DNA from: Bacteroidales bacterium
GTDB taxonomy: Bacteria > Bacteroidota > Bacteroidia > Bacteroidales > VadinHA17
Reading direction: 5' to 3'
Assembly (NCBI GenBank): GCA_038245405.1
Contig: JBBRSO010000002.1
Span: 2,366-66,365, forward strand
DNA: 64,000 nt
Below the pieces are notes generated by a model that was not told where the DNA came from, did no database searches, and saw only the letters and a program-made list of their open reading frames with translations. Both the position numbers and the translations under genes were made by a program. Positions within the stretch are counted from its first letter, which is position 1, and the number at the start of each line of letters is the position of its first letter. Of the stretch, positions 1 to 64,000 are shown one piece after another.

Positions 1-180
1 GTTTCCGATAACGAAGGCTCAACCGTAAACCGCATAAACATAGGTGGTGGCTGGTACATGATCGATAACATATTGCTTAAGCTGGATTATGTTGTCCAGA
101 AATATGATGGGCCAGCCCATGGAGATATTAGCGGGGGAAAATTTAACGGGGTGGTTTTTGAGGCGGCTATTTCTTTCTAA
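1..180 (+). CDS. 3' end of an outer-membrane beta-barrel/porin-like protein (5' part lies outside the window)
   Basis: Frame 1 is open from the window edge to TAA at 178-180. The translation ...GGGWYMIDNILLKLDYVVQKYDG...GVVFEAAISF* has an alternating beta-strand pattern and the terminal Phe typical of OM barrels. Confidence 0.45.
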   Translation, partial: VSDNEGSTVNRINIGGGWYMIDNILLKLDYVVQKYDGPAHGDISGGKFNGVVFEAAISF

Positions 181-242
181 AATTTTAAAAGTGAACAGAT
201 TGTGCCATGCATCCGGGGGCGATGAGTTTTTTGCATACTGAT

Positions 243-944
243 ATGAAATTAAAATTTTTTATATACAGCTTTCTATTGGCAGCGGCCTTTCTATTGAAAT
301 ATAATTATGCGACAGGTCAGGAAAAAACTTTGTTGGAAACCGATTGTGAAAGCCACATCGAGATCCATGGCTCATCAAATGTTAATCAATTCCAATTGAT
401 TAACCATAATCCCAAAATTATCAGGCTTCCGGGCGGGGTTGAGGGCAAACAGCGTTACCAGCGTATCGAAGTTCCCGTTAATCAATTTAAAGGCGGCAAT
501 AACCGGTTGCGGAATGATTTTCTCGAAATGGTCAATGCTTCCGAATATCCTTTTATTATTATGGCCATTGAGCCGCGCAGTTTGGCAGAATGCAGGAAAA
601 ACAAGGGATTGTCTGATTTCAAAACAATAATCACCATCGCGGGCGTATCCAATAGCTATGTTGTGCCTTGCGGAATTGATACCTGTGAAAGTTCAGGCTA
701 TGTGCTTAAAGGTAATCTTGTAGTTAAATTAACGGATTTTGGGATTGAACCCCCTCAGAAATTTTTTGGGCTTGTGAAAGTCAATAACGAGGTTCTTATT
801 GACTATGTTTTCAGGTTTCAGACTGATGATGCCATTTTTCGGTTATCGATGCGTGAACAAACGGATTTATTTCTCACTCAGAAAGATCATTATACAAGTG
901 AGTTCCATCGAATACCTTTAAAATTTGAAAATACAATGAGATGA
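243..944 (+). CDS. secreted protein of unknown function (possibly YceI-like fold), first gene of the copper cluster
   Basis: The ORF track gives 207-944. The internal ATG at 243 starts a signal peptide (MKLKFFIYSFLLAAAFLL). The stop overlaps the next start (ATGA at 941-944), suggesting an operon with the oxidase. Function was not recognised with confidence. Confidence 0.5.
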   Translation: MKLKFFIYSFLLAAAFLLKYNYATGQEKTLLETDCESHIEIHGSSNVNQFQLINHNPKIIRLPGGVEGKQRYQRIEVPVNQFKGGNNRLRNDFLEMVNASEYPFIIMAIEPRSLAECRKNKGLSDFKTIITIAGVSNSYVVPCGIDTCESSGYVLKGNLVVKLTDFGIEPPQKFFGLVKVNNEVLIDYVFRFQTDDAIFRLSMREQTDLFLTQKDHYTSEFHRIPLKFENTMR

Positions 945-3114
945 AATTTAAAACAACTTTATTACTCTTAGCTTTATTTGTGGCAGCATTTACTGCACAG
1001 GCTCAAACAGATACTACTACTTACCAACTCACTCTGCGGCAGGAAACCGTGAACAAAGCCGGCAAAGACGTCAAGGGCATGACCATCAACGGGCAGATAC
1101 CCGGCCCAACACTGCGTTTTACCGAGGGGGATTATGCTGTTATATATGTCAAAAATGAGATGGATGTTGAGACTTCAATCCACTGGCATGGACTTTTATT
1201 GCCAAACTTTTATGATGGGGTACCCTATCTGACAACCCCACCCATTAAGCCCGGGGGAATCCAGAAATATGAATTTCCCTTAAAGCAATCCGGTACTTAT
1301 TGGTATCACTCACATACGATGCTTCAGGAACAAAGTGGCGTCTATGGTTCCATCGTGATTGAGCCCATAGAAAAGAAACTTGATTTTGACAAGGAACTGG
1401 TTTTGGTCTTGTCCGACTGGATCAATGAAAAACCGATGAATGCCCTGAGAACCCTGAAGCGGGGAAGTGAATGGTACCAAATAAAAAAAGGAACTGCTAA
1501 TCCTTTGAACCGCGTCATTTCCAGAGGAGCTTTGGGGGCACAGCTTAAATTTTGGAAACAACGTATGAATGGTGCAGACATTGCCGATATCTATTATCCG
1601 GCATTTCTGATAAACGGCAAGCAAAAACAGGAATATCCAGATTTAAAACCGGGAGAAAAAGTCAGGCTTCGCATTATCGACGGTGCGGCTTCAACCTCTT
1701 TCTAGATGACCTTCGGCGGGGTTGATCCTACCTTGGTTTCAGCCGACGGTAACAATGTTATACCAGTCGAGCGAAACAAAACCTTCATAGCCATTGCTGA
1801 AACCTATGATTTTATTGTAACGATTCCCGAAAACGGGGAAATTGAATTCCGGGCCACGGCTGCTGATGGTTCCGGGACAACGTCTGCCTATCTGGGACAA
1901 GGGAAAATCCTAGCTGCTCCGGATGTTCCCAAACCAGATAAGATTGGGATGATGAAACAGATGGCCAAAATGGATATGCGCATGGGTGCCCCGGCTTTAA
2001 AATTCAGACCGAAAAAGGATGATCCCAAAAAAATGAAAGATAAATGGGGACTGCAGATGGAAGGAAAAATGAATATGGCTATGGGGGACATGAAAGAGGG
2101 AAGCCAATCGGACGATACGAATTACAACTATTTGAGGTCTCCGGTAAAAACAACCTATCCGAAGGATGCACCAGTGCAAGAAATTTTGCTCAACCTAACA
2201 GGAAACATGAAACGTTATATCTGGAGCCTGAACGGCATTCCCCTTTCGGAAACGGGCAAAATAAAAATTAAGCAGGGAGAGGTCACCAGGATTACTTTGA
2301 ACAACCTGACAATGATGGATCATCCGATGCACTTGCATGGCCACTTCTTCAGGGTAATCAACAAAAATGGGGATTACTCTCCGCTTAAACACACGGTTAA
2401 TGTACCTGCCATGAATCAAGTTACTATTGAATTTTATGGACAAGAATACGGCGACTGGTTCTTCCATTGTCATATTCTCTATCATTTAGTGGGTGGGATG
2501 GCCAGGGTTATTAGCTACGATACTCCACGCGATCCCAGGTTGACAGGGTATCCTTTGAAGAAGCTCGTTCATGAAACCAATCGTTATTATACCTGGGGTT
2601 TGGCTGATCTGGCATCGCATAAAACAGCTTTGAACCTGGTTTCATCCAACATTAGAAACCAGTTTAACCTAAATGCCGAATATGGCTGGAACCAAAAAAT
2701 GGAGGCTGAATTTACTTATGAACGCTATTTGTACGATTATATCCGTGTATTTGCCGGTGTGAACGTGGAAAATACCAATCCAAACAGTCTTAACGATATT
2801 ATGACCACTGCCGTGGCCGGAATACGGTGGTTTACCCCATACATGTTTAACATGGACCTACGAATTGATAATGAGTTAAGGCCGAGGATCGGAATTGGCC
2901 GGGACTTGATGGTGTTTCCCCGGTTGTTAGCATTTGGATATTATGAATACAAATTTGACTTCGGCTGGGTCAACGATCTTTCGCCAAATAAAAATTTCGA
3001 AAAGGAAATTATTTGGAACGCCGGACTTGAATACATTCTCTCAAAGAATTTTTCTTTGATGCCAGCTTCGATAACCGCTTTGGTGTAGGTGGAGGTTTAA
3101 CTATAAGGTTCTAA
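941..3114 (+). pseudogene. multicopper oxidase (CopA/CueO-like) with a C-terminal beta-barrel-like extension, interrupted by an in-frame TAG and a terminal frameshift
   Basis: ORFs 941-1705 and 1706-3088 are in the same frame and are separated only by TAG 1703-1705. Together they carry the four MCO copper-ligand motifs (SIHWHGLL, YWYHSH, HPMHLHGH, HCHILYHLVGGM). Around the T-run at 3047-3060 the reading frame shifts. The alternative frame reads DASFDNRFGVGGGLTIRF* and ends at TAA 3112-3114. Confidence 0.8.
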
Positions 3115-3207
3115 TCCCATGTTTGGGAAAAGCATCTTCCGATATTTAGTTGAAATGGTTGCATTTGCATTGATATTACGAAATACACCCTCGGCAAGCT
3201 CTGCTCA

Positions 3208-3452
3208 GACAAATTCGATGTTTTGTGCTCGAAAATGTATGAATTTTGTAATTTATTTCAACAATTTTGTAACACTCTTCAAAGTAAAACTTTCCACCTT
3301 TGCAAACAGATAAATTAAAATTTTCTCAGACATAGAAAATGAAATGATTTATATCTTACATAAGGGAATAAATATTCAATATCAAAATGGGCAACAGCAT
3401 ATCTGAAGAATGGGCAACAGCATATCTGAAGAAAAATCTAATTCAAAAAGAC
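3208..3452 (+). promoter_or_regulatory. conserved upstream/leader region of the Met-rich protein gene (copy 1)
   Basis: About 245 bp align by eye at roughly 85% identity with 18986-19229, upstream of the paralog. Conserved elements are AATTTTGTAA at 3242-3251 and 3263-3272 (21-bp phasing), the palindrome TTTGCAAA at 3299-3306, and a perfect 23-bp tandem repeat TGGGCAACAGCATATCTGAAGAA at 3388-3410 and 3411-3433. Confidence 0.45.
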
Positions 3453-3995
3453 ATGAAAAATAAAAAAATGACTTCTACCATAATGGCTTCCTTGCTTATG
3501 CTCATGGGGTGCTTTATACCTGTCAACTCTTTTGCTCAAACAACAAACAAAGCTGTAGAGATGAAAGATGGTAAAATGATGGTTATTACAGATGGTAAAA
3601 CAATGCCTATGACCACTGAAATGACAATGAATAACGGAACAAAGTTTATGAAAAATGGCGAATTCATCACTAAGGACGGGAAAAAAATGAAGATGAAAGA
3701 AGGTGATAAGATGGATATGAGCGGGAATTTGACGCATGGTGATATGATGAACCAAGGTGATATGATGAACAATGATTACTATATGATGAAAAATGGTAAA
3801 ATGATGATGGTTATGAAGGACGGGAACGAAATGCCCATGACCAAAGATATGACTATGAAAAACGGAACCAAATTTATGATGAGTGGTGAATATATCATGA
3901 AAGACGGTAAAAAAATGAAAATGAAAGAGGGTGACAAGATCAATATGAACGGGAATATAAGTCATGGCGAAAAGATGATGGAAGGTAAGAAATAA
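3453..3995 (+). CDS. secreted methionine-rich tandem-repeat protein, putative periplasmic Cu(I)-binding protein
   Basis: The start was moved from 3387 to the ATG at 3453 because the paralog has a stop in the equivalent upstream frame. Signal peptide MKNKKMTSTIMASLLMLMGCFIPVNSFAQ. 34 of 151 mature residues are Met. There are two internal repeats of about 65 aa. Confidence 0.8.
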   Translation: MKNKKMTSTIMASLLMLMGCFIPVNSFAQTTNKAVEMKDGKMMVITDGKTMPMTTEMTMNNGTKFMKNGEFITKDGKKMKMKEGDKMDMSGNLTHGDMMNQGDMMNNDYYMMKNGKMMMVMKDGNEMPMTKDMTMKNGTKFMMSGEYIMKDGKKMKMKEGDKINMNGNISHGEKMMEGKK

Positions 3996-4282
3996 GAAAC
4001 CTGGGCGAAAACCTAAATTCACCTATAAAGGAATGAAGGAAGCGATGGGAAAATGAAATGATGAATAAGGAAAACCAGTCAGAACAGAAATAATACAATA
4101 ATCAAAATTAAACCAGGAATTATTTATTGATAAAGAAATAATGATTTAAATAAATTATTCGGGGTTGGGATTATAACGATTTATGACTTTTTGTAATTGA
4201 AAATTAATTTAATAGTTAAAAATCAGATTTGTGCATACTATGAAGCGTATTATATATTCACTTAATAAATAAGGAGGTTATT

Positions 4283-4426
4283 ATGGACATGGTACACGAT
4301 CCGGCAGCTTATGGATACGGGTTTCCCTGGCATTGGATTTTTGGAATAATTGTAGTTATTCTTGTTGGTTTTATAATTTTTAAGTTCATACAGCGAAAAA
4401 AGAAACAAAAATTCGATTCACACTGA
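4283..4426 (+). CDS. small (47 aa) single-pass membrane protein
   Basis: It is below the ORF-track cutoff. ATG 4283 is preceded by a canonical AAGGAGG (4271-4277) with a 5-nt spacer. Translation: MDMVHDPAAYGYGFPWHWIFGIIVVILVGFIIFKFIQRKKKQKFDSH*, i.e. an aromatic/Trp motif, one TM helix and a basic tail. Confidence 0.5.
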   Translation: MDMVHDPAAYGYGFPWHWIFGIIVVILVGFIIFKFIQRKKKQKFDSH

Positions 4427-4617
4427 GTTTTTCAAATAAGTCCTGTTCAACTACAGACTTTGATTAGTCGGTGTGTAGTTGCAAAAGAGAATCTTTTATT
4501 ATCGATTTGTTTTCGTAACAAAGTGAATCTTTATTGGAATAAGTAAAACTATGTTATCAGAACATTTCATTTACATTTTGAAATTCCTCAAATCATGTAG
4601 AAATTAAAATCTTAATT

Positions 4618-5133
4618 ATGAAAACCAGGATTATTCTTATTCTAAGCATCCCTGTCCTTTTATATGGCTGCAGCCAGACAAGCGACAAGGGACTAGGAAA
4701 TGGAACAGCGTGGGCGGTTGGATCATTCGATTCCAATGGCAAGCAGATCTATCTCAATTCCACAAGTCAACGCGGAACTCCAATCACTTATACCGGAGGT
4801 CCTGTAATGGGAATGATGATGACCGGAGGGAATCTTGCCTGCGCATCATGTCATGGTATTGATGGAAAGGGAGGTAAGCATGTGATGCATATGGAAGTAA
4901 TGGATTCCCCGGATATTCGTTGGACTGCATTGTCAATGCACCATCATGATAAAGGAGAAGCTGACTCATTAAAACAGCATAATGAAGAGGTTTATACCTT
5001 CGAAAACTTTAAAAACTCTGTTGAGAACGGCAAACATCCTGATGGAGATGAGGTCAGTAAGGATATGCCCCGCTGGAAAATGAGTGATGCAGATCTTAAA
5101 GATTTAATGGATTATCTTAAGTCATTGCAATAA
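4618..5133 (+). CDS. c-type cytochrome-like lipoprotein (CxxCH)
   Basis: Lipoprotein signal (LLYGCSQ). Haem-c motif in NLACASCHGIDGKGG, preceded by a Met run (GPVMGMMMTGG). Confidence 0.7.
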   Translation: MKTRIILILSIPVLLYGCSQTSDKGLGNGTAWAVGSFDSNGKQIYLNSTSQRGTPITYTGGPVMGMMMTGGNLACASCHGIDGKGGKHVMHMEVMDSPDIRWTALSMHHHDKGEADSLKQHNEEVYTFENFKNSVENGKHPDGDEVSKDMPRWKMSDADLKDLMDYLKSLQ

Positions 5134-5190
5134 CTGGCGCAATTTAAAGCCAGAATTTAAATTTTAAACTAACTTTTAATGTGAAATGTC

Positions 5191-5904
5191 ATGAGTTTAA
5201 GAAACATCTCAGGTTGTCTGATTTTATTCATTGGGACAGCATTTCCTGTAACCGGACAAGAAAATGAAAAAGGGAGCATGGCTGATATGTTTGTTCATCC
5301 TTTTCTGACGCATATGGCATTACCTGACCCGCCGGGAACAATGAGCCTGCGGTTAACTGCTTTTCAGCAAAGAATGGGATCGACGGTTGGTCAGGACTTA
5401 GGTGTACATATTGAAGCCGGTTTATTGCCAGGATTGGGAATACATATACGAAGTGACGGCATTAAGACGTCCCCTTACTCTGAAGTAATGTTAATGTACA
5501 GTTTTCTTCATGATGCAAACTATAATAATGGTTTAAGTATTTTCGGGCAGGTAAGCCTTCCTACAGGACCTGTTGAGTCAAATGCACTGAAGTATTTGTT
5601 TGGATTATCAGGTAGATTAACCATTCCTAAAATTATGGTTATGGACGCAAATATGCATATCAATTTAGCCGATAAAATGGCAGAATATGAAAGTTCATTT
5701 ATTTTTAAAGCAAGTAAGATGCTTTATCCTGAACTGGAATTCAGAGGGGTAATAAACAAAGATGCTATAAGTCTTTATTCACTTCTGGGTCTTAAATTCA
5801 GGATAGCTGACGAAATGGCCATTGGGGTTGGAATTCAGACTCCTATTACAACAACAAGAGAGTATGATACTCAGGCTTTAATGACTCTGGGAATTGCATT
5901 CTGA
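5191..5904 (+). CDS. putative outer-membrane beta-barrel protein
   Basis: Signal peptide (LILFIGTAFPVTGQ), alternating beta-strand pattern, and a C-terminal ...LGIAF*. Family not recognised. Confidence 0.55.
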   Translation: MSLRNISGCLILFIGTAFPVTGQENEKGSMADMFVHPFLTHMALPDPPGTMSLRLTAFQQRMGSTVGQDLGVHIEAGLLPGLGIHIRSDGIKTSPYSEVMLMYSFLHDANYNNGLSIFGQVSLPTGPVESNALKYLFGLSGRLTIPKIMVMDANMHINLADKMAEYESSFIFKASKMLYPELEFRGVINKDAISLYSLLGLKFRIADEMAIGVGIQTPITTTREYDTQALMTLGIAF

Positions 5905-5907
5905 TAA

Positions 5908-6027
5908 TCCCCTGACCCTCCAGAATTTTGGGGAATTGCCTCATTGGCTATTTTTATAGGAACCATAATAACCTATCCTATGAATTGGTGGATTGTTTCA
6001 ATTGGATGGAAACACGGAATGGCTTAG
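5908..6027 (+). pseudogene. relic of the C-terminus of a DUF4396-like membrane protein
   Basis: An open frame with no start codon begins right after the previous stop. It reads SPDPPEFWGIASLAIFIGTIITYPMNWWIVSIGWKHGMA* (TAG 6025-6027). From memory this resembles the last TM helix and tail of DUF4396 proteins found in copper loci. Only about 39 codons remain. Confidence 0.45.
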
Positions 6028-6075
6028 AGATTTATAATTGATTAGTGTAAATAAACCTATTTAAAATGAAGTAAA

Positions 6076-6681
6076 ATGATTAAAAGTATTATCCTAGGAT
6101 TAGCAATAGCTGGAACAGCTTTGGTAGCCTGCACTGGCACCGGAAACAAATCATTAGATGGCAATAACAACAGTAATGATATTAAGACCATATCTCAAAC
6201 TGATAATTCAACAGAATCAAAATTATCAGTTACAGATGTAGAGAAATCAGTTTCAATTAAAGGAATTGTTAGCGCATATTTAAAATTAAAAAATGCGTTT
6301 ACTGAAGACAATTCTGATGCTGCTGCCAAAGCAGGAAAGGCAATTGAAACGGCATTAAATAATTTTGATAAAACTAACATAACTGCTGATCAAAAGAAAA
6401 AATTTGAAGATATTGAAGTCGATGCAAAAGAACATGCAGAGCATATTGGGAAGAATAACGGAAATATTGCGCATCAGCGTGAACATTTTGAACTACTGAG
6501 CAAAGACATTTATGATCTTGTAAAAGATTTTGGGCCAGGACAAGCCTTATATAAAGATTTTTGTCCGATGTACAATAACGGGAAAGGTGCATTTTGGTTA
6601 AGTGAAACCAAAGAAATAAAAAACCCTTATTTTGGTAAATCAATGCCCTCCTGTGGCACAATTAAAGAAGAAATTAAATAG
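6076..6681 (+). CDS. DUF3347 domain-containing lipoprotein
   Basis: Lipoprotein signal (TALVACTG). The C-terminal ...DFCPMYNNGKGAFWLSETKEIKNPYFGKSMPSCG is characteristic of DUF3347 proteins in Bacteroidota metal loci. Confidence 0.75.
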   Translation: MIKSIILGLAIAGTALVACTGTGNKSLDGNNNSNDIKTISQTDNSTESKLSVTDVEKSVSIKGIVSAYLKLKNAFTEDNSDAAAKAGKAIETALNNFDKTNITADQKKKFEDIEVDAKEHAEHIGKNNGNIAHQREHFELLSKDIYDLVKDFGPGQALYKDFCPMYNNGKGAFWLSETKEIKNPYFGKSMPSCGTIKEEIK

Positions 6682-6691
6682 CAGGAACCTC

Positions 6692-7147
6692 ATGAAAAAG
6701 CTTCTTGTTGTTACTGGCATCCTATTTATTGCCATTCAATTTATAAGACCATCTCATAATAAAAAAGAACAGGTTCTGTCAGATGATATTTCAAAAGCAC
6801 TCATGGTTCCGGACAGTATTCAGAGTATATTAAAAAATTCCTGTTATGACTGTCATAGCAATAATACCCGATATCCCTGGTATTCAAATATACAACCCGT
6901 ATATTGGTTTATGAATAACGATATTAAGAAGGGTAAAAAGGAATTGAACTTTGATGAGTTTGGAAGTTATTCATCAAGAAGGCAACTAAGTAAACTAAAT
7001 GGAATCGAAAATGCAATAACAGAAGAGATCATGCCTCTCTCATCATATTTATTGATGCATAATACTGCCAGGCTTAGTACAAATGAAAAGACTATGCTGA
7101 TAAAATGGGCTCAACAATCAGAAGATAGCCTGTCAGCCAGTGAATAA
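6692..7147 (+). CDS. haem-binding domain-containing protein
   Basis: The start was moved to ATG 6692 (MKKLLVVTGILFIAIQF). The motif NSCYDCHSNNTRYPWYSNIQPVYWFMNNDIKKGKKELNFDEF matches the Haem_bd family. Confidence 0.75.
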   Translation: MKKLLVVTGILFIAIQFIRPSHNKKEQVLSDDISKALMVPDSIQSILKNSCYDCHSNNTRYPWYSNIQPVYWFMNNDIKKGKKELNFDEFGSYSSRRQLSKLNGIENAITEEIMPLSSYLLMHNTARLSTNEKTMLIKWAQQSEDSLSASE

Positions 7148-7166
7148 AGATGATTTCTAATCATCT
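7148..7166. terminator. hairpin between convergent genes (possible bidirectional terminator)
   Basis: AGATGATT (7148-7155), loop TCT, AATCATCT (7159-7166). This is a perfect 8-bp stem between the stop at 7147 (+) and the stop at 7180 (-). There is no clear U-tract. Confidence 0.3.
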
Positions 7167-7179
7167 TAGTGTTATGATA

Positions 7180-9300
7180 TCATTTTATTTTCAGAAGCCT
7201 TGCATTGATAGCAACAATCACCGTGCTTAAAGACATAAGGGCCGCGCCCAGTGCAGGAGTTAGTAACACACCCCATGCATATAGTGCTCCTGCTGCCATA
7301 GGGATTGCTATAGTGTTGTAACCTGTAGCCCATATAAGATTCTGAATCATTTTCCGGTAGGTGGCATGGGAAAGCTTCAATATAGCAACAACATCCAATG
7401 GATTACTTCTTACCAATATTACGTCTGCCGTTTCGACCGCTACATCAGAACCCGCTCCTATAGCAATACCAAGATCCGCCTGGGCAAGCGCCGGTGCATC
7501 GTTAACTCCATCACCGGTCATTGCTACTAATACGCCTCTTGATTGAACCTCCTTCACCTTGGCGGCTTTGTCCTGGGGCAGGACTTCTGCAAAGTATTCA
7601 TCCAGTCCGATCTGGTCTGATACCCATTTGGCTGTCGCTTTATTATCACCTGTTAGCATCATACACCGGATATTCAATGCTTTAAGGGCATCGATAGCTT
7701 GTTTTGCTTCTGGCCTCACAATGTCTGCAAGGGCAATTGCTCCTTTCAGATTGCCATCGACGAGGATAAACACGACCGTTTTTCCCTGTGCCTGCAGTGG
7801 TTCTATACGATTGTCGGTTATGTCAATGTTCTGTTCATGCAGGAAGCCCGGACTAACTACCTTGACCTCTTTGCCATCAACCTTTCCCTCTGCCCCTTTG
7901 CCCGGAATGCTTTTAAAGTTTTCTACGGGAATCTTCTTTTCTGAAGAAGCGGCGATGGCTTTAGCTATGGGATGTTCAGAATTTGCGTCTACAGAGGCGG
8001 CATATTTACGCAGTGTTTCTTCATCGATATCCTGAGAAAGTACAAGAATATCGGTAACACCAAAGCGACCCTCCGTTAACGTACCTGTCTTATCAAAAAT
8101 AACGGCCTGAAGCTTTCGCGCACCTTCAAAGGAAACCCGGTTACGAATGAGCAAGCCGTTTTTCGCAGCCAATGCTGTGGAGACGGCTATAACAAGCGGT
8201 ACGGCCAGACCAAGTGCATGAGGGCATGCAATTACCATCACGGTCACTGCGCGCTCGATAGCGAATGAAAAATCCTTGCCCGTAAGAACCAACCAGATAA
8301 CAAGGGTTGTCACGCCACCACCAAGGGCCACTATTGTAAGCCACTTTGCAGCAGTATTTGCCAGATCCTGGGTTTTTGATTTGCTTTCCTGTGCCTGCTT
8401 TACCAGACCAATAACCTGAGACAGGAATGAATCCTTACCGGTACCTTTAACCTCAATAGTCAGTGAACCCTCCCCATTAATCGAACCACCGATTACTTTC
8501 CCTCCTGCCTTTTTGATTGCCGGTGGTGATTCTCCGGTGAGCAACGCCTCATTTACTGAGCTCTCCCCTTCAACTATTACTCCATCAGCGGGGATTTTCT
8601 CACCTGGTTTAATCAGAACTTTATCATTCACAGCCAGCTCTCCAAGAGGCACATCTTTCACACTGCCATCCGGCATAAGTTTATGAGCATCAGACGGCAT
8701 TAATTTAGCTAGTTCCTCCAGTGCCTTCGACGCGCCCATCACGGACTTCATCTCAATCCAGTGCCCGAGCAACATGATATCTATAAGTGAAGCAAGTTCC
8801 CAGAAAAACATTTTACCAGCTAACCCGAATACAACAGCACTGCTGTAAAAATAGGCGGTTGAAATTGCCACGGAGATAAGCATCATCATTCCGGGCTGCC
8901 GGGCTTTTAATTCTGAGAACAAGCCTTTTAGAAACGGCCATCCACCATACCAAAATACCGCAGAAGAAAGTGCGAAGAGTACATAGATGTCACCATTAAA
9001 ATGAATGGTTTCCCGCAGTCCCACCAATTTCTGGAGCATTGGTGAGAGTACAAGAATCGGGAGGGTCAATATGAGCGATAACCAGAACCGCTTTCTGAAA
9101 TCTGCCGCCATATGAGCATGATGATCTGGCTGGTCATGGGGCATTTTAGCTTCGGCTTCAAGCCAGTTCTTCATGTCATGCCCTTTCGGACGGCCTTCCT
9201 TAAGATAGATAGCATATGCTTTTTTGGCCACTTCGTCGTGTTCCGGCTTCGATTCCTTAGCCTTAGGTTTGTTGTGATTATGTTCCATTTTTGTTTTCAT
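7180..9300 (-). CDS. copB: heavy-metal (copper) translocating P1B-type ATPase, CPH/CopB type
   Basis: Motifs TGES (LLTGESPP), CPH TM motif (VIACPHALGLAVP), DKTGT (FDKTGTLTEG) and GDGVNDAP. The N-terminus is His-rich (MEHNHNKP..., HDQPDHHAHM) and has no CxxC domain. Confidence 0.93.
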   Translation of the reverse strand: MKTKMEHNHNKPKAKESKPEHDEVAKKAYAIYLKEGRPKGHDMKNWLEAEAKMPHDQPDHHAHMAADFRKRFWLSLILTLPILVLSPMLQKLVGLRETIHFNGDIYVLFALSSAVFWYGGWPFLKGLFSELKARQPGMMMLISVAISTAYFYSSAVVFGLAGKMFFWELASLIDIMLLGHWIEMKSVMGASKALEELAKLMPSDAHKLMPDGSVKDVPLGELAVNDKVLIKPGEKIPADGVIVEGESSVNEALLTGESPPAIKKAGGKVIGGSINGEGSLTIEVKGTGKDSFLSQVIGLVKQAQESKSKTQDLANTAAKWLTIVALGGGVTTLVIWLVLTGKDFSFAIERAVTVMVIACPHALGLAVPLVIAVSTALAAKNGLLIRNRVSFEGARKLQAVIFDKTGTLTEGRFGVTDILVLSQDIDEETLRKYAASVDANSEHPIAKAIAASSEKKIPVENFKSIPGKGAEGKVDGKEVKVVSPGFLHEQNIDITDNRIEPLQAQGKTVVFILVDGNLKGAIALADIVRPEAKQAIDALKALNIRCMMLTGDNKATAKWVSDQIGLDEYFAEVLPQDKAAKVKEVQSRGVLVAMTGDGVNDAPALAQADLGIAIGAGSDVAVETADVILVRSNPLDVVAILKLSHATYRKMIQNLIWATGYNTIAIPMAAGALYAWGVLLTPALGAALMSLSTVIVAINARLLKIK

Positions 9301-9328
9301 TGATTAAAACATAAACCAGATCACTAAA

Positions 9329-9538
9329 TCACTTTCTTCTTCTGGCCACAAAATAAACCAGCAGTAAAACTATTCCCACACCAATAAGTATTGGAACCCA
9401 ATTCCAGTTACCCATGTTCATTGACCTGCCACCTCCGTTCATCATTCCCTGGTCAGTATTGCAGGCCACTATTATAGCCGCAAATGATATAAAATAAAGT
9501 GCAGTTTTTATTATTTGCCAAATTCTTGATGATTTCAT
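9329..9538 (-). CDS. small Met/Trp-rich membrane-anchored protein upstream of the ATPase
   Basis: 69 aa. N-terminal lipoprotein-like signal (FAAIIVAC), then QGMMNGGGRSMNMGNWNW, a TM helix and an RRRK tail. It lies 28 bp upstream of copB on the same strand. Confidence 0.55.
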   Translation of the reverse strand: MKSSRIWQIIKTALYFISFAAIIVACNTDQGMMNGGGRSMNMGNWNWVPILIGVGIVLLLVYFVARRRK

Positions 9539-9603
9539 AGTTATCTTTTATTCGTTAATCTATAGTTACTATACTTTTATCCTTTTTACGGAAATGAGGG
9601 ATC

Positions 9604-10473
9604 TCAAGGATTAAATGCCCCTAAAGTCCATATATCTTCTGCAGTGATGCGCAGATGATAATTTGGAAATGATAAAACAGGAATAAAAGCTTTGTTTATC
9701 ATCTGGTGGGCAAAGTTACCTAACAGTAAATTGGAAGCGCTTTTCTCCTGCTCAGTCATTATTGAGATCAGGTCGGCATTAACCGATCGTGAATAATCGA
9801 GAGTTAAATCAGTAATATTGCTGCCATGAAGATGTTCAACTTTATAAGGAACATTATGACTTTCAAGGTAGGAAGCTACCTGATCAGAATACTGATTCAG
9901 CTTTTTCTCAATACTCTTTAAATTTGATAGCCGGATAGTAAGCAGATGAATTTCTGATCCGAATATTTTTGCCAGGTTTACTGTATACGGTACCTTTTCC
10001 CGCGTCTGAAAAGTAATATCCAGTGGTAGTACAATTGTATTAATACCTGAAGGTATTTTACTTCTTCTGACAGTGATTACAGGATTCCTTGAATGAGAGG
10101 TTATTTTGTACGCATTGCCTCCAATAAACAATTCTTCAAAACCAGAAGTCCCGTGTGTTGAAAGAACCGTGAGCGCGTCTTCATACTTATCAGCCAGATC
10201 TGCTACTTCCTTAAACACCTTGCCTTCTTTAATGCTGTAACCCAGTGTAGAGGTTAACTTGTACTTCTCTTTATACTTTTGAACTATTTCTTCAAATTTT
10301 GTTTTTTCAAGTTGGTTTTCCTTTTCCAGCTGGTTATAATAGTTTCCGGTTTCCTTTCCAATAACATGAACCATTTGGATATTTGCTCCGGTTTTAGCTG
10401 CCAGCATCACTGCCAGGTCTAGTCCAACATAAGACTCATCCGAGAAATCCAGGGGAACGATAATTGTTTTCAT
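9604..10473 (-). CDS. universal stress protein (tandem Usp domains)
   Basis: 289 aa. MKTIIVPLDFSDES... start and two Usp-like halves (...LTVLSTHGTSGFEELFIGGNAYKI... and ...LISIMTEQEKSASNLLLGNFAHQM...). Confidence 0.85.
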   Translation of the reverse strand: MKTIIVPLDFSDESYVGLDLAVMLAAKTGANIQMVHVIGKETGNYYNQLEKENQLEKTKFEEIVQKYKEKYKLTSTLGYSIKEGKVFKEVADLADKYEDALTVLSTHGTSGFEELFIGGNAYKITSHSRNPVITVRRSKIPSGINTIVLPLDITFQTREKVPYTVNLAKIFGSEIHLLTIRLSNLKSIEKKLNQYSDQVASYLESHNVPYKVEHLHGSNITDLTLDYSRSVNADLISIMTEQEKSASNLLLGNFAHQMINKAFIPVLSFPNYHLRITAEDIWTLGAFNP

Positions 10474-10491
10474 TTTTTTATTTATAAATAT

Positions 10492-10632
10492 TTAAATTTT
10501 ATCCTGCTTTATACACCTATTATGCTCCTTCGAGCCAGATTCATCCTCTTTAACAAGCTTACCGCTAAGCTGAACTTCCAGCAATTTGCCGCTATCCGGT
10601 TCATTTAGTTTTACATTCATAACACTTTTCAT
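10492..10632 (-). pseudogene. possible truncated STAS/SEC14 (DUF3478-like) gene relic
   Basis: A 46-codon frame starting at ATG 10632 (MKSVMNVKLNEPDSGKLLEVQLSGKLVKED...). The first ~30 aa look like the N-terminus of ~120-aa STAS-like proteins, after which similarity is lost and a stop follows. Weak call. Confidence 0.25.
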
Positions 10633-10636
10633 TAGT

Positions 10637-10822
10637 TTAAGTTTCACTTCTTTTATCTTTTTCACTATCAAATTCAGATGCAACAAATTTCGGATCCGGA
10701 TAGTCTTCAGGCAACTTTTTAAATAAATTCTTTCTGTCTTTTTGATTTTTTATCAGAAGGAGGCTTAATAAACCAATCGCAGCTAAAACAATTACCATAA
10801 TAATTAACAAATGTGTATTCAT
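10637..10822 (-). CDS. small single-pass membrane protein
   Basis: The internal start MNTHLLIIMVIVLAAIGLLSLLLIKNQ... avoids overlap with the upstream gene. One TM helix plus a charged tail. Confidence 0.4.
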   Translation of the reverse strand: MNTHLLIIMVIVLAAIGLLSLLLIKNQKDRKNLFKKLPEDYPDPKFVASEFDSEKDKRSET

Positions 10823-10826
10823 AACT

Positions 10827-11255
10827 TTATGTTTTTTTAAGTTGATTGCTTTTCTGTTCCTGAAGCAATTCAATGATTTTATCTAATTTATCTACTTCTA
10901 TGGACTTCAACTTTATTGCCAAAGCTTCTATTTCTTGTTTTGCGTCTTTATTCGTTCTGTAATCCTGTTCAGCATGCATCCTGTCGCGTTCGTTTTGCCG
11001 GTTTTGAGACATCATAATAATTGGTGCTGCATAGGCTGCCTGTGTTGAGAAAAGAAGATTAAGCAATATGAAAGGATAGGCATCCCAATGAAACATAAAT
11101 CCGACCAGGTTTAACCCCATCCAAATTATAACAAGTACTGTTTGAAGGATTATAAACTTCCATGAACCCATTCCAAACGCTACCGCATCAGCTACACGAC
11201 CTCCAAAATTTAATGTTGCATGATGTTTCTCATGCCAGGTTTTTTGAGTTCCCAT
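10827..11255 (-). CDS. DUF1003 domain-containing membrane protein
   Basis: 142 aa, two TM helices, then the ...MMSQNRQNERDRMHAEQDYRTNKDAKQEIE... motif typical of DUF1003. Confidence 0.7.
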   Translation of the reverse strand: MGTQKTWHEKHHATLNFGGRVADAVAFGMGSWKFIILQTVLVIIWMGLNLVGFMFHWDAYPFILLNLLFSTQAAYAAPIIMMSQNRQNERDRMHAEQDYRTNKDAKQEIEALAIKLKSIEVDKLDKIIELLQEQKSNQLKKT

Positions 11256-11266
11256 CTATATTCTTT

Positions 11267-13636
11267 TTAAGTTTTGTTTTGATTCCATCTCCAGTTGAGG
11301 ATTTCAGGCATATCTAAGCCATTTTTGTCAATATAGATTTCGTGTTCGATGAGCTTGTTCTGTAACATCTTTTTCAGTTTGGCACCCACTGCACCCAATC
11401 CTGGCACGCGAGCTATAACATCAAGCGCCAGATGAAACCGGTCAAGACCGTTTAATACCGTCATGTCGAAGTATGTAGTTATTGTGCCTTCTTCATTATA
11501 ACCATGGACATGCATGTTTGCATGGTTGTTGCGGCGGTAAGTCAGCCGATGGACCAGTGAAGGATATCCATGGAAAGCAAAAATAACCGGCTTGTCTTTC
11601 GTAAATAACGCATCGAATTTCTGCTCATCAATACCGTGGGGATGCTGCGTATTTGATTCCAGTTTCATTAAATCAACCACATTAATCACACGGATCTTCA
11701 GGTCGGGCAAATTTTCACGAAGTATGGAAACTGCGGCAAGGGTCTCCAGTGTAGGCACATCGCCACAGCAGGCCATCACCACATCGGGTTCTTTACCATT
11801 ATCGCTGCTGGCCCATTGCCATACTCCAATTCCTTCTGTACAATGCTGGATTGCCTCTTCCATAGTTAACCACTGAGGGGCCTGGTATTTGCCTGCAATA
11901 ACAACATTAACATAATCACGGCTCCTCAGACAATGGTCCCATACCGACAACAGACAGTTGGCATCAGGAGGAAGATAAACCCTGACTATTGATGCTTTCT
12001 TATTTACAACATGACCAATAAAACCGGGGTCCTGGTGAGTAAAACCATTATGAGCCTGTTGCCATACATGAGAAGCGAGCAGATAATTCAGAGATGCAAT
12101 TCCCCGTCGCCACGGCAATTCAGCACATACCTTCAGCCATTTGGCATGCTGGTTAAACATCGAATCAATTATATGTATAAAAGCCTCATAGCAGTTAAAC
12201 AATCCGTGCCTCCCGGTGAGCAGATATCCCTCCAGCCAGCCTTCGCATTGATGCTCGCTCAACATTTCAATTACCCGGCCATCAGTGGAAAGAAACTCAT
12301 CGTTTTCTTTAGTTCTGGCTTCCCACTGCCGGTTGGTGGTTTCAAATACGGCGTTCAGCCTGTTTGAAAGCGTTTCATCGGGACCGAAGATCCGGAAATT
12401 TCGTTGCTCCTTATTGAGATTGTCAACCTCTCTCAGGAACACTCCCAGCTCGTGTGTGTCGGCAGCATCGACAGATCCCGGTGACGGCACTTTAACGGCA
12501 AACTTCCGGAAGTCAGGCATTTTAAGGTCGTGCAGCAGCAAGCCACCATTCGCATGGGGATTAGCGCCCATTCTTCGTTCTCCATGTGGTGCCAGTTCGG
12601 CCAATTCAGATAAAAGGCTACCACTCTTATCAAAAAGTTCTTCGGGCTTATAGCTTTTCATCCAGTTTTCAAGCAGTTTCAGATGATGAGGATGTTCGGC
12701 ATCTACCAACATCGGAATCTGATGGGCCCGGAAGGTACCCTCGATTTGCAACCCATCAACTACTTTGGGCCCTGTCCATCCTTTGGGTGACTTCAGTACG
12801 ATCAATGGCCAACGTGGCCGGATAGTGTCGCTGTTGTTTCTTGCGTTGCCCTGTATTCTTAATATTTCATCAACGGTCTTTTCCATTACGGAGGCCATTA
12901 GCTGATGCATTTGCTCAGGGTCATCACCTTCCACATAATAAGGGATCCAGCCACATCCACGCAGAAATTGATCCAGTTCTTCAGGTTCTATTCGGGCTAG
13001 TATCGTTGGGTTGGCTATCTTGTAACCGTTAAGATGCAGGATTGGCAATACGGCGCCATCGGTGATCGGATTCAGAAATTTGTTGGAATGCCATGCAGTA
13101 GCCAATGGACCTGTTTCAGCTTCCCCATCGCCTATAACACAGGCAACAATCAGACTGGGATTGTCGAATGCAGCTCCGAAGGCATGACTAAGCGAGTACC
13201 CCAGCTCACCTCCCTCATGAATTGACCCCGGTGTTGTAGGCGCAACATGGCTCGAAATTCCACCTGGAAACGAAAACTGTTTGAAAAGCTTCTTCATCCC
13301 GGCTTCATCACGTGTGATGTCGGGATATACTTCACTCCATGTACCTTCAAGATAAACATTACCCACAATAGCAGGTCCACCATGTCCGGGACCAGCAATG
13401 TAAAACATGTCCAGATCATATTTTTTAATGACCCTGTTCAAATGAACATAGATAAAATTCTGTCCTGGCGTTGTACCCCAGTGCCCCAGAAGCATCGACT
13501 TCACGTGGGACAATTTCAGAGGCACATGCAACAAAGGATTATCACGAAGATAAAGCTGACCGACAGAAAGATAGTTTGCAGCACGCCAATAAGCGTGTGT
13601 TTTCCTCAATTCTTCTGATGATAAAGTTGTATTCAT
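11267..13636 (-). CDS. xfp: phosphoketolase (xylulose-5-P/fructose-6-P)
   Basis: 789 aa. The N-terminus ...[23 protein letters not shown]..., [11 protein letters not shown] and the [12 protein letters not shown] motifs are diagnostic. Confidence 0.95.
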
Positions 13637-13645
13637 ATTTCAATT

Positions 13646-14833
13646 TTAAAGATCAAGAATGCGGCAGACCGACCTTGCAATCATCAGTTCTTCATCAGTT
13701 CTGATGACGCGAACTTTAACTCTACTGGTATCAGATGAAATAATCCCAGCAGCTTCAGTATTGCGAGACTTGTTCAACTCGACACCAAAAAAACCAAGTC
13801 CCTTACATATTCGTGTGCGAATGACGGTTGCATTTTCGCCAATCCCTCCGGTAAAAATCAGTGTGTCGAGTCCACCGAGGGCAGCGGAATATGCGCCAAT
13901 CTGTTTCTTTATCTGATAGCAAAATAAAGCAACTGCCTCAGCAGCCCTGACATCTTTTTTTTCCAATGCAAGTAAATCGTGCATGTCGGAGCTGGTTTCA
14001 GATACACCAAGTAATCCTGACCTGTGATTCACCATTTCATCAAATTGCAAAGGGGACATTTGTTCGCTTCGTGACAGAAAAGAAACTAATCCGGGATCCA
14101 CATCACCTGAACGGGTGCTCATCATCAAACCAGCAGCTGGCGTGAACGCCATTGTTGTATCAATGCTATGTCCCTTATGCACAGCGGCCATACTCGCACC
14201 GTTACCTAAATGGGCGAGGATAATGCGTCCTTTTGCAACCTTTACCCCTTCTATACGAATGAGTTCATCCATCAGGTAAGCATAGGATAAACCATGGAAC
14301 CCATATCGTTTAACTCCTTTTTCTTCGTATCGTCGAGGGATTGGCAATATCCTTGCAATACGGGGCATAGAGCGGTGAAACGCAGTATCAAAACATGCTA
14401 TCTGTGTAAGTTTTGGATGACGCTGATAAATGGTTTCTATCAATTTAATCTCGTCAGGCAGATGCTCAGGATCAAAAGGTGTGATGTGATGAAGTTCGTC
14501 CAATAATTTCCGGGTAATAAGTTCTGGTTCGCTATGCTCCATCCCATGAACTATCCTGTGTCCCACAGCCATTATGGAAGAGAATCCATCCTGTTTTTCC
14601 AGCCAATCAATCAGAAAGTTAGCTGCAGAGTGATTATCAGTGACTTCAACCTTAACAGTGTCTTCCTTATTCTCCTTTTCATTAAGAAATGTCAATGTTG
14701 AATCTTTTAGCCCTATTCTGTCGATTTTTCCATGAAGCAAACGAGTCATGATTTTATCTGATTTATAAAGAGCGAATTTTATTGAAGATGAACCTCCATT
14801 TATGGTCAATATATGAGCAGGATCCTTATTCAT
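13646..14833 (-). CDS. ackA: acetate kinase
   Basis: 395 aa. ILTINGGSSSIKFALY, ...VGHRIVHG..., ...RYGFHGLSY... Lies immediately downstream of xfp. Confidence 0.95.
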   Translation of the reverse strand: MNKDPAHILTINGGSSSIKFALYKSDKIMTRLLHGKIDRIGLKDSTLTFLNEKENKEDTVKVEVTDNHSAANFLIDWLEKQDGFSSIMAVGHRIVHGMEHSEPELITRKLLDELHHITPFDPEHLPDEIKLIETIYQRHPKLTQIACFDTAFHRSMPRIARILPIPRRYEEKGVKRYGFHGLSYAYLMDELIRIEGVKVAKGRIILAHLGNGASMAAVHKGHSIDTTMAFTPAAGLMMSTRSGDVDPGLVSFLSRSEQMSPLQFDEMVNHRSGLLGVSETSSDMHDLLALEKKDVRAAEAVALFCYQIKKQIGAYSAALGGLDTLIFTGGIGENATVIRTRICKGLGFFGVELNKSRNTEAAGIISSDTSRVKVRVIRTDEELMIARSVCRILDL

Positions 14834-14846
14834 GAAGTTCCATAAT

Positions 14847-16277
14847 TCACTTATTTTTTAACCAGTCAGTGTGAAAAGTACCCTTTGCATCGACCCTCTC
14901 ATAAGTATGAGCTCCGAAATAGTCGCGCTGAGCCTGGATAAGATTAGTCGGAAGCCATGAGCTCCGGTATGAATCGAAGTATCCCAGAGAAGCCATAAAG
15001 GCAGGTACCGGGATCCCTGATACAACTGCCTGACAGACTATATTTCTCAGATGTTCCTGGTTTTCAATGATTTTTTGAGAAAAATTCTGATCGAGAAGTA
15101 GATTATAAAGGTCAGGCTTTTTATGAAAAGCTTCCCGGATATCGTCAAGAAGAGCTGCACGGATAATGCATCCTCCCCGCCAAATGCCGGCCACAGCCTC
15201 GAGGTCGAGCTGATAATTATATTTTACCGAAGCAAACCTAAGGAGTGCCATCCCCTGAGCATAAGTGATCATCATTGAGGCGTAAAAAGCCTGTTTTAAC
15301 TGCGATAAGAAATCATCCTTAATATTATTTAAGAGCAGTATTGGCCTGTTATAAAGGTTTCTGGCATTTCCTCTCTGATTTTCAAAGACAGACATATCCC
15401 TCATTGCAACTGCCATATCTATTGTCGGGACAGGTACCTGAAGTTCCATTGCGCTTTGGGAAGTCCACATCCCTGTTCCTTTCTGTCTTGCTATATCGAG
15501 TATCTGATCCACCAGGGGTTTACCTGTTTTTACATCCATCTTACTGAAGATGTTGGCCGTGATCTCAATGAGGTAGCTATTTAATTCTCCTTTGTTCCAT
15601 TCAAAGAAAATTTTATTCAACTGATCATCGTTGATGTTAAGGCCTCGTTTCATTAAATCGTATGTTTCAGATATGAGCTGCATCAAAGCATACTCAATAC
15701 CATTGTGTACCATCTTAACAAAATGGCCAGCTGAACCCGGACCCAAATAAGTCACACAAGGTTTGTTGTTCACTTTAGCAGCAGCCGCTTCGAATAGTGG
15801 GCGTACTCTTTCCCAGGACTCTTTCAAACCTCCGGGCATTATACTTGGTCCATAACGTGCACCTTCTTCTCCACCAGAAACACCAACACCCATGAATTGA
15901 ATCCCTTTTTCGTTCAATTTGTTTGTACGGAGGTCAGTATCTTTAAAGTAAGAATTTCCTGCATCGATTATAAGATCACCGGGTTTCAGGTATTCCAGCA
16001 AATCTTTAATAACCGAGTCGACCGGAGCACCGGCAGGAACCAGCATCATTACTGCACGGGGCTGACGAAGTGATCCAATAAAATCTTTAATATCAGCTGA
16101 ATAGTGAATTTTTTTCTGCTTTGATTCATCACGCAAGATATTCACCTTGTTAATATCATTATCATAGCCTGCAACCTGAAATCCATGATCGGCAAGGTTC
16201 AGTAAAAAGTTATTACCCATAACACCAAGACCGATCATTCCAATTTCAGCTTTTTGTCTTGTATTTTCATTTTCCAT
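14847..16277 (-). CDS. gnd: 6-phosphogluconate dehydrogenase, decarboxylating
   Basis: The start was moved to the ATG at 16277 (MENENTRQKAEIGMIGLGVMGNN...). Rossmann GxGxMG motif, ...HFVKMVHNGIEYALMQ... and a C-terminal ...QRDYFGAHTYERVD... Confidence 0.9.
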   Translation of the reverse strand: MENENTRQKAEIGMIGLGVMGNNFLLNLADHGFQVAGYDNDINKVNILRDESKQKKIHYSADIKDFIGSLRQPRAVMMLVPAGAPVDSVIKDLLEYLKPGDLIIDAGNSYFKDTDLRTNKLNEKGIQFMGVGVSGGEEGARYGPSIMPGGLKESWERVRPLFEAAAAKVNNKPCVTYLGPGSAGHFVKMVHNGIEYALMQLISETYDLMKRGLNINDDQLNKIFFEWNKGELNSYLIEITANIFSKMDVKTGKPLVDQILDIARQKGTGMWTSQSAMELQVPVPTIDMAVAMRDMSVFENQRGNARNLYNRPILLLNNIKDDFLSQLKQAFYASMMITYAQGMALLRFASVKYNYQLDLEAVAGIWRGGCIIRAALLDDIREAFHKKPDLYNLLLDQNFSQKIIENQEHLRNIVCQAVVSGIPVPAFMASLGYFDSYRSSWLPTNLIQAQRDYFGAHTYERVDAKGTFHTDWLKNK

Positions 16278-16442
16278 AAGAACTCCTTTTAAGATTAACG
16301 TTGCCATAGAATATGAGAGGCTTCCAATGGAATGGAAACCTCATTATTGAAAGGTATAATGGGTTAGTTCCCAAAGAGAAGGATCATGTTCCTGCCACAA
16401 TCCGTCTGATACGTGATATGTAATTCAATACCATATAATAAA

Positions 16443-17561
16443 TTATTCTATATCCTTTAAATTATTTTTTTCAGATTTAATTGATTCTTCCTTTTTATCT
16501 GCTGCTTCTTTGGCTTTCTTTCTAAAATAGCCTCTGAAAAGAAAGTTATGTTTGGCTGCATTCATATTTTCATCCAATCCTTTGGAACTCTTTCTAAGGT
16601 TTATCATGGTCTGATTCAAATTCTCTGCAAAGGTTGAATCTCTTATTAACCGTCCGAGTGTTCCATTTCCTTCATTAATATCATGCATTATTAATGTAAG
16701 TTGTTCCGAGATAATCTCCGCATTACTGGCAGTAACATTCAAATTTTCCATAATGGAATCTGTCAATCCTTGTGAACCCCTTTTTAAATTCAATATAGTC
16801 TGATTTAAATTCTCAGCCATAGTTGAATCCTGAATCAGCCGGCCAAGTGTTCCATCTCCCTTGTTTATTTTATTCATAATCAAGGCAAGTTGGTGTGAGA
16901 TATCTTCAGCATTAAGTGCTGTTACTTTCATACTCGCCATCACCACATCCGACCCGGTCAGTCCATTGGAAAACCTTGTCAGATTTGCTATAGTTTGATT
17001 AAAATTCTCGGCAAGAATTGAGTCACGGATTAACCTGTTTAGTGTACCATTTCCACCATTAATCTTACCTGCAATATCGGATACTTGTTTTGATATATCC
17101 TCTATATTAGCTGTAGTTGCATCCAATCGCGCCATGATTTCACTCTTTACAATTGTTTCTATTGATTCAAGACGTTGGCCTTCTTTTGCCAATGGAGCGT
17201 CAGGACTTCCAGGGAGGATAATAATAAGTTTATCCCCGATTATCCCATCTGAACCCAATGTAACTTTACAGTCCGATTTGATAAACTGCCAAACGTCTGT
17301 TTTTATAATCAGATCAACTTTTACCGTCGTATCATTAATAATTATTATATTTTCAACTGTACCGATATTGATTCCTGTAAAACGGATATTATTACCAATC
17401 TGTAATCCACTTACATTCGAAAAAGTGGAAGTAAGCTTAAAAACTGAATTAAATAAGTTCTTTTGTTTCCCAATAATAAATATGGCCAGTACAAAAAGAA
17501 CAAACCCACCTGCAACAAATAATCCCAATCTGATTTTAAAATTTTCTGTATGATTACCCAT
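16443..17561 (-). CDS. MlaD/MCE-family protein with a triplicated C-terminal repeat
   Basis: N-terminal TM helix plus an MCE core (...VSGLQIGNNIRFTGINIGTV...). Three ~63-aa repeats follow, containing G(N/D)GTL(N/G)RLI(R/Q)DS...AEN(F/L)NQT. Confidence 0.8.
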   Translation of the reverse strand: MGNHTENFKIRLGLFVAGGFVLFVLAIFIIGKQKNLFNSVFKLTSTFSNVSGLQIGNNIRFTGINIGTVENIIIINDTTVKVDLIIKTDVWQFIKSDCKVTLGSDGIIGDKLIIILPGSPDAPLAKEGQRLESIETIVKSEIMARLDATTANIEDISKQVSDIAGKINGGNGTLNRLIRDSILAENFNQTIANLTRFSNGLTGSDVVMASMKVTALNAEDISHQLALIMNKINKGDGTLGRLIQDSTMAENLNQTILNLKRGSQGLTDSIMENLNVTASNAEIISEQLTLIMHDINEGNGTLGRLIRDSTFAENLNQTMINLRKSSKGLDENMNAAKHNFLFRGYFRKKAKEAADKKEESIKSEKNNLKDIE

Positions 17562-17691
17562 TTTGCTAAATTAAAGTTTGGTAATGGCGAAATAATTACA
17601 GAATTTTTAAAATAAGTTACATCTTTCACACATTTACCAGCAAGTCTCATCATCTTTAATATCTGTACAGGTCAGAGTATGAGAGAGGGAT

Positions 17692-18738
17692 TTATGGCTC
17701 AATAATAACTTTCATTGTCTTGTTCTTTGTGGCATTGCCGAAAACTTCATAAGCATGAAGAATCTCCTCCAGTTTGAAATGATGAGTTATAAGCTTGCCA
17801 GGGTATATTTTGCCTGATGAAACTGTTTTCAGGAGCATAGGAGTAGTATTTGTATTTACCAATCCGGTAGTAAGAGTTATGTTTCGAATCCACAGATCCT
17901 GAAGTTTAAGATCCACGCTATGCCCGTGAACACCGACTACAGCAATATGTCCACCAGGACGAACTATATTCTGGCAAATTTCGAAAGTGTCAGAAATACC
18001 TACTGCTTCAATGGATACATCCACACCATCTTTTGTTTCTGACATTATCTTTTTTACGGCATCTTCCGACCCGGAATTGATGATATTGGTGGCTCCGAAT
18101 TTTTTGGCCATATTTAATCGATTATCATCCAGATCGATCATGTAGATTTTTGCAGGTGAGTAGAAAAGAGCAGTCAGGAGTGCCGACATCCCTACCGGTC
18201 CCGCACCAACGATTGCAATTGTGTCTCCTGGTTTTACGGTTCCGTTCAGTACTCCAATTTCATGACCCGTCGGCAATATATCGCTTAACATTACCAATGC
18301 TTCCTCGTCAGCACCTGTCGGAACATGGTGAAGGCTGTTGTCGGCATGCGGAATACGCACGTATTCTGCCTGGGTACCATTAATGATGTTTCCAAGGATC
18401 CATCCTCCATCTTCGCAATGGGAGTACATTTGTTTTTTACAGTATTCACAAACGCCATCGGAGGTAATACAAGAAATGATAACATGGTCTCCTTTTTTAA
18501 AGTTCATTACAGCAGTACCAGCCTCCTCAATAACGCCAATGCCTTCATGTCCAAGAATAGTTCCTTTCTGAACTGATGGAGTCTTCCCTTTTAAAATACC
18601 CAAATCTGTTCCGCAAATAGTGGTTTTCAATATTTTAACTAGTGCATCTGTGGGTTTCAGAATAACTGGTTTTGGCACCTCTTTTAATTCTATTTTCCCT
18701 GTTCCGTTAAATACGAGACCCTTCATTGTTGTTTTCAT
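17692..18738 (-). CDS. zinc-dependent alcohol dehydrogenase family protein
   Basis: 348 aa. GHEGIGVIEEAG catalytic Zn motif, a structural Zn Cys cluster (CEYCKKQMYSHC) and the GAGPVG Rossmann motif. Confidence 0.85.
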   Translation of the reverse strand: MKTTMKGLVFNGTGKIELKEVPKPVILKPTDALVKILKTTICGTDLGILKGKTPSVQKGTILGHEGIGVIEEAGTAVMNFKKGDHVIISCITSDGVCEYCKKQMYSHCEDGGWILGNIINGTQAEYVRIPHADNSLHHVPTGADEEALVMLSDILPTGHEIGVLNGTVKPGDTIAIVGAGPVGMSALLTALFYSPAKIYMIDLDDNRLNMAKKFGATNIINSGSEDAVKKIMSETKDGVDVSIEAVGISDTFEICQNIVRPGGHIAVVGVHGHSVDLKLQDLWIRNITLTTGLVNTNTTPMLLKTVSSGKIYPGKLITHHFKLEEILHAYEVFGNATKNKTMKVIIEP

Positions 18739-18785
18739 CTGGTTATTTTATTTATTATTTGACTTTTATACTTTCTGCAAAACGC

Positions 18786-18990
18786 TCATTTTAAGACACC
18801 GGCAGCCCCGGAAAAACACGCTTGCCGTAAACCGATAAATTCCCGATCATCGCAATAATAGGTTCTTGATTTGGACGGTTTGTCGTCCGCTTATTGTTGT
18901 TGAACGAGACTCATAGACAAAACGCTCCATCTCAACAATTTGTTCAATTATTATTCTTATTAAAGCGCCTAATTTCATGATGCAGGACAA
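18786..18990 (-). pseudogene. degraded duplicate of the 3' end of the glucoamylase/GH144-like gene
   Basis: Two DNA blocks match the 3' end of the gene at 20893-21823. 18809-18840 (CCGGAAAAACACGCTTGCCGTAAACCGATAAA) matches 20906-20937. 18846-18873 (ATCATCGCAATAATAGGTTCTTGATTTG) matches 20993-21020. About 48 bp between the blocks is missing here. No intact frame remains. The upstream extent is uncertain. Confidence 0.4.
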
Positions 18991-19229
18991 ATTCGAGGCA
19001 TTGTGCTTGAAAATGTATGAATTTTGCAATTTATTCCAAAAATTTTGTAACACTATTCAGGATAAAGCTTTCAACCTTTGCAAACAAATAAATTTAAATT
19101 TTCTTGTACATAGAAAATGCAATGATTTATATCTGACATAAAGAACAAATATCCAATATAAAAATGGGCAACAGCATATCTGAAGAATGGTCAACAGCAT
19201 AACTGAAGAAAAATCTAATTCAAGTAAAA
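18986..19229 (+). promoter_or_regulatory. conserved upstream/leader region of the Met-rich protein gene (copy 2)
   Basis: Paralog of 3208-3452. AATTTTGCAA at 19020-19029 and AATTTTGTAA at 19041-19050 are 21 bp apart. It also has the TTTGCAAA palindrome and the 23-bp tandem repeat, with 2 mismatches in the second unit. Confidence 0.45.
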
Positions 19230-19670
19230 ATGAAAAATAGAAAATTTAATACTCTGGCATTATCGCTTATGCTTATGGGATGCTTTATATCAGGGAGCTC
19301 TTTTGCTCAAACCACCACCAAAGCTGTAGAGATGAATCAAGGAAATATGATGAATAATGGTGATACATTGAATCATAACAAGATGATGAATCATGGTAAT
19401 ATGATGAATAATAATGATACGTTGAGTCATGGTAAGATGATGAATAATGATTACTACATGATGAAAGCCGGTAAAATGATGATGGTCATGAAGGACGGGA
19501 AAGAAATGCCCATGAATAAAGACATAACTATGAATAATGGGACCAAATGTATGACGAATGGCGAATACGTCACAAAAGACGGTAAAAAAATGAAAATGAA
19601 AGAGGGCGACAGGATTGATATGAACGGGAATATGAGTCATGGCGAAATGATGAATAGAGGTAAGAAATAA
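19230..19670 (+). CDS. secreted methionine-rich protein, paralog of 3453-3995
   Basis: 146 aa. Signal peptide MKNRKFNTLALSLMLMGCFISGSSFAQ. 25 of 119 mature residues are Met. It has one copy of the ~65-aa unit, preceded by (N/H)G(N/K)MMN repeats. Confidence 0.8.
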   Translation: MKNRKFNTLALSLMLMGCFISGSSFAQTTTKAVEMNQGNMMNNGDTLNHNKMMNHGNMMNNNDTLSHGKMMNNDYYMMKAGKMMMVMKDGKEMPMNKDITMNNGTKCMTNGEYVTKDGKKMKMKEGDRIDMNGNMSHGEMMNRGKK

Positions 19671-19837
19671 TAAATCAGGGCGGAAATCCATGTCGTGAGC
19701 GATGGGAAAATGAAACCCACATGATTGATTCAGTCATAAACACGGAGGTAAATAATAATTGTGGATGATAAAGTACCTTCGGCAGGAATGCCGGAACATA
19801 GTCAAATTATTGAATTGAAAAATAAAAACAAAACATC

Positions 19838-20224
19838 ATGAAGTACTACATTGAAAAAACCACCAATTATTCTTTCGACGAAGCCGTTGAAAAAGTGACC
19901 GAAGAACTAAAAAAAGAAGGCTTTGGCGTACTGTCAGAAATTAACATCCACGAAAAACTGAAAGAAAAGCTGGATGTGAATTTCAGAAAATATAAGATTT
20001 TAGGAGCTTGTAACCCATCAAAGGCTTATGAAGCCTTGCAGGCAGAAGACAAAATAGGCACCATGCTGCCCTGTAATGTAATTGTACAGGAACTGGAAGA
20101 CGGAAAAACCGAAGTGGCTGCAGTTGACCCGACAGCTTCGATGCAGGCCGTGGATAACGAAAAACTTGCATCCATTGCCGGCGAAATAAAAGGAAAACTT
20201 GAAAAGGTAATCAGGAATTTGTAA
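19838..20224 (+). CDS. DUF302 domain-containing protein
   Basis: 128 aa. ...SFDEAVEKVTEELKKEGFGVLSEINIHEKLKEKL...YKILGACNP...LPCNVIVQE... is typical of DUF302. Confidence 0.85.
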   Translation: MKYYIEKTTNYSFDEAVEKVTEELKKEGFGVLSEINIHEKLKEKLDVNFRKYKILGACNPSKAYEALQAEDKIGTMLPCNVIVQELEDGKTEVAAVDPTASMQAVDNEKLASIAGEIKGKLEKVIRNL

Positions 20225-20268
20225 AAACTAGCAAGCAGAAAATCTATAAATGCAGGAGGAAACTGTAA

Positions 20269-20808
20269 ATGGAAACAAAAGAAAAAACACACAGTATCTA
20301 CTTGAAATTTTTTGTGATGATAGGCACATCTATGGTTGCAATGTTCTTTTTGATGTATTTGAATTCCTACCAAATCATCGATCACTTTTGGTTTAGTGAA
20401 ACGCGGTTATACATGACTTTGATTATGGGCGGGGCTATGATAGTGATAATGCTCTTGTTTATGATCAGGATGTATACTAACAGCAAAGCAAACTCAGCGA
20501 TTATTATTGGTGGCATCGTCCTGCTTGCTGCTTCGGTATGGCTGGTCAGAAGTCAGGTTACAGTCAGCGATGTTGATTATATGGAAGGTATGATCCCTCA
20601 TCATTCCATCGCCATTCTCACAAGTAAAAATGCAGTGATCGAAGATGTGAGGGTTAGGGAACTTGCAGATGGAATCATAAAAGCTCAACGCAAGGAAATC
20701 AAGGAAATGGAATGGTTGATTAAAGACATCAGGAAAAATGGTTTGGTGAAAACAACGGCAGAATCAGAATCTCGTTCGGTCCCGGAATTCGCAAGCACAA
20801 CGGAGTAG
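20269..20808 (+). CDS. DUF305 domain-containing membrane protein
   Basis: 179 aa. N-terminal TM helices, then ...YMEGMIPHHSIAI...ELADGIIKAQRKEIKEMEWL..., the DUF305 signature. Confidence 0.8.
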   Translation: METKEKTHSIYLKFFVMIGTSMVAMFFLMYLNSYQIIDHFWFSETRLYMTLIMGGAMIVIMLLFMIRMYTNSKANSAIIIGGIVLLAASVWLVRSQVTVSDVDYMEGMIPHHSIAILTSKNAVIEDVRVRELADGIIKAQRKEIKEMEWLIKDIRKNGLVKTTAESESRSVPEFASTTE

Positions 20809-20892
20809 AGGAAACTCAGGTTTCCAGGAAAATAAGGCTTTAAAAGTGAAAAGGATGGCAAGATAAAATGCTTCTGATTTATGAAGTTTGAG

Positions 20893-21823
20893 TCACAACC
20901 AGCCTCCGGAAAAACCTGCACGCCGTAAACCGTTAATTATGTATGGACAGTTCCGCATCAGTCTCCATAAAAGGCCTGTTCTATAATTCTCTATCATCGC
21001 AATTATTGGTCCCTGATTGATCCCAAAATGCCACGGAGAGACCCAGCCATAAGGATTTTGGGATTTATGAGGATATGTAGGATTAAATGTCGCTTTGAAA
21101 CCATAAGGATTACCCGTTTTCAACCTTAACTCGTGCGTCATATAGTCAAGCGCCGGCAACACGATCTCAGGAGCAAAAGGTAGGGAAGCTACGACTGCCC
21201 ATGGTGCAATGGTGCCATCATCAGGACCATACGGTACACCGCGACCTTTGTAATCGAAATACCGGTGCTTCTGCCCATCTGTTATACGGGCACCAGGACC
21301 GGGGCCGTCGCTTGCGGTAATTCCCCAGGAATTCCGGCCATAACCTGCAAATTTATGCGGGTTGTCGATCGCATATTGTTGCTGAACGTAGGTCCTGCTC
21401 GTCAGGCGTATCGGCATCAAAGTAAACACCAGTTGTAAGAGCGCCAGCGAATAAAATGGCGCTGTCGACAGTCGACAGTTCGCATTTCCAGGCGCGCTGA
21501 CCTGTTTTCATGTCGAGGAAATGATAATAAAAACCGTGGTAGCCTGTTGCGTCAGGTTCAGGTCCCTGAAGGCTGTTCCAGAAAAACCGAAGTGTTGTAA
21601 GTACTGTTTCAATGGCAGAATCACGAGTGATAAACCCTCGCTCAACTGCTACAGGGTAACTTGCCAATGCCAGACCTGTGGCAGCAATACTCGAAGGCCA
21701 ATTTGGTGCGGTCTTGTCTGAGACCAATCCATTTTCCGGATTGGTCTCATGAAGGAAGTAACCGAATGTCTCGCACTGAAGTCTTTCAAGTTCGGTTTCG
21801 GCTGTGGTTTTCTTACTGCTCAT
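20893..21823 (-). pseudogene. glucoamylase-family/GH144-like (PF10091-type) gene with an internal out-of-frame deletion
   Basis: ORFs 21353-21823 and 20893-21429 overlap in different frames. The N-part ends ...ALTTGVYFDADTPDEQD and the C-part homology starts at TYVQQQYAIDNPHKFAGYG...GITASDGPG...YGPDDGTIAPWAVVASLPFAPE. The junction is at about 21386-21400. The central part of the family is absent. Confidence 0.7.
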
Positions 21824-21836
21824 TATATCATCATAT

Positions 21837-23498
21837 TTATCCGCTCCCCGGCTTACCCATATGTAATGAGTCGTTAACGATTAATTGCGCTTCATCAAGT
21901 ATTCGTTTCAAATGATCTGTTCCCTTAAAGCTTTCTGCATAAATCTTATATATATTTTCTGTCCCTGACGGACGCGCTGCAAACCATCCGTTTTTGGCAA
22001 TAACCTTTAATCCCCCTATAGGTGCACCGTTGCCTGGTGCGTGGGTGAGTACAGATTGCATTTTTTCACCTGCCAGATCAGTGATCTTAACCAGCTCGGG
22101 CGAGAGTTTAGCAAGCTGAACTTTTTGTTCGGCGGTTGCCGGTGCTTCGAAACGGTCATAAACCGGTTCTCCGAACTGTTCAGTAAGTTTTTTATATATT
22201 TCGCCAGGATCAAGGCCAACCCGGGCAGTAATTTCGGCAGCCAGCAGCGCAGGGACAATGCCATCTTTATCTGTTGTCCATACTTTACCATTTTTACGCA
22301 TAAAAGAGGCGCCTGCACTCTCTTCTCCTCCAAAACCCAGGGAACCATTAAATAATCCATCCACAAACCACTTAAAACCCACCGGTACTTCGTAGAGCTT
22401 TCTGCCAAGTTTTGAGGTTATCATATCTATCAGCTGACTGCTCACAACAGTTTTGCCCACAGCTGCTATTTTGCTCCACTCTGGCCTGTGCCGAAAGAGA
22501 TAATCGATTGCAACAGAAAGGTAATGGTTCGGGGGAAGCAAACCCGAACTCTTTGTAACAATACCATGTCTGTCGTGATCGGTATCGCAGGCTAATGAAA
22601 TATCGAATTGATCTTTAATTGCAATCAGTCTCTGCATTGCATAAGGTGAAGAAGGATCCATCCGGATCTGACCATCCCAATCGACTGTCATAAAACGGAA
22701 AGTAGGATCCACGGTTTCATTTACAACCGTAAGGTCCAATCCATAGCATTCAGCTATTGGCTGCCAGTAATGGACCCCGGCACCACCGAGAGGATCAACC
22801 CCAATTTTAATTTTTGATGACCGGATAACATCCATGTCTATTATGGAATCAAGATCGTTTATGTAGGTATTATGAAAATCATACCTGTGAGTTGTGGTAG
22901 CATGAAGAGCTTTTTCAAATGAAATCCTTTTTACATCCTTAAGCTTATCTTTAAGAATTCCGTTTGCTTTCTTCTCAATCCATCCTGTTACATTATCATT
23001 AGCAGGTCCTCCGTTTGGCGGATTATATTTAAAACCGCCATCCTTTGGGGGATTATGAGAAGGAGTAATCACTATTCCATCAGCAAGCCCGGTTTTTCTG
23101 TCTCTATTATATCTTAAAATAGCATGTGAAATGACAGGAGTAGGAACATATTCATCATTTTCGGCCAGCATAACCTGAACACTATTTCCGGCTAATACTT
23201 CCAGTGCTGTTACAAGTGCAGGCTCTGAGAGAGCATGTGTGTCCTTTCCAAGAAACAAGGGGCCATCTATTTTATTCCGGATCCGGTATAAACAGATTGC
23301 CTGGGTTACAGCAAGAATATGCCATTCATTAAATGAAGTATCAAATGATGAACCCCTATGACCGGAAGTCCCAAACATAACTTTTTGTTCTCTTACATTT
23401 ATGTCAGGGATTTCAGAGAAATAGCTTGTTATAAGTTTGGGAATATTTACAAGTATCTCATTACTAGCAGGCTTGCCTGCTAATTGACTTATATCCAT
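21837..23498 (-). CDS. pgm: phosphoglucomutase, alpha-D-glucose phosphate-specific
   Basis: 553 aa. FGTSGHRGSS, the active-site loop TPSHNPPKDGGFKYN, ...DTDHDRHGIV... and ...GGEESAGASF... Confidence 0.93.
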   Translation of the reverse strand: MDISQLAGKPASNEILVNIPKLITSYFSEIPDINVREQKVMFGTSGHRGSSFDTSFNEWHILAVTQAICLYRIRNKIDGPLFLGKDTHALSEPALVTALEVLAGNSVQVMLAENDEYVPTPVISHAILRYNRDRKTGLADGIVITPSHNPPKDGGFKYNPPNGGPANDNVTGWIEKKANGILKDKLKDVKRISFEKALHATTTHRYDFHNTYINDLDSIIDMDVIRSSKIKIGVDPLGGAGVHYWQPIAECYGLDLTVVNETVDPTFRFMTVDWDGQIRMDPSSPYAMQRLIAIKDQFDISLACDTDHDRHGIVTKSSGLLPPNHYLSVAIDYLFRHRPEWSKIAAVGKTVVSSQLIDMITSKLGRKLYEVPVGFKWFVDGLFNGSLGFGGEESAGASFMRKNGKVWTTDKDGIVPALLAAEITARVGLDPGEIYKKLTEQFGEPVYDRFEAPATAEQKVQLAKLSPELVKITDLAGEKMQSVLTHAPGNGAPIGGLKVIAKNGWFAARPSGTENIYKIYAESFKGTDHLKRILDEAQLIVNDSLHMGKPGSG

Positions 23499-23555
23499 AT
23501 TTTAGCCTTATTAAAAATCTTCCCTGTAAAGAACCGGAAGTGCCGTTATTACTTT

Positions 23556-23957
23556 TTATTTGGTAAAAGTAGTCCTGGAAATCTCGATACCTTGTGGGTA
23601 CGAATTATTACCCTGATCCTCGGCTGTTATAAAAATTTCTTTTACGTCAAAAGGGGTGGAAGTTTTTAATGTAGCCGTTTGTGCATTTTTAATATTAAGC
23701 TGCCCTATATTCTTTGTCTCATTATCTCTTGTTACAATCCAAACACTATAGTTGTTTTTTGGTGGATTAAGCCTGTCGGCGCTTGCCAGACTTTTTGCAG
23801 TAACTTCAATAAGATAATTTTTATTTTTGTCTTGTGTCTTTTTTGCAGTTATTACCGATGCAGGTGCTACATCAGATGTTGGAAATTTTGCAACTGAACC
23901 ACAGGATGTTAAAAGCAAAACAATTACTCCTAAAGATACATTTTTAAAATTTTTCAT
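23556..23957 (-). CDS. lipoprotein of unknown function (paralog A)
   Basis: The start was moved to ATG 23957 (MKNFKNVSLGVIVLLLTSCGS). It shares PPKN.Y.VW...N.G and IFITAED....YP.G motifs with 24168-24608. Confidence 0.6.
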   Translation of the reverse strand: MKNFKNVSLGVIVLLLTSCGSVAKFPTSDVAPASVITAKKTQDKNKNYLIEVTAKSLASADRLNPPKNNYSVWIVTRDNETKNIGQLNIKNAQTATLKTSTPFDVKEIFITAEDQGNNSYPQGIEISRTTFTK

Positions 23958-24167
23958 TTTATTTAGTATTAAAATTTTTCCTACTCTTATGGTTTTTTCG
24001 GAAATCACCCCTTTGAAATGTTTGGTCATTTTTATTTCGATATTTAAACAATAAGTAATCCTACCATTTTTTTATAACCCTTAATATGTAGAGTTGTTTT
24101 TGATTCTAATACAACAACAGCTTGTGGTTTATTTTTCATTTTCGGTAACTCAAGTAGATTTGAGGTT

Positions 24168-24608
24168 TTAAAAAGAATCTGTTGTCAATGCAACGGGACC
24201 GACAGGATACTGAATATTTGCCTCATCCTCGGCTGTAATGAAGATCCTGGACGGTTTAAATGAGGAAATAGTCTTAAAGGAACCTTTTAATTTTTTGGAT
24301 AAGAATGAAGACGAGCTATTTATCTTACCCAGGTTTTTTGCATTGTTAGCAGTCTCCATCCATACAACATATACATTCTTCGGGGGCTGAAGTCTTTCAG
24401 GTCCGGCCAGATTTGTCAGTTCGATGTCTATAACATTATTTTTGTTTTTATCCTGTTTTATTTTTACATAACCTTGCGCTGCAGGAACAACGGAAGAGTT
24501 CAAAAACTTTACTTTTTTACCACAAGAGCTAAAAGAAATTATTATAAATAACAATGCAAAAACAAATAGGACTTTTTTTGTGTGGTTCTTCAAACTTGTT
24601 GTTTTCAT
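24168..24608 (-). CDS. lipoprotein of unknown function (paralog B)
   Basis: 146 aa. Lipobox IISFSSCGK. Paralogous to 23556-23957. Confidence 0.6.
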   Translation of the reverse strand: MKTTSLKNHTKKVLFVFALLFIIISFSSCGKKVKFLNSSVVPAAQGYVKIKQDKNKNNVIDIELTNLAGPERLQPPKNVYVVWMETANNAKNLGKINSSSSFLSKKLKGSFKTISSFKPSRIFITAEDEANIQYPVGPVALTTDSF

Positions 24609-24858
24609 TTGAATTGGCCTTAAATAGAAATTATCTTAATATACATTAAAGATACATGTTTTTGTTAGGGAAAGCGTTATAGAATTTCAAAAAAAAGTTA
24701 CAGCATTCACGCTTTCAGATTACTGGATTATTCTCTATTATTATTAGACACACTTGAACGTCTCAAAAGTTTTCAAAATTTAAATATTGCCTTAGGTTTT
24801 CAACTTATGACTGGATAATATGTTCTAGAGAGTATCAGGTTTGCTTCATTGTAATTGA

Positions 24859-24866
24859 TAAATTTG
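24859..24866 (+). promoter_or_regulatory. candidate Bacteroidota -7 promoter box
   Basis: TAAATTTG matches TAnnTTTG and ends 7 nt before ATG 24874, implying a very short leader. Confidence 0.3.
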
Positions 24867-24873
24867 TATTATC

Positions 24874-25653
24874 ATGAGCCAACACATTATGCAAAGAACA
24901 AAAACAATTATTACATTTTTAGTGATTGGACTTTCTAATTGTTTAGTAATAAATTCACAATCTCTTACCGCTAAAGACATCATTCGAAAGGCGGATGAAA
25001 ATTTCAACGGGGAAAAGTCGAGCATTGTAACGATGTCTATGACCATCATCCGGCCAACATGGCAGAGAACAGTTGAGTTCAAAAGCTGGTCGCTCGGAAA
25101 AGATTATTCCCTTACATTAATTACTGCTCCTGCAAAAGATGCAGGACAGACTTTTCTCAAGAGGTTAAATGAGATGTGGGATTGGAATCCTGCTATTAAC
25201 AGACTTATAAAACTTCCTCCTTCTATGATGTCGCAGGGATGGATGGGGTCGGATTACACCAACGATGATATACTTAAAGAATCATCTGTTGTAAAGGATT
25301 ATACTCATGAAATTACAGGCGAGGAAACAATTGCAGGACGCGATTGTTACAAAATTAATATGGTACCAAAAAAGGATGCTGTTGTAGTCTGGGGACATCA
25401 GATAAGATGGGTTGATAAAAAGGATTTCCTGGTAATGAAAACCGAACTCTATGATGAGGATGGAGTTCTTGTAAGGACAGAGACAGGAAGTGACATCAGA
25501 ACCATGGACGGAAGAGTAATCCAAACTAAGATTGAACTAGTTCCAACTGACGATCCCGGTAACAAAACGGTTCTGGTTATAAAGGATGTAAAATTTAATG
25601 CGCCTTTGAAGGAGAGCTTTTTCTCACAACAGAACATGAAAAATTTAAGATAG
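24874..25653 (+). CDS. outer-membrane lipoprotein-sorting (LolA-like) protein
   Basis: 259 aa with a signal peptide. ...LTAKDIIRKADENFNGEKS...FLKRLNEMWDWNPAINRLIKLPPSMMSQGWMGSDYTNDD... is typical of the LolA_like family that accompanies FtsX permeases. Confidence 0.8.
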   Translation: MSQHIMQRTKTIITFLVIGLSNCLVINSQSLTAKDIIRKADENFNGEKSSIVTMSMTIIRPTWQRTVEFKSWSLGKDYSLTLITAPAKDAGQTFLKRLNEMWDWNPAINRLIKLPPSMMSQGWMGSDYTNDDILKESSVVKDYTHEITGEETIAGRDCYKINMVPKKDAVVVWGHQIRWVDKKDFLVMKTELYDEDGVLVRTETGSDIRTMDGRVIQTKIELVPTDDPGNKTVLVIKDVKFNAPLKESFFSQQNMKNLR

Positions 25654-25684
25654 TTACCTCAGTCCACGGCAAACCAACGGAATT

Positions 25685-27097
25685 ATGAAGAACTATGTAA
25701 TGGCATGGCGCAATCTCTGGAGAAACAAAAGGCGTACAATAATAACCGCAGCGTCGGTCTTTTTTGCCATTTTCTTTGCTCTGTTAATGCGATCGCTGCA
25801 ACTGGGTTCGTATGATCATATGTTCCGGAATATTATAGAATCATACACCGGCTATGTTCAGATTCAGCAGGAAGATTTCTGGGACAACAAGACTATTGAT
25901 AATGTATTTGAATTTTCTCCGGCTCTGGAAAAATCTGTTTTAAGTGATGAAAATGCAAAATCCGTTGTTCCGCGACTTGAATCCTTCGCCCTTGCATCAG
26001 TGGGGTCATTAACAAAAGGAGTCCTTGTTATGGGCATTGATCCTGAAAAAGAAAACCTGTTATCAGGTTTGAAAGCTAAGCTTGTCAAATACCGTTTAAC
26101 TGATGAAGCAATATCAAATATTAAAAAATCAGTACTTCCCGATAAAATAAAAAATGAGCTGGACCAGTTGAAAGACAAATCTTTTCCGGGAGATGAACCA
26201 TTAAGAGTAGAACTGGGAATAAAAAAAAAGGATGCAGATATCATGATGGGTCCTTTCGTTAAGTATGCTTCTTTCAAAAATGATTATCTCACTGAAAGCG
26301 AGAAGGGTGTCATGATTGGTGACAGGCTGTCAAAATATCTGAAGTTGAATCCCGGCGATACCCTGGTACTCATAAGTCAGGGATATCATGCCACCACGGC
26401 TGCAGCAAAATTCAGGGTTTGCGGTATTGTTAAACTCCCTTCACCTGAAATAGACAATATGATAGTTTATATGCCTTATGATGTTTGTCAGGAGTTTTAC
26501 AATGCACCCGGGATGATTACTTCTCTTGCAATCTCCGTAAGAAAGAATAGCAACAGAAGTATCGACGCAATGATTTCAAGATTGGAAACCAGGTTAAAGC
26601 CTCCATTGCGGGTAATTGGCTGGCGCGAAATGAACCAGCTGCTTTTAAGTCAGATGGATGCAGATAATAAAAGCGGTATGATCATAATTGGTATTCTTTA
26701 TCTTGTTATTGCTTTCGGCATTTTTGGCACAGTATTAATGATGACTGCTGAACGCAGGCGTGAATTTGGTGTTCTTGTTGCCATAGGGATGCAGAAAACA
26801 AAGCTTGGCGCAGTGATTTCGATCGAGATGATTTATATAGGACTTTTGGGCATTATAACCGGAATTGCTGTCGCATTACCTGCTATTTTAATCGGATATT
26901 ACCATCCTATCCGGATCACTGGAGCTGCAGCCAAAATGTACGAAGATTACGGAATGGAACCTGTTATGAAATTCATGCCGGTGGACACATATTTTCTATG
27001 GCAGGCTTTTATTGTCGCCATAATTATTCTGATAGCTATTATCTACCCTTTAAATAAAATACTAAAACTAAATACTGCAAGTTCGTTAAAAGCATAG
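25685..27097 (+). CDS. ABC transporter permease (FtsX/MacB-like), subunit 1
   Basis: 470 aa. N-terminal TM helix (AWRNLWRNKRRTIIT), a large periplasmic domain and a C-terminal FtsX 3-TM bundle. Confidence 0.85.
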   Translation: MKNYVMAWRNLWRNKRRTIITAASVFFAIFFALLMRSLQLGSYDHMFRNIIESYTGYVQIQQEDFWDNKTIDNVFEFSPALEKSVLSDENAKSVVPRLESFALASVGSLTKGVLVMGIDPEKENLLSGLKAKLVKYRLTDEAISNIKKSVLPDKIKNELDQLKDKSFPGDEPLRVELGIKKKDADIMMGPFVKYASFKNDYLTESEKGVMIGDRLSKYLKLNPGDTLVLISQGYHATTAAAKFRVCGIVKLPSPEIDNMIVYMPYDVCQEFYNAPGMITSLAISVRKNSNRSIDAMISRLETRLKPPLRVIGWREMNQLLLSQMDADNKSGMIIIGILYLVIAFGIFGTVLMMTAERRREFGVLVAIGMQKTKLGAVISIEMIYIGLLGIITGIAVALPAILIGYYHPIRITGAAAKMYEDYGMEPVMKFMPVDTYFLWQAFIVAIIILIAIIYPLNKILKLNTASSLKA

Positions 27098-27108
27098 TAA
27101 AGAGAGAA

Positions 27109-28536
27109 ATGATCTGGGAAACTGCATGGAAAAATGTTTGGAGAAACCCGGTAAGAAGTACCGTGGTAATATCTTCTATTACTGTAGGGGTATTTGCAGG
27201 GGTATTTTCCGTTGCAATGATGGAGGGAATGGTAAACCAAAGGGTGAGATCTGCAATTGATGAAGAAATTTCTTATATTCAGGTATCTGCGAAGGGTTTT
27301 CGTACTGATTATGATCCGGCGCTGATAATCAATAACTCACGTAAGATTGAATCGGTCATTAAAAATACTCCTGATGTTACTGGTCTGTGCGAAAGAATTG
27401 TTTTAAGCGGAATGGCTAACACAGCCCGGAAAAGTACAGGCGTCAAGATTGTCGGAATTAACCCTGATCAGGAAAAGGAGGTTTTTTCAATGTTCAGGAA
27501 GGTTATGCCGGGCACAGGAACCTACTTTGAAAACGGGTCAATGCCCAACCAGGTCCTGATAGGTCAGGATCTGGCAAAGGATCTGAACATAATTCAATAT
27601 TCGATCGATAGTACAAAGCTTACTGAACTCAATGCTAATGGCGTTCCCCGGTATATTACAGACAGGCTATCAGTTCTGACCGGCAACAGGTTTGGTACTG
27701 AAAAACTGTTTATTAAAAAATTAAAATCAATGTTTTCTGCCAGTGAATCTGCCAGGTATGGTCAGCTGATCAAGGACAAGGCATGGACATTCAGGGAAGG
27801 ATCGAGACTTATACTCACCTTTCTTGATAAAGATAACAACCAGGTTGGAGCAACTTTCAGAGTGAACGGTTTGTATGATATCTATAATAACATTTATGAA
27901 AAGAATGTTGTGTTCGTAAAAAACGATGACCTGAGAAAGTTGTCAGGAATACCAGAGAACTCTTTTCATCAGATGATAGTTAAAATCAATAATATTGATA
28001 ACACAGATGCCATTTCCTTAGGGCTTAAAAAAAAGTTGCCTGACCTCGAAGTTCTGAGCTGGAAAGAAATACAACCCGACCTGGCATTGATTGCAGAGAT
28101 GACCCAGATTTATTATGCAATATTCATGCTTATCATTCTGGCAGCTCTTGCGTTCGGGATAGTGAATACCATGCTTATGGTTGTACTTGAAAGAACAAAA
28201 GAACTTGGAATGCTTACTGCAATTGGAATGAATAAAAAGAAAGTATTCTCGATGATTATGCTTGAATCAGTATTTATGTCAGTTATCGGTGGGATTATCG
28301 GAATATTGATAAGTATGCTGGTTATTTCATTAACAGCCAAAAACGGGATAAATTTTTCGCAATATTCAGAAGGATTTGAGGCACTGGGATACTCAGCGCA
28401 CATATATCCCGAAATTGAACCTCTATTCTTCGCAGAAGTTGTTGTTTTGATAATCTTTACAGGTATACTTTCCTCCATATATCCTGCCAGGAAAGCGCTT
28501 AAGCTCGATCCTGCAGAAGCAATAAGAACCGAATGA
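27109..28536 (+). CDS. ABC transporter permease (FtsX/MacB-like), subunit 2
   Basis: 475 aa with the same architecture (AWKNVWRNPVRSTVV... and the FtsX C-terminus ...ARKALKLDPAEAIRTE). Confidence 0.85.
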   Translation: MIWETAWKNVWRNPVRSTVVISSITVGVFAGVFSVAMMEGMVNQRVRSAIDEEISYIQVSAKGFRTDYDPALIINNSRKIESVIKNTPDVTGLCERIVLSGMANTARKSTGVKIVGINPDQEKEVFSMFRKVMPGTGTYFENGSMPNQVLIGQDLAKDLNIIQYSIDSTKLTELNANGVPRYITDRLSVLTGNRFGTEKLFIKKLKSMFSASESARYGQLIKDKAWTFREGSRLILTFLDKDNNQVGATFRVNGLYDIYNNIYEKNVVFVKNDDLRKLSGIPENSFHQMIVKINNIDNTDAISLGLKKKLPDLEVLSWKEIQPDLALIAEMTQIYYAIFMLIILAALAFGIVNTMLMVVLERTKELGMLTAIGMNKKKVFSMIMLESVFMSVIGGIIGILISMLVISLTAKNGINFSQYSEGFEALGYSAHIYPEIEPLFFAEVVVLIIFTGILSSIYPARKALKLDPAEAIRTE

Positions 28537-28560
28537 GATCAAACTACTAAATTCTAAATC

Positions 28561-29247
28561 ATGAATGTTCTTGAACTAAAAAATGTCAATAAGATCTACG
28601 ATGAATCGGAAATCCATGTCCAGGCAGTCAACAACGTAACGCTCGATTTCCGTGAAGCTGAATTTGCAGCTATTGTCGGACCATCAGGATCTGGAAAAAC
28701 CACACTTCTGAACCTGATAGGAGGACTTGACAAGCCAACTTCCGGAGGAATAATTATTGACGGTACAGATCTGGCGACACTTAAATCATCTGATCTTATT
28801 GATTTCAGGATGCGAAATATAGGATTTGTATTCCAGGCATACAATCTTATTCCTGTACTTACTGCGAAAGAAAACGTTGAGTTTATTATGTCGCTTCAGA
28901 ATTGGACCCGTAAAAAGAAGGATGAAAGAACATTCGAATTATTAAAGGCTGTCGGATTATACGACAGGATGAACAGTCGTCCTTCAAAACTGTCGGGTGG
29001 ACAGCAACAAAGGATTGCAGTTGCAAGAGCATTGGCTACACGGCCAAAGTTTGTGCTGGCCGACGAACCTACTGCAAACCTCGATTCAAAATCCGCTGCA
29101 ACACTATTAGAAATTATGGAAAAGCTGAATCATGAAGAAAAAATAACATTTATTTTTTCAACTCATGATGCGCGAGTGGTAAAAATGGCACGCAGAGTCA
29201 TCACCCTTGAAGACGGGAAAGTTATTTCTGACGACAGACATGAATAA
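28561..29247 (+). CDS. ABC transporter ATP-binding protein (LolD/MacB-type)
   Basis: Walker A GPSGSGKTT, signature LSGGQQQR, Walker B FVLADEPT. Confidence 0.92.
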   Translation: MNVLELKNVNKIYDESEIHVQAVNNVTLDFREAEFAAIVGPSGSGKTTLLNLIGGLDKPTSGGIIIDGTDLATLKSSDLIDFRMRNIGFVFQAYNLIPVLTAKENVEFIMSLQNWTRKKKDERTFELLKAVGLYDRMNSRPSKLSGGQQQRIAVARALATRPKFVLADEPTANLDSKSAATLLEIMEKLNHEEKITFIFSTHDARVVKMARRVITLEDGKVISDDRHE

Positions 29248-29268
29248 CCTGTATTACGTATATAAGAA

Positions 29269-30420
29269 ATGAAATCAGTATTCATAATAGTTTTTCTTTT
29301 TGTAGTATCCGGTGTATCGGTTTTTTCACAGGAAGGAAAAAAAGCTTTCACAATCAAGGGTTATGTCAGTACACTTCAAACTGTTATGTTTGACTCATTG
29401 AATGGTCAATTTATAAATGATAATCTTCTGCATAACAGAATTAATCTAAAGGGGTACCTCAATGATCATATCAGCGTTTCAGCAGAATTCAGAAACAGAA
29501 TGTTTACCGGCGATCAGGTAAGATTAAATAATCAATATGCAGAGTTAATTGGAAAAGATCAGGGCTGGATGGATATGTCATGGAATATATTGAATAAGCA
29601 ATCATTCCTTCTCAATACAACAATTGACCGTTTCTGGATTGACTTTAATTATTCCAGGTTTCAGGTAAGTATAGGCCGTCAGCGAATAAACTGGGGTCAG
29701 ACATTTGTCTGGAATCCAAATGATATTTTTAACTCCTATTCCTTTTTTGATATTGATTATATTGAAAAGCCGGGAAGTGATGCTGTTCGGATTCAGTACT
29801 ATCTTTCCCCTTCTTCGACTTTTGATTTCGCAATTAAGGCTAATAGTGATAATCAGATTACTGTTGGCGGACTCTTCAAATTCAATAAATGGGGATATGA
29901 CATCCAACTTCTTGCAGGATATGTGGATAACAAAGACTTCGTTGCCGGAACAGGCTGGTCGGGTTCATTAGGTTCAATATCATTTCGTGGGGAGACATCG
30001 TGGTTTCAGCCGGTTAAATATTTCGCAGATTCTACCGGTCGTGGCTTGTTTACAGTATCCTTTGATAAAACATTTAAGAAAAATTCGACAGCGCAACTAC
30101 AGCTAATGTATTGTAACAATCCATTAAAACTAAGTGATTTTAGTTCATTTTACTATGGAAGCCTGTCAGCAAAAGACCTGGCTTTTTCAAAATTTACAGC
30201 TTTCTGGCAGTTTGTATGGGCGGTAAATCCTTTATTTAACCTGGGCATGTCAGTTATGTGGTTCCCTGACCTCAATGGCTATTTTGCGGGTCCCTCCCTT
30301 GATTTTTCACTCGCTGAAAATGTCGACTTTTCATTAATATGGCAGCACTTCGACAGCCAGATGAGCGGTCAAAGACAAAGAATTAATCTTGGCTTTTTAA
30401 GGGTGAAATACAGCTTTTAG
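29269..30420 (+). CDS. putative outer-membrane beta-barrel protein, last gene of the LolA-like/ABC cluster
   Basis: 383 aa. Signal peptide, aromatic-rich alternating strands and a terminal ...LRVKYSF*. Confidence 0.6.
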   Translation: MKSVFIIVFLFVVSGVSVFSQEGKKAFTIKGYVSTLQTVMFDSLNGQFINDNLLHNRINLKGYLNDHISVSAEFRNRMFTGDQVRLNNQYAELIGKDQGWMDMSWNILNKQSFLLNTTIDRFWIDFNYSRFQVSIGRQRINWGQTFVWNPNDIFNSYSFFDIDYIEKPGSDAVRIQYYLSPSSTFDFAIKANSDNQITVGGLFKFNKWGYDIQLLAGYVDNKDFVAGTGWSGSLGSISFRGETSWFQPVKYFADSTGRGLFTVSFDKTFKKNSTAQLQLMYCNNPLKLSDFSSFYYGSLSAKDLAFSKFTAFWQFVWAVNPLFNLGMSVMWFPDLNGYFAGPSLDFSLAENVDFSLIWQHFDSQMSGQRQRINLGFLRVKYSF

Positions 30421-30438
30421 GACTGGTTTTTCAATGTT

Positions 30439-31218
30439 TTAAATAGATTTGTCGATAGCACCTAGCCCGAACAGTGCAAAATCGTACTTCACTGGATCCT
30501 TGTCATCAAAGCTTCTTAAAACTGTATCTAATTCAGTAACAGCTCTTGCGTCATTCTGTTTATGTTTCAATAAACCAAGTTTTCTTGCAATATTTCCTGA
30601 ATGAACATCAAGCGGGCATGATAAGATTGAAGGTGAAATAGACTTCCAAACACCGAAATCAACACCTTTATCATCTTTCCTTATCATCCACCTGAGATAC
30701 ATATTAATTTTTTTTGCCGCTGATCCCTTGAATGGATCTGAAATATGCTTCATAGTCCGTTTGTCATGCGGCAGTTCAAAGAACTTGTTCCTGAACTGAT
30801 GAATAGCCGGCTGTAAAGAATCCGGTGTCCGATACTGATTAAATATAGCTTCCAATCCGTTATGAGTCTGATAGATATTTTTAAGTGCTTTAATGAAGTA
30901 GATAAAATCTGCAGCATTAAATGTCCTGTGTATGACCGTTGAAATTCTTTCCAGATCATTATCACTGTGGTTCAAAATAAAATCTTTTGGTGAATCATCC
31001 ATATAATCCATCATCCGATTTGCATTTCTAAGGATCATCGTTCGATTGCCCCAGGCGATAGTTGCTGTTAAAAAGCCAGATATCTCTATATCTTCTTTAC
31101 CTGTAAAACGATGCGGGATACTAATGGGATCATGTTCAATAAAGTCAAGCCGGTTATACTTTTCAACCTTCTCATCCAAAAACTCTTTCAGCTCTTCCTT
31201 TTTTAGCTTCATATCCAC
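30439..31218 (-). CDS. TIGR02757 (DUF2400) family protein
   Basis: 259 aa. ...LDEKVEKYNRLDFIEHDPISIPHRF... is recognised as the TIGR02757 N-terminus. Confidence 0.7.
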   Translation of the reverse strand: MDMKLKKEELKEFLDEKVEKYNRLDFIEHDPISIPHRFTGKEDIEISGFLTATIAWGNRTMILRNANRMMDYMDDSPKDFILNHSDNDLERISTVIHRTFNAADFIYFIKALKNIYQTHNGLEAIFNQYRTPDSLQPAIHQFRNKFFELPHDKRTMKHISDPFKGSAAKKINMYLRWMIRKDDKGVDFGVWKSISPSILSCPLDVHSGNIARKLGLLKHKQNDARAVTELDTVLRSFDDKDPVKYDFALFGLGAIDKSI

Positions 31219-31321
31219 ATTCTGTCTATCACAAAGTTAAGGAAATATGAATGAATAAATGCGGACTAAATGAATCCAAGGAGCTCCGACTGGACTGCGG
31301 CAGCACTTGTGCCGAAATCCG

Positions 31322-31981
31322 CTAAGACTCATTTACAATAAGTCCGTCTTTTATCTGAAGAACTCTGTCAGACATAGAGGCCAGCTGACGATCGTGAGTA
31401 ACAATAATAATTGTCTGGCCAAATGTATCTCTCAGCTTAAAGAAAAGTTTGTGCAGTTCATTTTTATTTTCAGTGTCGAGGTTACCTGAAGGCTCATCGG
31501 CTAATATTACTGAGGGGTTGTTTACCAGGGCGCGTGCAACAGCAACACGTTGTTGTTCTCCCCCGCTTAATTCTGACGGTTTATGGTCGAGACGGTCTGA
31601 AAGGCTAAGGAATCCGAGAAGTTCTGTTGCCCTTGCTTCGGCTTCTGCCTTGTTCTTACCGGCAATATAGGCAGGGATGCATACGTTTTCGAGTGCAGTG
31701 AATTCCGGAAGGAGCTGGTGGAACTGAAAGACAAATCCGATATTACTGTTCCTGAAAGAAGCGAGAGATCTCCCCCTTAAGCGGCTTATATCTGAGTCGT
31801 TGTAAAAAACCGTTCCGCTATCAGGCCGGTCAAGTGTTCCGATTATCTGTAACAGCGTTGTTTTCCCAGCTCCGCTTGCACCGACAATACATACTACTTC
31901 TTTATCGGGAATCCTGATATCAATGCCCTTAAGTACTTTAAGGTTTCCGTAAGCTTTGGTAATTCCCGATGTACTGATCAT
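31322..31981 (-). CDS. ABC transporter ATP-binding protein (LolD-like), orphan
   Basis: 219 aa. Walker [29 protein letters not shown]. There is no adjacent permease gene. Confidence 0.88.
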
Positions 31982-32032
31982 TTCCTGAGGGAGATGTTTC
32001 TTTGAATTCGCATTATAAACAATGCGAAAATT

Positions 32033-32467
32033 TTATTCACTTACTTCCTTATAGAATTCGTTTGAAACATTTTCTTTCTTTACTTCCGGTTCTTCAGCAC
32101 TATTTCCAACACTCTCTTTTGTTTCTTCTCCGGCATTATTAACTGTCGTTGCCATCTCATTCATGTTTTTCCTTACTTCTGATGTCACATCATTCATGTC
32201 ATTATGAATAGATTGTGATAAATCGTTAGCATCTTTTGTGATCTTTTCAGAAAATGTAGTAATGTCGGTTTTTATTGAATCAGAGACATCAGCAATATCC
32301 TTGCGAAAATCACTCGTGCTTGTCTCAATCTCCCTCCTTATCTCATCAGTTGCCTTTCTGAAATCGCGCATTCCTTTCCCGACAGTTTTTGCGATGTCGG
32401 GCAATTTCTCAGCGCCAAAAAGTAAAAGGGCAACAATAATGATTACAAATATTTCCGGTCCGCTCAT
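32033..32467 (-). CDS. tatA: twin-arginine translocase TatA/E family subunit with a long acidic tail
   Basis: MSGPEIFVIIIVALLLFGAEKLPDIAKTVGKGMRDFRKA is the TatA TM helix plus amphipathic helix signature. Confidence 0.85.
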   Translation of the reverse strand: MSGPEIFVIIIVALLLFGAEKLPDIAKTVGKGMRDFRKATDEIRREIETSTSDFRKDIADVSDSIKTDITTFSEKITKDANDLSQSIHNDMNDVTSEVRKNMNEMATTVNNAGEETKESVGNSAEEPEVKKENVSNEFYKEVSE

Positions 32468-32504
32468 AACAATTATTAATAAGTGTTTTTCCCAGTTGAA
32501 TTGA

Positions 32505-32512
32505 CAAAGTTA
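32505..32512 (-). promoter_or_regulatory. candidate -7 promoter box for tatA
   Basis: The minus strand reads TAACTTTG (TAnnTTTG), about 37 nt upstream of ATG 32467. Confidence 0.35.
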
Positions 32513-32665
32513 GAAAAAGTTTGATGATAATTGTAAATAATAAAACCTCAAATAAAGTTAAATGTTTCACCAAACTCACAACCTCTCTCTGTGATAAATT
32601 TGAGGTTGGGGTATAGCCCTCAACTTAATGGGATAGTTAGATTTTAGGAAGTGAATTATCCCCTA

Positions 32666-32783
32666 TTCACAAAGTCGCGCATATGAAGCTTGGCGAAGTC
32701 TTCAGACTTCACCAATTAAAATTATAATTAACGAAAGCGAAGTTTGAAAACTTCGCTTAGCGGATAATAAAGATTTTTGTGAA
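32666..32783 (-). other. candidate structured RNA/element: an outer helix enclosing two related hairpins
   Basis: TTCACAAA (32666-32673) pairs with TTTGTGAA (32776-32783). Inside are hairpin 32692-32713 (GGCGAAGTC/GACTTCACC, loop TTCA) and hairpin 32735-32758 (AAGCGAAGTT/AACTTCGCTT, loop TGAA). The single C x A mismatch on the plus strand becomes a G-U pair on the minus strand. Confidence 0.3.
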
Positions 32784-32862
32784 GTAAATAAAAAGAGTAA
32801 AAGAATTTAGGCAGCATAGCCGTCAAATTAAGGGAATAAGAATTGAATGGGCGGTGAAATTT

Positions 32863-33038
32863 CCCCTACTTTTCAAGGAGGGGTGGCATGACCCTTAGGA
32901 CAGTCAAATTTTTATAATATGCATATTATCTGCGGTTCTAAACAGATTTAAATAAATAAAAGTCATGACGGGGTGGTTTATTAATGACCACAATTTGCTG
33001 GTTTTTAATTGGCCACCCCTCCTTCAAAAAAGGAGGGG
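32863..33038. repeat. inverted-repeat/hairpin element downstream of secDF
   Basis: CCCCTACTTTTCAAGGAGGGGTGGC (32863-32887) and GCCACCCCTCCTTCAAAAAAGGAGGGG (33012-33038). AAGGAGGGGTGGC and GCCACCCCTCCTT are exact inverted repeats. Each arm is itself a hairpin, and the second is a perfect CCCCTCC/GGAGGGG stem. A third GGGGTGG occurs near 32970. Confidence 0.5.
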
Positions 33039-33075
33039 ATATTTATCCTAATCTGTATTATCAGATACTTAGAAT

Positions 33076-36000
33076 CTATGCTTTAATTTTTACTTTGGCT
33101 TCTTTTACTTCTTCGGCTGCTTGAATGCCTTTATTCTTTGTAGTATCGTACATTAATGATGTTGCTACGAATACCGATGAATAAACACCTGTACCAATAC
33201 CTACCAGAAGGGCAAACATAAATCCGCGGATTACAGCGCCACCAAAGATGAACATTGCCACAATGGTAAGGATAACTGTAAGAGTCGTATTTATGGTTCT
33301 GGAAAGAGTCGAATTTATAGCCATATTGAGAACTTCCTTCAACGGACGCTTCCGGTACAAGGGAATGTATTCACGTAATCTGTCGAAGACAATAACCGTG
33401 TCGTTAACGGAGAATCCGATAACAGTAAGGATTGCCGCTATAAATGCCTGGTCAATTTCCATAGAGAATGGCATTATACCCCAGAATATTGAAAACACTC
33501 CAATAACAAGCAATGTATCGTGAGCCAGTGACATAACGGCTCCGAATCCATACTGCCAGTAACGGAATCTCAAAAATATATACAGGAATATTAAAACCAG
33601 GGCTAATCCTACTGCGTAGAAAGCGTTAATCTTAATGTCAGCAGCGACTACTGGACCAACTGTTTCAGAACTTCTTCTGTTGTTGCTCAGAAATTCTTCC
33701 TTTGTAACATTTGCACCCAAAAAGTCTTTAAGACCTTCATAAAGTTTAGTGTCTACTTCATCATCAACTCCGGTCTCATCTATCCTGTACTTAGTAGTAA
33801 TTTTAACCTGATTATCATTTCCATAAGTTACAACCTGGGGAAGTTCACCAAATGCGACATTAAGTTTTGCAGCTACATCTTCAGTTCTAACCGGTTTATC
33901 AAATTGTATCACGTATGAACGACCACCTTTAAAATCGATTCCTGGATTAAGACCTCTTACAAAAAGTGAAACTACACCTGCAAGGAGTATGACTCCTGAT
34001 AAAATATAGAAGTATTTTCTCATACCAATAAAATCTATCTTGGTATGTTTGAATACATCAGCAGTTATCTTAATGGAGAATGTTAGTTTTTTGTCCTTCT
34101 TCAGCAGGGTATCATAAATGATTCTGGTTATGAATATAGCTGTGAACAATGAAGTAAGGATACCAATCACAAGTGTGGTAGCAAATCCTTTTATTGGTCC
34201 GGTTCCAAATACATAAAGAACTATACCGGTAAGTAATGTTGTAACGTTAGAGTCGATAATGGCCGAATAGGCATGTTTATAACCGTCGTGAATTGCAAGT
34301 TTCAAACCTTTGCCTGCTCTGAGTTCTTCTCTGATACGCTCATAGATAAGAACGTTCGCATCGACTGCCATCCCCATTGTGAGCACCATACCAGCTATAC
34401 CCGGTAATGTCAGAACAGCGTTTAGGGAAGCAAGCACTCCGAAGAGCAGGAAAACGTTGGCAATAAGAGCGATATTAGCTATAGTACCGGCGCTCTTGCT
34501 GTAATAGAAGACCATAAAAGCAAGAACAAGAACGAAAGCTATGATAAAGGAAATAAAACCTGAATTGATTGCTTCCGCACCAAGGGTCGGTCCTACTATT
34601 GTATCAGAGATGATATGTGTGGGTGCCGGGAGTTTTCCGGATTTTAAGATGTTCGAAAGGTCATCAGCTTCTTCTATTGTAAAATCGCCTGTAATCTCAG
34701 TACTGCCCTGTGTAATTTCATTCTGAACTCTGGGATAAGAACGAACATAACCGTCGAGTACTACTGCAATACAGCGACCGATATTCTCACGTGTCATCCT
34801 TGCCCATATTTTTGAACCTTCCGAATTCATTGACATATCGACCTTCACGTCACCATTGACACCTGTTGAAGTTCTTGCAGAGGTAATGACTCCTCCACCG
34901 AGTGGTGGTCTGCCGTCGCGGGTAGTAATCTTAATAGCATGAAGCTCATACATCGATTTTGTAGGATCCTGTTTATAAGCATTCTGACTCCACAACATTT
35001 TAAGATCACGTGGGAACAATGATTTTATATTGTTCATTTTCAAATAAGCATCGATTCTTGCCGTATCTTTTGAACTTGCAAGACCGATCATGCTTGATGG
35101 CAATGGCTGTCCTTCAGATGTTACACGGGGTATAAGTATGCCGAACAATGGATTCTGTTGTGTGAATCCTTCACGTGTATTAGCAGTTGTTGAAGTTGTT
35201 TTGGATGTATCTTTATTTATAAGATCAAGAAGTGACTGCTCACTTTTTGTTGTGTCTGCAGCAGCTTTTTTAGTATCTGCTGTGATGTTGGCAGTACTTT
35301 CACTGCTAACCTGCATTTCTTTCAGGATATTATTAGCCTGCGACAGGTAAGGTAAGATCTCACTGTTTTCATATGTCTCCCAGAATTCGAGATTGGCTGA
35401 TCCCTGGAGAAGCTCTCTTACTCGTTTTGGGTTAGTCTGGCCAGGTAGGTTGATAAGTATCCTTCCTTTGGTGGCCATCTGTGTGATATCAGGCTGAACA
35501 ACGCCAAAACGGTCGATCCTCGTGCGTAAGATATTGAATGCATTTGTAATGGCACCGTCAACCTCGGTATTGAGCACTTTGAGTACATCATCATTTGATG
35601 AATTAAAATTTATCTTTTCCTTAAGCTCAACTGTACCGAATATTGAGGCCAGCTTTGCATTTGGGTCAATTTCCTGGAAAGCTCTTCCAAAAAGTGTAAG
35701 ATAATCAGACTGACTGTTTTTCTGAAGTTCTTTTGCCCTGGCAAGCGCTGCCATAAATGTCTTATCAGGATTAAAGTTGGATAGCGCTTTTAAGATATCT
35801 TCAACGGATACTTCAAGGATTACGTTCATTCCACCTTTTAGGTCAAGACCAAGATTAAGCTCTCTTCTCTGGCAATCTTTGAATGTGTTACCTAAAAAGC
35901 TCCATTTATCCTTTGGTAATGTGGAAATCGAATCGAGGTACTGAGTCTCCTTTACAAGGTCTCCTTTTGCATATGCCCTGGCTTCCTTTTTAACCATATA

Positions 36001-36084
36001 GGTTGCACCGGTGAATGATAGCTGGTAAATAGATACCAACCCTAATGCAATTGCCAGAACGATAATAGCTGCTTTATTCTGCAT
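33076..36084 (-). CDS. secDF: protein translocase subunit SecDF (fused)
   Basis: 1002 aa. N-terminal TM helix, a large periplasmic domain and two 6-TM SecD/SecF blocks (...GMAVDANVLIYERIREE... and ...GFSVNDTVIVFDRLRE...). Confidence 0.95.
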   Translation of the reverse strand: MQNKAAIIVLAIALGLVSIYQLSFTGATYMVKKEARAYAKGDLVKETQYLDSISTLPKDKWSFLGNTFKDCQRRELNLGLDLKGGMNVILEVSVEDILKALSNFNPDKTFMAALARAKELQKNSQSDYLTLFGRAFQEIDPNAKLASIFGTVELKEKINFNSSNDDVLKVLNTEVDGAITNAFNILRTRIDRFGVVQPDITQMATKGRILINLPGQTNPKRVRELLQGSANLEFWETYENSEILPYLSQANNILKEMQVSSESTANITADTKKAAADTTKSEQSLLDLINKDTSKTTSTTANTREGFTQQNPLFGILIPRVTSEGQPLPSSMIGLASSKDTARIDAYLKMNNIKSLFPRDLKMLWSQNAYKQDPTKSMYELHAIKITTRDGRPPLGGGVITSARTSTGVNGDVKVDMSMNSEGSKIWARMTRENIGRCIAVVLDGYVRSYPRVQNEITQGSTEITGDFTIEEADDLSNILKSGKLPAPTHIISDTIVGPTLGAEAINSGFISFIIAFVLVLAFMVFYYSKSAGTIANIALIANVFLLFGVLASLNAVLTLPGIAGMVLTMGMAVDANVLIYERIREELRAGKGLKLAIHDGYKHAYSAIIDSNVTTLLTGIVLYVFGTGPIKGFATTLVIGILTSLFTAIFITRIIYDTLLKKDKKLTFSIKITADVFKHTKIDFIGMRKYFYILSGVILLAGVVSLFVRGLNPGIDFKGGRSYVIQFDKPVRTEDVAAKLNVAFGELPQVVTYGNDNQVKITTKYRIDETGVDDEVDTKLYEGLKDFLGANVTKEEFLSNNRRSSETVGPVVAADIKINAFYAVGLALVLIFLYIFLRFRYWQYGFGAVMSLAHDTLLVIGVFSIFWGIMPFSMEIDQAFIAAILTVIGFSVNDTVIVFDRLREYIPLYRKRPLKEVLNMAINSTLSRTINTTLTVILTIVAMFIFGGAVIRGFMFALLVGIGTGVYSSVFVATSLMYDTTKNKGIQAAEEVKEAKVKIKA

Positions 36085-36142
36085 CTCTCTAGTCTTTTGA
36101 AATTATATATGAGTTTTTCTTTATTCTTCTACGATTGAGGCG

Positions 36143-36150
36143 CAAAGATA
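36143..36150 (-). promoter_or_regulatory. candidate -7 promoter box for secDF
   Basis: The minus strand reads TATCTTTG (TAnnTTTG), about 58 nt upstream of ATG 36084. Confidence 0.3.
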
Positions 36151-36194
36151 TTAAAATTTTAGAAAAACACTCAAATTAATAAGATATTAAAGAT

Positions 36195-36328
36195 ACCCCT
36201 AAATCCCCCAAGGGGGACTTAAGGTTCATCAATAAGATTTACATTTGTTTTCATCCATCATTATCAAGGAAAAATTCAAATTTAATTGCATAACAAAACT
36301 CAAAGTCCCCCCTGGGGGATTTAGGGGT
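36195..36328. repeat. MITE-like element with 26-bp terminal inverted repeats
   Basis: ACCCCTAAATCCCCCAAGGGGGACTT (36195-36220) and AAGTCCCCCCTGGGGGATTTAGGGGT (36303-36328) are near-perfect inverted repeats flanking an AT-rich ~82-bp core. Each arm contains its own CCCCC..GGGGG palindrome. Confidence 0.6.
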
Positions 36329-36375
36329 GAATACCAAAGGAAGAATGCAAAACTACGGAGGAGATAGATTTATTC

Positions 36376-37881
36376 TTATTCAAGTAATTTCTCGTAATCA
36401 GTCTCTATAGGCTTGTTTAAGATAAAGTCGAATAGAGTGAGTGAACGTATATTGTAAAAATAGTTCCAGTAATCCTGCAGTGATTGCAGATAAGCCCTTT
36501 TGTTCTGATCTTTTCTTGTATCTGCATCATTAAGGTCAAGTACTGCAATTTTGCCAATGAGGAAACGTTGTTTGGTAACCTCGTATCTTTTCATAGCAAC
36601 AGTATCTGATTTTGCAGCAATCTCGACCTGATTTTTCTGCAGATTGAATTGCTCCACATCAAGATAAAGGTTTTGCTGGAAGTCAACAATTGCCTGTTTT
36701 GACTGAACCTGTGCGAGCTCGAGACTCGATTGTGCTAGTTTATATCTCCCTTTCCCCAGTCCCCAGTCAAGAATCGGCAATGTAAAACCAATGCGTACCC
36801 TCTGTTGTCTGTTGGGCGACTGGTAAGCCATCTCAAATACGGGATCCCTATCGCGTAAGCCATATGAGGCAACGAGATTCGCATTAAGACCTCTTTCTGC
36901 TTTCGCCTGTGCAACGTTACTCTGAGCGGTGAGTATGGTCAGCTGTTGATTAATCATTTCGGGGTTATTTGCCATTGCGAGTTCAAAAACCTCCTGGGTG
37001 CTTACCTGTAGCGAAGGAATATCTGTAGGAATAACAAGTTCGAGCCTTACATTATCGTTAAATCCGAGAAATGATCTGAGTCTGATTTCCCTGTCGCGCA
37101 AATTCATATCAGACTGTTTTCTTGCAGTCTCGGAATTTAACCATGACAATTGCATCTGTAACAACTCATCTTCAGCAATCGTACCCAGCTGATATCTGCC
37201 CTTTGCTATACGGTACAGGGTGTCAGCATTGGAATAATTCATTTCTGAAATCTGTTTATTGATCTGAGCCTGAGCCAGGGAGAAGAAATTCATTACAGCC
37301 TGCATATGTACCAGTTCCAGATTTAACATGAAAGTTTTTCTGGCAGCCTGATATTTAAGTGGCTCGGTTTTTTTCTGCCATTTAAGAGGATTATAACGGA
37401 ACAGCGGCTGAGTTAATCCTACGCTAAGAGGTGTTGTGATATACTGCTTTGGATTCAAAGTGTTTTCATAGTCGCGGAAAATTGTAAGATCCGAATTAAG
37501 AGATATAGTACCTCCTGTAAGGCCTATGTTCTGAGCAAGAGACAATGATCCGAGATTACTGAGGGTGTTCGTTGCAAAGTAGTCGTAGCTGTTGTTATTT
37601 GAATTCCAGACTTTATCATAAGTGTTATTATAATCAGGAGTTGTACCTGTTAATACAAGGGAAGGTCTGTATTGCGCAACGAAAGTCCTGTAGGTCCAGT
37701 AGCTTGCACGAAAACGGTGCTTAGCGATCAATGCGTTTGGCGACTGTTCTTCAGAGAGTTTGATAACTTCATCGAAAGAAAGTTTTTTGATCTCCTGGGC
37801 ATCAGTTTTCTTTGTTGAAAACATAAGCGCTGCTATCATACATAGCAAAAGTAATTTCTTCATCTTTAAAATTTTATTCAT
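36376..37881 (-). CDS. TolC-family outer-membrane efflux protein
   Basis: Start at ATG 37881 (MNKILKMKKLLLL..., 8-nt overlap with the upstream stop) or at 37863. Signal peptide plus the two-repeat TolC architecture. Confidence 0.85.
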   Translation of the reverse strand: MNKILKMKKLLLLCMIAALMFSTKKTDAQEIKKLSFDEVIKLSEEQSPNALIAKHRFRASYWTYRTFVAQYRPSLVLTGTTPDYNNTYDKVWNSNNNSYDYFATNTLSNLGSLSLAQNIGLTGGTISLNSDLTIFRDYENTLNPKQYITTPLSVGLTQPLFRYNPLKWQKKTEPLKYQAARKTFMLNLELVHMQAVMNFFSLAQAQINKQISEMNYSNADTLYRIAKGRYQLGTIAEDELLQMQLSWLNSETARKQSDMNLRDREIRLRSFLGFNDNVRLELVIPTDIPSLQVSTQEVFELAMANNPEMINQQLTILTAQSNVAQAKAERGLNANLVASYGLRDRDPVFEMAYQSPNRQQRVRIGFTLPILDWGLGKGRYKLAQSSLELAQVQSKQAIVDFQQNLYLDVEQFNLQKNQVEIAAKSDTVAMKRYEVTKQRFLIGKIAVLDLNDADTRKDQNKRAYLQSLQDYWNYFYNIRSLTLFDFILNKPIETDYEKLLE

Positions 37882-39253
37882 GTCGCAATGATTCGATCGG
37901 ATCTTTTTCCGAAGCTCTTTTGGCGGGTGAATATCCAAATATAACACCAACAGCAGCTGAGACACCGAAGGCTATAAAAACCGAGAAGAATGAAACTATT
38001 GTCATAATTCCCGCGATCTGTTCTATTAGTTTGGCCATAATGACCCCAAAAAACACCCCAATAAACCCTCCTGATACACTTATGAGTACAGCTTCCGAGA
38101 GAAACTGTACAACAATATCCATTTTCTTTGCTCCGATAGCCATTCTTGTACCAATCTCCTTTATTCTTTCCATAACAGAGGCGAACATTATATTCATGAT
38201 CCCGATACCGCCCACAATCAATGATATGCTGGCAATTGCGCCAAGAACGACATTAAAGATGTCCTTTGTTCTCTGCTGTTGCTTGAGTAATAATTCGGGA
38301 ACTGTTATCTCGAAATCCTTTACACCGGTATGTCTTCTGGTAAGCATACGGCTGAGAATTTCTGTAGTAGGCTGTAATTGTTCTGTTTCGCTTACCTGAA
38401 CTACAATCCTGTCGAGCTGGTTATAGTTTGTTTCTGTATCACTGGAAGCATCTGAGCCGCTAACAACAACTCTTGACATACCTCCACCACCTCCACCAAA
38501 GAACTGCATTGATGTTGCTTCAGAAACGAGCTTGGTGTTTAAAAGAGCCCTGTTCTGATATCTTAACAACATCGTCTGGATTGGGATATAAATATTGTCG
38601 TTGTAAACATTCACACCTTTCTCTTCAAAACCTGTAAGACTTACATTGGTCTTCTGAAGAACCCCGATTACTTTAAGCCAGATCCCGTTGAATTTGATAT
38701 ACTGGCCTAGCGGGTCAATTTTGCTGAAGAACTTAGCGCGGATATTTGCTCCGATTATGCAAACCTGTATCCCGTTTTCCTCCTGAAAAGAGTTAAAGAA
38801 TGCTCCTCCCACGAGTGGAAGGTTATAAAGATAAAAATAGTCATTTGACACACCTACGAGCTTAGCAGTATATTTTACGCCATTAAGCATTGCGGTAGAA
38901 TTGAACGAGATCTCAGGGCTGATTCTTTTAACTGACGGCAATGTTTCTTTTATCGCTTCAACGTCGAGAAGATTCAAACCTCTTGAGAATTTCTTCTGTT
39001 GTTTTTCACCTTCAGTGGTTGAGGAAGCTTTGTCGGGAATAACCGGATTGACGATTATGTTGTTTACACCAACCATCTTCATCTGCTCCATGATTTCCTG
39101 TTTGGCACCTTTGCCTATCGCGAGCATTGCAATTACAGCTGCCACTCCGAATATTATTCCAAGAGCGGTAAGCATTGATTTCAGCTTATTCGATACAATA
39201 GATTCGACAGCAATTTCAATGTCGTGGGCATACCTTAGTATAAATTTGAACAT
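37874..39253 (-). CDS. ABC transporter permease (MacB/FtsX-like)
   Basis: 459 aa. N-terminal TM helix, a periplasmic domain containing a FFGGGGGGM run, and a C-terminal FtsX bundle (...AKRASEKDPIESLRHE*). Confidence 0.85.
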   Translation of the reverse strand: MFKFILRYAHDIEIAVESIVSNKLKSMLTALGIIFGVAAVIAMLAIGKGAKQEIMEQMKMVGVNNIIVNPVIPDKASSTTEGEKQQKKFSRGLNLLDVEAIKETLPSVKRISPEISFNSTAMLNGVKYTAKLVGVSNDYFYLYNLPLVGGAFFNSFQEENGIQVCIIGANIRAKFFSKIDPLGQYIKFNGIWLKVIGVLQKTNVSLTGFEEKGVNVYNDNIYIPIQTMLLRYQNRALLNTKLVSEATSMQFFGGGGGGMSRVVVSGSDASSDTETNYNQLDRIVVQVSETEQLQPTTEILSRMLTRRHTGVKDFEITVPELLLKQQQRTKDIFNVVLGAIASISLIVGGIGIMNIMFASVMERIKEIGTRMAIGAKKMDIVVQFLSEAVLISVSGGFIGVFFGVIMAKLIEQIAGIMTIVSFFSVFIAFGVSAAVGVIFGYSPAKRASEKDPIESLRHE

Positions 39254-39274
39254 TTGTGGATCCTGTATAAGTAA

Positions 39275-40831
39275 TTATTTCTGAGTTTCTGCCGCTGGAG
39301 GCGTCTGACCTTCCTGGGCTGGTCTCGTTCTGTTTAACTGTCTGTTTCTTGCTCTTGCGGAGGTATCTCTTGTTCCGCCTTGTTCACCACCCTGAGCTGC
39401 TCCCTGCTGGCCGCCTCTCATGTTCTGAAACCGTGCCCTCATCTCAGGCGTTATGTTCATTCCGGGTCTCATTCCACCCCCTTGTCCCATCTGATTTTCA
39501 GAATCTCTTGCTTTCAAAGCTTCAGCTTTCTGCTTCAATTCTTCAGCTTTTTTCACAGCTTCCTTCTCTCTTATAACACTTATGAGTTCCTTTCCGACAA
39601 GTTTGTAATCCTCAGCATCCACGGGTGTACTAAGATGAATTTGTACTCCTGCATCCAGTCCTTTTTCTACCACCACATTATTCTCATTTGATTCTCCAAG
39701 TACAACTACCTGCCTTGTCTTGTTCTTCATATAAACGAATGGAATACTATCTGGTCCGGCCTGCACACTTTCAAGAGGGATATAAATAACATCACTTATC
39801 GTTTTTGTAATAATCTTATTCCCGGTAGTCATTGAAGGACGAAGGATCGGGTCAGAACCATCCACTTCAATCAGCACTTCAAAAACCTTGGCATCAGCAT
39901 TTGGAAGTTGTTCCCCAATATTAGCTACACTTGTTACGGTACCGGTATATGATTTTTCAGGAAAAGCATCTACTACGATTTCCACATGCTGCCCTGTTTT
40001 AACTTTGCTCACATCAATCTCATTAACATATGTTTTTGACATCATGGAGCTCATGTCGGGAAGGGTAGCTACAACATTATCCCATGGACTGATAGATGAG
40101 CCAACTTTCCTCTTTGCTCCCGTTCTGTCACGTTTATAAATGATCATCCCTGATGATGGGGCAGTCACAACAAATTTCGATAAGACTGTCTGAAGATCAC
40201 TTACCCTTACTTTTTGCTCGGTAAGATTTGTTTTTGCTGTCCTCATATCTGATTTAGCCTGCTCAACTCTGAGAGAATAGCCTCTTATCGACTGGTCGAG
40301 AGACCTGTTGGCTTTATCGAGTAATATTTCTGCCTGACGGATCGTAGTGGGGGGTTCGTATTTAGATTGTTGAAGGGTTATAGCTGCTTCTTCCACAGAA
40401 AATCTCAGATTCTTAATATTATCCCTCAGGTTGCTCAGGGTAACAGCTGTATCTAGAATTTTCATTTCGAGATTAGTCTCATAGGTAGTCAGCCTTTCAA
40501 GCTCATCCTTAAGACTATTATCAAATGAAGTCCTGTCGAGAGTAGCAACATAGTCACCGGCTTTTACTTCGGTTCCCTCCGGTACCATATCGGTTATTTT
40601 AATGTCCATTGCCCTGATATTCCTTGCCTGTGAAAATTCAGGGCCTGTTATATCGGTCGATTTTTTGGCCTGCAGCTCACCTGTAGTAGTTACAACTATA
40701 TCAAACTGACCTTTAGTAGATTCAGCATATAAACTTGCCACATCCTTCTTCGAGGTCACCTTGCTTATTACAATCAGAATTATGATTGCAACTGCAACAA
40801 TCAGGCTCGTGATAATTAGTGTTCTTTTCAT
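39275..40831 (-). CDS. efflux transporter periplasmic adaptor (HlyD/MacA-like) with a low-complexity Gly/Gln/Arg tail
   Basis: 518 aa. N-terminal anchor, coiled-coil hairpin region and beta-barrel domains. The C-terminal ~90 aa are low complexity (GQGGGMRPG...GGQQGAAQGGEQGG...). Confidence 0.85.
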   Translation of the reverse strand: MKRTLIITSLIVAVAIIILIVISKVTSKKDVASLYAESTKGQFDIVVTTTGELQAKKSTDITGPEFSQARNIRAMDIKITDMVPEGTEVKAGDYVATLDRTSFDNSLKDELERLTTYETNLEMKILDTAVTLSNLRDNIKNLRFSVEEAAITLQQSKYEPPTTIRQAEILLDKANRSLDQSIRGYSLRVEQAKSDMRTAKTNLTEQKVRVSDLQTVLSKFVVTAPSSGMIIYKRDRTGAKRKVGSSISPWDNVVATLPDMSSMMSKTYVNEIDVSKVKTGQHVEIVVDAFPEKSYTGTVTSVANIGEQLPNADAKVFEVLIEVDGSDPILRPSMTTGNKIITKTISDVIYIPLESVQAGPDSIPFVYMKNKTRQVVVLGESNENNVVVEKGLDAGVQIHLSTPVDAEDYKLVGKELISVIREKEAVKKAEELKQKAEALKARDSENQMGQGGGMRPGMNITPEMRARFQNMRGGQQGAAQGGEQGGTRDTSARARNRQLNRTRPAQEGQTPPAAETQK

Positions 40832-41000
40832 TATTAATTTATATAATTAGCCGGTTCAAAAAAATCAATCCAAAAGTATTAAAAAGGGCATATCCTTTTC
40901 AGTCGTTAACAATTTTTAACAAGAATATCTTTAAGGTTTATGACATTAAGACATCGCTAATAACGGATTTATTCCGCACATATAAATAAATAACAGGAAT

Positions 41001-42383
41001 TTACGATTTTTTAACAATTGCTATAACTGCTCCTGCAAGTTCTTCAGCTTCCTCACTTGTTCTTCCTTCTGCATAAATCCGCATTATCTGTTCAGTATTA
41101 GATTTCCTTATCTGAACCCATCCGTTCTTGTGTTCAATCCACAAACCATCCCTCTCATCAGTAAGGTTTCCCTTGAAGTGCGACTTAACCTTTTCGATGA
41201 TCTGGCTGAATTTTGTTTCCGGATCAAGAACCAGCTTTTTCTTTGCAATAACATATTGAGGATAAATCTTCCGAAGAGCTGTAGTTTTCAATTTGCTCAA
41301 CGCCAGATGTGAGAGAAACAAAGCGATACCCGCAATAGCATCTCTTCCATAATGAATCTCAGGATATATTACACCGCCATTGCCTTCCCCCCCTATTACA
41401 GCGTTTCTTTTTTTCATCTCGTCAACAACATTAACCTCGCCAACAGAGGCAGAATAGTGTTTACATCCATAACCTGTAGTAATATCTCTGAGCGCTTTTG
41501 TTGAAGAAAGATTAGAAACAGTATTTCCCGGTGTATTCTTAAGAACATAGTCTGAAACCGAAACAAGTGTATACTCTTCTCCAAACATAGAACCATCCTC
41601 ACAAATTATTGCAAGCCGATCAACATCAGGATCTACAACAAATCCTAAATCAGCACCGCTTTTTACAACAAATTCAGAGATCTCTTTAAGGTTTTCGGGT
41701 ATTGGTTCCGGATTATGTGCAAAATTACCATCAGGGATAGTATTAAGCTCTGCAATTTTACTGACACCAAGCGATTTGAGCAACATTGGTACAATTATTC
41801 CGCCTACTGAGTTGACACAATCAATTGCAACACAAAAATCTGCAGCATTAATCGCTTTTATATCAACAAGTTTTAATCCAAGAACAAGGTCAATATGCTT
41901 TTTAGTCCAGGTATTGTCGGTAACAAGATTTCCTGTAAGTTCGGTTGATAGAAAATTAAAATCTTCATTCGCTGCTATTTCAAGCACCTTCATTCCATCG
42001 TCAGAAGAAAGAAATTCACCTTTTTCATTTAGAAGCTTTAGAGCATTCCATTCAGAAGGGTTATGGCTTGCTGTTATTATTATGCCGCCATCTGCTTTCA
42101 ATCCTGTTACTGCAAGCTCAACAGTAGGCGTTGTTGCCAGCCCAAGATCGGTGACATTTATGCCAAGACTCCGCAATGTTGTAATAACCAGATTATTTAC
42201 CATGGCTCCCGATTTGCGGGCATCGCGTCCTACCACTACTTTCAAACCGCTTTTCATATGTCGTTGCTGAACCCATGTTCCATAAGCTGCCGCAAATTTA
42301 ACAATGTCAACAGGAGAGAGACTCTCCCCCGGCTTGCCACCTATAGTTCCGCGAATGCCTGATATTGATTTTATTAGTGCCAT
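41001..42383 (-). CDS. glmM: phosphoglucosamine mutase (alpha-D-phosphohexomutase family)
   Basis: 460 aa. SGIRGTIGG, the active-site TASHNPSEWNALK, ...DPDVDRL... and ...GGEGNGGVIYPE... Confidence 0.85.
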   Translation of the reverse strand: MALIKSISGIRGTIGGKPGESLSPVDIVKFAAAYGTWVQQRHMKSGLKVVVGRDARKSGAMVNNLVITTLRSLGINVTDLGLATTPTVELAVTGLKADGGIIITASHNPSEWNALKLLNEKGEFLSSDDGMKVLEIAANEDFNFLSTELTGNLVTDNTWTKKHIDLVLGLKLVDIKAINAADFCVAIDCVNSVGGIIVPMLLKSLGVSKIAELNTIPDGNFAHNPEPIPENLKEISEFVVKSGADLGFVVDPDVDRLAIICEDGSMFGEEYTLVSVSDYVLKNTPGNTVSNLSSTKALRDITTGYGCKHYSASVGEVNVVDEMKKRNAVIGGEGNGGVIYPEIHYGRDAIAGIALFLSHLALSKLKTTALRKIYPQYVIAKKKLVLDPETKFSQIIEKVKSHFKGNLTDERDGLWIEHKNGWVQIRKSNTEQIMRIYAEGRTSEEAEELAGAVIAIVKKS

Positions 42384-42450
42384 ATCGATAAGGTTTTTCT
42401 TAGATGCAAAGGTGCAAAAAAAACATCAAACCGTTTATCGCCAAATAAGT

Positions 42451-42458
42451 GTAACTTT
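42451..42458 (+). promoter_or_regulatory. candidate -7 promoter box for the pseudouridine synthase gene
   Basis: TAACTTTG (TAnnTTTG) lies 22 nt upstream of ATG 42480. It overlaps the right arm of an 8-bp inverted repeat, GGTGCAAA (42411-42418) / TTTGCACC (42455-42462). Confidence 0.35.
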
Positions 42459-42479
42459 GCACCCTGATAATTATTTGAT

Positions 42480-43322
42480 ATGGAGAACAGAAAAGCTACA
42501 GGAAGAACTGCAAGGAAACCTGAAGCGAGTGCAAGGAAACCAAAACCTGCAGGAAAACGAACACACACACCAGAAGAATCTGGTTCAAAAGGTAATAAAG
42601 AAATAATCACTTTGCTCAGGCTGAACAGATTTATTGCCAATAGTGGCGTATGTTCAAGACGCGATGCTGACGAACATATAAAGAACGGTCTGATATCTAT
42701 AAACGGCAAGATTGTAACTGATATGGGAACAAAAGTCAGCTATGATGATGATGTGAGGTTTAAAAATAAAAAGCTTTTTGCCGAAAAGAAGGTTTATATC
42801 TTAATGAATAAACCGAAAGACTATGTAACTACAGTTGAAGATCCGCATGCAGAACATACGGTACTCGAACTAATTGGAGACGACTGCCGTGAACGTGTTT
42901 ACCCTGTCGGACGTCTGGATAAAGCGACAACAGGTGTATTATTGCTGACAAACGATGGCGACCTGGCAGGAAAGCTTACTCACCCGAAATATAAGAGGAA
43001 AAAAATTTACCATGTGTTCCTCGACAATCCTGTTACAAAAAACGATCTCTTTAGACTCACAGAAGGTGTTGAGCTCGATGGCATGACAATTATTGCAGAT
43101 GCCGTATCCTATGCTGATCCTGACGACAAGAGTCAGATCGGTATTGAGCTTCACTCGGGGCAGAACAGAGTGATCAGGCGTATGTTCGAGTCGCTTGGCT
43201 ATAAAGTTAAGAAACTCGACCGTGTCTATTTCGCCGGGCTGACAAAGAAAAATGTACAACGTGGTAAATGGCGTTTCCTTAATGACAAGGAAATAAGCAT
43301 GCTCAAGAGGGGAATCTTTTAA
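42480..43322 (+). CDS. rRNA pseudouridine synthase (RluB/RsuA family) with a basic N-terminal extension
   Basis: S4 domain (LRLNRFIANSGVCSRRDADEHIKNGLISINGK) plus the catalytic VYPVGRLDKATTGVLLLTNDG. Confidence 0.85.
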   Translation: MENRKATGRTARKPEASARKPKPAGKRTHTPEESGSKGNKEIITLLRLNRFIANSGVCSRRDADEHIKNGLISINGKIVTDMGTKVSYDDDVRFKNKKLFAEKKVYILMNKPKDYVTTVEDPHAEHTVLELIGDDCRERVYPVGRLDKATTGVLLLTNDGDLAGKLTHPKYKRKKIYHVFLDNPVTKNDLFRLTEGVELDGMTIIADAVSYADPDDKSQIGIELHSGQNRVIRRMFESLGYKVKKLDRVYFAGLTKKNVQRGKWRFLNDKEISMLKRGIF

Positions 43323-43331
43323 TAATAAAGA

Positions 43332-44213
43332 ATGAATCACAGATCAGGTTTTGTAAACATCCTTGGAAATCCCAATGTCGGAAAGTCGACAATAATGAAT
43401 GCTCTCGTTGGCGAAAAGCTTTCAATTATTACAGCGAAAGCGCAGACCACACGTCACAGGATAATGGGTATCGTGAATGGGGAGGATTTCCAGATCGTAT
43501 ATTCTGATACCCCAGGTATACTAAGGCCTCAGTATAAGCTTCAGGAAAACATGATGGGCTTTGTCAATTCAGCATTATCCGATGCTGATATGATTCTTTA
43601 TGTTACTGATGTGAACGAACGGATGGCCAGCGAAGGAGAATATATCGATAAAATAAAAGAATCAGGCATCCCGGTTATTATTGCTGTTAATAAAGTGGAC
43701 CTCAGTACTCAGGAACATCTTGAGCAGGTTGTTGAAGCGTGGCATAGTGCCTTTCCTGATTCACCCGTAATTCCTGTTTCTGCTCTTAAAAAGTTCAACC
43801 TCGATTCGCTTCTGAATCAGATCCTGGCTAAACTGCCTGAGAACCCGCCGTTCTTTCCAAAAGATCAGTTAACTGACAAATATGAACGCTTTTTTGCATC
43901 TGAAATAATCCGCGAAAAGATCCTGGTTAACTACAAAAAAGAAATTCCATACTCTGTGGAAGTTGAAATAGAAAGCTTCAAGGATGAAAAGGATATTATT
44001 AAGATAAGGGCTCTTATTCATGTCACGCGAGACAGCCAGAAAGGCATTATTATCGGACATAAGGGATCTATGCTAAAAAGAGTCGGAACGGATGCCAGAA
44101 GGGATATGGAAGATTTTTTCAGGAAGAAAGTATTCCTGGAGCTGTATGTAAAAGTAACAAAAGACTGGAGAGATAAACCACTGATACTTAAAAGATTTGG
44201 TTATCAACAGTAA
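43332..44213 (+). CDS. era: GTPase Era
   Basis: 293 aa. G1 [17 protein letters not shown] and a C-terminal KH domain. Confidence 0.95.
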
Positions 44214-44230
44214 ACAATATAAAATATTTT

Positions 44231-45535
44231 ATGAGTAGAATAGTTGCAATAGTAGGAAGACCAAATGTTGGGAAATCGACGCTTTTCAACAGGCTTACCG
44301 AATCAAAGGAAGCAATAGTTGATGAAGTGAGCGGTGTTACCCGTGATCGCAACTATGGAATGTCGCACTGGAATGGAATAGATTTTTCAGTTATTGACAC
44401 CGGTGGATATGTTCAGAATTCCGACGATATTTTCGAAGAAGAAATAAATAAACAGGTTTTACTTGCAATAGAGGAGTCGGATCTGATTCTATTTATGGTT
44501 GATGTAACCTGCGGTATACATGAACTTGACAGCTCTGTAGCATCACTCCTCAGGAGAACAAAAAAGCCGATACTGGTAGTTGTAAATAAAGTAGATAACG
44601 GGGAAAGGCTTCTTGAAGCAACCGAATTTTATAATCTCGGACTGGGCGAATATTTCCCCCTAAGCTCTATGAATGGCAGTGGCACAGGAGAACTTCTCGA
44701 TGAAGTGGTGAAAAGATTACCTGCTGAAGAAGTAGCACAAATGCCTGAGCTTCCCAGAATTGCAATAGTGGGTCGACCAAATGTCGGAAAATCATCACTG
44801 ATAAATTCACTTCTTGGTGAAGAAAGAAACATAGTGACACCTGTTGCCGGCACCACACGTGATTCAATATATACCCGCTACAATAAATTTCAGCACGACT
44901 TCCTGCTTGTTGATACTGCAGGGTTGCGAAAGAAAGGAAAAGTGAGTGAGGATATAGAGTTTTATTCTGTGATGAGGGCAGTTAAAACTATTGAAAATTC
45001 TGATATCTGTCTTCTTCTCATTGACGCTACAAGAGGCATAGAGTCGCAGGATCTTAATATCATGTCGCTGATCCAGAAGAATAATAAAGGCATGATAGTG
45101 CTTGTAAATAAATGGGATCTGATTGAGAAAGACAATAGCACCACCCTCCGGTTCGAAAATGACATTAAAGAAAAGACAGCCCCGTTTACCGATTATCCGA
45201 TCCTTTTTATTTCAGCAATAAACAAACAGCGTATACATAAGGTACTTGAACTGGTTGAGCAGGTAAATCAGAACAGAAACAGGAAGATCAGCACCTCGGA
45301 GCTGAATGAAGTGATGTTGCAGGTGATCAAGGATAACCCTCCTCCAGCCCTGAAAGGAAAATATGTAAAGATCAAGTATGTGACCCAGTTGCCTATTTAT
45401 ACACCTGCATTTGCATTTTTCTGTAATCTTCCCCAGTATGTTAAAGATCCATATAAAAGGTATCTTGAAAACAGGATGAGAGAAAGATTTGATTTCACAG
45501 GTGTACCTATCAGGATATTTTTTAGAAAAAAATGA
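44231..45535 (+). CDS. der: ribosome biogenesis GTPase Der (EngA)
   Basis: 434 aa. Two GTPase domains (GRPNVGKST twice, DTGG/DTAG, NKVD/NKWD). Confidence 0.95.
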
Positions 45536-45583
45536 TCACATTTGGTGTGGTTTTTGTTTGTAAAATATATTTGAATTAAAACC

Positions 45584-46078
45584 ATGAAAAAAGTTAGTTA
45601 TCTGTTCCTGATTTTTGCATGTATTTTCTTATTGAATTCCTGTAAGAAATTACAAACAATGGCTCCCGAGCCTCATGTGGAGTACACTAACTTCTCCGTA
45701 TTTGACACACTTGATATTCTTGGTAATCACTCGAAAGGAGGCAGACTAAGATTTCACTTTGAAGATGGAGATGGTGATGTTGGTCTTGAGGCACCCGTAA
45801 ACGGGCAGCTTGATTCAACCAATTTGTTCCTTACGCTTTACAAAAAGGTAAATGGAGAAATGATCCCTGATATAAAACCAGCTTCCTATAGGATCCCATA
45901 TATGGAAAGACTCGGGAGGGATAAGATCCTCAAGGGAACAATTTCAGTTACTTTTATTTACACTTTCCTTCCGGCTGATACTATAAGTTATGATTTTTAT
46001 ATGAAGGACAGGGCACTGAATTCCAGCAATGTTGCAAGTACCGGCGAAATTGTTCTTACTGTCAATAAAACATATTAG
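45584..46078 (+). CDS. hypothetical lipoprotein
   Basis: 164 aa with lipobox FLLNSCKK. No family recognised. Confidence 0.55.
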   Translation: MKKVSYLFLIFACIFLLNSCKKLQTMAPEPHVEYTNFSVFDTLDILGNHSKGGRLRFHFEDGDGDVGLEAPVNGQLDSTNLFLTLYKKVNGEMIPDIKPASYRIPYMERLGRDKILKGTISVTFIYTFLPADTISYDFYMKDRALNSSNVASTGEIVLTVNKTY

Positions 46079-46083
46079 TAATT

Positions 46084-49000
46084 TCAGACTTTCACTCCCA
46101 TCAATAACACATCGTCCACCTGGTCGTAAGAGCCTTTCCATTCGAAATAAAACTTCGATATTGCAGCATGTTGTTCATCCATAGGTAGTTTTGAAATTTG
46201 CTCTATGAGTCGTTTTAACCTGGCAATCTTGAGTTTTTTACCGTCTTTCCCCCCGAACTGATCAGGGAACCCGTCGGAAAACAGATAAATTGTATCTCCT
46301 TCTTTCAGGTAATATTCCTGATCGTCAAAATATTTCTCCAAAACCGACTCTCCACCCACAGATGATCTGTTACCCTTTATATATACAGGTTCACCGTCGA
46401 TGACTATGATAACAGGTCGCATAGCAGATGCAAATCTTATGTGCCGGGTGGAGACATCAAATTCACATACAACCATATCCATACCATCATTGGATACTCC
46501 CAATTCAACATTTTGATTCAGAGTTGAGAAAATCTGTTTGTCGAGCATGCTTAGAATTTCCGACGGTTTTGAGATTCCCTTTCTTGTAACAATATCCTGG
46601 AGAAGTGTTGAGCCTATCATCGACATAAAAGCTCCCGGGACGCCATGGCCTGTGGAATCGGCGCAAACAAGAATAAACTTATCATCCGCTAACTTATCGA
46701 ACCAGTAAAAATCTCCGCTCACGATGTCGCGCGGGTGAAAAAAGATAAACGCATCCATGAAAGAGTCTTTCAGCTTATTTATATCAGGCAGGATACTGGT
46801 TTGTATTCTCTTGGCATAGTTTATACTATCAGTAATCTCAATATTCTGAAGTTCTATTTCACCCTTTTGCTTCATTACAACCCGTGTTCTTGCTTCAAGC
46901 TCCGTTTCAAGATATTCCTGCACTTTCTTTTGTTCCTTCTCTCTTTCCCTGACTATGAGAAGGACCAATCCGCTTAGAACTGCCAAGCTGCTAAGTATGA
47001 ACCACCAGGTTCTGTAGAATGGTTTTTTGATCAGGATTGTGAAGGATACAGGAGCTCCCTGCGACAATCCATCCTGGTTCACAGAAATGAGATTGAATGT
47101 ATACTTTCCATCGCTAAGGCTATAAAGAGCTTCCCGCGTAGTGGTCATTTTACTCCAATCGAGATCAAAGTTTTCGAGGTACGAGCTGTAATAGATTCTC
47201 TCCGGAGAGTTGAAACTGATACCGGAATAATAAATTTTGACCTTATATTTATTGTAGGGGAGGACAAATGAAGGTTTGTAAGGATAAGCGACATCATTTA
47301 TTTCAATTCTGTTTATATTATTAAATGGAGCAACAATAGTTTTCCTGTCCTTATTCCTGTCATAAATGATAAGACCTTGTGTAGTCCCTATAAATATTTT
47401 CTTATCGTCCGATTCAAACATCGCGCCGGGGTTACATATTCCCAGGCTGCTAAATTCCCTGCCTAAAGTGTGTATAGCTCCGGAGACTGAATTGATCCTT
47501 GAAATACCTTTATTGTGACCAACCCAAACATCCTCTTCCTTATCAGCCAGAATACTATAGCAATAATCCGACAACAGATCATTGGAACGAGAGATAGCTG
47601 TTATAGAGTCATTTATAAATCTGAATACTCCATTACCTTCTGTGGCTGCCCATATCGCACCGTCATCAGCTTTGGACAATGAAAGTATTTTATTTCGTGT
47701 ACTTCCGGTCATGGCAGAGTTTCCCTGTTTGATATTAAACCCTCTGTCAATACTGTAAAGTTTATCGCTCTCGGTAGCTATGTACGTGTCACCGTTTGTA
47801 ATAAGTAACTTATTGATACTGTTATGAGGAAGACTGTTGTTGATGTCGAATTTCTTTTTTAAGTTCCCTTCTTTATCAAGAACTACTACACCATTTGTAG
47901 TTGCAAGCCAAATATATTTTGAATCAACTTCAATATCCTTAATATCGTCAAGCCCCGAATCACCTGACCTGTAAAATCGCTTTATTGAGCCAGAATTGTT
48001 TCTTATATAGAGTCCGCCACCTCCAGTGCCTATCCACAGGTTCTTGTCATCATCGAGAAAATAGGATTTTATCTCAGTGGATCCTACAAGGCCTGCGAGG
48101 GAAGTAAAGGAGAGGGACATTCCTGTTTCCTCATCAAACATGTGAAAACCAGTGGGAGTACCCAATAAATATTTGTTATCGATTTTTTTTATATAGAGAA
48201 TATTGTTGCTCTGTCCGTTTTTCCCTGGCGAATAATAGGTCATGGAATTTGAAGCCAGCATTAATATTCCTTTCCCGTACATCCCAAACCAGTAATTGCC
48301 TTCAATATCCTGAAAGACAGTTCTTACATCATTATCGGGCAGACCCGAGTTTAAATCATAATGCTTTGCTGAAATCACTTTATCAAGATCCTCCGATAAA
48401 ACGAGCTGCACAACTCCTGATCCAAGCGTTGATACAAGAATGGATTTGCCGGAGTCTCCTGCTATAGTTTGCACAGTAGCGGATTTCAATTCATTCATTT
48501 CGGGCAGCCGGTTCAGATCATATCCCGTTTTTGTTAATTTTAAAGTATATAACCCATCGCCGTCAGTTCCCAGCAAAAATCCGTTCCCTGTCTTAAAGAT
48601 TGAAGTGATCCCATAAGAGTCGAAATCAGTAATTGTCTTTTTCACAACTACTGTATCTTTCCCCAAATTACAGATAAGAAGGCTCTCCTGTGTACCGAGG
48701 AGGAGATCGCCGGAATCAGTGAAAGCGCCGGAGAACAACACAGGCTCAACTGAAATTTCGTAATGATGGACCTCTTCCGGTTTCTGCGGATCCACAGAGA
48801 AAATCGATTTCCCCTGAGGTATGACATAAATAAGCCCATCAGGACCTTCAAGAATCTCACTAATGCTTCTGGTGGTGGAAACGGGAACCTTAATCAGCTT
48901 ATTGTCTTTCACATACAATACTGAACCATCGCTGCAACCAAACCATAAGGTTCCGTTTTTGTCTTTAAGGCTTTTGGTAGGATAACCTGTTTCTGAGGAA

Positions 49001-49236
49001 TCTGGATACTGAACCGGAAAAAACTGGTAACCATCGAAGCGGACCAGTCCATTTGCTGTTCCTACCCAGAGAAACCCATCATCTGACTGCACTATAGTAT
49101 AAAGGAAACCGTTTGGTATATTTTTTTCAGATCCATAATTTATGAAACTGTAAATCTGGCCGGTGATTAATGTTGGAAATAAAAATACAAACCCTAAGGC
49201 ACAGGTTAATATTTTCCTCTTAAAATTAAATCTCAT
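46084..49236 (-). CDS. sensor protein: two-component-regulator beta-propellers + Y_Y_Y domain + TM helix + SpoIIE/PP2C phosphatase
   Basis: 1050 aa. Repeated propeller blades (...LWVGT.NGL...), a Y_Y_Y-like segment (KVKIYYSGISFNSPERIYYSSYLENFDLDWS), a TM helix (WWFILSSLAVLSGLVLLIV) and a C-terminal PP2C/SpoIIE domain (...DIVSGDFYWF...CADSTGHGVPGAFMS...). Confidence 0.85.
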   Translation of the reverse strand: MRFNFKRKILTCALGFVFLFPTLITGQIYSFINYGSEKNIPNGFLYTIVQSDDGFLWVGTANGLVRFDGYQFFPVQYPDSSETGYPTKSLKDKNGTLWFGCSDGSVLYVKDNKLIKVPVSTTRSISEILEGPDGLIYVIPQGKSIFSVDPQKPEEVHHYEISVEPVLFSGAFTDSGDLLLGTQESLLICNLGKDTVVVKKTITDFDSYGITSIFKTGNGFLLGTDGDGLYTLKLTKTGYDLNRLPEMNELKSATVQTIAGDSGKSILVSTLGSGVVQLVLSEDLDKVISAKHYDLNSGLPDNDVRTVFQDIEGNYWFGMYGKGILMLASNSMTYYSPGKNGQSNNILYIKKIDNKYLLGTPTGFHMFDEETGMSLSFTSLAGLVGSTEIKSYFLDDDKNLWIGTGGGGLYIRNNSGSIKRFYRSGDSGLDDIKDIEVDSKYIWLATTNGVVVLDKEGNLKKKFDINNSLPHNSINKLLITNGDTYIATESDKLYSIDRGFNIKQGNSAMTGSTRNKILSLSKADDGAIWAATEGNGVFRFINDSITAISRSNDLLSDYCYSILADKEEDVWVGHNKGISRINSVSGAIHTLGREFSSLGICNPGAMFESDDKKIFIGTTQGLIIYDRNKDRKTIVAPFNNINRIEINDVAYPYKPSFVLPYNKYKVKIYYSGISFNSPERIYYSSYLENFDLDWSKMTTTREALYSLSDGKYTFNLISVNQDGLSQGAPVSFTILIKKPFYRTWWFILSSLAVLSGLVLLIVREREKEQKKVQEYLETELEARTRVVMKQKGEIELQNIEITDSINYAKRIQTSILPDINKLKDSFMDAFIFFHPRDIVSGDFYWFDKLADDKFILVCADSTGHGVPGAFMSMIGSTLLQDIVTRKGISKPSEILSMLDKQIFSTLNQNVELGVSNDGMDMVVCEFDVSTRHIRFASAMRPVIIVIDGEPVYIKGNRSSVGGESVLEKYFDDQEYYLKEGDTIYLFSDGFPDQFGGKDGKKLKIARLKRLIEQISKLPMDEQHAAISKFYFEWKGSYDQVDDVLLMGVKV

Positions 49237-49245
49237 ACAGGGATC

Positions 49246-50250
49246 TTATTTTTTAGGCTTCACTTTCTCATAACCCATCTTCGGTTGATATAAGGGGACC
49301 CCGCCAATAGGGGAACTGAAGAATTTCAGAGCATCACCTCTCTGGTTCTCTAATTTCATAACAACATTATTATTTTTCACCAATTCTTCCTGTCGTTTAT
49401 GAAACTGGAAATCCAGTGAAGCACCTACTTCAGGCTGTTCAATCAGGATCCTTGATTCTTTCTGATCGTCTTCATTTGATACCGGGACCGCGATTCCCTG
49501 CCTATACCTGGAAACAACAAGTATTTTACCGTCATTATCCCAGTCGAAGTTAGTTTGCTTTATATACACAATCCCTGTGTCGATATATGGATATATATGT
49601 GCAACACTTCTGAAATCATTCCACATCCTGAAGTGATATGCATAAGTAAAAGCGTTGGCCCCTTCAATCTGAAGATTACTCCCTTCCTCACTGCTGAGAA
49701 AATATTTGTAAAGATTTCCATCGTCGCCGCTAATTCCCTCGCACACTATCTTGAACATGTAACTGTTCCATTTGGCATTAAAATCTCCTTCTGAAGGGTT
49801 AAAAGGGCCAAAGCTGAAATACTTATTGTCATACTTAGCTTCGCTGCCAAAGATTTTAGAAGACAATAAATTACCTGACTTATAATTCATCCCTTTAACA
49901 AGTCCCTGTGATTCTTCATTTTTTTCCGGGTCAACACCTTTTCCTCCATACACAGAAAACTTAGTTTTTGTATTAAATTCACCCTGAATCTCATCATTCT
50001 CACCACCGCAATCAGGGTCAAAAACTCTTATGTAAAATGGTTTGGTATATTCCTTTGGAATGCTGAAGAAAAAAATCTGGTAAAAATCATTATCACCCCA
50101 TGAGGTCTTTCCCTCTTTTCCGAAGGTAACAAGGAATGGAATATTTTCATCTTTGCCTGGAACAGGTTGTCCCGAAACTTTCGAACACACCGGAAACCCA
50201 AGCAATAAAATCAGAAAGAGTATATTATATATCGATTTACTTAAATTCAT
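49246..50250 (-). CDS. hypothetical secreted protein
   Basis: The start was moved to ATG 50250 (MNLSKSIYNILFLILLLGFPVCS). No family recognised. It is co-directional and tightly packed with the T9SS locus. Confidence 0.55.
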   Translation of the reverse strand: MNLSKSIYNILFLILLLGFPVCSKVSGQPVPGKDENIPFLVTFGKEGKTSWGDNDFYQIFFFSIPKEYTKPFYIRVFDPDCGGENDEIQGEFNTKTKFSVYGGKGVDPEKNEESQGLVKGMNYKSGNLLSSKIFGSEAKYDNKYFSFGPFNPSEGDFNAKWNSYMFKIVCEGISGDDGNLYKYFLSSEEGSNLQIEGANAFTYAYHFRMWNDFRSVAHIYPYIDTGIVYIKQTNFDWDNDGKILVVSRYRQGIAVPVSNEDDQKESRILIEQPEVGASLDFQFHKRQEELVKNNNVVMKLENQRGDALKFFSSPIGGVPLYQPKMGYEKVKPKK

Positions 50251-50284
50251 TAGCGTCAAAATTATAATATTTTCAATACCAAGT

Positions 50285-51715
50285 TCAGTTGACCACAATT
50301 ATATTTTTTGATATACATGTCTCACGTGCCTCAGAGCCGGGCTCGGGTTCTTCTGTAACAATAAGCTGAATATTATATGTTCCGGGTTTTCTGTAGCTCT
50401 TGGAAACATCTGATCCTACTGCAACCGTCTCATCACCGAAATTCCAGTAATACCGCGAAATTTTCCAGCCTGGCAGATTAGTACTGTCTGCACTCAATGC
50501 AATATTAGTATTTGAATCAATCTTATCCGGAGCTGATATATAAGGCTGTTCAATTTCAGAAACAACAATAGTTTCTGTTTTTTCATTAAAGGAAACCTCA
50601 TTAGTAATTAGATTTACCGCATCAAGTGTAACAATATAAACACCCGGTTTATCGAAACAATGCTCCACGGAGGAACCTGTAGCCATCTTACCATCGCCGA
50701 ATTTCCATTCATAACGGAAAGGCATTGTATCATATCTGACAGCATTTTCTTCGAAGAATCTGTAACAATAGTTATTCTCCTGCAAGGTGTCGCAAACAGC
50801 TTTTCTGATTATTGTAGATTCAAATCTGTAAATATCATCCTCATTCCGCCTGTTCGAAGCAAAGTATCCTGTCTGCTGATTAGCATCAGCTACGTAAGCA
50901 AAGTCGTCGTAGGTAGAATTTATCGGTTCGGGAAGAAGGATCGGAGTATCCCAGGTACCTCGGGTTAATGTTGTAAAGTAGACGTCCATACCACCATATC
51001 CGCCTGGTCTGTCAGATGTGAAATATAATTTGCCTGAACGATGCATATAAGGGTAAATCTCTGATCCAGCTGTATTCACTGTTGGTCCAAGGTTTACCGG
51101 AGCCGACCAGTCTCCGTTAATAAATTCGCAATAATAAAGATCTGATTTACCGCTGCCGCCTGGTTTATCTGACGCAAAAAAGATGTATTTTCCATCGCTG
51201 CTTATTGAGGGCTGACCTATATCGTACTGAGGGTCATTATATTTAAATGGCCTGATCGGACCAAGCTCCGATCCATTCAGCTCAGCTATGAAAATCCCGC
51301 TGTGATTTTTGTAATTCTTGTTTTCCGCTATTTTCCCTGTTTCAACTTCACTTGTGAAATAGATGGTTTTGCCATCAGGAGCAACGCAAAAAGGACCGAT
51401 ATTGAACTTTGTGCTGCGTTCACTTTTTAATACACGTGGTCTGTCGAATCCTGAGGAATCTCTTTTTTCTGCGAGATATAAGTCATATAAACGCCTTCCA
51501 TTAAAATCTGTGCGATCGGTGATACCGCTAAACCTTCTGTCGGAACAAAAAAGTATGCCATCCTTCATGATAACCGGTGATATTTCGCTGAACCCGACTG
51601 TATTGAAATTCATTCGCTTCACTTTGTATACTGAGGGCTGCTGAGCTATTGCCAACGGGCATATCAGAGCCATGAGGAGTGCAATTACTAATATTTTAAA
51701 ATTCCTTTTCACCAT
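50285..51715 (-). CDS. PD40/TolB-like beta-propeller + tandem PKD domain protein
   Basis: 476 aa. Signal peptide, PD40-like repeats (...PSISSDGKYIFFASDKPGG..DLYY...; ...LYFTSDRPGGYGGMDVY...) and two PKD-like modules (YEWKFGDG..., YYWNFGDE...). Confidence 0.75.
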   Translation of the reverse strand: MVKRNFKILVIALLMALICPLAIAQQPSVYKVKRMNFNTVGFSEISPVIMKDGILFCSDRRFSGITDRTDFNGRRLYDLYLAEKRDSSGFDRPRVLKSERSTKFNIGPFCVAPDGKTIYFTSEVETGKIAENKNYKNHSGIFIAELNGSELGPIRPFKYNDPQYDIGQPSISSDGKYIFFASDKPGGSGKSDLYYCEFINGDWSAPVNLGPTVNTAGSEIYPYMHRSGKLYFTSDRPGGYGGMDVYFTTLTRGTWDTPILLPEPINSTYDDFAYVADANQQTGYFASNRRNEDDIYRFESTIIRKAVCDTLQENNYCYRFFEENAVRYDTMPFRYEWKFGDGKMATGSSVEHCFDKPGVYIVTLDAVNLITNEVSFNEKTETIVVSEIEQPYISAPDKIDSNTNIALSADSTNLPGWKISRYYWNFGDETVAVGSDVSKSYRKPGTYNIQLIVTEEPEPGSEARETCISKNIIVVN

Positions 51716-51717
51716 AT

Positions 51718-52683
51718 TTAAAAATACCTCGTATTAGCAGTACTCACTTTATATCCAAATTCATATCGTATTATAAATTCACTTGAACCTTTTGAATATG
51801 TATTCATCCTCCCCACCGGATAATCGTAAGAGAAACCAAACATTAACTGTTGATTAAGCTGAACCTGCAGAATACCTACAACCACCTGCTCTGATGTTCT
51901 CCACGAACCGCCAATCCATACCAGGTCGCCAAACATAAAATTACCGTTTATATCGAACTGGGTCAGTTTTTTTGTATTATCAAGTGAGTAATCGATAAGA
52001 AGAGACGGTTTGAATTTTAGTGCCGGTGTAAAAACAATAAGACCTCCGCCTGAGAAAATTAAGTCATATTTTTTTAAGTCATGAAAAACTTCCACCGTAC
52101 TGTTTGAAGAGTTTTTCCTGTAGCTAAGGAAAGATGGAATTGATATCCCGGCAAATAATTTTTCACTGAAGTAGTAAACACCTGCTCCTATATTTGGCAG
52201 AAAATATGGTTTTTCATTACCCGTGAATACCGGATCATTCAATGTTGTTGTAACCAAGCCGGAGTAATCGGTGTTTGACCTGTCAAATCCACCTTTCAAT
52301 CCGAACGATAATTTTCCGCTTTTCAGTTTAATATGATAAGCATAGCTGGCATATAAACTCTGCGATTTAGTGAATCCAAACTGCATGAACTGAGCCATTA
52401 ATCCCAGACCGATCTTATCGTTTTTCATTGGCGCGTTTAATGAAATAGTCTGAAATACCGGAGCATCAGGGATTCCCATCCATTGCATCCTGTATGATAA
52501 AAACCCGCTAAGCGAACCTCGTGTACCGGAATATGCAGGGTTTATCAGCAAGCCATTCTGCAGATACTGGCTATAAACCGGGTAACCCAGACTAATCCCT
52601 GTGGAATCAGCTATTGCCTGTCCGGGAACATATGTAAATAATGACAGAAATATAAAGACGAATAATGATTTGAATTTATTCAT
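51718..52683 (-). CDS. PorP/SprF-family type IX secretion system membrane protein
   Basis: Start at ATG 52683 (MNKFKSLFVFIFLSLF). The longer ORF start at 52722 overlaps the upstream stop (TGATG). ...NPAYSGTRGSLSGFLSYRMQWMGIPDAPVFQTISLNAPM... is the PorP/SprF signature. Confidence 0.85.
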   Translation of the reverse strand: MNKFKSLFVFIFLSLFTYVPGQAIADSTGISLGYPVYSQYLQNGLLINPAYSGTRGSLSGFLSYRMQWMGIPDAPVFQTISLNAPMKNDKIGLGLMAQFMQFGFTKSQSLYASYAYHIKLKSGKLSFGLKGGFDRSNTDYSGLVTTTLNDPVFTGNEKPYFLPNIGAGVYYFSEKLFAGISIPSFLSYRKNSSNSTVEVFHDLKKYDLIFSGGGLIVFTPALKFKPSLLIDYSLDNTKKLTQFDINGNFMFGDLVWIGGSWRTSEQVVVGILQVQLNQQLMFGFSYDYPVGRMNTYSKGSSEFIIRYEFGYKVSTANTRYF

Positions 52684-52721
52684 CCTTTTAAAATCTCTTT
52701 GTTGTTTAATTAACTGCGACA

Positions 52722-55700
52722 TCAGTATCTTTTCAGTATAATAAACCCGCTCTTTTTAAACACCGAGGCATTAGTCTTCTTTAATGTAAGATTCAGCATA
52801 TAATAGTATGTCCCTTCCGGAAGCTCAAGTCCTTTACCGTTTTTACCGTTCCACGATACCGAAGTCTGACCGTTCCTGTTTGAGCTCTTATAAACTTCTG
52901 TACCTGCGCCATTAACAATCCTGAGGTCAGCATAATGAACATCCAGATCAAGTCCCTCAATTATAAAAGTATTATTATAAGGATCTTCGTTGGGGGAAAA
53001 CCCCTGTGGGAATAAATCTTTGTATACATTAATATTAACTGTGTCGGAAAGTTTGCATGGTCCTCTGTGTACGGTCCACAGGAAAGCATTAGCACCTAAC
53101 AGCAGATTGCTGGCAGTTGCATCATTCCTGGTTGAATCACTAAATCCAAATGCGCTATTATTCAAAGGTTTCCATACTCCGGTCTCACCCGACAACGGAG
53201 AAACTGCTTTTAAATGGTAAATTCTCTGTATTGAGAATATATTATCATCAGGCCCTGCGTCTATCTGGCTTAAAGGCAGCGGGTCAATTGAGATATCAAA
53301 GACATTGGAGGTATTCTGACAGGTATTTTTCAGACCCGATGTAACATATCGCCTGTATTTCATCGGAGATGACAATGCAGGTGGCTGATAATCACTAGTA
53401 TTATTTATGAGTGATGCAGACTTCCATGTTAAACCTCCATCTGAGCTCTCCTGCCATAAATAAGTATAAGAAGCAGATCCACCTGAAATGGTTGCTCCTG
53501 TAATAACCTTTGGCACAAGAAATTTACATACTGCTGAGGTGCCTGAAATTGTATTATTGGTTATGAGTGGTAAAATATTCACATTAACAGTAGAAGCGCT
53601 TACAACAAGACATGCTCCGGATACTACCTGTCTTTTATAATAAGTTGGCGCAGACAGAGCCGGAGGGTCATAATCACGTAAGGTACCACCTGTTGGGATC
53701 TGTGTCCATGTTACGTTATCTGTTGATGACAACCAGAGATAGGCATAGCTGTTGATGCCTCCTGTTGGCACAGTGCCGATCAATCTGTCAGGATTTCCGC
53801 CATTGCAAAGGGTCGTATCAGTTCCTGATGATAAAAGTGAAATGCTGTTATTAAGAATAGAATTATGGGCAGTTATGGTTATAATATTACTGATATTTGA
53901 ACAGGCTGAAGATATGACGCTGCGCCTGAAATCAGTAGTCACAGTTAGAGCTCCGGGGGAATACACAGCCGATGTGATACCTGATACAGTAGTCCATGGA
54001 AGTGTACTTGTTCTGTATTCCCATGAATATGCATATGCATTATTGCCACCGGAAATAACAAGTGAATCGATAAGTGCAGGTGGTATTGATCCCGAGCAAA
54101 TTGGCTTATTAACTGAATTTGTTTTAATTGCATTATTTACAATTACCGGGTAATCATTTAGCTTAACAGAAGCGCTGTTATCAACACAAACATCGTTGAT
54201 GCCCGACTTTACCACTCTTCGGTAATAAAGACTCCCCGGGAATGATGCTGAAGACTCATTGGGATTGAAACCACCTGCAATTATTACACCTGCTGCAGGT
54301 GTCCATCCGGAAACACCGCTAAGGCTCGACTCCCATGAGATCCTGTAGATAAGATCACCGCCGGTTAAAACGGGCTGAGTGGTGGCTGTAATATCCAGGA
54401 AAGAACTTCCGTAACAGATATCGGGAGGAGTGTTTGTGATATTATTATTTGTGATAACAGGTATGATTGTGATTTTTGCGATAGCAACAAAGTCAACACA
54501 TCTTCCGGAAGTGACAGTTCTTCTGTACCACGATGTTACTGTTAATCCGTTAGGAGGCGTATACCCTTCCGCGGTATTTGCGTTCACAGGCAGGTTAAAG
54601 TTGATGTTATCCAGGCTTACCTCCCATTTGAAAGTATAGATCCCATTGCCATCCTGTAAGGTGGCCATTGAAGTAAGGGGGATTGGATCCTGACCAAGAC
54701 AATATGTATCTGAATTGCCGACAATATTATTTTTTATAAAAGGCTGAACAACTATCTGAACAGATTTACTAACATCGACAAGGACATCAGGGGCTGAAGA
54801 AGTTATTGTTCTTCTGAACCAGACCGTTGAAGTTTCTATCACTGTTGGCGTATAGTTTAAAGGATCTGCATCGTTTGTAAGAGGAGTCCACAGGACCTGA
54901 TTAAAACTCTTCTCCCACAGATAAGTATAGGGACCATTTCCACCCACGGGCTTAGTGCCAATTATCTTTTTTGGGAGAATATTTGAACAGATTGAGTCAA
55001 TCTGATTTCCTGTTACAGATGAGCTGATAGAGTTAAATAAGAAGCCATTCAGTACAGCTTTGAAACCGAGTCTTTTTTCACCGGCTGTACCTCCGGTGGC
55101 TGTAGATCCACTGCCATTGCCAGGTGATCCGCCTGTCATTGTGAGAATAGCATTCGCAGAGGTATTTGTGCTTACGTATACTAATCCGCCGGAGCCGCCG
55201 CCGCCTTCACCAAAAGATCCGGGATTATCACCACCATTACCGCCTGTTGCCGAGAAACCAATAGAGGATGTTCCGTAGCTGTTCAGTGAAAGGGCAATCG
55301 ATCCTCCTGCGCCACCTCCACCTGAACCGCCCATCCCGGTTTTATTAGTACCATTAGCGCCGTTAGAAAGTATATTTCCACCATTACCGGCAATAGCGTC
55401 GGCTACAATTATTACAATTCCGCCACCGTTGCCTCCGTTCGAAAGTGCACCAGTAGGAAAAGAAGTTGAAGCTCCACCTCCACCACCTAAATAAATTCTG
55501 TCGAGCAGGGAAGGATGGGCAGCGATAACACCTCCGTTACCTCCGGATTTTGCAGGAAAACAATCTTCAAATCCTCCAACGCCGCCGGAGCCCCGGTTCG
55601 ATCCGCCGCCGCCGCCTGAATATCTCCCGTTTCCGCCGCCACCACCGGTCCAGTTATTACCGGAACCCTTCATGTAGTTTGTTCCCAGGGGCATATTGGA

Positions 55701-56366
55701 TTCATTTAAATTTGCAACACCTTCGCCCTTGAAACCAGCATTTAAAAAGCTCTCCGGGTAAAATTCCAATCCATAAAGAACTGTATTTGTATTCCAGCAA
55801 ATTCCGTCACCTATTACATCTTTCCCCCCTGTAAAACCAAGACCGGAAACATCTATGTCAGAATTAAGAGTTAATGTTCTTGCAACGATCATGGCGAGTA
55901 CTCCGCCCGATTTTGTAACCGGGTTCCAGGGATCGCAGAAGAGCTTACCTGTGACGGTAGCGCTGTTAAAATACGGCACCCTTACTATCTGGACATTCCC
56001 ATTTACATTGTAACCATTAATAATATTATTTCTGAATACAATTTCCCTTGTAAAAATATTTACACTTAGGATAATCATAAATTCATGCATCCCCGGCTCA
56101 CCCGATTTTCCCTGAGCGAATCCATAAGTTGCTACAGTAAGGATCTGAACTCCCTGCATCTGGATTAATAAAATCGTATCGTTTATAGCAAACCCCGCAA
56201 CGTTATCTACGATAACCCTGTCGACACCAATTACAGATACATGAGATTTTGGCTGGTTCAGGTTTCCCGACAGATTATTCTGAGATAGTAAAACCACACT
56301 GCTAAGTGCCAGTATCAGTGAACTAAGTGTAAGTCTTTTGCAAAAATGATGAAAAAAACCAGTCAT
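52722..56366 (-). CDS. large T9SS-secreted adhesin-like protein with a gliding-motility-associated C-terminal (CHU_C) domain
   Basis: The start is probably ATG 56366 (MTGFFHHFCKRLTLSSLILALSSVVLL). Order of parts: an N-terminal domain, a Gly-rich segment, about 7 Cys-containing Ig-like repeats (...GG.G.Y.Y.W...S.....W....YRR.V.S..C...), then a C-terminal ...FSPNEDPYNNTFIIEGLD...EGTYYYML... Confidence 0.85.
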   Translation of the reverse strand: MTGFFHHFCKRLTLSSLILALSSVVLLSQNNLSGNLNQPKSHVSVIGVDRVIVDNVAGFAINDTILLIQMQGVQILTVATYGFAQGKSGEPGMHEFMIILSVNIFTREIVFRNNIINGYNVNGNVQIVRVPYFNSATVTGKLFCDPWNPVTKSGGVLAMIVARTLTLNSDIDVSGLGFTGGKDVIGDGICWNTNTVLYGLEFYPESFLNAGFKGEGVANLNESNMPLGTNYMKGSGNNWTGGGGGNGRYSGGGGGSNRGSGGVGGFEDCFPAKSGGNGGVIAAHPSLLDRIYLGGGGGASTSFPTGALSNGGNGGGIVIIVADAIAGNGGNILSNGANGTNKTGMGGSGGGGAGGSIALSLNSYGTSSIGFSATGGNGGDNPGSFGEGGGGSGGLVYVSTNTSANAILTMTGGSPGNGSGSTATGGTAGEKRLGFKAVLNGFLFNSISSSVTGNQIDSICSNILPKKIIGTKPVGGNGPYTYLWEKSFNQVLWTPLTNDADPLNYTPTVIETSTVWFRRTITSSAPDVLVDVSKSVQIVVQPFIKNNIVGNSDTYCLGQDPIPLTSMATLQDGNGIYTFKWEVSLDNINFNLPVNANTAEGYTPPNGLTVTSWYRRTVTSGRCVDFVAIAKITIIPVITNNNITNTPPDICYGSSFLDITATTQPVLTGGDLIYRISWESSLSGVSGWTPAAGVIIAGGFNPNESSASFPGSLYYRRVVKSGINDVCVDNSASVKLNDYPVIVNNAIKTNSVNKPICSGSIPPALIDSLVISGGNNAYAYSWEYRTSTLPWTTVSGITSAVYSPGALTVTTDFRRSVISSACSNISNIITITAHNSILNNSISLLSSGTDTTLCNGGNPDRLIGTVPTGGINSYAYLWLSSTDNVTWTQIPTGGTLRDYDPPALSAPTYYKRQVVSGACLVVSASTVNVNILPLITNNTISGTSAVCKFLVPKVITGATISGGSASYTYLWQESSDGGLTWKSASLINNTSDYQPPALSSPMKYRRYVTSGLKNTCQNTSNVFDISIDPLPLSQIDAGPDDNIFSIQRIYHLKAVSPLSGETGVWKPLNNSAFGFSDSTRNDATASNLLLGANAFLWTVHRGPCKLSDTVNINVYKDLFPQGFSPNEDPYNNTFIIEGLDLDVHYADLRIVNGAGTEVYKSSNRNGQTSVSWNGKNGKGLELPEGTYYYMLNLTLKKTNASVFKKSGFIILKRY

Positions 56367-56503
56367 TATTTCAGTATCAGGACTGCTAATATAACTATTA
56401 TCTTGAATATAATTATTGACTTGCATGTCAAGACGAAGAATGTTGGTCAAAATTGTGGCGGGAAAAGGTCATTAGCCGGCTGCTCTCTACACACCATTTA
56501 TGT

Positions 56504-59500
56504 TCATGTGCCGGGTTTTTCCACAGTAAAGACAACAGGTAATTCAAAGTAGAAGACAGAGCCTTTATTTACTTCTGACTCAAACCAGATGCGGCCGTTC
56601 GCATTTTCAATGTATTTCCTCACAATTGAGAGACCGAGGCCAGTACCCGATGATTTTGTTGTAAAATTCGGGGTAAATAACTTTTTACGTAATTCCTCCG
56701 GTATGCCTGATCCGTTATCTGAAACTGATACTATCACTTTATTCTTTATTACTTCAAGACCTATGGTTATAAGTCCTGCTTTTTCTGCCGGCACAGATTG
56801 TATTCCGTTTTTAATTAGATTTGAAAAGACACCATTCAGTTGTTCTTTGTCGGCATATATTACAATTTTTGTTTCGTGCGGCCAATGAACCCGGAAAGTG
56901 ACATTATCAGTATTCTTAAAAAGCTCGAGAGACAGCTTTATCTGATCAAGAATATTTACTTCTACCGGGTTAGTAACTGGCATCTTGGCAAAGGATGAAA
57001 AAGCTGATGCTATAGAGGAAAGATTATCGATATACTCGATCTGGTTTTTTGTAAAACGTTCAATAGTTTTATCAAAACCCGGAACGTTATCATTCCATGA
57101 TTTAAGAAGCTGCTGAACATTCAGTTTCATTGGAGTAAGAGGGTTCTTGATCTCATGAGCTACCTGTTTGGCCATCTCCCTCCAGGCATACTCCCTCTCC
57201 GAATCAGCCAGCTTATGAGTGCTGTCTTCAATCTCATCAACCATGCGGTTATATTGCTTCACCAGCTCGCCAATCTCATCATGCCCACTATATTCGAGAT
57301 GCTCGCTCTTCTTCCCTACTCCCACTGTAGCAAGACCTTCACCCAGCATCGCAAGAGGCGCTGTAAGCCTGCCACTTATAATCACCGCCAGACCCATGGT
57401 AATCAGGATCAGTAAAAGCGTAAAATTGATTACAGCTACAACTAAATTAGAGATCTCCTTTGCTAAAACGCTTTGCATCCGGAAATATGGAAGATTAAGA
57501 TATCCAATTACCTTATTATCAGCATTTAATATTGGAATATAAGCTGACAGGTATTCTAGTTTCCCGATTTGTTCTTTCTGATAGAACTCTCCTCCTACTG
57601 TTTTGAGATTGTTAAAAGCTGTTTTGTTGATACGCGGACCGGTAAGATCGCGATCAAAAATCTCCTGTCGTGATGTTGCAATAAGAAACCCTGTTGTATT
57701 GTAGAGATTAATATCTGTATTGAAAATATTTGAAAGCTTTATCAGCATCTCATTCAGTGATGCATAACCATCTCCTTTCCAGTCTGAAGAGAGATGCATC
57801 TCATCCAGCAGCTTACTCCCGATCTCCATATTTACCGAGTTGAGCTTCTCCTTCATGTTCTCGTAATGCTTTGACTTATACTGATTGATAGTTATGTATG
57901 CTACCACTACTCCTATCAGAATGAATGAGGATAACAGGATTAAGATGTATGAAAGCTGCAGTTTCTGCCTGAAGTTAAACAGTCCAATGTTTTTTACTAC
58001 AGGCTTTCTTATCAGCATAACAAAAACGTTGGAAAGGAATAGGATAAATGAAAAGATATAAGCGAAAGAAATAATAATATCTCCTGGAGTCAGTAGAGGT
58101 CTGCTGACAATAACTGTGGTATTTCCACTTTTCAAAAGTACATGCTTAAATCCGTCTGCACTGAAAACTCTGTAGCTAGTATACTTGCCAATATACTCAG
58201 TATCTGACTTATCATACGAAAAGTCACCCGTACTCAGCACCATTTCTCCGTTTATATATTTTGCAAAGGAATTATTTTTTAAACCCGAATAACCATGATT
58301 TCTCTTATCGAGCAGTAGTTCATAATAACCCGGTTGAAAAATATTTACATCATTATAAATCTCAATAAACAACCCGTTAGTTTTGTTTTTCCCTGTATCA
58401 TAAAATAATCTTCCCAGGTAATCAGATCTTCCGCCCTGGTTATCAATAAAATAAAAATTTGTTCCGGTAAGTCTTCTTCCGTCGCGTTTAATACGTTCAT
58501 CAAAAAAATTAAAACAGTCCTGATACTTTTCTTTTCCTGTCACCAGTGGTTGGTTATTCTGGCACAGAACCAGGCTGAAATGATAATCTCTGCGGAAACC
58601 CGAGAAATACGAATTCTGCAGATAGTCATAAATCTTTTCATAGTTATCCCTGTCGAACAAATCAGCCTTCATTAAGGATGAAAGCAAGGTATCATTTGCA
58701 ATCACAGGCCACAGATCGAGCAGATGGTGCTCTGCCGCCGGATCGTGCTCAGTTGATAGCGCAACTGCCTGTGTTTTAAGATTTTCTGTAATTTTATCTT
58801 CAGAAAGCGTTGTCACAAAATAAAGGAGATATGTTCCTGTAAACACTGAAAAGATAACGGTCAGATTAAAAAGCCCTGGTATTTTCCCCGACAACAGCCA
58901 TAACCCTGTCTGCATAACCATGAAGAATAAAACAATTGGTACCAGGGTTTCAGGTGAGTTAAGGAAAAACAGAGCAAGGAAAAATGACGAGAATAAAATA
59001 GATGGAACTACTATGGCAGGTTTTAAGTACCTGGCCGACCTGAATATTATAAAAAAATAAAATACGGGTATCAGGAGAAGCAGGAAAACAGAAACAAAAC
59101 CCAGTAATGTAAAAACACTCAATTCCAGTACTTTATATGTCTCAAAATTGATATTTGATGTAAGTACAAGCTGAGTTAGGATTTCATGGTAGAAATAAAC
59201 AATGACTGCCCCGGCAATCAACAAAACTGACAAAAACAGGAAGTTGGAAAATTTATCCCTTACTCTGATCTCATAGCCTGACAAATAACGGAACGCTACA
59301 ATTGACAATGAAGCTCCAAGAATACTCAGCACCAATAAATGACCCAGTGAAGGAATAAAGCTGTTTAATGTGAATCTGTAAGGAGAGAACAGCTCAGTTT
59401 GAAATATTACTGCAGGTTTTCCGGAGAACAAAATAAATGAATAGATCAGAATAAAGATTAAAAGTGAAGAGCATACAGCAATCGCTTTTCCCTTTACTGC

Positions 59501-60193
59501 AAGTCTCTTAATTACATCAAATACCAGGAGTAGCAGGAAAATAAATCCTCCTGTCCACAGGCATAATGGTATAAGGATGAAAAGGGTACTGCCCCTGGTT
59601 GTTGGGAACATAAGTGAGAAGAGAAAATCGCCCGTCTTATCGAAAACATGATATTCTGAATCCTTTTTCTCAGTGCTTAATCCGACATTGGCCGGAATCC
59701 GGAATTCATTGTCGAACCCGCTTCTAATAATATTATTTTCAAAGCTGTAATCAGAATGAAGACGTAAGAGTCCTATTATCTTTTCATTTCCTGACTGAAC
59801 AGTCTTTGTGAGAAACCATCCATTATGCAGGAAAACAAGCGGTTTACTAAACAGAGAATCGTTTAAAACAGAGGGGACATCGAAGTCATTATCTGACCAT
59901 AAAACCAGTTTTTTGTCAAAATAATATAATATAGTAATGCCATTTTTTTCTGCAGTGAAAAATATATTATTATCTGAATCCTTACGTGGACTATTTATCC
60001 CTGCAAGAATTGGTTTCATTGAATTAATACAATCATCCATTATCTGTTCCCGTTCGCTCAAGGTCCGGTTAAACATCTTTGTCCTGAAGCGGAATTCAAA
60101 ATCGCTAAAATATACCGATTCCGCTAACTGGGCCAGTACGATAAGCACTACTGTTACTACTATGAGAAATATGGTATGCCGGTGAGCTCTCAT
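56504..60193 (-). CDS. multi-pass sensor histidine kinase (1229 aa)
   Basis: A large N-terminal extracytoplasmic and poly-TM region, a HAMP-like linker, HisKA (VAHEIKNPLTPM) and HATPase_c (...DNGSGIPEE...GTGLGLSIV...). Confidence 0.9.
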   Translation of the reverse strand: MRAHRHTIFLIVVTVVLIVLAQLAESVYFSDFEFRFRTKMFNRTLSEREQIMDDCINSMKPILAGINSPRKDSDNNIFFTAEKNGITILYYFDKKLVLWSDNDFDVPSVLNDSLFSKPLVFLHNGWFLTKTVQSGNEKIIGLLRLHSDYSFENNIIRSGFDNEFRIPANVGLSTEKKDSEYHVFDKTGDFLFSLMFPTTRGSTLFILIPLCLWTGGFIFLLLLVFDVIKRLAVKGKAIAVCSSLLIFILIYSFILFSGKPAVIFQTELFSPYRFTLNSFIPSLGHLLVLSILGASLSIVAFRYLSGYEIRVRDKFSNFLFLSVLLIAGAVIVYFYHEILTQLVLTSNINFETYKVLELSVFTLLGFVSVFLLLLIPVFYFFIIFRSARYLKPAIVVPSILFSSFFLALFFLNSPETLVPIVLFFMVMQTGLWLLSGKIPGLFNLTVIFSVFTGTYLLYFVTTLSEDKITENLKTQAVALSTEHDPAAEHHLLDLWPVIANDTLLSSLMKADLFDRDNYEKIYDYLQNSYFSGFRRDYHFSLVLCQNNQPLVTGKEKYQDCFNFFDERIKRDGRRLTGTNFYFIDNQGGRSDYLGRLFYDTGKNKTNGLFIEIYNDVNIFQPGYYELLLDKRNHGYSGLKNNSFAKYINGEMVLSTGDFSYDKSDTEYIGKYTSYRVFSADGFKHVLLKSGNTTVIVSRPLLTPGDIIISFAYIFSFILFLSNVFVMLIRKPVVKNIGLFNFRQKLQLSYILILLSSFILIGVVVAYITINQYKSKHYENMKEKLNSVNMEIGSKLLDEMHLSSDWKGDGYASLNEMLIKLSNIFNTDINLYNTTGFLIATSRQEIFDRDLTGPRINKTAFNNLKTVGGEFYQKEQIGKLEYLSAYIPILNADNKVIGYLNLPYFRMQSVLAKEISNLVVAVINFTLLLILITMGLAVIISGRLTAPLAMLGEGLATVGVGKKSEHLEYSGHDEIGELVKQYNRMVDEIEDSTHKLADSEREYAWREMAKQVAHEIKNPLTPMKLNVQQLLKSWNDNVPGFDKTIERFTKNQIEYIDNLSSIASAFSSFAKMPVTNPVEVNILDQIKLSLELFKNTDNVTFRVHWPHETKIVIYADKEQLNGVFSNLIKNGIQSVPAEKAGLITIGLEVIKNKVIVSVSDNGSGIPEELRKKLFTPNFTTKSSGTGLGLSIVRKYIENANGRIWFESEVNKGSVFYFELPVVFTVEKPGT

Positions 60194-60207
60194 TGGATAG
60201 TCAGACC

Positions 60208-60681
60208 TTATTCATGATGATAAGGTTCTCCTTTCATAATTGTGAATACTCTATAAAGCTGTTCAAGAAACAATAATCGTACCAGTTGATGAGGGAAAGT
60301 CATCTTCGACAATGAGATATTATAATCTGCCCTTTTATAAAGATCGTCTGAAAAGCCCCACGCTCCGCCGATTATAAACAATATCCGTTTTTTGGGAAGA
60401 AGAAATACTTTCTCGAGCCATACTGAGAATTCTATGGTCCTTAACTCCTTTCCTCTTTCGTCAAGCAAGATCACATAGTCATCATCGCTTATGAACTGGA
60501 GGATCTTAGCTGCCTCTTTTACCTGATGTTCCTGAACTGGCATATTTTTTGTGTTCTTTACATCTTGAACGGTAAGTATTTCAAACCCTGTATATTTTTT
60601 TATCCGGTTTGTATAAAGATCGGCTAAAGCTGCAATGTTCGTATCATTTGTTTTGCCAGTCTGCAAGAGGGCGATCTTCAT
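60208..60681 (-). CDS. rlmH: 23S rRNA (pseudouridine1915-N3)-methyltransferase
   Basis: 157 aa. SPOUT fold with ...ILFIIGGAWGFSDDLYKRADYNISLSKMTFPHQLVRLLFLEQLYR... Confidence 0.9.
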   Translation of the reverse strand: MKIALLQTGKTNDTNIAALADLYTNRIKKYTGFEILTVQDVKNTKNMPVQEHQVKEAAKILQFISDDDYVILLDERGKELRTIEFSVWLEKVFLLPKKRILFIIGGAWGFSDDLYKRADYNISLSKMTFPHQLVRLLFLEQLYRVFTIMKGEPYHHE

Positions 60682-60821
60682 AAGAATCCTGAATATTTGA
60701 TTTATACGGAATTATTACAAAAATAGCATTTAAAAGATACACAAACACATTATCCTGTGCTCATTGTACAACAGGATGACCCTTAAGAATGAAATTTCCA
60801 TACGAATTATGAAAATATTGT

Positions 60822-60829
60822 TAAATTTG
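60822..60829 (+). promoter_or_regulatory. candidate -7 promoter box
   Basis: TAAATTTG (TAnnTTTG), 39 nt upstream of ATG 60868. Confidence 0.3.
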
Positions 60830-60867
60830 TTCGAGCGATATTTTTTTGTCCGCAATAATTAAACTAT

Positions 60868-61278
60868 ATGGCCATGAAATCTGTAACTATTATTCCGGTA
60901 ATATTAATTGCTATCAGCAGTCTCACTGCTCATGCTCAGGATCAGGCTAAAATTCCCGATGGCATATCAATGGCTATTAAAGCCGGTAATGCATCTGAAT
61001 TGTCAAAATACATGAATTCAACCATTGAACTTCTTCTTCTCGATAAAGAAGATTTCTATAAAAAAAATGTTGCTGAAACGATTCTTAAAGACTTTTTTGC
61101 AGAATACCAGACAAAAGATTTTACGATTCGTCATCAGGGAGCAAAGAATGACGCTCAATATGCAATTGGCAATCTGAAAACAGAGAAAGGTGACTTCCGG
61201 GTATATTTCCTGTTAAAAAAGGTGGATCAGGAATTGCTTATACATCAGATACGTATTGAATCGGACAATGGGAAATAA
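60868..61278 (+). CDS. DUF4783 domain-containing protein
   Basis: 136 aa. Signal peptide, then ...AIKAGNASELSKYMNSTIELLLLDKE...DFTIRHQG...YAIGNL.TEKGDFRVYFLLKK... is typical of DUF4783. Confidence 0.7.
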   Translation: MAMKSVTIIPVILIAISSLTAHAQDQAKIPDGISMAIKAGNASELSKYMNSTIELLLLDKEDFYKKNVAETILKDFFAEYQTKDFTIRHQGAKNDAQYAIGNLKTEKGDFRVYFLLKKVDQELLIHQIRIESDNGK

Positions 61279-62110
61279 GGTCCTACACGAATTCATATTG
61301 AGAAGCCTTGCCGAGGACGTGGGTGATGGAGATCATTCTTCACTTGCTTGTATTCAACCAGAAGCAACAGGGAAAGCAAAACTACTTATCAAAGAGAAGG
61401 GAATTCTTGCGGGAATGAAAGTTGCCACTGAACTATTCTCTGTCGTTGATAAAGACCTCGTGATCAAGGATATTCTTGATGATGGTTCAATAATACTCCC
61501 TGGTGATATCGCATTTTATGTTTATGGCAGGCAACAATCAATCCTTAAGTCAGAACGCCTGGTTTTGAATATCATGCAAAGGATGAGCGGAATTGCAACA
61601 AGCACAAATAAGTATGTGCTACAGCTCAAAGGATTAAAAACCAGAATACTCGATACGCGGAAAACAACACCCGGGTTCAGGTTTCTGGAGAAAGAGGCGG
61701 TGAGGATAGGCGGAGGAGAAAATCACCGTATGGGTTTGTATGATATGATAATGCTGAAAGATAATCATATCGATTATGCTGGTGGTATCGAAAAGGCGAT
61801 TATGAAAACCAGGAAATATCTGGAAAAAAATAAACTAAACTTAAAAGTTGAGATTGAGGCACGATCGGTTGAAGATGTGAAAACAATAGTGGCTGCAGGA
61901 GGAATTGATCGTATCATGCTGGATAATTTTAATATTGAACAGACGCTTATTGCTGTTACTCTAGTTGCCGGCAGATATGAAACCGAATCATCAGGTGGAA
62001 TAACTCTATCAACAATAAGGTCGTATGCTGAATGTGGTGTAGACTTCATTTCAGCAGGAGCCCTTACACATCATGTAAAAAGTCTGGATATGAGCCTAAA
62101 AGCCATATAG
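61268..62110 (+). CDS. nadC: nicotinate-nucleotide diphosphorylase (carboxylating)
   Basis: Start at ATG 61268 or 61256, overlapping the previous gene. ...LAEDVGDGDHSS..., ...ILDTRKTTPGFR..EK.AV..GGG.NHR.GL.D... and ...MLDNF... Confidence 0.9.
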   Translation: MGNKVLHEFILRSLAEDVGDGDHSSLACIQPEATGKAKLLIKEKGILAGMKVATELFSVVDKDLVIKDILDDGSIILPGDIAFYVYGRQQSILKSERLVLNIMQRMSGIATSTNKYVLQLKGLKTRILDTRKTTPGFRFLEKEAVRIGGGENHRMGLYDMIMLKDNHIDYAGGIEKAIMKTRKYLEKNKLNLKVEIEARSVEDVKTIVAAGGIDRIMLDNFNIEQTLIAVTLVAGRYETESSGGITLSTIRSYAECGVDFISAGALTHHVKSLDMSLKAI

Positions 62111-62120
62111 CTTCACCCTG

Positions 62121-63620
62121 TCAGCTGCAATGAAGAAATTTCCTGACGAGTTTTCCGATCTCCTCATTTTTATTATAAAGTTTTTCGCTCAGGCCTTTAT
62201 CATCATATGCCTTCAGCTTTGAGATAACGCTGTCGATAACACAGGAGGGGAATACACCATCTTTTTCGAAATAGCTTCTTTGATCGTGCAGACACTCGGC
62301 TGATTCCCAGCAGGAAGCCGGCAAAGACTCCAGCTTTTTCTTATCAGGGTTCTGAAAGATATTGTAATCAACATAAAGCTCTTCAGCTTTTTCAAGTGAA
62401 TTATCCATTTCCAGACCAAGCTCAGTACCGATTACGAGACCGGCGAACAGCTTATAAATATCCGACGAACCGTCAGGTGACCGTAGTTCCACAGTCTGTT
62501 TTGAAGGCATATTCTCGTACTCGGTGTTGTCGGCAGGATTAGCATCCCTAATCATGTTTGTTGCGCCGTTCCATCCCAGCGGCACACGCATGAGAACAGA
62601 ACGGTTCCTGTCGCCCCAGCAGATATTTGTTGGCGCTTCCTGGTGAGGGACGAGCCTAAGATATGATGTCGGGATAGTGTTCCCAAAAGCAGTGAGCGAT
62701 CTCGAGATTTCCAGTATGCCTGTCATCATTTTCCTGGCCACATTGCTCAGTTTCCCATTTTCGACCATAAGGTTCACCCCGTCTTTCTCTAGCATCATAT
62801 GGATATGCATGCCCGATCCTGCTTTTCCGACCGTAATTTTTGGAGCAAAGCTTACTTCCACGCCATATTCAGATCCGAGAATACGAATAATCCATTTTGC
62901 TATGAGCAGCTGATCGACAGCTTCATCTATTTCAACAGGAAGGAATTCTATCTCATGTTGTTCAAAATCCTCTCCGTCTTTTGAAAAACTGCCTACTTCT
63001 GAGTGACCATATTTGATTCTGCAACCAGCTTTCGCACAGAGCTCAAGAGCTTCGATCCTGAGGTCTTCAAATTTTGCAAATGGTTTCGACTGGTGGTATC
63101 CCTTCTGATCGGTAAGCGGGTAGAGACTATCGTGCTCAGATTTAATATAATATTCAAGTTCGCCGAAAGCCTTCATCACATAACCGGTTTTTTTCTTAAA
63201 GCGGGTATAAGCTTTCCTGAGAATATTTTCCGGAGCGCTTTCCAGCGGTTTACCTGTGTTATCATAAAACGAGCACAATATCTCCAGTGTTGGGATCTGA
63301 GAGAAAGGATTTACAAAGGCTGTTCTGAACCGGGGGATGACATAAAGATCGCTCGCACCCGACTCAATACATGAGAACAGACTTGACCCATCTACTCTCT
63401 CACCGGCTGTAAGGATTGATTCAAGGTGATCTCTGCTGAAGGGAACAAAATTGAGTGTTTTAAGTTTCCCATCGTCGGCCACATATCTGAAGTTCAGCAT
63501 TGAGATTCCTTTAGCTTCGATGAATCGGATGATATCTTCGCGGGTAAAGTTTTTAGCAGGTTTTTTAAGAAACTGAACCAGCTCATTCTGGTTCAACAAG
63601 ATATCATTGTTCTTTATCAT
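62121..63620 (-). CDS. glnA: glutamine synthetase (about 500-aa form)
   Basis: 499 aa. An N-terminal beta-grasp region and a catalytic domain with ...HSEVG..QHEIEF... and KAGSGMHIHM. Confidence 0.85.
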   Translation of the reverse strand: MIKNNDILLNQNELVQFLKKPAKNFTREDIIRFIEAKGISMLNFRYVADDGKLKTLNFVPFSRDHLESILTAGERVDGSSLFSCIESGASDLYVIPRFRTAFVNPFSQIPTLEILCSFYDNTGKPLESAPENILRKAYTRFKKKTGYVMKAFGELEYYIKSEHDSLYPLTDQKGYHQSKPFAKFEDLRIEALELCAKAGCRIKYGHSEVGSFSKDGEDFEQHEIEFLPVEIDEAVDQLLIAKWIIRILGSEYGVEVSFAPKITVGKAGSGMHIHMMLEKDGVNLMVENGKLSNVARKMMTGILEISRSLTAFGNTIPTSYLRLVPHQEAPTNICWGDRNRSVLMRVPLGWNGATNMIRDANPADNTEYENMPSKQTVELRSPDGSSDIYKLFAGLVIGTELGLEMDNSLEKAEELYVDYNIFQNPDKKKLESLPASCWESAECLHDQRSYFEKDGVFPSCVIDSVISKLKAYDDKGLSEKLYNKNEEIGKLVRKFLHCS

Positions 63621-63800
63621 ATCAGTTCAGATAAGAGTTAACTGGCGCAAAATAAGCAAATAAGATCAGAGGAAATATGATAAATAGCGGGTTTTGGGAA
63701 TTCCGCAATCCGGACTCCGCTCAAAGTGTAGACAGCGTGATGGCCAAAGGCATTTGCACAAAAAAGTGTGAGGTTGGCATATCCGGACTCCTTTTCTTCG

Positions 63801-63834
63801 TTTCACTTCTTTTGGAAGAGCAAAAGAAGTGAAA
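63801..63834. other. perfect 14-bp stem hairpin in the glnA upstream region
   Basis: TTTCACTTCTTTTG (63801-63814), loop GAAGAG, CAAAAGAAGTGAAA (63821-63834). There is no U-tract on either strand. Confidence 0.5.
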
Positions 63835-64000
63835 ATAATGACTCGAATGCAGGGAGTATAAACTGCACCCAATCAATGCTAATTTCAAAAATTTGATAGT
63901 AGCCTGTAGATCCCTTTCAGGTATTTAACTGAACTTGGCAGATCTCTGCAGAGATTTGACATTCTAAAATAAAATTCATTACTTTCGGGGCGAAGAAATA

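Follow-up and report, generated by a model that had tools for sequence, protein, structure and literature searches.

The locus at nucleotides 941-3114 of the 64,000-nucleotide stretch of Bacteroidales DNA analysed here (GCA_038245405.1 JBBRSO010000002.1:2366-66365, hereafter the window, with coordinates counted from its first letter) is probably a genuine, recently inactivated pseudogene of a Bacteroidota copper-resistance oxidase fused to a 12-stranded β-barrel. The fusion is real, but it is widespread and already noted, and the window copy is dead. Recent pseudogenisation and assembly error, between which the initial annotation had left the choice, were the right alternatives to weigh, and we favour the former because the other scanned genes, one glucanase gene apart, are untruncated and independent short-read contigs agree with the window almost throughout. 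The locus has the following features.

941-1006, plus strand: Sec-type signal peptide, MKFKTTLLLLALFVAAFTAQA/Q, read from the sequence with the cleavage site judged by eye
941-1702, plus strand: N-terminal oxidase fragment that spans cupredoxin domain 1, runs into domain 2 and holds HWHG and WYHSH (Pfam, identity to PcoA)
1703-1705, plus strand: premature TAG within cupredoxin domain 2 (ancestral TGG, Trp; G>A at 1704)
1706-3061, plus strand: remainder in the original frame, with the rest of domain 2, the Met-rich loop, domain 3, the linker, barrel strands 1-10 and most of strand 11 (Pfam Cu-oxidase_2, homolog alignment)
2063-2078, plus strand: junction left where 114 nt (38 codons) of the Met-rich loop were deleted in frame between 11-nt direct repeats AATGAATATGG (alignment with relatives L001-L004)
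2498-2587, plus strand: conserved oxidase-barrel linker, MARVISYDTPRDPRL...HETNRYY, with a short helix (invariant S6, Y7, T9, D12, R14, P19 and E26)
2588-3114, plus strand: C-terminal 12-stranded outer-membrane β-barrel, read across the frameshift (AlphaFold2, Foldseek, conservation)
3061-3062, plus strand: 1-nt deletion, ATGGCC to ATGCC (nucleotide and protein alignments, three-frame translation)

The oxidase gene

As initially annotated, the ORFs 941-1705 (254 aa) and 1706-3088 (460 aa) lie in the same frame, the TAG at 1703-1705 being the sole break between them, and none of the four copper-ligand motifs is missing, HWHG lying at 1181-1192, WYHSH at 1301-1315, HPMHLHGH at 2321-2344 and HCHILYHLVGGM at 2465-2500. 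They correspond to the ligand motifs HxHG, HxH, HxxHxH and HCHxxxHxxxxM of the CopA/PcoA type. Pfam searches with the repaired oxidase returned Cu-oxidase_3 (residues 34-142, E 2e-40), Cu-oxidase (residues 221-300, E 1.2e-15) and Cu-oxidase_2 (residues 412-526, E 9e-36), and by far the best NCBIfam match was TIGR01480 (copper_res_A), at 394.4 bits against a curated cut-off of 478.95 that was not reached. The protein shares 43.5% of its first 221 aligned amino acids with PcoA, the segment from 1706 to 3061 aligns colinearly with homologs of 740-800 aa, and the Foldseek neighbours of a full-length model, made for P0002 (the closest intact homolog among the matches listed, not the window protein), are three-domain multicopper oxidases. 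Judged by sequence, 941-3088 encodes a three-domain multicopper oxidase of the CopA/PcoA type.

The three cupredoxin domains, the four copper motifs, a Met-rich insert and a copper-resistance gene setting are shared with PcoA and CopA (TIGR01480) of the Escherichia coli pco and Pseudomonas syringae cop systems. A Tat signal peptide is typical of PcoA and CueO. The family to which the window copy belongs, by contrast, has a Sec-type signal: the oxidase N-terminus, MKFKTTLLLLALFVAAFTAQAQ, contains no twin-arginine motif (no RR), and an RR-like motif occurs in the N-terminus of only one of 120 homologs, whereas PcoA starts MLLKTSRRTFLKG, with SRRTFLKG. A second difference is the 200-aa outer-membrane barrel, which PcoA lacks.

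Lesions in the window copy

The initial annotation had described two breaks in this gene, and both are borne out, but it had missed a 114-nt deletion and four substitutions at invariant residues. The first break is the TAG, for which a TGG (Trp) origin had been guessed correctly: nucleotide comparison finds TGG at the equivalent codon in 80/80 related genome loci, and protein alignment finds Trp there in 13 of 14 aligned homologs. The change from TGG to TAG splits the domain-1 from the domain-3 copper ligands, and the portion encoded after it has no signal peptide.

The second break is a frameshift that had been placed at the T-run 3049-3053. That position has to be revised, as the run is intact in the nucleotide alignment (it is the same in relative L001) and the main frame matches homologs through SKNFSLM to nucleotide 3061, which excludes homopolymer slippage there. 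Where relatives have TTGATGGCCAGC, the window has TTGATG-CCAGC, so that one G of a GG pair has been lost after 3061. The shifted main frame ends ...SLMPASITALV at the TAG 3086-3088, so that strand 11 is cut short and both strand 12 and the C-terminal Phe are missing. The alternative frame does supply the outer-membrane barrel terminus that had been recognised in it; it reads ...DASFDNRFGVGGGLTIRF* and terminates at 3114, the repaired barrel ending ...GGGLTIRF before TAA at 3112-3114. Phase variation can be dismissed at this site, since a GG pair is no repeat tract.

The 114-nt deletion is, by sequence comparison, specific to this lineage. The 38 deleted codons fall in a loop that is disordered in the P0002 model (residues 374-430, pLDDT <50), and the deletion is probably tolerated because short loops occur in other family members. 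The four unique substitutions lie at columns invariant in 120 homologs and are the highest count among 121 sequences (4 in the oxidase against a mean of 0.37 in comparable sequences; Poisson P 6e-4). With the TAG, the frameshift, the loop deletion and the four substitutions combined, the gene therefore yields no working oxidase.

The oxidase gene appears to have drifted for about 0.5-1% of neutral divergence, a figure that we infer. Measured against the nearest relative, pairwise dN/dS comes to 0.113, which is not above the 0.132 between intact relatives; any drift must therefore be very recent, and the signal of relaxed constraint is small.

Pseudogene, artefact or recoding

Three structural lesions lie in one 2.2-kb gene, and the probability that at least three of four lesions would fall in the oxidase gene is 2e-4, a clustering that is rare for random errors. 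The lesions are moreover of three unrelated kinds, none of them sitting in a long homopolymer, and one error mode does not account for a transition, a GG-pair deletion and a repeat-mediated 114-nt deletion together; the four unusual missense changes coincide in the same gene. Compared with Pfam families, the other scanned genes of the window are untruncated, including ORFs of 1242, 1229, 1050 and 1002 aa, with the exception of one glucanase gene that has an internal deletion of ~120 aa; such damage to a second gene also speaks for pseudogenisation. Independent Logan short-read contigs agree with the window at 5,370 of 5,371 nt where the two can be compared, with one SNP and zero indels. In-frame stops moreover interrupt the oxidase gene in three other genomes out of 80 representative ones, in two cases at a Trp codon, while the gene is uninterrupted in 77; we count this, too, on the side of pseudogenisation.

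These observations argue against the reading that the oxidase-barrel gene is intact in the organism, with the TAG, the lost G and possibly also the 114-nt gap being sequencing, assembly or consensus errors or a strain chimera. We consider such an artefact distinctly less probable than inactivation, but several facts speak for it. The source looks metagenome-derived, and a mixed-strain consensus or a locally poor region could cluster anomalies in one gene. The same population was recovered only as contigs of 0.9-3.4 kb in two Logan runs, which points to a metagenomic source covered at modest depth; these contigs carry the SPOUT methyltransferase and DUF3347 genes and end short of the oxidase. 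Both Logan contigs break off at window position 6900, a possible sign that strains differ in the copper region. The dN/dS value, too, lacks a sign of long-term relaxation. Finally, the three other genomes with stops in the oxidase gene are all metagenome-assembled, so that errors at TGG codons are possible there.

The lesion sites themselves were recovered from no independent assembly. Exact-product look-ups in independent assemblies gave no match for either oxidase fragment, the ATPase, the YceI-like gene, the DUF6799 gene, the cytochrome c gene or the gene at 5191-5904, and two exact-pattern scans of metagenome contigs for the oxidase returned nothing. A homolog search with residues from 1706-2500 likewise found no same-strain fragment, the best full-coverage match being 64% identical.

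It is highly improbable that the gene is instead recoded or split, with the TAG read through or decoded as an amino acid, or with translation starting anew at the ATG next to it (TAGATG), and with the barrel end restored by a programmed frameshift. In favour of such a scheme, an ATG directly follows the TAG and the downstream frame is open to the conserved ...GGGLTIRF end. Yet TAG is an ordinary stop in the window, as had been noted from the neighbouring genes ending at 6679-6681 and 30418-30420 (it terminates 9 of 48 ORFs), no suppressor tRNA lies within the window, and all 80 relatives have plain TGG and no frameshift. A programmed frameshift is excluded by the unshifted relatives and by the shift site, TTGATGCC, which has no slippery heptamer. 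In addition, translation beginning at this ATG would yield a fragment that has no signal peptide and could not meet the exported N-terminal fragment, which holds half of the trinuclear copper ligands.

A genuine pseudogene, the reading we prefer, would mean that the copper cluster has probably lost the function of its main periplasmic oxidase but kept the efflux ATPase and the accessory genes, which bears on the copper-tolerance annotation of this genome. Oxygen is a co-substrate of the oxidase, and the loss may, speculatively, reflect an oxygen-scarce habitat.

The copper-gene neighbourhood

The oxidase is flanked by the following genes.

207-944, plus strand: gene upstream of the oxidase, its exported product weakly YceI-like (ORF; Pfam YceI at E 2e-4, short of the curated cut-off)
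3387-9300, ATPase on the minus strand: apparently intact copper genes for a DUF6799 Met-rich protein, cytochrome c, a predicted membrane protein, DUF3347, Haem_bd and a P1B-type ATPase (Pfam)

The YceI-like gene and the oxidase gene share 4 nt (ATGA), where the stop of the former meets the start of the latter, and the two are therefore probably co-transcribed. The YceI-like gene is no conserved neighbour, matches being found in 2 of 80 loci and both times distant from the oxidase. In other genomes the oxidase is accompanied by DUF3347 (44/80 loci), the ATPase (43/80) and Haem_bd (16/80), and an annotated Chondrinema plasmid has the same partner genes beside it. The family neighbourhood comprises DUF3347, Haem_bd, P1B ATPase, DUF302 and DUF305 genes without pcoB, pcoC or pcoD; no PcoB, PcoC or PcoD homolog was found in the 1.46 Mb flanking the 80 loci or in the window. 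The GC profile showed nothing distinctive at the oxidase, and a scan for sigma-70 promoters and terminators, using a sigma-70 model unsuited to Bacteroidota, did no better than on shuffled sequences.

The C-terminal barrel and its linker

The proposal that the oxidase is fused to a CopB-like outer-membrane domain holds for the fold. Structure prediction of the isolated ~200-aa tail with AlphaFold2 gave a barrel of 12 strands (pLDDT 84.6), and the same 12 strands recur in the full-length P0002 model (pLDDT 86.4, pTM 0.85). The best PDB match of the tail in Foldseek was PcoB (7pge; E 1.1e-6, TM 0.57-0.59), ~100-fold better than the next. The tail measured from the HCH motif is 216 aa long in most of 120 homologs and ends in Phe in 119 of them and in Tyr in one. 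Between oxidase and barrel lies a conserved 30-aa linker, RVISYDTPRDPRLTGYPLKKLVHETNRYY, with one His and zero Met, whose pLDDT rises from 42-66 in the isolated tail to 87-95 in the full-length P0002 model, where it is predicted to be ordered.

Family membership, the other half of the proposal, did not follow. PF05275 (CopB) gave no match on the repaired protein at E up to 1, Pfam and NCBIfam yielded sub-threshold generic barrel matches only on the tail, and phmmer of the tail against PDB sequences found no match. Profile-profile comparison of the tail with CopB/PcoB by hhalign found nothing with a shallow profile; with a deeper profile it produced a full-length alignment that was non-significant (score 29.3, P 0.0016, probability 16%) and no better than shuffles, two of 20 block-shuffled controls having reached or approached it (31.5 and 29.1). 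The term 'CopB-like' therefore describes the predicted fold and probable role of the tail, not a family membership borne out by sequence.

Like PcoB/CopB (PF05275, 7pge), the tail is predicted to form a 12-stranded antiparallel barrel, comparable in size, that ends in an aromatic residue, and it always has an oxidase as partner; PcoB itself is a 12-stranded barrel (PMC9210255). Residues inferred to face the lumen and conserved at >=90% include 11 acidic and 2 basic ones, the conserved lumen acids including E69, E71, D120, D124, D154 and E170 (tail numbering), and this acidic lumen recalls the electronegative pore of PcoB (PMC9210255). Unlike PcoB, the tail has no His/Met-rich disordered N-terminal domain, the place of which is occupied by the oxidase.

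The fusion family in Bacteroidota

Homolog searches show the oxidase-barrel fusion in at least thousands of Bacteroidota proteins of 740-800 aa. Among the matches listed, most homologs span 96-100% of the repaired protein including the tail, all 120 are 732-912 aa long, and P0001 and P0002 are 83% identical to it at 100% coverage. The fusion was confirmed at 311 loci in representative genomes. When the barrel profile was run against 1.84 billion proteins it gave 186 matches, far too few to cover the large CopB family; the long ones inspected were all oxidases with a C-terminal barrel, and the short ones were mostly fragments, with one or two possible stand-alone proteins (P0386, P0340). Going by these sequence comparisons, the fusion is the standard architecture of the family and not peculiar to the window locus.

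The architecture has been touched upon before. Residues 611-809 of G2EDV6 from Bizionia argentinensis were described in 2024 as porin-like and as somewhat similar to PcoB (PMC11213822), and this protein, by its description, has the same Bacteroidota architecture. Lac_CB10, a protein of 728 aa with three cupredoxin domains, probably has it as well, by description, although the paper does not mention a barrel (PMC10298561). Both were analysed in silico only, and both genes are described as intact, in contrast to the window copy with its stop, frameshift and shortened Met-rich loop.

A possible mechanism of intact family members

On the basis of structure prediction, conservation and the analogy with PcoA/PcoB, we tentatively propose, with confidence just short of even, that the family is a natural covalent PcoA-PcoB fusion in which an oxidase docked on the periplasmic mouth of the channel couples Cu(I) oxidation to Cu(II) passage, and that the barrel represents a previously unmodelled family found almost only in this fusion. 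The unfolded protein would cross the inner membrane via Sec, and the BAM machinery would insert the barrel with the C-terminal Phe as signal, while the oxidase would remain periplasmic, docked beneath it. Cu(I) captured by the Met-rich loop would be oxidised to Cu(II) by the oxidase, and Cu(II) would then cross the outer membrane via the acidic barrel lumen, one fused polypeptide doing the job of two Proteobacterial proteins, PcoA and PcoB. We take the Sec-type signal and the lack of separate PcoB, PcoC and PcoD in the regions searched as support for the barrel replacing a separate PcoB.

The Sec-dependent export and the order of an N-terminal functional domain, a short helix and a C-terminal 12-stranded barrel are also the classical layout of autotransporters (type Va; NalP, EspP), in which the barrel would be the translocator (type V) and the oxidase a surface-displayed passenger. 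Foldseek matches of the tail do include autotransporter, intimin and invasin β-domains (1uyn, E 4.9e-4; 4e1t and 4e1s, TM 0.50). We nevertheless consider this unlikely, as PcoB is the better structural match (NalP reaches a TM of only 0.29-0.38), the barrel has just ~175 residues and is much smaller than those of NalP and EspP, and the predicted helix of 7-9 residues is too short to span a pore. The conserved, predictedly packed linker, the whole-chain pTM of the P0002 model and the cation-channel-like conserved acidic residues of the inferred lumen also speak for a docked oxidase rather than a passenger.

A physical interaction between PcoA and PcoB has been proposed (PMC12509749), and the direction of copper flux through PcoB is disputed, uptake (PMC9210255) standing against efflux (PMC12509749). 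Behind the locus stands a large and experimentally unexplored family that unites both core Pco/Cop components of Proteobacteria in a single polypeptide, with export by Sec in place of Tat. The fusion supports the notion that PcoA and PcoB act as a physical unit and, if our proposal is true, would be independent genetic evidence for their debated physical and functional coupling, as well as a simpler system for deciding whether the barrel exports or imports copper.

Pfam has no model for the barrel, and such proteins are annotated just as 'multicopper oxidase domain-containing'. At least one laccase-oriented study does not mention the barrel.

An oxidase gene with a C-terminal barrel, interrupted in the window

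The region 941-3114 is a single gene-sized reading frame that, as the initial annotation had described, is split by a TAG codon and carries the four copper-ligand motifs of a multicopper oxidase:

941-1705, plus strand: ORF of 254 aa, in the same frame as the next
1706-3088, plus strand: ORF of 460 aa, divided from the first solely by the TAG at 1703-1705
1181-1192, 1301-1315, 2321-2344 and 2465-2500, plus strand: the four copper-ligand motifs

The joined protein has all three cupredoxin Pfam domains of multicopper oxidases, and its top NCBIfam match is the copper-resistance oxidase TIGR01480 (394 bits, below the curated cut-off of 479). A continuation in a second frame with a barrel-type terminus was likewise read correctly at the outset: it ends in ...DASFDNRFGVGGGLTIRF, followed by TAA at 3112-3114. 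The initial observation is real; it misplaced the frameshift and missed some of the lesions.

Using the repaired protein (read through the TAG and across the frameshift) as query, we found that the matches listed are 732-912 aa long and 59-83% identical, mostly with 96-100% query coverage including the tail, i.e. the ~200 aa beyond the last copper motif (HCH). Scanning one genome per species yielded 311 confirmed loci, 80 of which were retrieved for comparison; the closest, from Bacteroidales and Mariniphaga metagenome-assembled genomes, show 84-85% amino-acid and 87-89% nucleotide identity. The fusion architecture has been noticed before, since a 2024 genome analysis noted that the 809-aa oxidase of Bizionia argentinensis ends in a 'porin-like region ... 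with some similarity to PcoB' (PMC11213822). Another study built a model of a 728-aa 'Bacteroidetes CopA-laccase' and leaves the barrel unmentioned (PMC10298561), and the literature searched contains no experimental work on the oxidase-barrel fusion. The window locus is a degraded member of this widespread, known and uncharacterised family; the pseudogene itself is ordinary, and it is the family that merits experimental attention.

Lesions of the window copy and their predicted effects

The codon at the TAG position is TGG in 80 of 80 related loci, which indicates that the stop arose via a G-to-A change at 1704 and bears out the earlier guess of a tryptophan origin. The frame slip, by contrast, does not lie at the T-run 3049-3053 where it had been placed: in the protein alignment the main frame past this run still reads SKNFSLM, as in relatives, and in the nucleotide alignment the window has TTGATG-CCAGC versus TTGATGGCCAGC in relatives, one G of a GG pair being absent after 3061. 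Overlooked initially was that the Met-rich loop has lost 114 nt in frame, with two copies of AATGAATATGG flanking the deletion and the junction falling within 2063-2078. This loss may be harmless, because the loop is the sole disordered part of the full-length model and varies in length across the family. In addition, the window protein carries T161I, T187N, M371L and D439G, each at a position where all 120 homologs share one residue, the top count among 121 sequences; the 65 sequences whose nearest neighbour is similarly close have 0.37 such changes on average (Poisson P ~6e-4).

The TAG falls within cupredoxin domain 2 and would part the domain-1 from the domain-3 ligands of the trinuclear copper cluster, while a product restarting at the adjoining ATG would lack a signal peptide. 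Through the frameshift, PASITALV takes the place of the end of barrel strand 11, the whole of strand 12 and the final Phe; outer-membrane proteins generally need a C-terminal aromatic residue for recognition by the assembly machinery. Either lesion should be disabling by itself.

Genuine decay or artefact

Recoding of TAG, already deemed improbable in the initial annotation, was dismissed because TAG ends 9 of the 48 window ORFs and no tRNA gene lies within the window. As to the choice originally posed, recent pseudogenisation or two assembly errors, the lesions exceed two, and we consider the gene probably a genuine pseudogene. In a Pfam scan nearly all other window ORFs fit their families untruncated (a few have no Pfam match), and unbroken ORFs include those of 1242, 1229, 1050, 1002, 789 and 706 aa. 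Only one other gene is broken among the ORFs scanned:

20893-21823, minus strand: GH144-like beta-1,2-glucanase (Pfam 'Glycoamylase', PF10091), split into two overlapping ORFs

Against solved structures it lacks ~120 internal residues (~185-304 of 8xul_A), and its frames differ, so it is likely a second pseudogene of the window. If lesions were placed at random, three of four would fall in the 2.2-kb oxidase gene with P ~2e-4; the three are of unrelated kinds, none within a long homopolymer. Where testable, the window sequence is accurate: Logan contigs from SRR19962014 and SRR19962012 (loci L083-L085), matching window 57469-60827, 5792-6900 and 5998-6900, are 99.97-100% identical to it (a single SNP over 5,371 nt, no indel), and thus derive from the same population.

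We regard an artefact behind the oxidase lesions as less likely, even though no copy of the oxidase region was recovered from any independent assembly searched, and the source genome probably derives from a metagenome, where mixed strains can cause local consensus problems. Pairwise dN/dS is 0.113 against the nearest relative, not above the 0.132 between intact relatives, so that any decay must be recent; by a rough estimate, the nonsense change, the two indels and the four changes at invariant sites fit ~0.5-1% neutral divergence since constraint was lost. In-frame stops occur in the orthologous gene of 3 of the 80 representative genomes, all metagenome-assembled:

L002 (Mariniphaga sp.), ~3009-3011: TAG at the Trp of AGIRWFTPY
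L070 (Ohtaekwangia), ~11777-11779: TGA at the Trp of YYxWG
L067 (a further related genome), ~7743-7745: TAA in the Met-rich loop

The first two both hit conserved Trp codons, and the three stops reflect either repeated loss of the gene or a repeated error at TGG codons.

A predicted PcoB-like barrel outside PF05275

From the HCH motif to the end, most of the 120 homologs have 216 aa, and 119 terminate in Phe. AlphaFold2 prediction of the 205-aa tail (84 sequences) gave the barrel anticipated by the initial annotation, a short helix followed by 12 beta-strands (pLDDT 84.6, pTM 0.72); a full-length model of P0002, the closest intact homolog, has the same 12 strands and an ordered linker (pLDDT 87-95; pTM 0.85), which suggests a defined oxidase-barrel arrangement. 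The first Foldseek match of the tail in the PDB is the copper channel PcoB (7pge; E 1.1e-6, TM 0.57/0.59), with Omp33 next (2e-4), ahead of further small barrels, among them NanC and KdgM. PcoB likewise has 12 strands, and its pore is strongly electronegative (PMC9210255); in the oxidase-barrel family 11 acidic and 2 basic residues are conserved at at least 90% on the non-hydrophobic face defined by strand parity, which points to an acidic lumen.

The proposal of a CopB-like outer-membrane domain fused to CopA accordingly holds for the predicted fold and not for sequence homology. The repaired protein has no match to PF05275, the family of PcoB/CopB; phmmer of the tail against PDB sequences returned nothing; and although the hhalign alignment to CopB/PcoB spans the entire barrel (score 29.3), 2 of 20 block-shuffled controls scored as high or nearly so, so that a link fails at the sequence level. 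A barrel profile retrieved only 186 matches from 1.84 billion representative proteins; those long matches that were inspected are oxidases carrying the barrel at their C-terminus, and the short ones are mostly fragments. The barrel is a narrow family without a Pfam model and, on present evidence from modelling, would be PcoB-like in its working, yet no PF05275 member.

Two proteins from this profile search, P0386 (219 aa, with a signal-peptide-like N-terminal start) and P0340 (212 aa), give weak, partial profile matches, carry no oxidase motif or Pfam match, and may be one or two cases of rare stand-alone barrel relatives.

A possible copper route in the intact family

The family's signal peptides are Sec-type, whereas that of PcoA is Tat, and a Sec-type signal fits a protein that must arrive unfolded at the outer-membrane assembly machinery. 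Since an even strand number places both barrel ends towards the periplasm, the oxidase would be expected beneath the outer membrane. Conserved neighbours of the oxidase are DUF3347, a haem-binding domain protein, a P1B ATPase, DUF302 and DUF305; no PcoB, PcoC or PcoD homolog was found in 1.46 Mb around the 80 loci or in the window. On the simplest and most likely reading, Cu(I) pumped into the periplasm by the ATPase would be turned into Cu(II) by the tethered oxidase, and the Cu(II) would cross the outer membrane through the barrel. In Caulobacter, the N-terminal domain of PcoB is proposed to dock and stabilise PcoA and to take Cu(II) from it (PMC12509749); by analogy, the covalent fusion could be the natural equivalent of this docking. 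The direction of flux through PcoB is disputed, and export is hence only one option for the barrel. Display of the oxidase on the cell surface, as by an autotransporter, seems unlikely, since the structural match is weaker, the barrel is small and the helix is very short.

Other features of the copper neighbourhood

Directly downstream of the oxidase, at the 5' end of a DUF6799 Met-rich gene, a 23-nt unit, AATGGGCAACAGCATATCTGAAG, is perfectly duplicated in tandem (2.1 copies, window 3386-3433). Copper-associated genes, including two DUF6799 Met-rich paralogs, DUF302 and DUF305, lie in two patches ~16 kb apart (3387-3995; 19230-19670 and 19838-20808), with genes of central metabolism (phosphoketolase, acetate kinase, 6-phosphogluconate dehydrogenase) between them; in other genomes DUF302 and DUF305 directly adjoin the oxidase. 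Two Logan contigs from different runs both break off at precisely window 6900, within the gene for the haem-binding domain protein, which may mark a strain-variable junction. The P1B-type copper ATPase (7180-9300, minus strand) has an N-terminal DUF2934 and a His-rich stretch in place of a classical heavy-metal-associated domain.

Follow-up and report, generated by a model that had tools for sequence, protein, structure and literature searches.

The 245-bp non-coding block found upstream of two Met-rich lipoprotein genes in a Bacteroidales copper island is probably the full set of expression signals of a duplicated cassette, composed of two independent modules, a promoter and a set of leader units. 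We assign this reading a probability of roughly 0.6. The window, i.e. the whole 64,000-nt stretch of contig JBBRSO010000002.1 that was analyzed, contains the block twice (copy 1, 3208-3452; copy 2, 18986-19229). The promoter module consists of two direct repeats and a Bacteroidota -7 box, and the leader module of two tandem 23-nt units placed shortly before the start codon. Feature coordinates are given in the table.

Alignment of the two copies gave 214/245 identical positions (87.3%) with one gap, close to the roughly 85% whole-length identity of the original prediction. The left edge of the similarity was sharp (41% identity over the 100 nt upstream), and the similarity ended past the stop codon, where identity was 50%. 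Between these edges the profile was near-flat, with 85-88% identity in the promoter part, 86% in the leader spacer and 85% in the C-terminal coding part; the two 23-mer units alone stood out (96%). The window by itself thus fits duplication of a whole cassette, and the case for function rests on other genomes. Conservation between the copies does not on its own point to selection, as the leader spacer was equally conserved. The same even identity across promoter, spacer and coding part would be expected if the similarity were a residue of cassette duplication and the motifs functionless; we regard this as extremely improbable, given that both modules were kept in distant lineages amid unrelated surrounding sequence and that the units were more alike between the copies than the spacer.

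The gene setting is a copper island. A multicopper oxidase gene precedes copy 1, cytochrome c, DUF3347 and haem-binding genes and a divergent CopA-type ATPase gene lie 3' of it, and DUF302 and DUF305 genes lie 3' of the copy 2 DUF6799 gene. The signal peptide of the copy 1 product (MKNKK...LMGC) begins at 3453, which is likely the true start of the gene; the public gene call starts at 3387 and reads through the leader units. In the far-upstream conserved block, TTTGT(G/A/T)C was retained in three related loci (L001, L049 and L074), and this block could be a third half-site.

Features of the two cassette copies in the window (1-based positions; -7 boxes are of the form nAnnTTTG; bit scores refer to the covariance model R1).
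Feature	Copy	Position	Strand	Details
Far-upstream conserved block (holds GTTTTGTGC)	1	3208..3241	+	88% identical to 18986-19019
Distal direct repeat AATTTTGTAA	1	3242..3251	+	About -65 to -56 from predicted transcription start
Proximal direct repeat AATTTTGTAAC	1	3263..3273	+	About -44 to -34; occupies the place of the -33 element
-7 box CACCTTTG	1	3295..3302	+	21 nt past proximal repeat, as in 15 related promoters
Leader segment, lineage-specific	1	3310..3387	+	86% identical between copies; absent from L001, L002 and L049
Hairpin unit 1 GGGCAACAGCATATCTGAAGAAT	1	3389..3411	+	33.4 bits, E=3e-9
Hairpin unit 2 GGGCAACAGCATATCTGAAGAAA	1	3412..3434	+	34.8 bits, E=1e-9; G20 21 nt before ATG
DUF6799 Met-rich lipoprotein gene	1	3453..3995	+	PF20606, E=2e-38
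Far-upstream conserved block	2	18986..19019	+	Alignment with copy 1
Distal direct repeat AATTTTGCAA	2	19020..19029	+	10-mer match
Proximal direct repeat AATTTTGTAAC	2	19041..19051	+	Same 11-mer as copy 1
-7 box AACCTTTG	2	19073..19080	+	Predicted transcription start near 19085
Hairpin unit 1	2	19166..19188	+	33.4 bits
Hairpin unit 2 GGTCAACAGCATAACTGAAGAAA	2	19189..19211	+	31.1 bits; changes at position 3 and in loop
DUF6799 Met-rich lipoprotein gene	2	19230..19670	+	PF20606, E=2e-21

The motif AATTTTGYAA was located at 3242-3251, 3263-3272, 19020-19029 and 19041-19050 with partners 21 bp apart, which confirmed the pairs described originally. Seven matches were present in the whole window against 1.46 expected, a number reached by no shuffle, and the repeat 10-mers, 21 bp apart, were identical at 10/10 and 9/10 positions in the two window copies. 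In Flavobacterium johnsoniae, the source of the -7 consensus used here, the G of TAnnTTTG lies at -5 (PMC6847099), and on this basis the window transcription starts were predicted near 3307 and 19085. Relative to the predicted starts the direct repeats are centred near -60 and -39. Both -7 boxes retain A-11 and TTTG without the usual T-12 at the first position. A TTTGCAAA palindrome had been reported after the repeats; it is present where it was placed, as the 3' half of the true -7 box, and its palindromic part did not persist in relatives. The usual spacing between -33 and -7 elements in Bacteroidota is ~19-21 nt, and no -33 TTTG was found at that spacing in the window promoters, which fits an activator-dependent promoter. 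The sole upstream TTTG sits within the proximal repeat, ends 25 nt before the -7 box of the window, and is not TTTG in relatives. A scan for sigma-70-type promoters and terminators, ill-suited to this phylum, returned no more matches than shuffled sequence.

The same layout, AATTnTGTAA-N11-AATTnTGTAAC followed after 20-21 nt by a -7 box nAnnTTTG, was found twice in the window and also in L001/L049, L074 and L096, and the conserved blocks shared a fixed register when the window copies were aligned with L001, L049 and L074. Across 15 promoters the distal consensus was AAT(T/C)(A/T)T(A/G)(T/C)AA and the proximal consensus AATTnTGTAAC; the distal-proximal spacing was 21 bp in 15/15, and the distance from the end of the proximal repeat to the -7 box was 20-21 nt in 15/15. 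The relatives' -7 boxes read TAACTTTG, TAGATTTG, TAATTTTG and similar. The closest DUF6799 relatives (L001, L002 and L049, the last a Bacteroidales genome assembled from a metagenome) keep the proximal repeat, an ACCTTTG box and the leader unit, their distal repeat reads AATCATGCAA, and they lack the lineage-specific leader segment and have one 22-nt unit only.

These relatives also bear on whether the AATTTTGYAA repeats are the -7 boxes of tandem promoters, not activator sites. Both window repeats do match xAnnTTTG (GAATTTTG, CAATTTTG), so that the near match to the -7 box noted originally holds in the window lineage. In related promoters the TTTG within the repeats is lost (TTCTGTAAC, TTCCGTAAC, TAATATAAC, TTGTATAAC) and GTAAC and the 21-bp phasing are kept, and a separate nAnnTTTG always follows 20-21 nt downstream. 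With TTTG not conserved and GTAAC conserved, the repeats are very unlikely to be -7 boxes. The open reading frames called across the block (3119-3313 on the + strand and 18847-19053 on the - strand) do exist. Both copies contain a small ORF (MYEFCNLFQ...) that spans the promoter; it was rejected, as its frame and start were not kept in L001 or L074 and no synonymous bias was seen.

Neighbourhood clustering identified 186-aa proteins with an N-terminal MxIKNMVCxRC motif and a C-terminal AraC-type DNA-binding domain, which matched Pfam HTH_18 and HTH_AraC and gave a weak HMA/CopZ match. The repeat-repeat-(-7 box) layout lay directly 3' of 10/12 such HMA-like+AraC regulator genes in other Bacteroidota and began at the regulator stop codon itself in L054, L069, L074, L075, L088, L092 and L111; after the layout and a short leader came HMA, copA, DUF326 or SHOCT genes. 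As an independent test, loci L165, L166 and L169 were fetched via the regulator protein alone, and all three showed the layout, before copA or HMA genes. L165 is from Ginsengibacter hankyongi, a cultured carrier of the promoter, L166 is a widespread metagenomic variant, and L169 is a Sphingobacteriales chromosome. At least 7,935 relatives of the 186-aa regulator were returned by protein search.

The original prediction had named OmpR/PhoB-type or AraC-type activators for the repeats. The AraC-type part is supported by the layout after 10 of the 12 regulator genes, the three independently chosen loci among them; the OmpR/PhoB part was rejected, since such a site needs a 10-11-bp period and the period here is 21 bp, with no conserved half-period repeat. 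No HMA-like+AraC regulator was detected among the window ORFs scanned, in line with the earlier statement that the window lacks a metal regulator gene; about 10 kb of the source contig falls beyond the window limits. Given the physical linkage of the layout to AraC regulators that carry a metal-binding-type domain, the HMA-AraC protein is the obvious candidate, and we infer from the sequences that an HMA-AraC copper sensor encoded outside the window would bind the direct repeats. The literature search found no paper on an HMA-AraC copper regulator in Bacteroidota.

The araBAD I1-I2 and XylS/Pm promoters are class II promoters with a 21-bp half-site period and a proximal site that abuts or overlaps the -35 region. 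The window promoter resembles them in having two direct-repeat half-sites with a 21-bp period, a proximal site that abuts or overlaps the -35-equivalent, so that no good upstream hexamer is present, and an AraC-family regulator gene adjoining the site in related loci. It differs in its Bacteroidota -7 core promoter, in an HMA-like MxCxxC sensor domain in place of the sugar or benzoate pocket, and in a regulator of only 186 aa. It would be a further AraC/XylS-class site, tied to an apparently undescribed metal-sensor family. CueR/MerR, CsoR and CopY share the presumed task, which is to have copA, chaperone and other resistance genes transcribed in response to copper; they belong to unrelated protein families, and their operators are a dyad within an over-long spacer or a palindrome, in contrast to the direct repeats here. 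In a marine survey the Bacteroidota homologues of known copper systems were only two-component and ECF-type (PMC10141476).

Turning to the leader, the 23-mer TGGGCAACAGCATATCTGAAGAA was found exactly at 3388-3410, 3411-3433 and 19165-19187 and with two mismatches at 19188-19210, where none was expected by chance; the perfect tandem before the start codon and the two mismatches in copy 2 had been described as such. The covariance model found these four units only within the window, and no further unit was found there, e.g. before the multicopper oxidase, cytochrome c or copA genes. The unit consensus, GGGYAACAGCGnnACUGAAR, was found in Bacteroidota and Ignavibacteria. Sigma-54 (GG-N10-GC) and ECF-sigma (AAC-N16-17-CGT) sites were considered for its GGCAAC, and neither spacing fits the consensus.

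A pattern scan of one genome per species (GGCAACAGC-N3-4-CTGAAGAAAA) returned 72 stretches. About 40 of these were from Chitinophagaceae, Saprospiraceae, Algoriphagus, Pedobacter, Flavobacterium, Cytophagales, Bacteroidales and Ignavibacteria; the remainder appear to be fortuitous hits within coding regions of other phyla. A metagenome scan that demanded two tandem units, a pattern that favours two-unit arrays, added 85 loci. Among the pooled distinct arrays (n = 138), 105 had two units, 30 had one and 3 had three, with this bias of the metagenome pattern included; the tandem is the usual state across the phylum, which removes a local duplication as its explanation. A same-strand ORF lay downstream of 133/138 arrays, with a median of 22 nt from G20 of the last unit to the ATG (interquartile range 20-24), and 105/124 arrays lay behind a same-strand ORF ending within 150 nt (median 20 nt). 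In L006 the order was HMBD-stop, one unit, HMA-stop, two units, DUF6799. Single units were also seen 14-26 nt downstream of ordinary -7 boxes. Cultured strains that carry arrays include Algoriphagus aquimarinus ACAM 450 (L035), A. winogradskyi DSM 15360 (L057), Pedobacter changchengzhani E01020 (L058) and Flavisolibacter nicotianae X7X (L037).

The genes downstream of the arrays were small (50-190 aa). They encoded DUF326/Csp-like Cys-rich four-helix proteins (at least 49), DUF6799 proteins (at least 30), HMBD lipoproteins, DUF302, HMA and SHOCT-type membrane peptides, and the array neighbourhoods were copper/heavy-metal clusters with CusA-like pumps and P-type ATPases. One genome had units before about ten class I lanthipeptide-type precursors, which makes a strictly copper-specific role doubtful. 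The promoters of L069 and L165-L169 had no units, and most arrays had no adjoining promoter of this type, so the two modules are separable. Against Rfam (Rfam 15) the window had no match at the gathering score, and only noise was returned at E<=10 on 3090-3520 and on the canonical array of L032; the literature search found no paper mentioning DUF6799 or the unit motif sequence. The 23-nt unit is apparently a widespread, undescribed Bacteroidota element.

The reading of the block as non-coding held. An upstream ORF or N-terminal extension from the ATG of the unit was rejected because that ATG occurs only in the window and L001 lineages, most relatives having cGGGC or tGGGC, and a reading frame through the units is broken by an in-frame TAA in copy 2 and by the 22-23-nt period. 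The more distant relative L005 has two tandem units with no ATG within, which indicates that the ATG of the window unit is incidental and the element non-coding.

About 17/23 unit positions were near-invariant. RNAalifold, unprompted, returned C4-G20 and a CAG/CUG stem (consensus energy -1.9 kcal/mol) and, in non-terminal units, added the closing pairs G1-C23 and C(-1)-G(+24). The predicted hairpin thus has C4-G20, a conserved AA/AA internal loop, the CAG/CUG stem and a 4-5-nt loop. Loops varied (CGGAA, the commonest at 24/174, CGAAA, CGATA, CAAA and others), the window loop being CATAT. Minimum-free-energy folds of the leaders were no better than those of shuffles (z-scores -1.3 to +1.1). Across 174 distinct units, positions 4/20 were C-G in 134, U-A in 17, U-G in 11, C-A in 6 and A-U in 1, and 0/500 shuffles reached the observed covariation in a pair-counting test. 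The association was present within the unit (Fisher p=7e-10 for unit 1, p=0.002 for unit 2) and absent between neighbouring units (p=1.0 and 0.65). Since the units share ancestry, these P values overstate their independence. Position 4-20 alone covaries; the remaining three stem pairs are invariant, in part fixed by the search patterns, and among rare stem variants mismatches were about as many as wobbles. Pairing of the 3' half of one unit with the 5' half of the next was ruled out, as no covariation was seen.

The original prediction had left the tandem 23-mer as an operator or an RNA element. The element is real, and the RNA reading is favoured. Units acting as double-stranded DNA operators, for a repressor, a roadblock protein or a second HMA-AraC site, would account for tandem direct repeats with a two-helical-turn period, which are typical of protein sites, for the imperfect inverted repeat CnnCAG-N5-CTGnnG within the unit, for a near-invariance that suits sequence-specific recognition, and for the weakness of the hairpin as RNA. 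The half-sites covary within a unit while array neighbours differ, which would not be expected from a single protein reading independent half-sites; nor does this pattern look like a lineage-wide shift in protein preference. At positions 5/6 and 18/19 A faces A, which rules out a DNA palindrome, and the unit is unlike the AATTnTGTAAC repeat. Its orientation always follows the downstream gene, its distance is fixed to the ATG and not to the promoter, and inside operons each cistron has one array. Together with the covariation and the RNAalifold fold, these last properties favour action at the level of the transcript, and DNA operators are judged unlikely.

Similarly unlikely is that the units are determinants of RNA processing or stability, i.e. 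an endonuclease site or a protective 5' structure, and not translation-initiation elements. Most arrays are intergenic, the proteins encoded next to them are small and required in excess, lanthipeptide precursors among them, and by our reckoning the remnant of about 22 nt past the last unit would be like a normal short Bacteroidota leader, all of which such a role would suit. A 3-bp stem is a poor exonuclease barrier, and an effect on initiation explains the tight AUG spacing more directly.

A third possibility for the transcript is a riboswitch-like RNA that binds Cu(I)/Ag(I) directly. The linkage is almost exclusively to copper/silver genes, the unit keeps its unpaired A.A positions and a GGG run, and among the genes near arrays no recurring RNA-binding protein gene was found that might supply a partner. 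The unit is tiny and poorly structured with a copy number of 1 to 3, lanthipeptide precursors also carry it, and it has no expression platform (terminator or sequestering helix); direct sensing on these grounds is highly improbable.

Among known leader elements, the IRE/IRP system is alike in its short conserved 5'-leader hairpin with unpaired conserved bases, in metal-homeostasis mRNAs and in one or several copies. IREs are read by a protein to control translation, and by analogy the same is proposed for the units; sequence and fold are unrelated, IREs are eukaryotic (with bacterial aconitase cases), and the units, unlike IREs, are found in the gaps between operon genes as well, with a fixed distance of ~22 nt to the AUG. 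CsrA/RsmA targets share several small leader hairpins near the initiation region with a spacing that suits a dimeric binder; they are defined by a GGA loop, whereas here the stem and internal loop are conserved, and CsrA-type sites were rejected since GGA is absent from the window unit loops and present in only part of the family. ANTAR targets likewise have two adjacent leader mini-hairpins and were rejected, as the 4-5-nt unit loops lack the A1/G4 hexaloop signature and overlap no terminator. RfaH ops is a short strand-specific leader element with a possible tiny hairpin, acting on genes lacking Shine-Dalgarno sequences; it consists of one 12-nt site, recognised on the non-template strand of the DNA, in contrast to units that recur before cistrons at a fixed start-codon distance. 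In concept the units are also akin to coat-protein operator hairpins.

In the mechanism we propose, a metal-loaded one-component sensor (HMA-like MxCxxC plus AraC) would bind the direct repeats and activate transcription, acting as XylS/AraC do from a proximal site overlapping the -35 region. The two tandem 23-nt units in the resulting ~146-nt mRNA leader would form small hairpins that act in RNA, where a sequence-specific trans-acting factor would recognise them and set the translation level of the next cistron. The targets, lanthipeptide precursors too, are small proteins needed in excess of co-transcribed enzymes, and from this pattern we lean towards enhancement of translation of the downstream cistron; the units may instead repress, process, or sense metal directly. 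In a more specific version the hairpin unit would be a translation-control device particular to the phylum, sited 22 nt ahead of the AUG and read either by an RNA-binding factor or, through its A.A/GGG core, by Cu(I)/Ag(I) itself; this version is speculative and rather improbable as a whole. Direct reading of Cu(I)/Ag(I), if true, would make the unit the first copper-sensing RNA.

Copper sensing in Bacteroidota is poorly described, and the present work provides a testable pair, the 186-aa HMA-like+AraC family and an operator/promoter consensus. It also corrects gene starts, as public calls run through the units, and both modules could be used as copper-inducible expression parts for Bacteroidota. 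The chief interest lies in the leader element. Bacteroidota do not use Shine-Dalgarno sequences (PMC6847099), and a unit held at a fixed distance before start codons in such a phylum may reveal how translation is set gene by gene; the leader hairpin, absent from Rfam, may thus show how Bacteroidota set the translation of single genes within operons.

The two genes for DUF6799 Met-rich lipoproteins were mis-started in public gene calls, as was that of L006, a locus from another genome. A 202-aa call began at an ATG within hairpin unit 1, the first of the 22-23-nt mRNA-leader elements, a 133-aa call began at an internal Met, and the L006 call read across two hairpin units. The true starts in the window are likely 3453 (copy 1) and 19230 (copy 2). 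Within the genes, internal repeats were found, including 18-nt periodic Met/Asn-rich repeats, and in copy 1 a 272-nt domain was present in duplicate. Because of these internal repeats and the duplicated domain, coding identity between the copies was only 66% overall, despite 85% in the last domain.

Between promoter and units, the copies shared a leader segment of ~78 nt (86% identical) that was missing in the closest relatives, L001, L002 and L049. The segment was examined for a motif and a fold, and neither was found. Upstream of copy 1, an in-frame TAG divided a multicopper oxidase gene (...GAASTSF*MTFGG...) into two parts in a common reading frame; possible explanations are pseudogene formation, read-through and a sequencing error. 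A Pfam search with the second part returned no match in its final ~190 aa.

Two tiny ORFs in the window, the longer of them upstream of copA, were predicted to encode membrane-type peptides, possibly relatives of the SHOCT-type peptides found after arrays (one to three units before a start codon) elsewhere. A putative lysine-rich ORF of 72-88 aa (MSNKTALKDNLK...SSALVAASLGRSA...) recurred in 12 array-bearing loci and gave no match in a Pfam search; at L073 it lay immediately upstream of an array.

Coordinates of features in the window and in loci from other genomes or metagenomes
Feature	Location	Strand	Basis
Mis-started call, DUF6799 copy 1	3387-3452		
Mis-started call, DUF6799 copy 2	19230-19268		
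Mis-started call, DUF6799	L006 4001-4072		
Internal repeats, copy 1	3512-4011		
Internal repeats, copy 2	19331-19686		
Leader segment, copy 1	3310-3387		
Leader segment, copy 2	19088-19164		
Multicopper oxidase, first part	941-1705		
In-frame TAG	1703-1705		
Multicopper oxidase, second part	1706-3088		
Tiny ORF, 47 aa, MDMVHDPAAYGYGFPWHWIFG...	4284-4427	+	sequence alone
Tiny ORF, 68 aa	about 9537-9331	-	sequence alone
Putative lysine-rich ORF	L156 1052-1270; L073 5763-6029; 10 other loci		

In the metagenome-assembled genome JABDFG01 (L010, L026, L078), each of ~10 class I lanthipeptide-type precursor genes (NF038153) had one 22-nt unit upstream, 24-31 nt before the ATG, and several of these units lay ~14 nt downstream of a -7 box, tAGCTTTG (or tAGCTTTa). 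Lanthipeptide precursors are the only unit context without an obvious copper link.

For the HMA-like+AraC regulator, a 186-aa protein with a metal-binding-type and an AraC domain, the stop codon (TAA or TGA) directly adjoined or overlapped the distal repeat, the upstream half-site of the predicted downstream promoter (example TAAATTATACAA), at L054, L069, L074, L075, L088, L092, L111, L165, L166 and L169. The 3' end of the regulator gene and the presumed operator are therefore fused.

Follow-up and report, generated by a model that had tools for sequence, protein, structure and literature searches.

A single (Campbell-type) crossover, or template switching during replication, leaves a direct duplication flanking the DNA that has been integrated. 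In the effector loci of the Rhs, CDI and T6SS systems, displacement of genes leaves orphaned 3' ends, which are proposed to arise by homology-facilitated illegitimate recombination (HFIR; PMC5361080; PMC3240628, in which HFIR is defined). The domain DUF305 is that of the copper-binding protein CopM, for which an HH motif has been described (PMC4335983).

We analyzed a window of 64,000 nucleotides (the whole stretch of DNA, to which all coordinates refer), in which a small operon is bracketed by two copies of the 3' part of one gene of the glucoamylase family (PF10091). An earlier note had reported this bracketing, had described the insert (~2.1 kb) as lying on the strand opposite to all of its neighbors, and had suggested that one of the two copies came with it. 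The bracketing is real, and the strands are as described: the three genes of the insert are on the + strand and all neighbors are on the - strand. We came to a different view of the two copies. Relatives at approximately 90% identity are referred to as L001 and L002; these were the only two recovered in protein searches, and each covers one flank. The features of the locus are as follows.

17692-18738, - strand: zinc-dependent alcohol dehydrogenase (adh) gene (Pfam ADH_N, ADH_zinc_N), the native neighbor of the relic
18739-18802, - strand: remnant of the pyruvate kinase (pyk) 3' end (~18795-18755) and native upstream region of adh
18803-18906, - strand: pseudogene relic of the 3' part of the PF10091 gene, three blocks, 104 nt
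18907-18985, no strand: spacer between the relic and the duplicated promoter, 79 nt, no match of 13 or more in the window
18986-19715, + strand: Met-rich gene unit (promoter and leader 18986-19229, protein 19230-19670, short tail)
19756-20843, + strand: DUF302-DUF305 module (DUF302 19838-20224, DUF305 20269-20808)
20844-20892, no strand: stretch between the module and the resident stop codon, 49 nt
20893-21393, - strand: 3' part (C) of the resident PF10091 gene, 497 nt colinear with L002 6279-6775 (89%)
21394-21823, - strand: 5' part (A) of the resident PF10091 gene, colinear with L002 5470-5910 (90%)
21837-23498, - strand: phosphoglucomutase (pgm) gene (Pfam PGM_PMM domains I-IV), the native upstream neighbor of the resident gene
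3208-4058, + strand: source-like paralog of the Met-rich unit, inside the copper island of the window

The relic consists of blocks at 18876-18906, 18838-18871 and 18803-18838. Both of the blocks reported previously exist, with 26 of 31 positions identical between 18808-18838 and 20906-20936, and 28 of 34 between 18838-18871 and 20985-21018. The third, which the earlier note did not have, is colinear with these (18876-18906 versus 21358-21388, 26/31). The order and orientation of the blocks are the same in the relic (18906-18803) and the resident gene (21388-20901), making them direct copies around the insert. We ranked block homology by ungapped matches; loose gapped alignment over-aligned noise. 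When 18740-18985 was compared with both strands of the 64-kb window, the three blocks were the top three non-self matches (scores of 19, 18.5 and 18.5), and the runner-up scored 13. The similarity of the blocks had been left to a statistical test. In a test against the resident gene, the best score among 300 dinucleotide shuffles was 12.5, and none reached the 18.5-19 of the relic blocks.

The shuffle result, and the fact that three top colinear matches all fall in one gene, argue against chance similarity. An assembly chimera might be suspected, as the window appears to be from a metagenome-assembled genome, and the right-hand junction and a deletion of 368 bp described below rest on one assembly. 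However, a Logan contig from a separate assembly (L167) is 100% identical to window positions 19212-17385, across the promoter, spacer, relic and adh, so the junctions in this part are not an artefact of one assembly. In addition, the relic and the resident copy are never identical over more than 11-13 nt, a length at which an assembler would not confuse them. We regard the probability of chance or chimera as next to negligible.

The relic is a dead pseudogene of the 3' part of the PF10091 gene. Relative to the resident copy it lacks 49 nt between the two blocks first noted, which shifts the frame (the gap had been reported as approximately 48 bp; it is present, and only its size needed correction), and a further 335 nt between the second and third blocks, which also shifts the frame. 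It carries in addition a 1-nt deletion. Read in the frame of the homologous gene, it gives VQQQ*ADDKP, NQEPIIAMIGN and IGLRQACFSGA, with a TAA stop interrupting block 3. We also considered whether the relic extends upstream of 18906, and rejected this because 18907-18990 had no match above shuffle level in the full-length genes of L001, L002 and L003.

The resident gene, previously taken as intact, has an internal, frameshifting deletion of 368 bp with its junction at 21393/21394; L002 positions 5911-6278 are absent. This deletion was seen in one assembly, and we found no second assembly to confirm it. Part C matches positions 85-221 of the 221 of the Pfam Glycoamylase profile (E = 4.8e-51). 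Full-length PF10091 homologs are 432-435 amino acids long. The PF10091 gene is extremely conserved. The dN/dS of parts A and C versus L001 and L002 was 0.12-0.29, the same as that of L001 versus L002, which indicates that the resident copy was under selection until recently. Judging from its sequence, then, the resident gene is a fresh pseudogene, apparently broken by a recent, clean 368-bp deletion. The 368-bp gap could have been the junction of the insertion, with the gene dead ever since, but this was rejected because parts A and C show purifying selection like that on intact orthologs. For annotation, the "glucoamylase" gene of this locus should not count as functional.

The relic occupies the ancestral position of the gene. 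In L002, the order is an intact PF10091 gene, a pyk remnant, adh and mlaD (amino acid identities of 93% for adh and 88% for mlaD); in another relative (L168), pyk is followed by adh; and in L001, pgm is directly followed by the glucoamylase-family gene, the two adjoining as they do in the window. The segment next to the relic (18739-18802) aligned with the pyk 3' end and adh upstream region of L168 (local alignment score 48) and with the spacer of L002 (shuffle test, p = 0.001), and 18703-18766 was 83.8% identical to L002 by blastn. The 9-mer CCGGTGTCT (18794-18802) was also found in L002, at the junction just past the stop codon of the gene. The relic thus passes directly into the pyk remnant and the upstream region of adh, in the place that the intact gene has in L002 and pyk has in L168, and therefore probably did not arrive with the cassette.

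This result bears directly on the earlier reading, in which the cassette brought a foreign, diverged relic and the resident 3' end is native. The divergence of the relic (~81% identity to the resident copy) and the presence of parts of the cassette at other loci are consistent with that reading. The continuity with pyk and adh argues against it, as do the 79 matchless nucleotides between relic and cassette and the fact that the DUF302-DUF305 module is never beside a PF10091 gene in the relatives that carry it. We consider it quite unlikely. The suggestion that relatives would have the site without the cassette was borne out by the arrangements in L002 and L001, with the amendment that the ancestral order is glucoamylase-pyk-adh and not glucoamylase-adh. 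There was no intact second paralog in the relatives, of which the databases contain only two close ones.

More distant genomes added little. A genome scan with the PF10091 protein gave only matches of ≤80% identity, in many phyla, and a metagenome scan with adh gave matches of ≤84%, none with a PF10091 gene beside it. Exact look-ups of five window proteins, including DUF302, DUF305 (P0121), the 156-aa N-terminal ORF of the PF10091 gene and pgm, found none. There was no intermediate state among the relatives found.

The relic is old. It is identical to the resident copy and to L002 at 82 of 101 sites each, and to L001 at 80 of 101. Fourteen of the 101 sites have changes private to the relic, and none of the four changes private to the resident copy is present in it; across these 101 sites only, the two have no derived site in common. 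At three variable sites, the relic sides with L002 against the resident copy. Its equal distance from the resident copy, L002 and L001 and its lack of the private changes of the resident copy show that the relic was not copied recently from the resident 3' end.

The insert is a 2-kb composite of two separately derived pieces. The first is the Met-rich unit, which encodes a secreted protein rich in Met, Asn and His (Pfam DUF6799, E = 1.7e-21). Its promoter and gene had been recognized as paralogous to the region 3208-4070, and we confirmed this for 3208-4058, with 88.7% identity over 239 nt upstream and 617 of 728 aligned nucleotides (~85%) identical overall. The two units are on the same strand and 15.7 kb apart, and the 3208-4058 copy has two DUF6799 domains. 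The latter lies in a copper island with a YceI-like protein, a multicopper oxidase, a cytochrome c, DUF3347, a haem-binding domain and a P-type ATPase. The closest known relative of the Met-rich piece is in the same window.

The second piece is the DUF302-DUF305 module, the limits of which were set where homology ends in alignments to three copies in relatives. These copies (L166, 86.5% nucleotide identity; L164, 81.7%; L165, a partial match) are each in a different gene context. The genome that contains L001 also has the 86.5%-identical copy, downstream of an aldolase gene there; the divergence of this copy is similar to that of the flanking genes (88-90% identity). Within the module there is a conserved element upstream of DUF302, within 19778-19817, and a GGAAAC/GTTTCC hairpin at 20810-20825. 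Pfam PF03625 and PF03713 were above their cut-offs; the DUF305 protein scored 38.2 bits against the PF03713 cut-off of 27, and its translation has an HH motif (IPHHS). The modules of the relatives adjoin genes for CzcCBA-type efflux, P-type ATPases and a heavy-metal-binding domain. On the basis of these domains and gene contexts, the operon most likely works in the periplasmic buffering of copper and other metals.

We found no signatures of a mobile element at this locus, in agreement with the earlier note. The genes of the insert are those for DUF6799, DUF302 and DUF305 only, none of which is a transposase, and Pfam scans of 49 larger ORFs of the window (a set without the two largest, at 52.7-60.2 kb) gave no transposase or integrase domains. 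There were no terminal inverted repeats, the only inverted pair near the ends being of 14 nt (86%) and inside functional parts, and no short target-site duplication, the flanking repeat being a diverged gene fragment of >100 nt. No tRNA was found. In a search of the window against Rfam, nothing reached the gathering threshold, and relaxed E-values gave chance-level snoRNA matches around the leader. In a plasmid collection, the matches were limited to distant genes for DUF305 and DUF302 (66-72% identity), without an element in common with the window. The GC content of the module (0.392) is close to the window mean (0.398), and neither GC nor GC3 gave a foreign signal for it; the Met-rich unit is low in GC, to the same degree as its paralog. 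The GC check that had been suggested for 19.0-20.9 kb thus revealed no compositional anomaly.

Our best explanation, which we favor tentatively, is an in-place duplication with insertion, by illegitimate or template-switch recombination without a transposase or integrase, followed by decay. The locus would have started with pgm, followed by the PF10091 gene, pyruvate kinase and adh. In the present lineage, a 3'-terminal stretch of ~500 bp or more of the PF10091 gene (the 3' part or the whole gene) would have been doubled in direct orientation. The Met-rich gene and promoter that the genome already had, copied and joined to a DUF302-DUF305 module, would have come to lie between the two copies by an illegitimate or replication template-switch route. 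The copy on the pgm side may then have stayed functional, with the copy on the pyk and adh side dead from the start and eroded together with pyk, by deletions and substitutions, to a stub of 104 nt. Much later, the 368-bp deletion would have killed the surviving copy. As no derived state is common to the relic and the resident copy, an in-place duplication would date back approximately to the split from L001 and L002.

Unlike the anatomy of the locus, the position and age of the relic, the composite insert and the lack of mobile-element signatures, the mechanism of the duplication and the role of the operon in metal handling are things that we infer. Past the resident stop codon, 49-63 nt compared with the L002 spacer, the pyk end of L168 and the sequence downstream in L001 gave p = 0.22 to 0.98 with three scoring schemes. 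The string TCAGAAGCAT...TTGCC in this stretch looked similar by eye, and was dropped on these shuffle values. Neither the 79 nt on one side of the insert nor the 49 nt on the other has a match, which makes the junctions unreadable.

The lack of shared changes is equally expected if the two copies stem from different lineages. In a related donor, the cassette may already have lain just past the PF10091 gene, and an import anchored on homology, resembling HFIR, could have used a homologous crossover in pgm or the gene at one end and an illegitimate one at the far end, within the PF10091 gene of the recipient. The recipient's 5' part would then have been replaced by the intact gene and cassette of the donor, and the recipient's 3' end would have been orphaned beside pyk and adh. 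Such an import accounts for the native position of the relic, for its equal distance from the resident copy, L001 and L002 with none of the private changes of the former and three sites in agreement with L002, and for continued selection on the intact copy; the same logic has been proposed for the orphaned 3' ends of Rhs and T6SS loci (PMC5361080). On the other hand, no genome was found with the cassette adjoining the PF10091 gene, the genome containing L001 has the module elsewhere, and the window itself contains the closest known relative of the Met-rich piece. The resident copy is not closer to L001 than it is to L002, a compositional signal of foreign DNA is absent, and HFIR is reported as rare. 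We judge import to be nearly as likely as in-place duplication, and by itself possible rather than probable.

In-place duplication, the reading that we prefer, does not explain why the 5' edge of the relic is near an edge of the recent deletion. The 5' limit of the relic corresponds to L002 6280-6284 and the 3' edge of the 368-bp deletion to L002 6279, 1-5 nt apart, and the breakpoint sequence in the PF10091 gene is GCTACC/TACGTTCAGC (the slash marks the break). The shared edge might be the sign of a sequence-specific site at which breaks recur, perhaps cut by a nuclease or used by an unrecognized homing-type insertion process that could also have placed the cassette there; we think this very improbable. 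Unless the shared breakpoint proves recurrent, the locus opens no new mechanism.

The value of these findings is chiefly for annotation and for the reconstruction of history. They show the metal operon at 19-20.9 kb to be composite and to have arrived secondarily in what was a carbohydrate and stress locus, and they provide a clean example of an operon assembled without mobile-element genes. The locus is eroding across the clade, with losses in pyk, the PF10091 gene and, in a relative, 6PGD; in L001, both pyk and 6PGD are eroded.

Like the resistance cassettes borne by transposons and integrons, the insert is a small, self-contained set of metal genes with its own promoter, opposite to its neighbors; it differs from them in having no transposase, integrase, terminal inverted repeats, target-site duplication, tRNA or att-like site. 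The comparison with CopM and Met-rich periplasmic copper binders (PMC4335983) rests on a DUF305 domain above the Pfam cut-off with the HH motif here too, on the Met/His-rich secreted neighbor, and on the RND efflux and P-type ATPase genes in the contexts of relatives, all pointing to the handling of copper or other metals. CopM has two DUF305 domains, whereas the window protein has one, behind an N-terminal membrane region, is paired with DUF302, and is known here from sequence and gene context.

The orphans of Rhs, CDI and T6SS loci resemble this locus in that the conserved part occurs twice, in direct orientation, around new DNA, with the downstream copy truncated at its 5' end and without a transposase. 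Those loci are arrays with new 3' ends of the same gene, whereas this locus is a single event; what has been inserted is a metal operon in the opposite orientation, the orphan is heavily decayed and non-coding, and there is no known donor arrangement. A duplication of the Campbell or template-switch type is similar in that two direct copies of one segment bracket the insert and part of the insert copies a locus 15.7 kb away; it differs in that the copies here are ~81% identical without shared derived changes, and the junctions cannot be read. From ordinary bacterial pseudogene decay there is no essential difference: the relic is interrupted by a stop codon and by deletions that shift the frame, its private substitutions are in excess, pyk has eroded too, and the relic is an extreme end stage of ~100 nt. 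The locus is an ordinary scar of a past genome rearrangement and not a new kind of mobile element.

The glucoamylase-like (PF10091) gene was described in the earlier note as recurring near 18.8 kb in two blocks, with about 48 bp missing between them. Direct reading and a repeat search recovered both, block 1 at 18808-18838 (26/31 identical to 20906-20936) and block 2 at 18838-18871 (28/34 identical to 20985-21018). The missing DNA is real and measures 49 nt. A third colinear block had been overlooked (18876-18906 against 21358-21388; 26/31), and a further 335 nt are missing between blocks 2 and 3. When 18740-18985 was compared with both strands of the whole window by ungapped scoring, the three blocks were the best non-self matches (19, 18.5 and 18.5; runner-up, 13), and 300 dinucleotide shuffles compared with the gene gave a maximum of 12.5. 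The feature is real, spotted correctly if described slightly too sparsely, and chance similarity or an assembly artefact is effectively excluded. Block 3 reads VQQQ*ADDKP in the homologous frame; given this stop codon and the missing 49 and 335 nt, the stub (18803-18906, minus strand) is a dead pseudogene fragment.

Homologous loci in relatives were used for comparison of gene order.

Gene order at homologous loci ("gene" is the PF10091 gene; pyk, pyruvate kinase)
L002 (GCA_038247205.1): intact gene, approximately 100 nt, adh (93% at the amino acid level), mlaD-like gene (88%)
L001 (GCA_038207725.1): pgm, gene, split pyk, 6PGD fragment, ackA, XFP
L003 (more distant): pgm ... gene, 6PGD
L168 (Logan contig; 92.7% to L002, 89.3% to the window): pyk 3' end immediately upstream of adh

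Neither L002 nor L001 has a cassette beside the gene, in keeping with the insertion proposed in the earlier note. The spacer between gene and adh in L002 (6795-6892) consists of ~95 nt of the pyk 3' end (score 104.5), and the window retains ~25-40 nt of that end between the relic and adh. Together with L168 and the relatives' gene orders, these pyk ends give the ancestral order pgm, gene, pyk, adh, mlaD, 6PGD, ackA, XFP, in which the relic occupies exactly the gene's own place. Independent support for the left junction comes from Logan contig L167, which matches window 19212-17385 at 100% identity. The earlier note had the relic travelling together with the cassette, which is improbable because the relic continues directly into pyk and adh. 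A possible L002-type junction is CCGGTGTCT (18794-18802); if it is one, pyk loss common to both lineages would be implied, but the adh similarities count against a shared loss. In L001 (11337-12886) a split, shortened pyk is followed by a 6PGD of just 112 aa. In this clade the locus as a whole is undergoing erosion.

The relic did not derive recently from the resident 3' end. Over 101 alignable sites it matched the resident copy (20893-21823, minus strand) at 82, L002 at 82 and L001 at 80; these three genes were mutually identical at 91-94. Fourteen changes were private to the relic, which had none of the resident copy's 4 private changes or of L002's 3. Given that dS between the lineages is ~0.4 over this portion of the gene, the relic has drifted for a time roughly equal to that since these species split.

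The resident gene is broken too. Full-length homologs have 432-435 aa, and in its C-terminal ORF (20893-21429) the Pfam PF10091 match starts only at profile position 85 of 221. Two clean alignment segments (21834-21394 to L002 5470-5910, 90%; 21393-20897 to 6279-6775, 89%) indicate that L002 5911-6278, a frame-shifting 368 bp, is absent. The deletion is recent, since both retained parts lack stop codons and have a dN/dS of 0.12-0.29 against L001 and L002, the same as L001 against L002. A search for a second assembly bearing the deletion gave no confirmation. Homology of the relic starts at L002 coordinate 6280-6284 and the deletion ends at 6279, placing edges of greatly different age ≤5 nt apart in a 1.3-kb gene. 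By rough estimate, one edge alone would coincide this closely by chance about 1% of the time, rising to perhaps 5-8% when every deletion edge of the relic is counted. No repeat or microhomology accounts for the shared breakpoint, and a recurrent break site is a slight possibility.

The PF10091 protein (window 20893-21823; loci L004-L083 in other genomes) is 67-80% identical across MAGs of many phyla (labeled Bacteroidales, Betaproteobacteria, Acidobacteriota, Chloroflexi, Gemmatimonadota, Planctomycetota and others), and its gene is the window's GC outlier (0.484 vs 0.398), which suggests that the gene is exceptionally conserved, has spread widely by horizontal transfer, or both. It typically adjoins stress-related and carbohydrate-related genes, among them Usp, XFP, ackA, pgm and 6PGD.

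The insert (18907-20892, genes on the plus strand) is composite.

Parts of the insert
18986-19715, same strand as its paralog at 3208-4058: Met-rich unit, 88.7% over the 239-nt upstream region and 617/728 nt overall
19756-20843: DUF302-DUF305 module, 86.5% to L166 and 81.7% to L164

The promoter and first gene are thus paralogous to the 3208-4058 region, as had been claimed, and the insert is built at least partly from its own genome's DNA. The module lies downstream of an aldolase gene in L001's genome (L166), adjoins CzcCBA-type efflux genes and a P-type ATPase in L164, and occurs only in part in a Paludibacter MAG (L165, 9778-10568), where most of the DUF302 gene is gone (equivalent to window 19877-20137) and the upstream element and DUF305 are kept. 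This element, TTCGGCAGGAATGCCGGAACATAGTCAAATTATTGAATTG (window 19778-19817; palindrome CGGCA..TGCCG), is conserved upstream of DUF302 in L165 and L166 in differing genomic contexts and may act as an operator or promoter element. The insert's outer edges (79 and 49 nt) had no matches in the window or in the relatives' genes and flanks. Consistent with the earlier note, scans of 49 of the larger ORFs gave no transposase or integrase domain, and there are no terminal inverted repeats; searches for a tRNA, an Rfam family and a related plasmid element were also negative. The GC check proposed in the earlier note showed nothing foreign in the module, whose value (0.392) equals the window mean (0.398); the Met-rich unit is low in GC, to the same degree as its paralog.

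Three genes make up the insert, encoding a secreted Met/Asn/His-rich DUF6799 protein, a DUF302 protein and a membrane-anchored DUF305 protein with an HH motif. DUF305 is the domain of CopM, a copper-binding resistance protein (PMC4335983), and with the module beside metal efflux genes in relatives, a reasonable reading is that the insert would serve in copper/metal buffering, driven by a duplicated copper-island promoter. The paralog lies in this copper-homeostasis island (1-10500, at the window's left end), among genes for a YceI-like protein, a multicopper oxidase, a two-domain DUF6799 protein, cytochrome c, DUF3347, a haem-binding domain protein, a P-type ATPase (with N-terminal DUF2934) and Usp. 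The single multicopper oxidase frame (941-3088, plus strand) is broken by one in-frame TAG (1703-1705) followed immediately by ATG, with Pfam Cu-oxidase_3 5' and Cu-oxidase_2 3' of the stop; a nonsense mutation, a sequencing error and recoding are the candidate explanations. In both Met-rich genes a 23-bp tandem repeat stands immediately 5' of the start codon (19160-19205; 3387-3432). The leader of copy 2 holds a 12-codon ORF, MGNSISEEWSTA* (19164-19202), ended by a stop codon; the equivalent ATG in copy 1 reads in frame into the main gene. This leader had no Rfam match and may be regulatory.

Both flanks are native, and one copy is old and dead, the other long under selection. We tentatively favor in-place duplication with insertion, in which illegitimate or template-switch recombination would have been followed by decay of the downstream PF10091 copy and pyk. 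A close second, itself rather unlikely, is homology-anchored import from a relative already carrying the cassette after its gene; the equal distance of the relic to the three genes fits import as well as it fits old duplication. The feature is an ordinary rearrangement scar with pseudogene decay, a new instance of a familiar phenomenon. The scheme of import has been put forward to explain orphaned 3' ends of Rhs and T6SS loci (PMC5361080; PMC3240628), and here it would likewise leave the recipient's 3' end orphaned.
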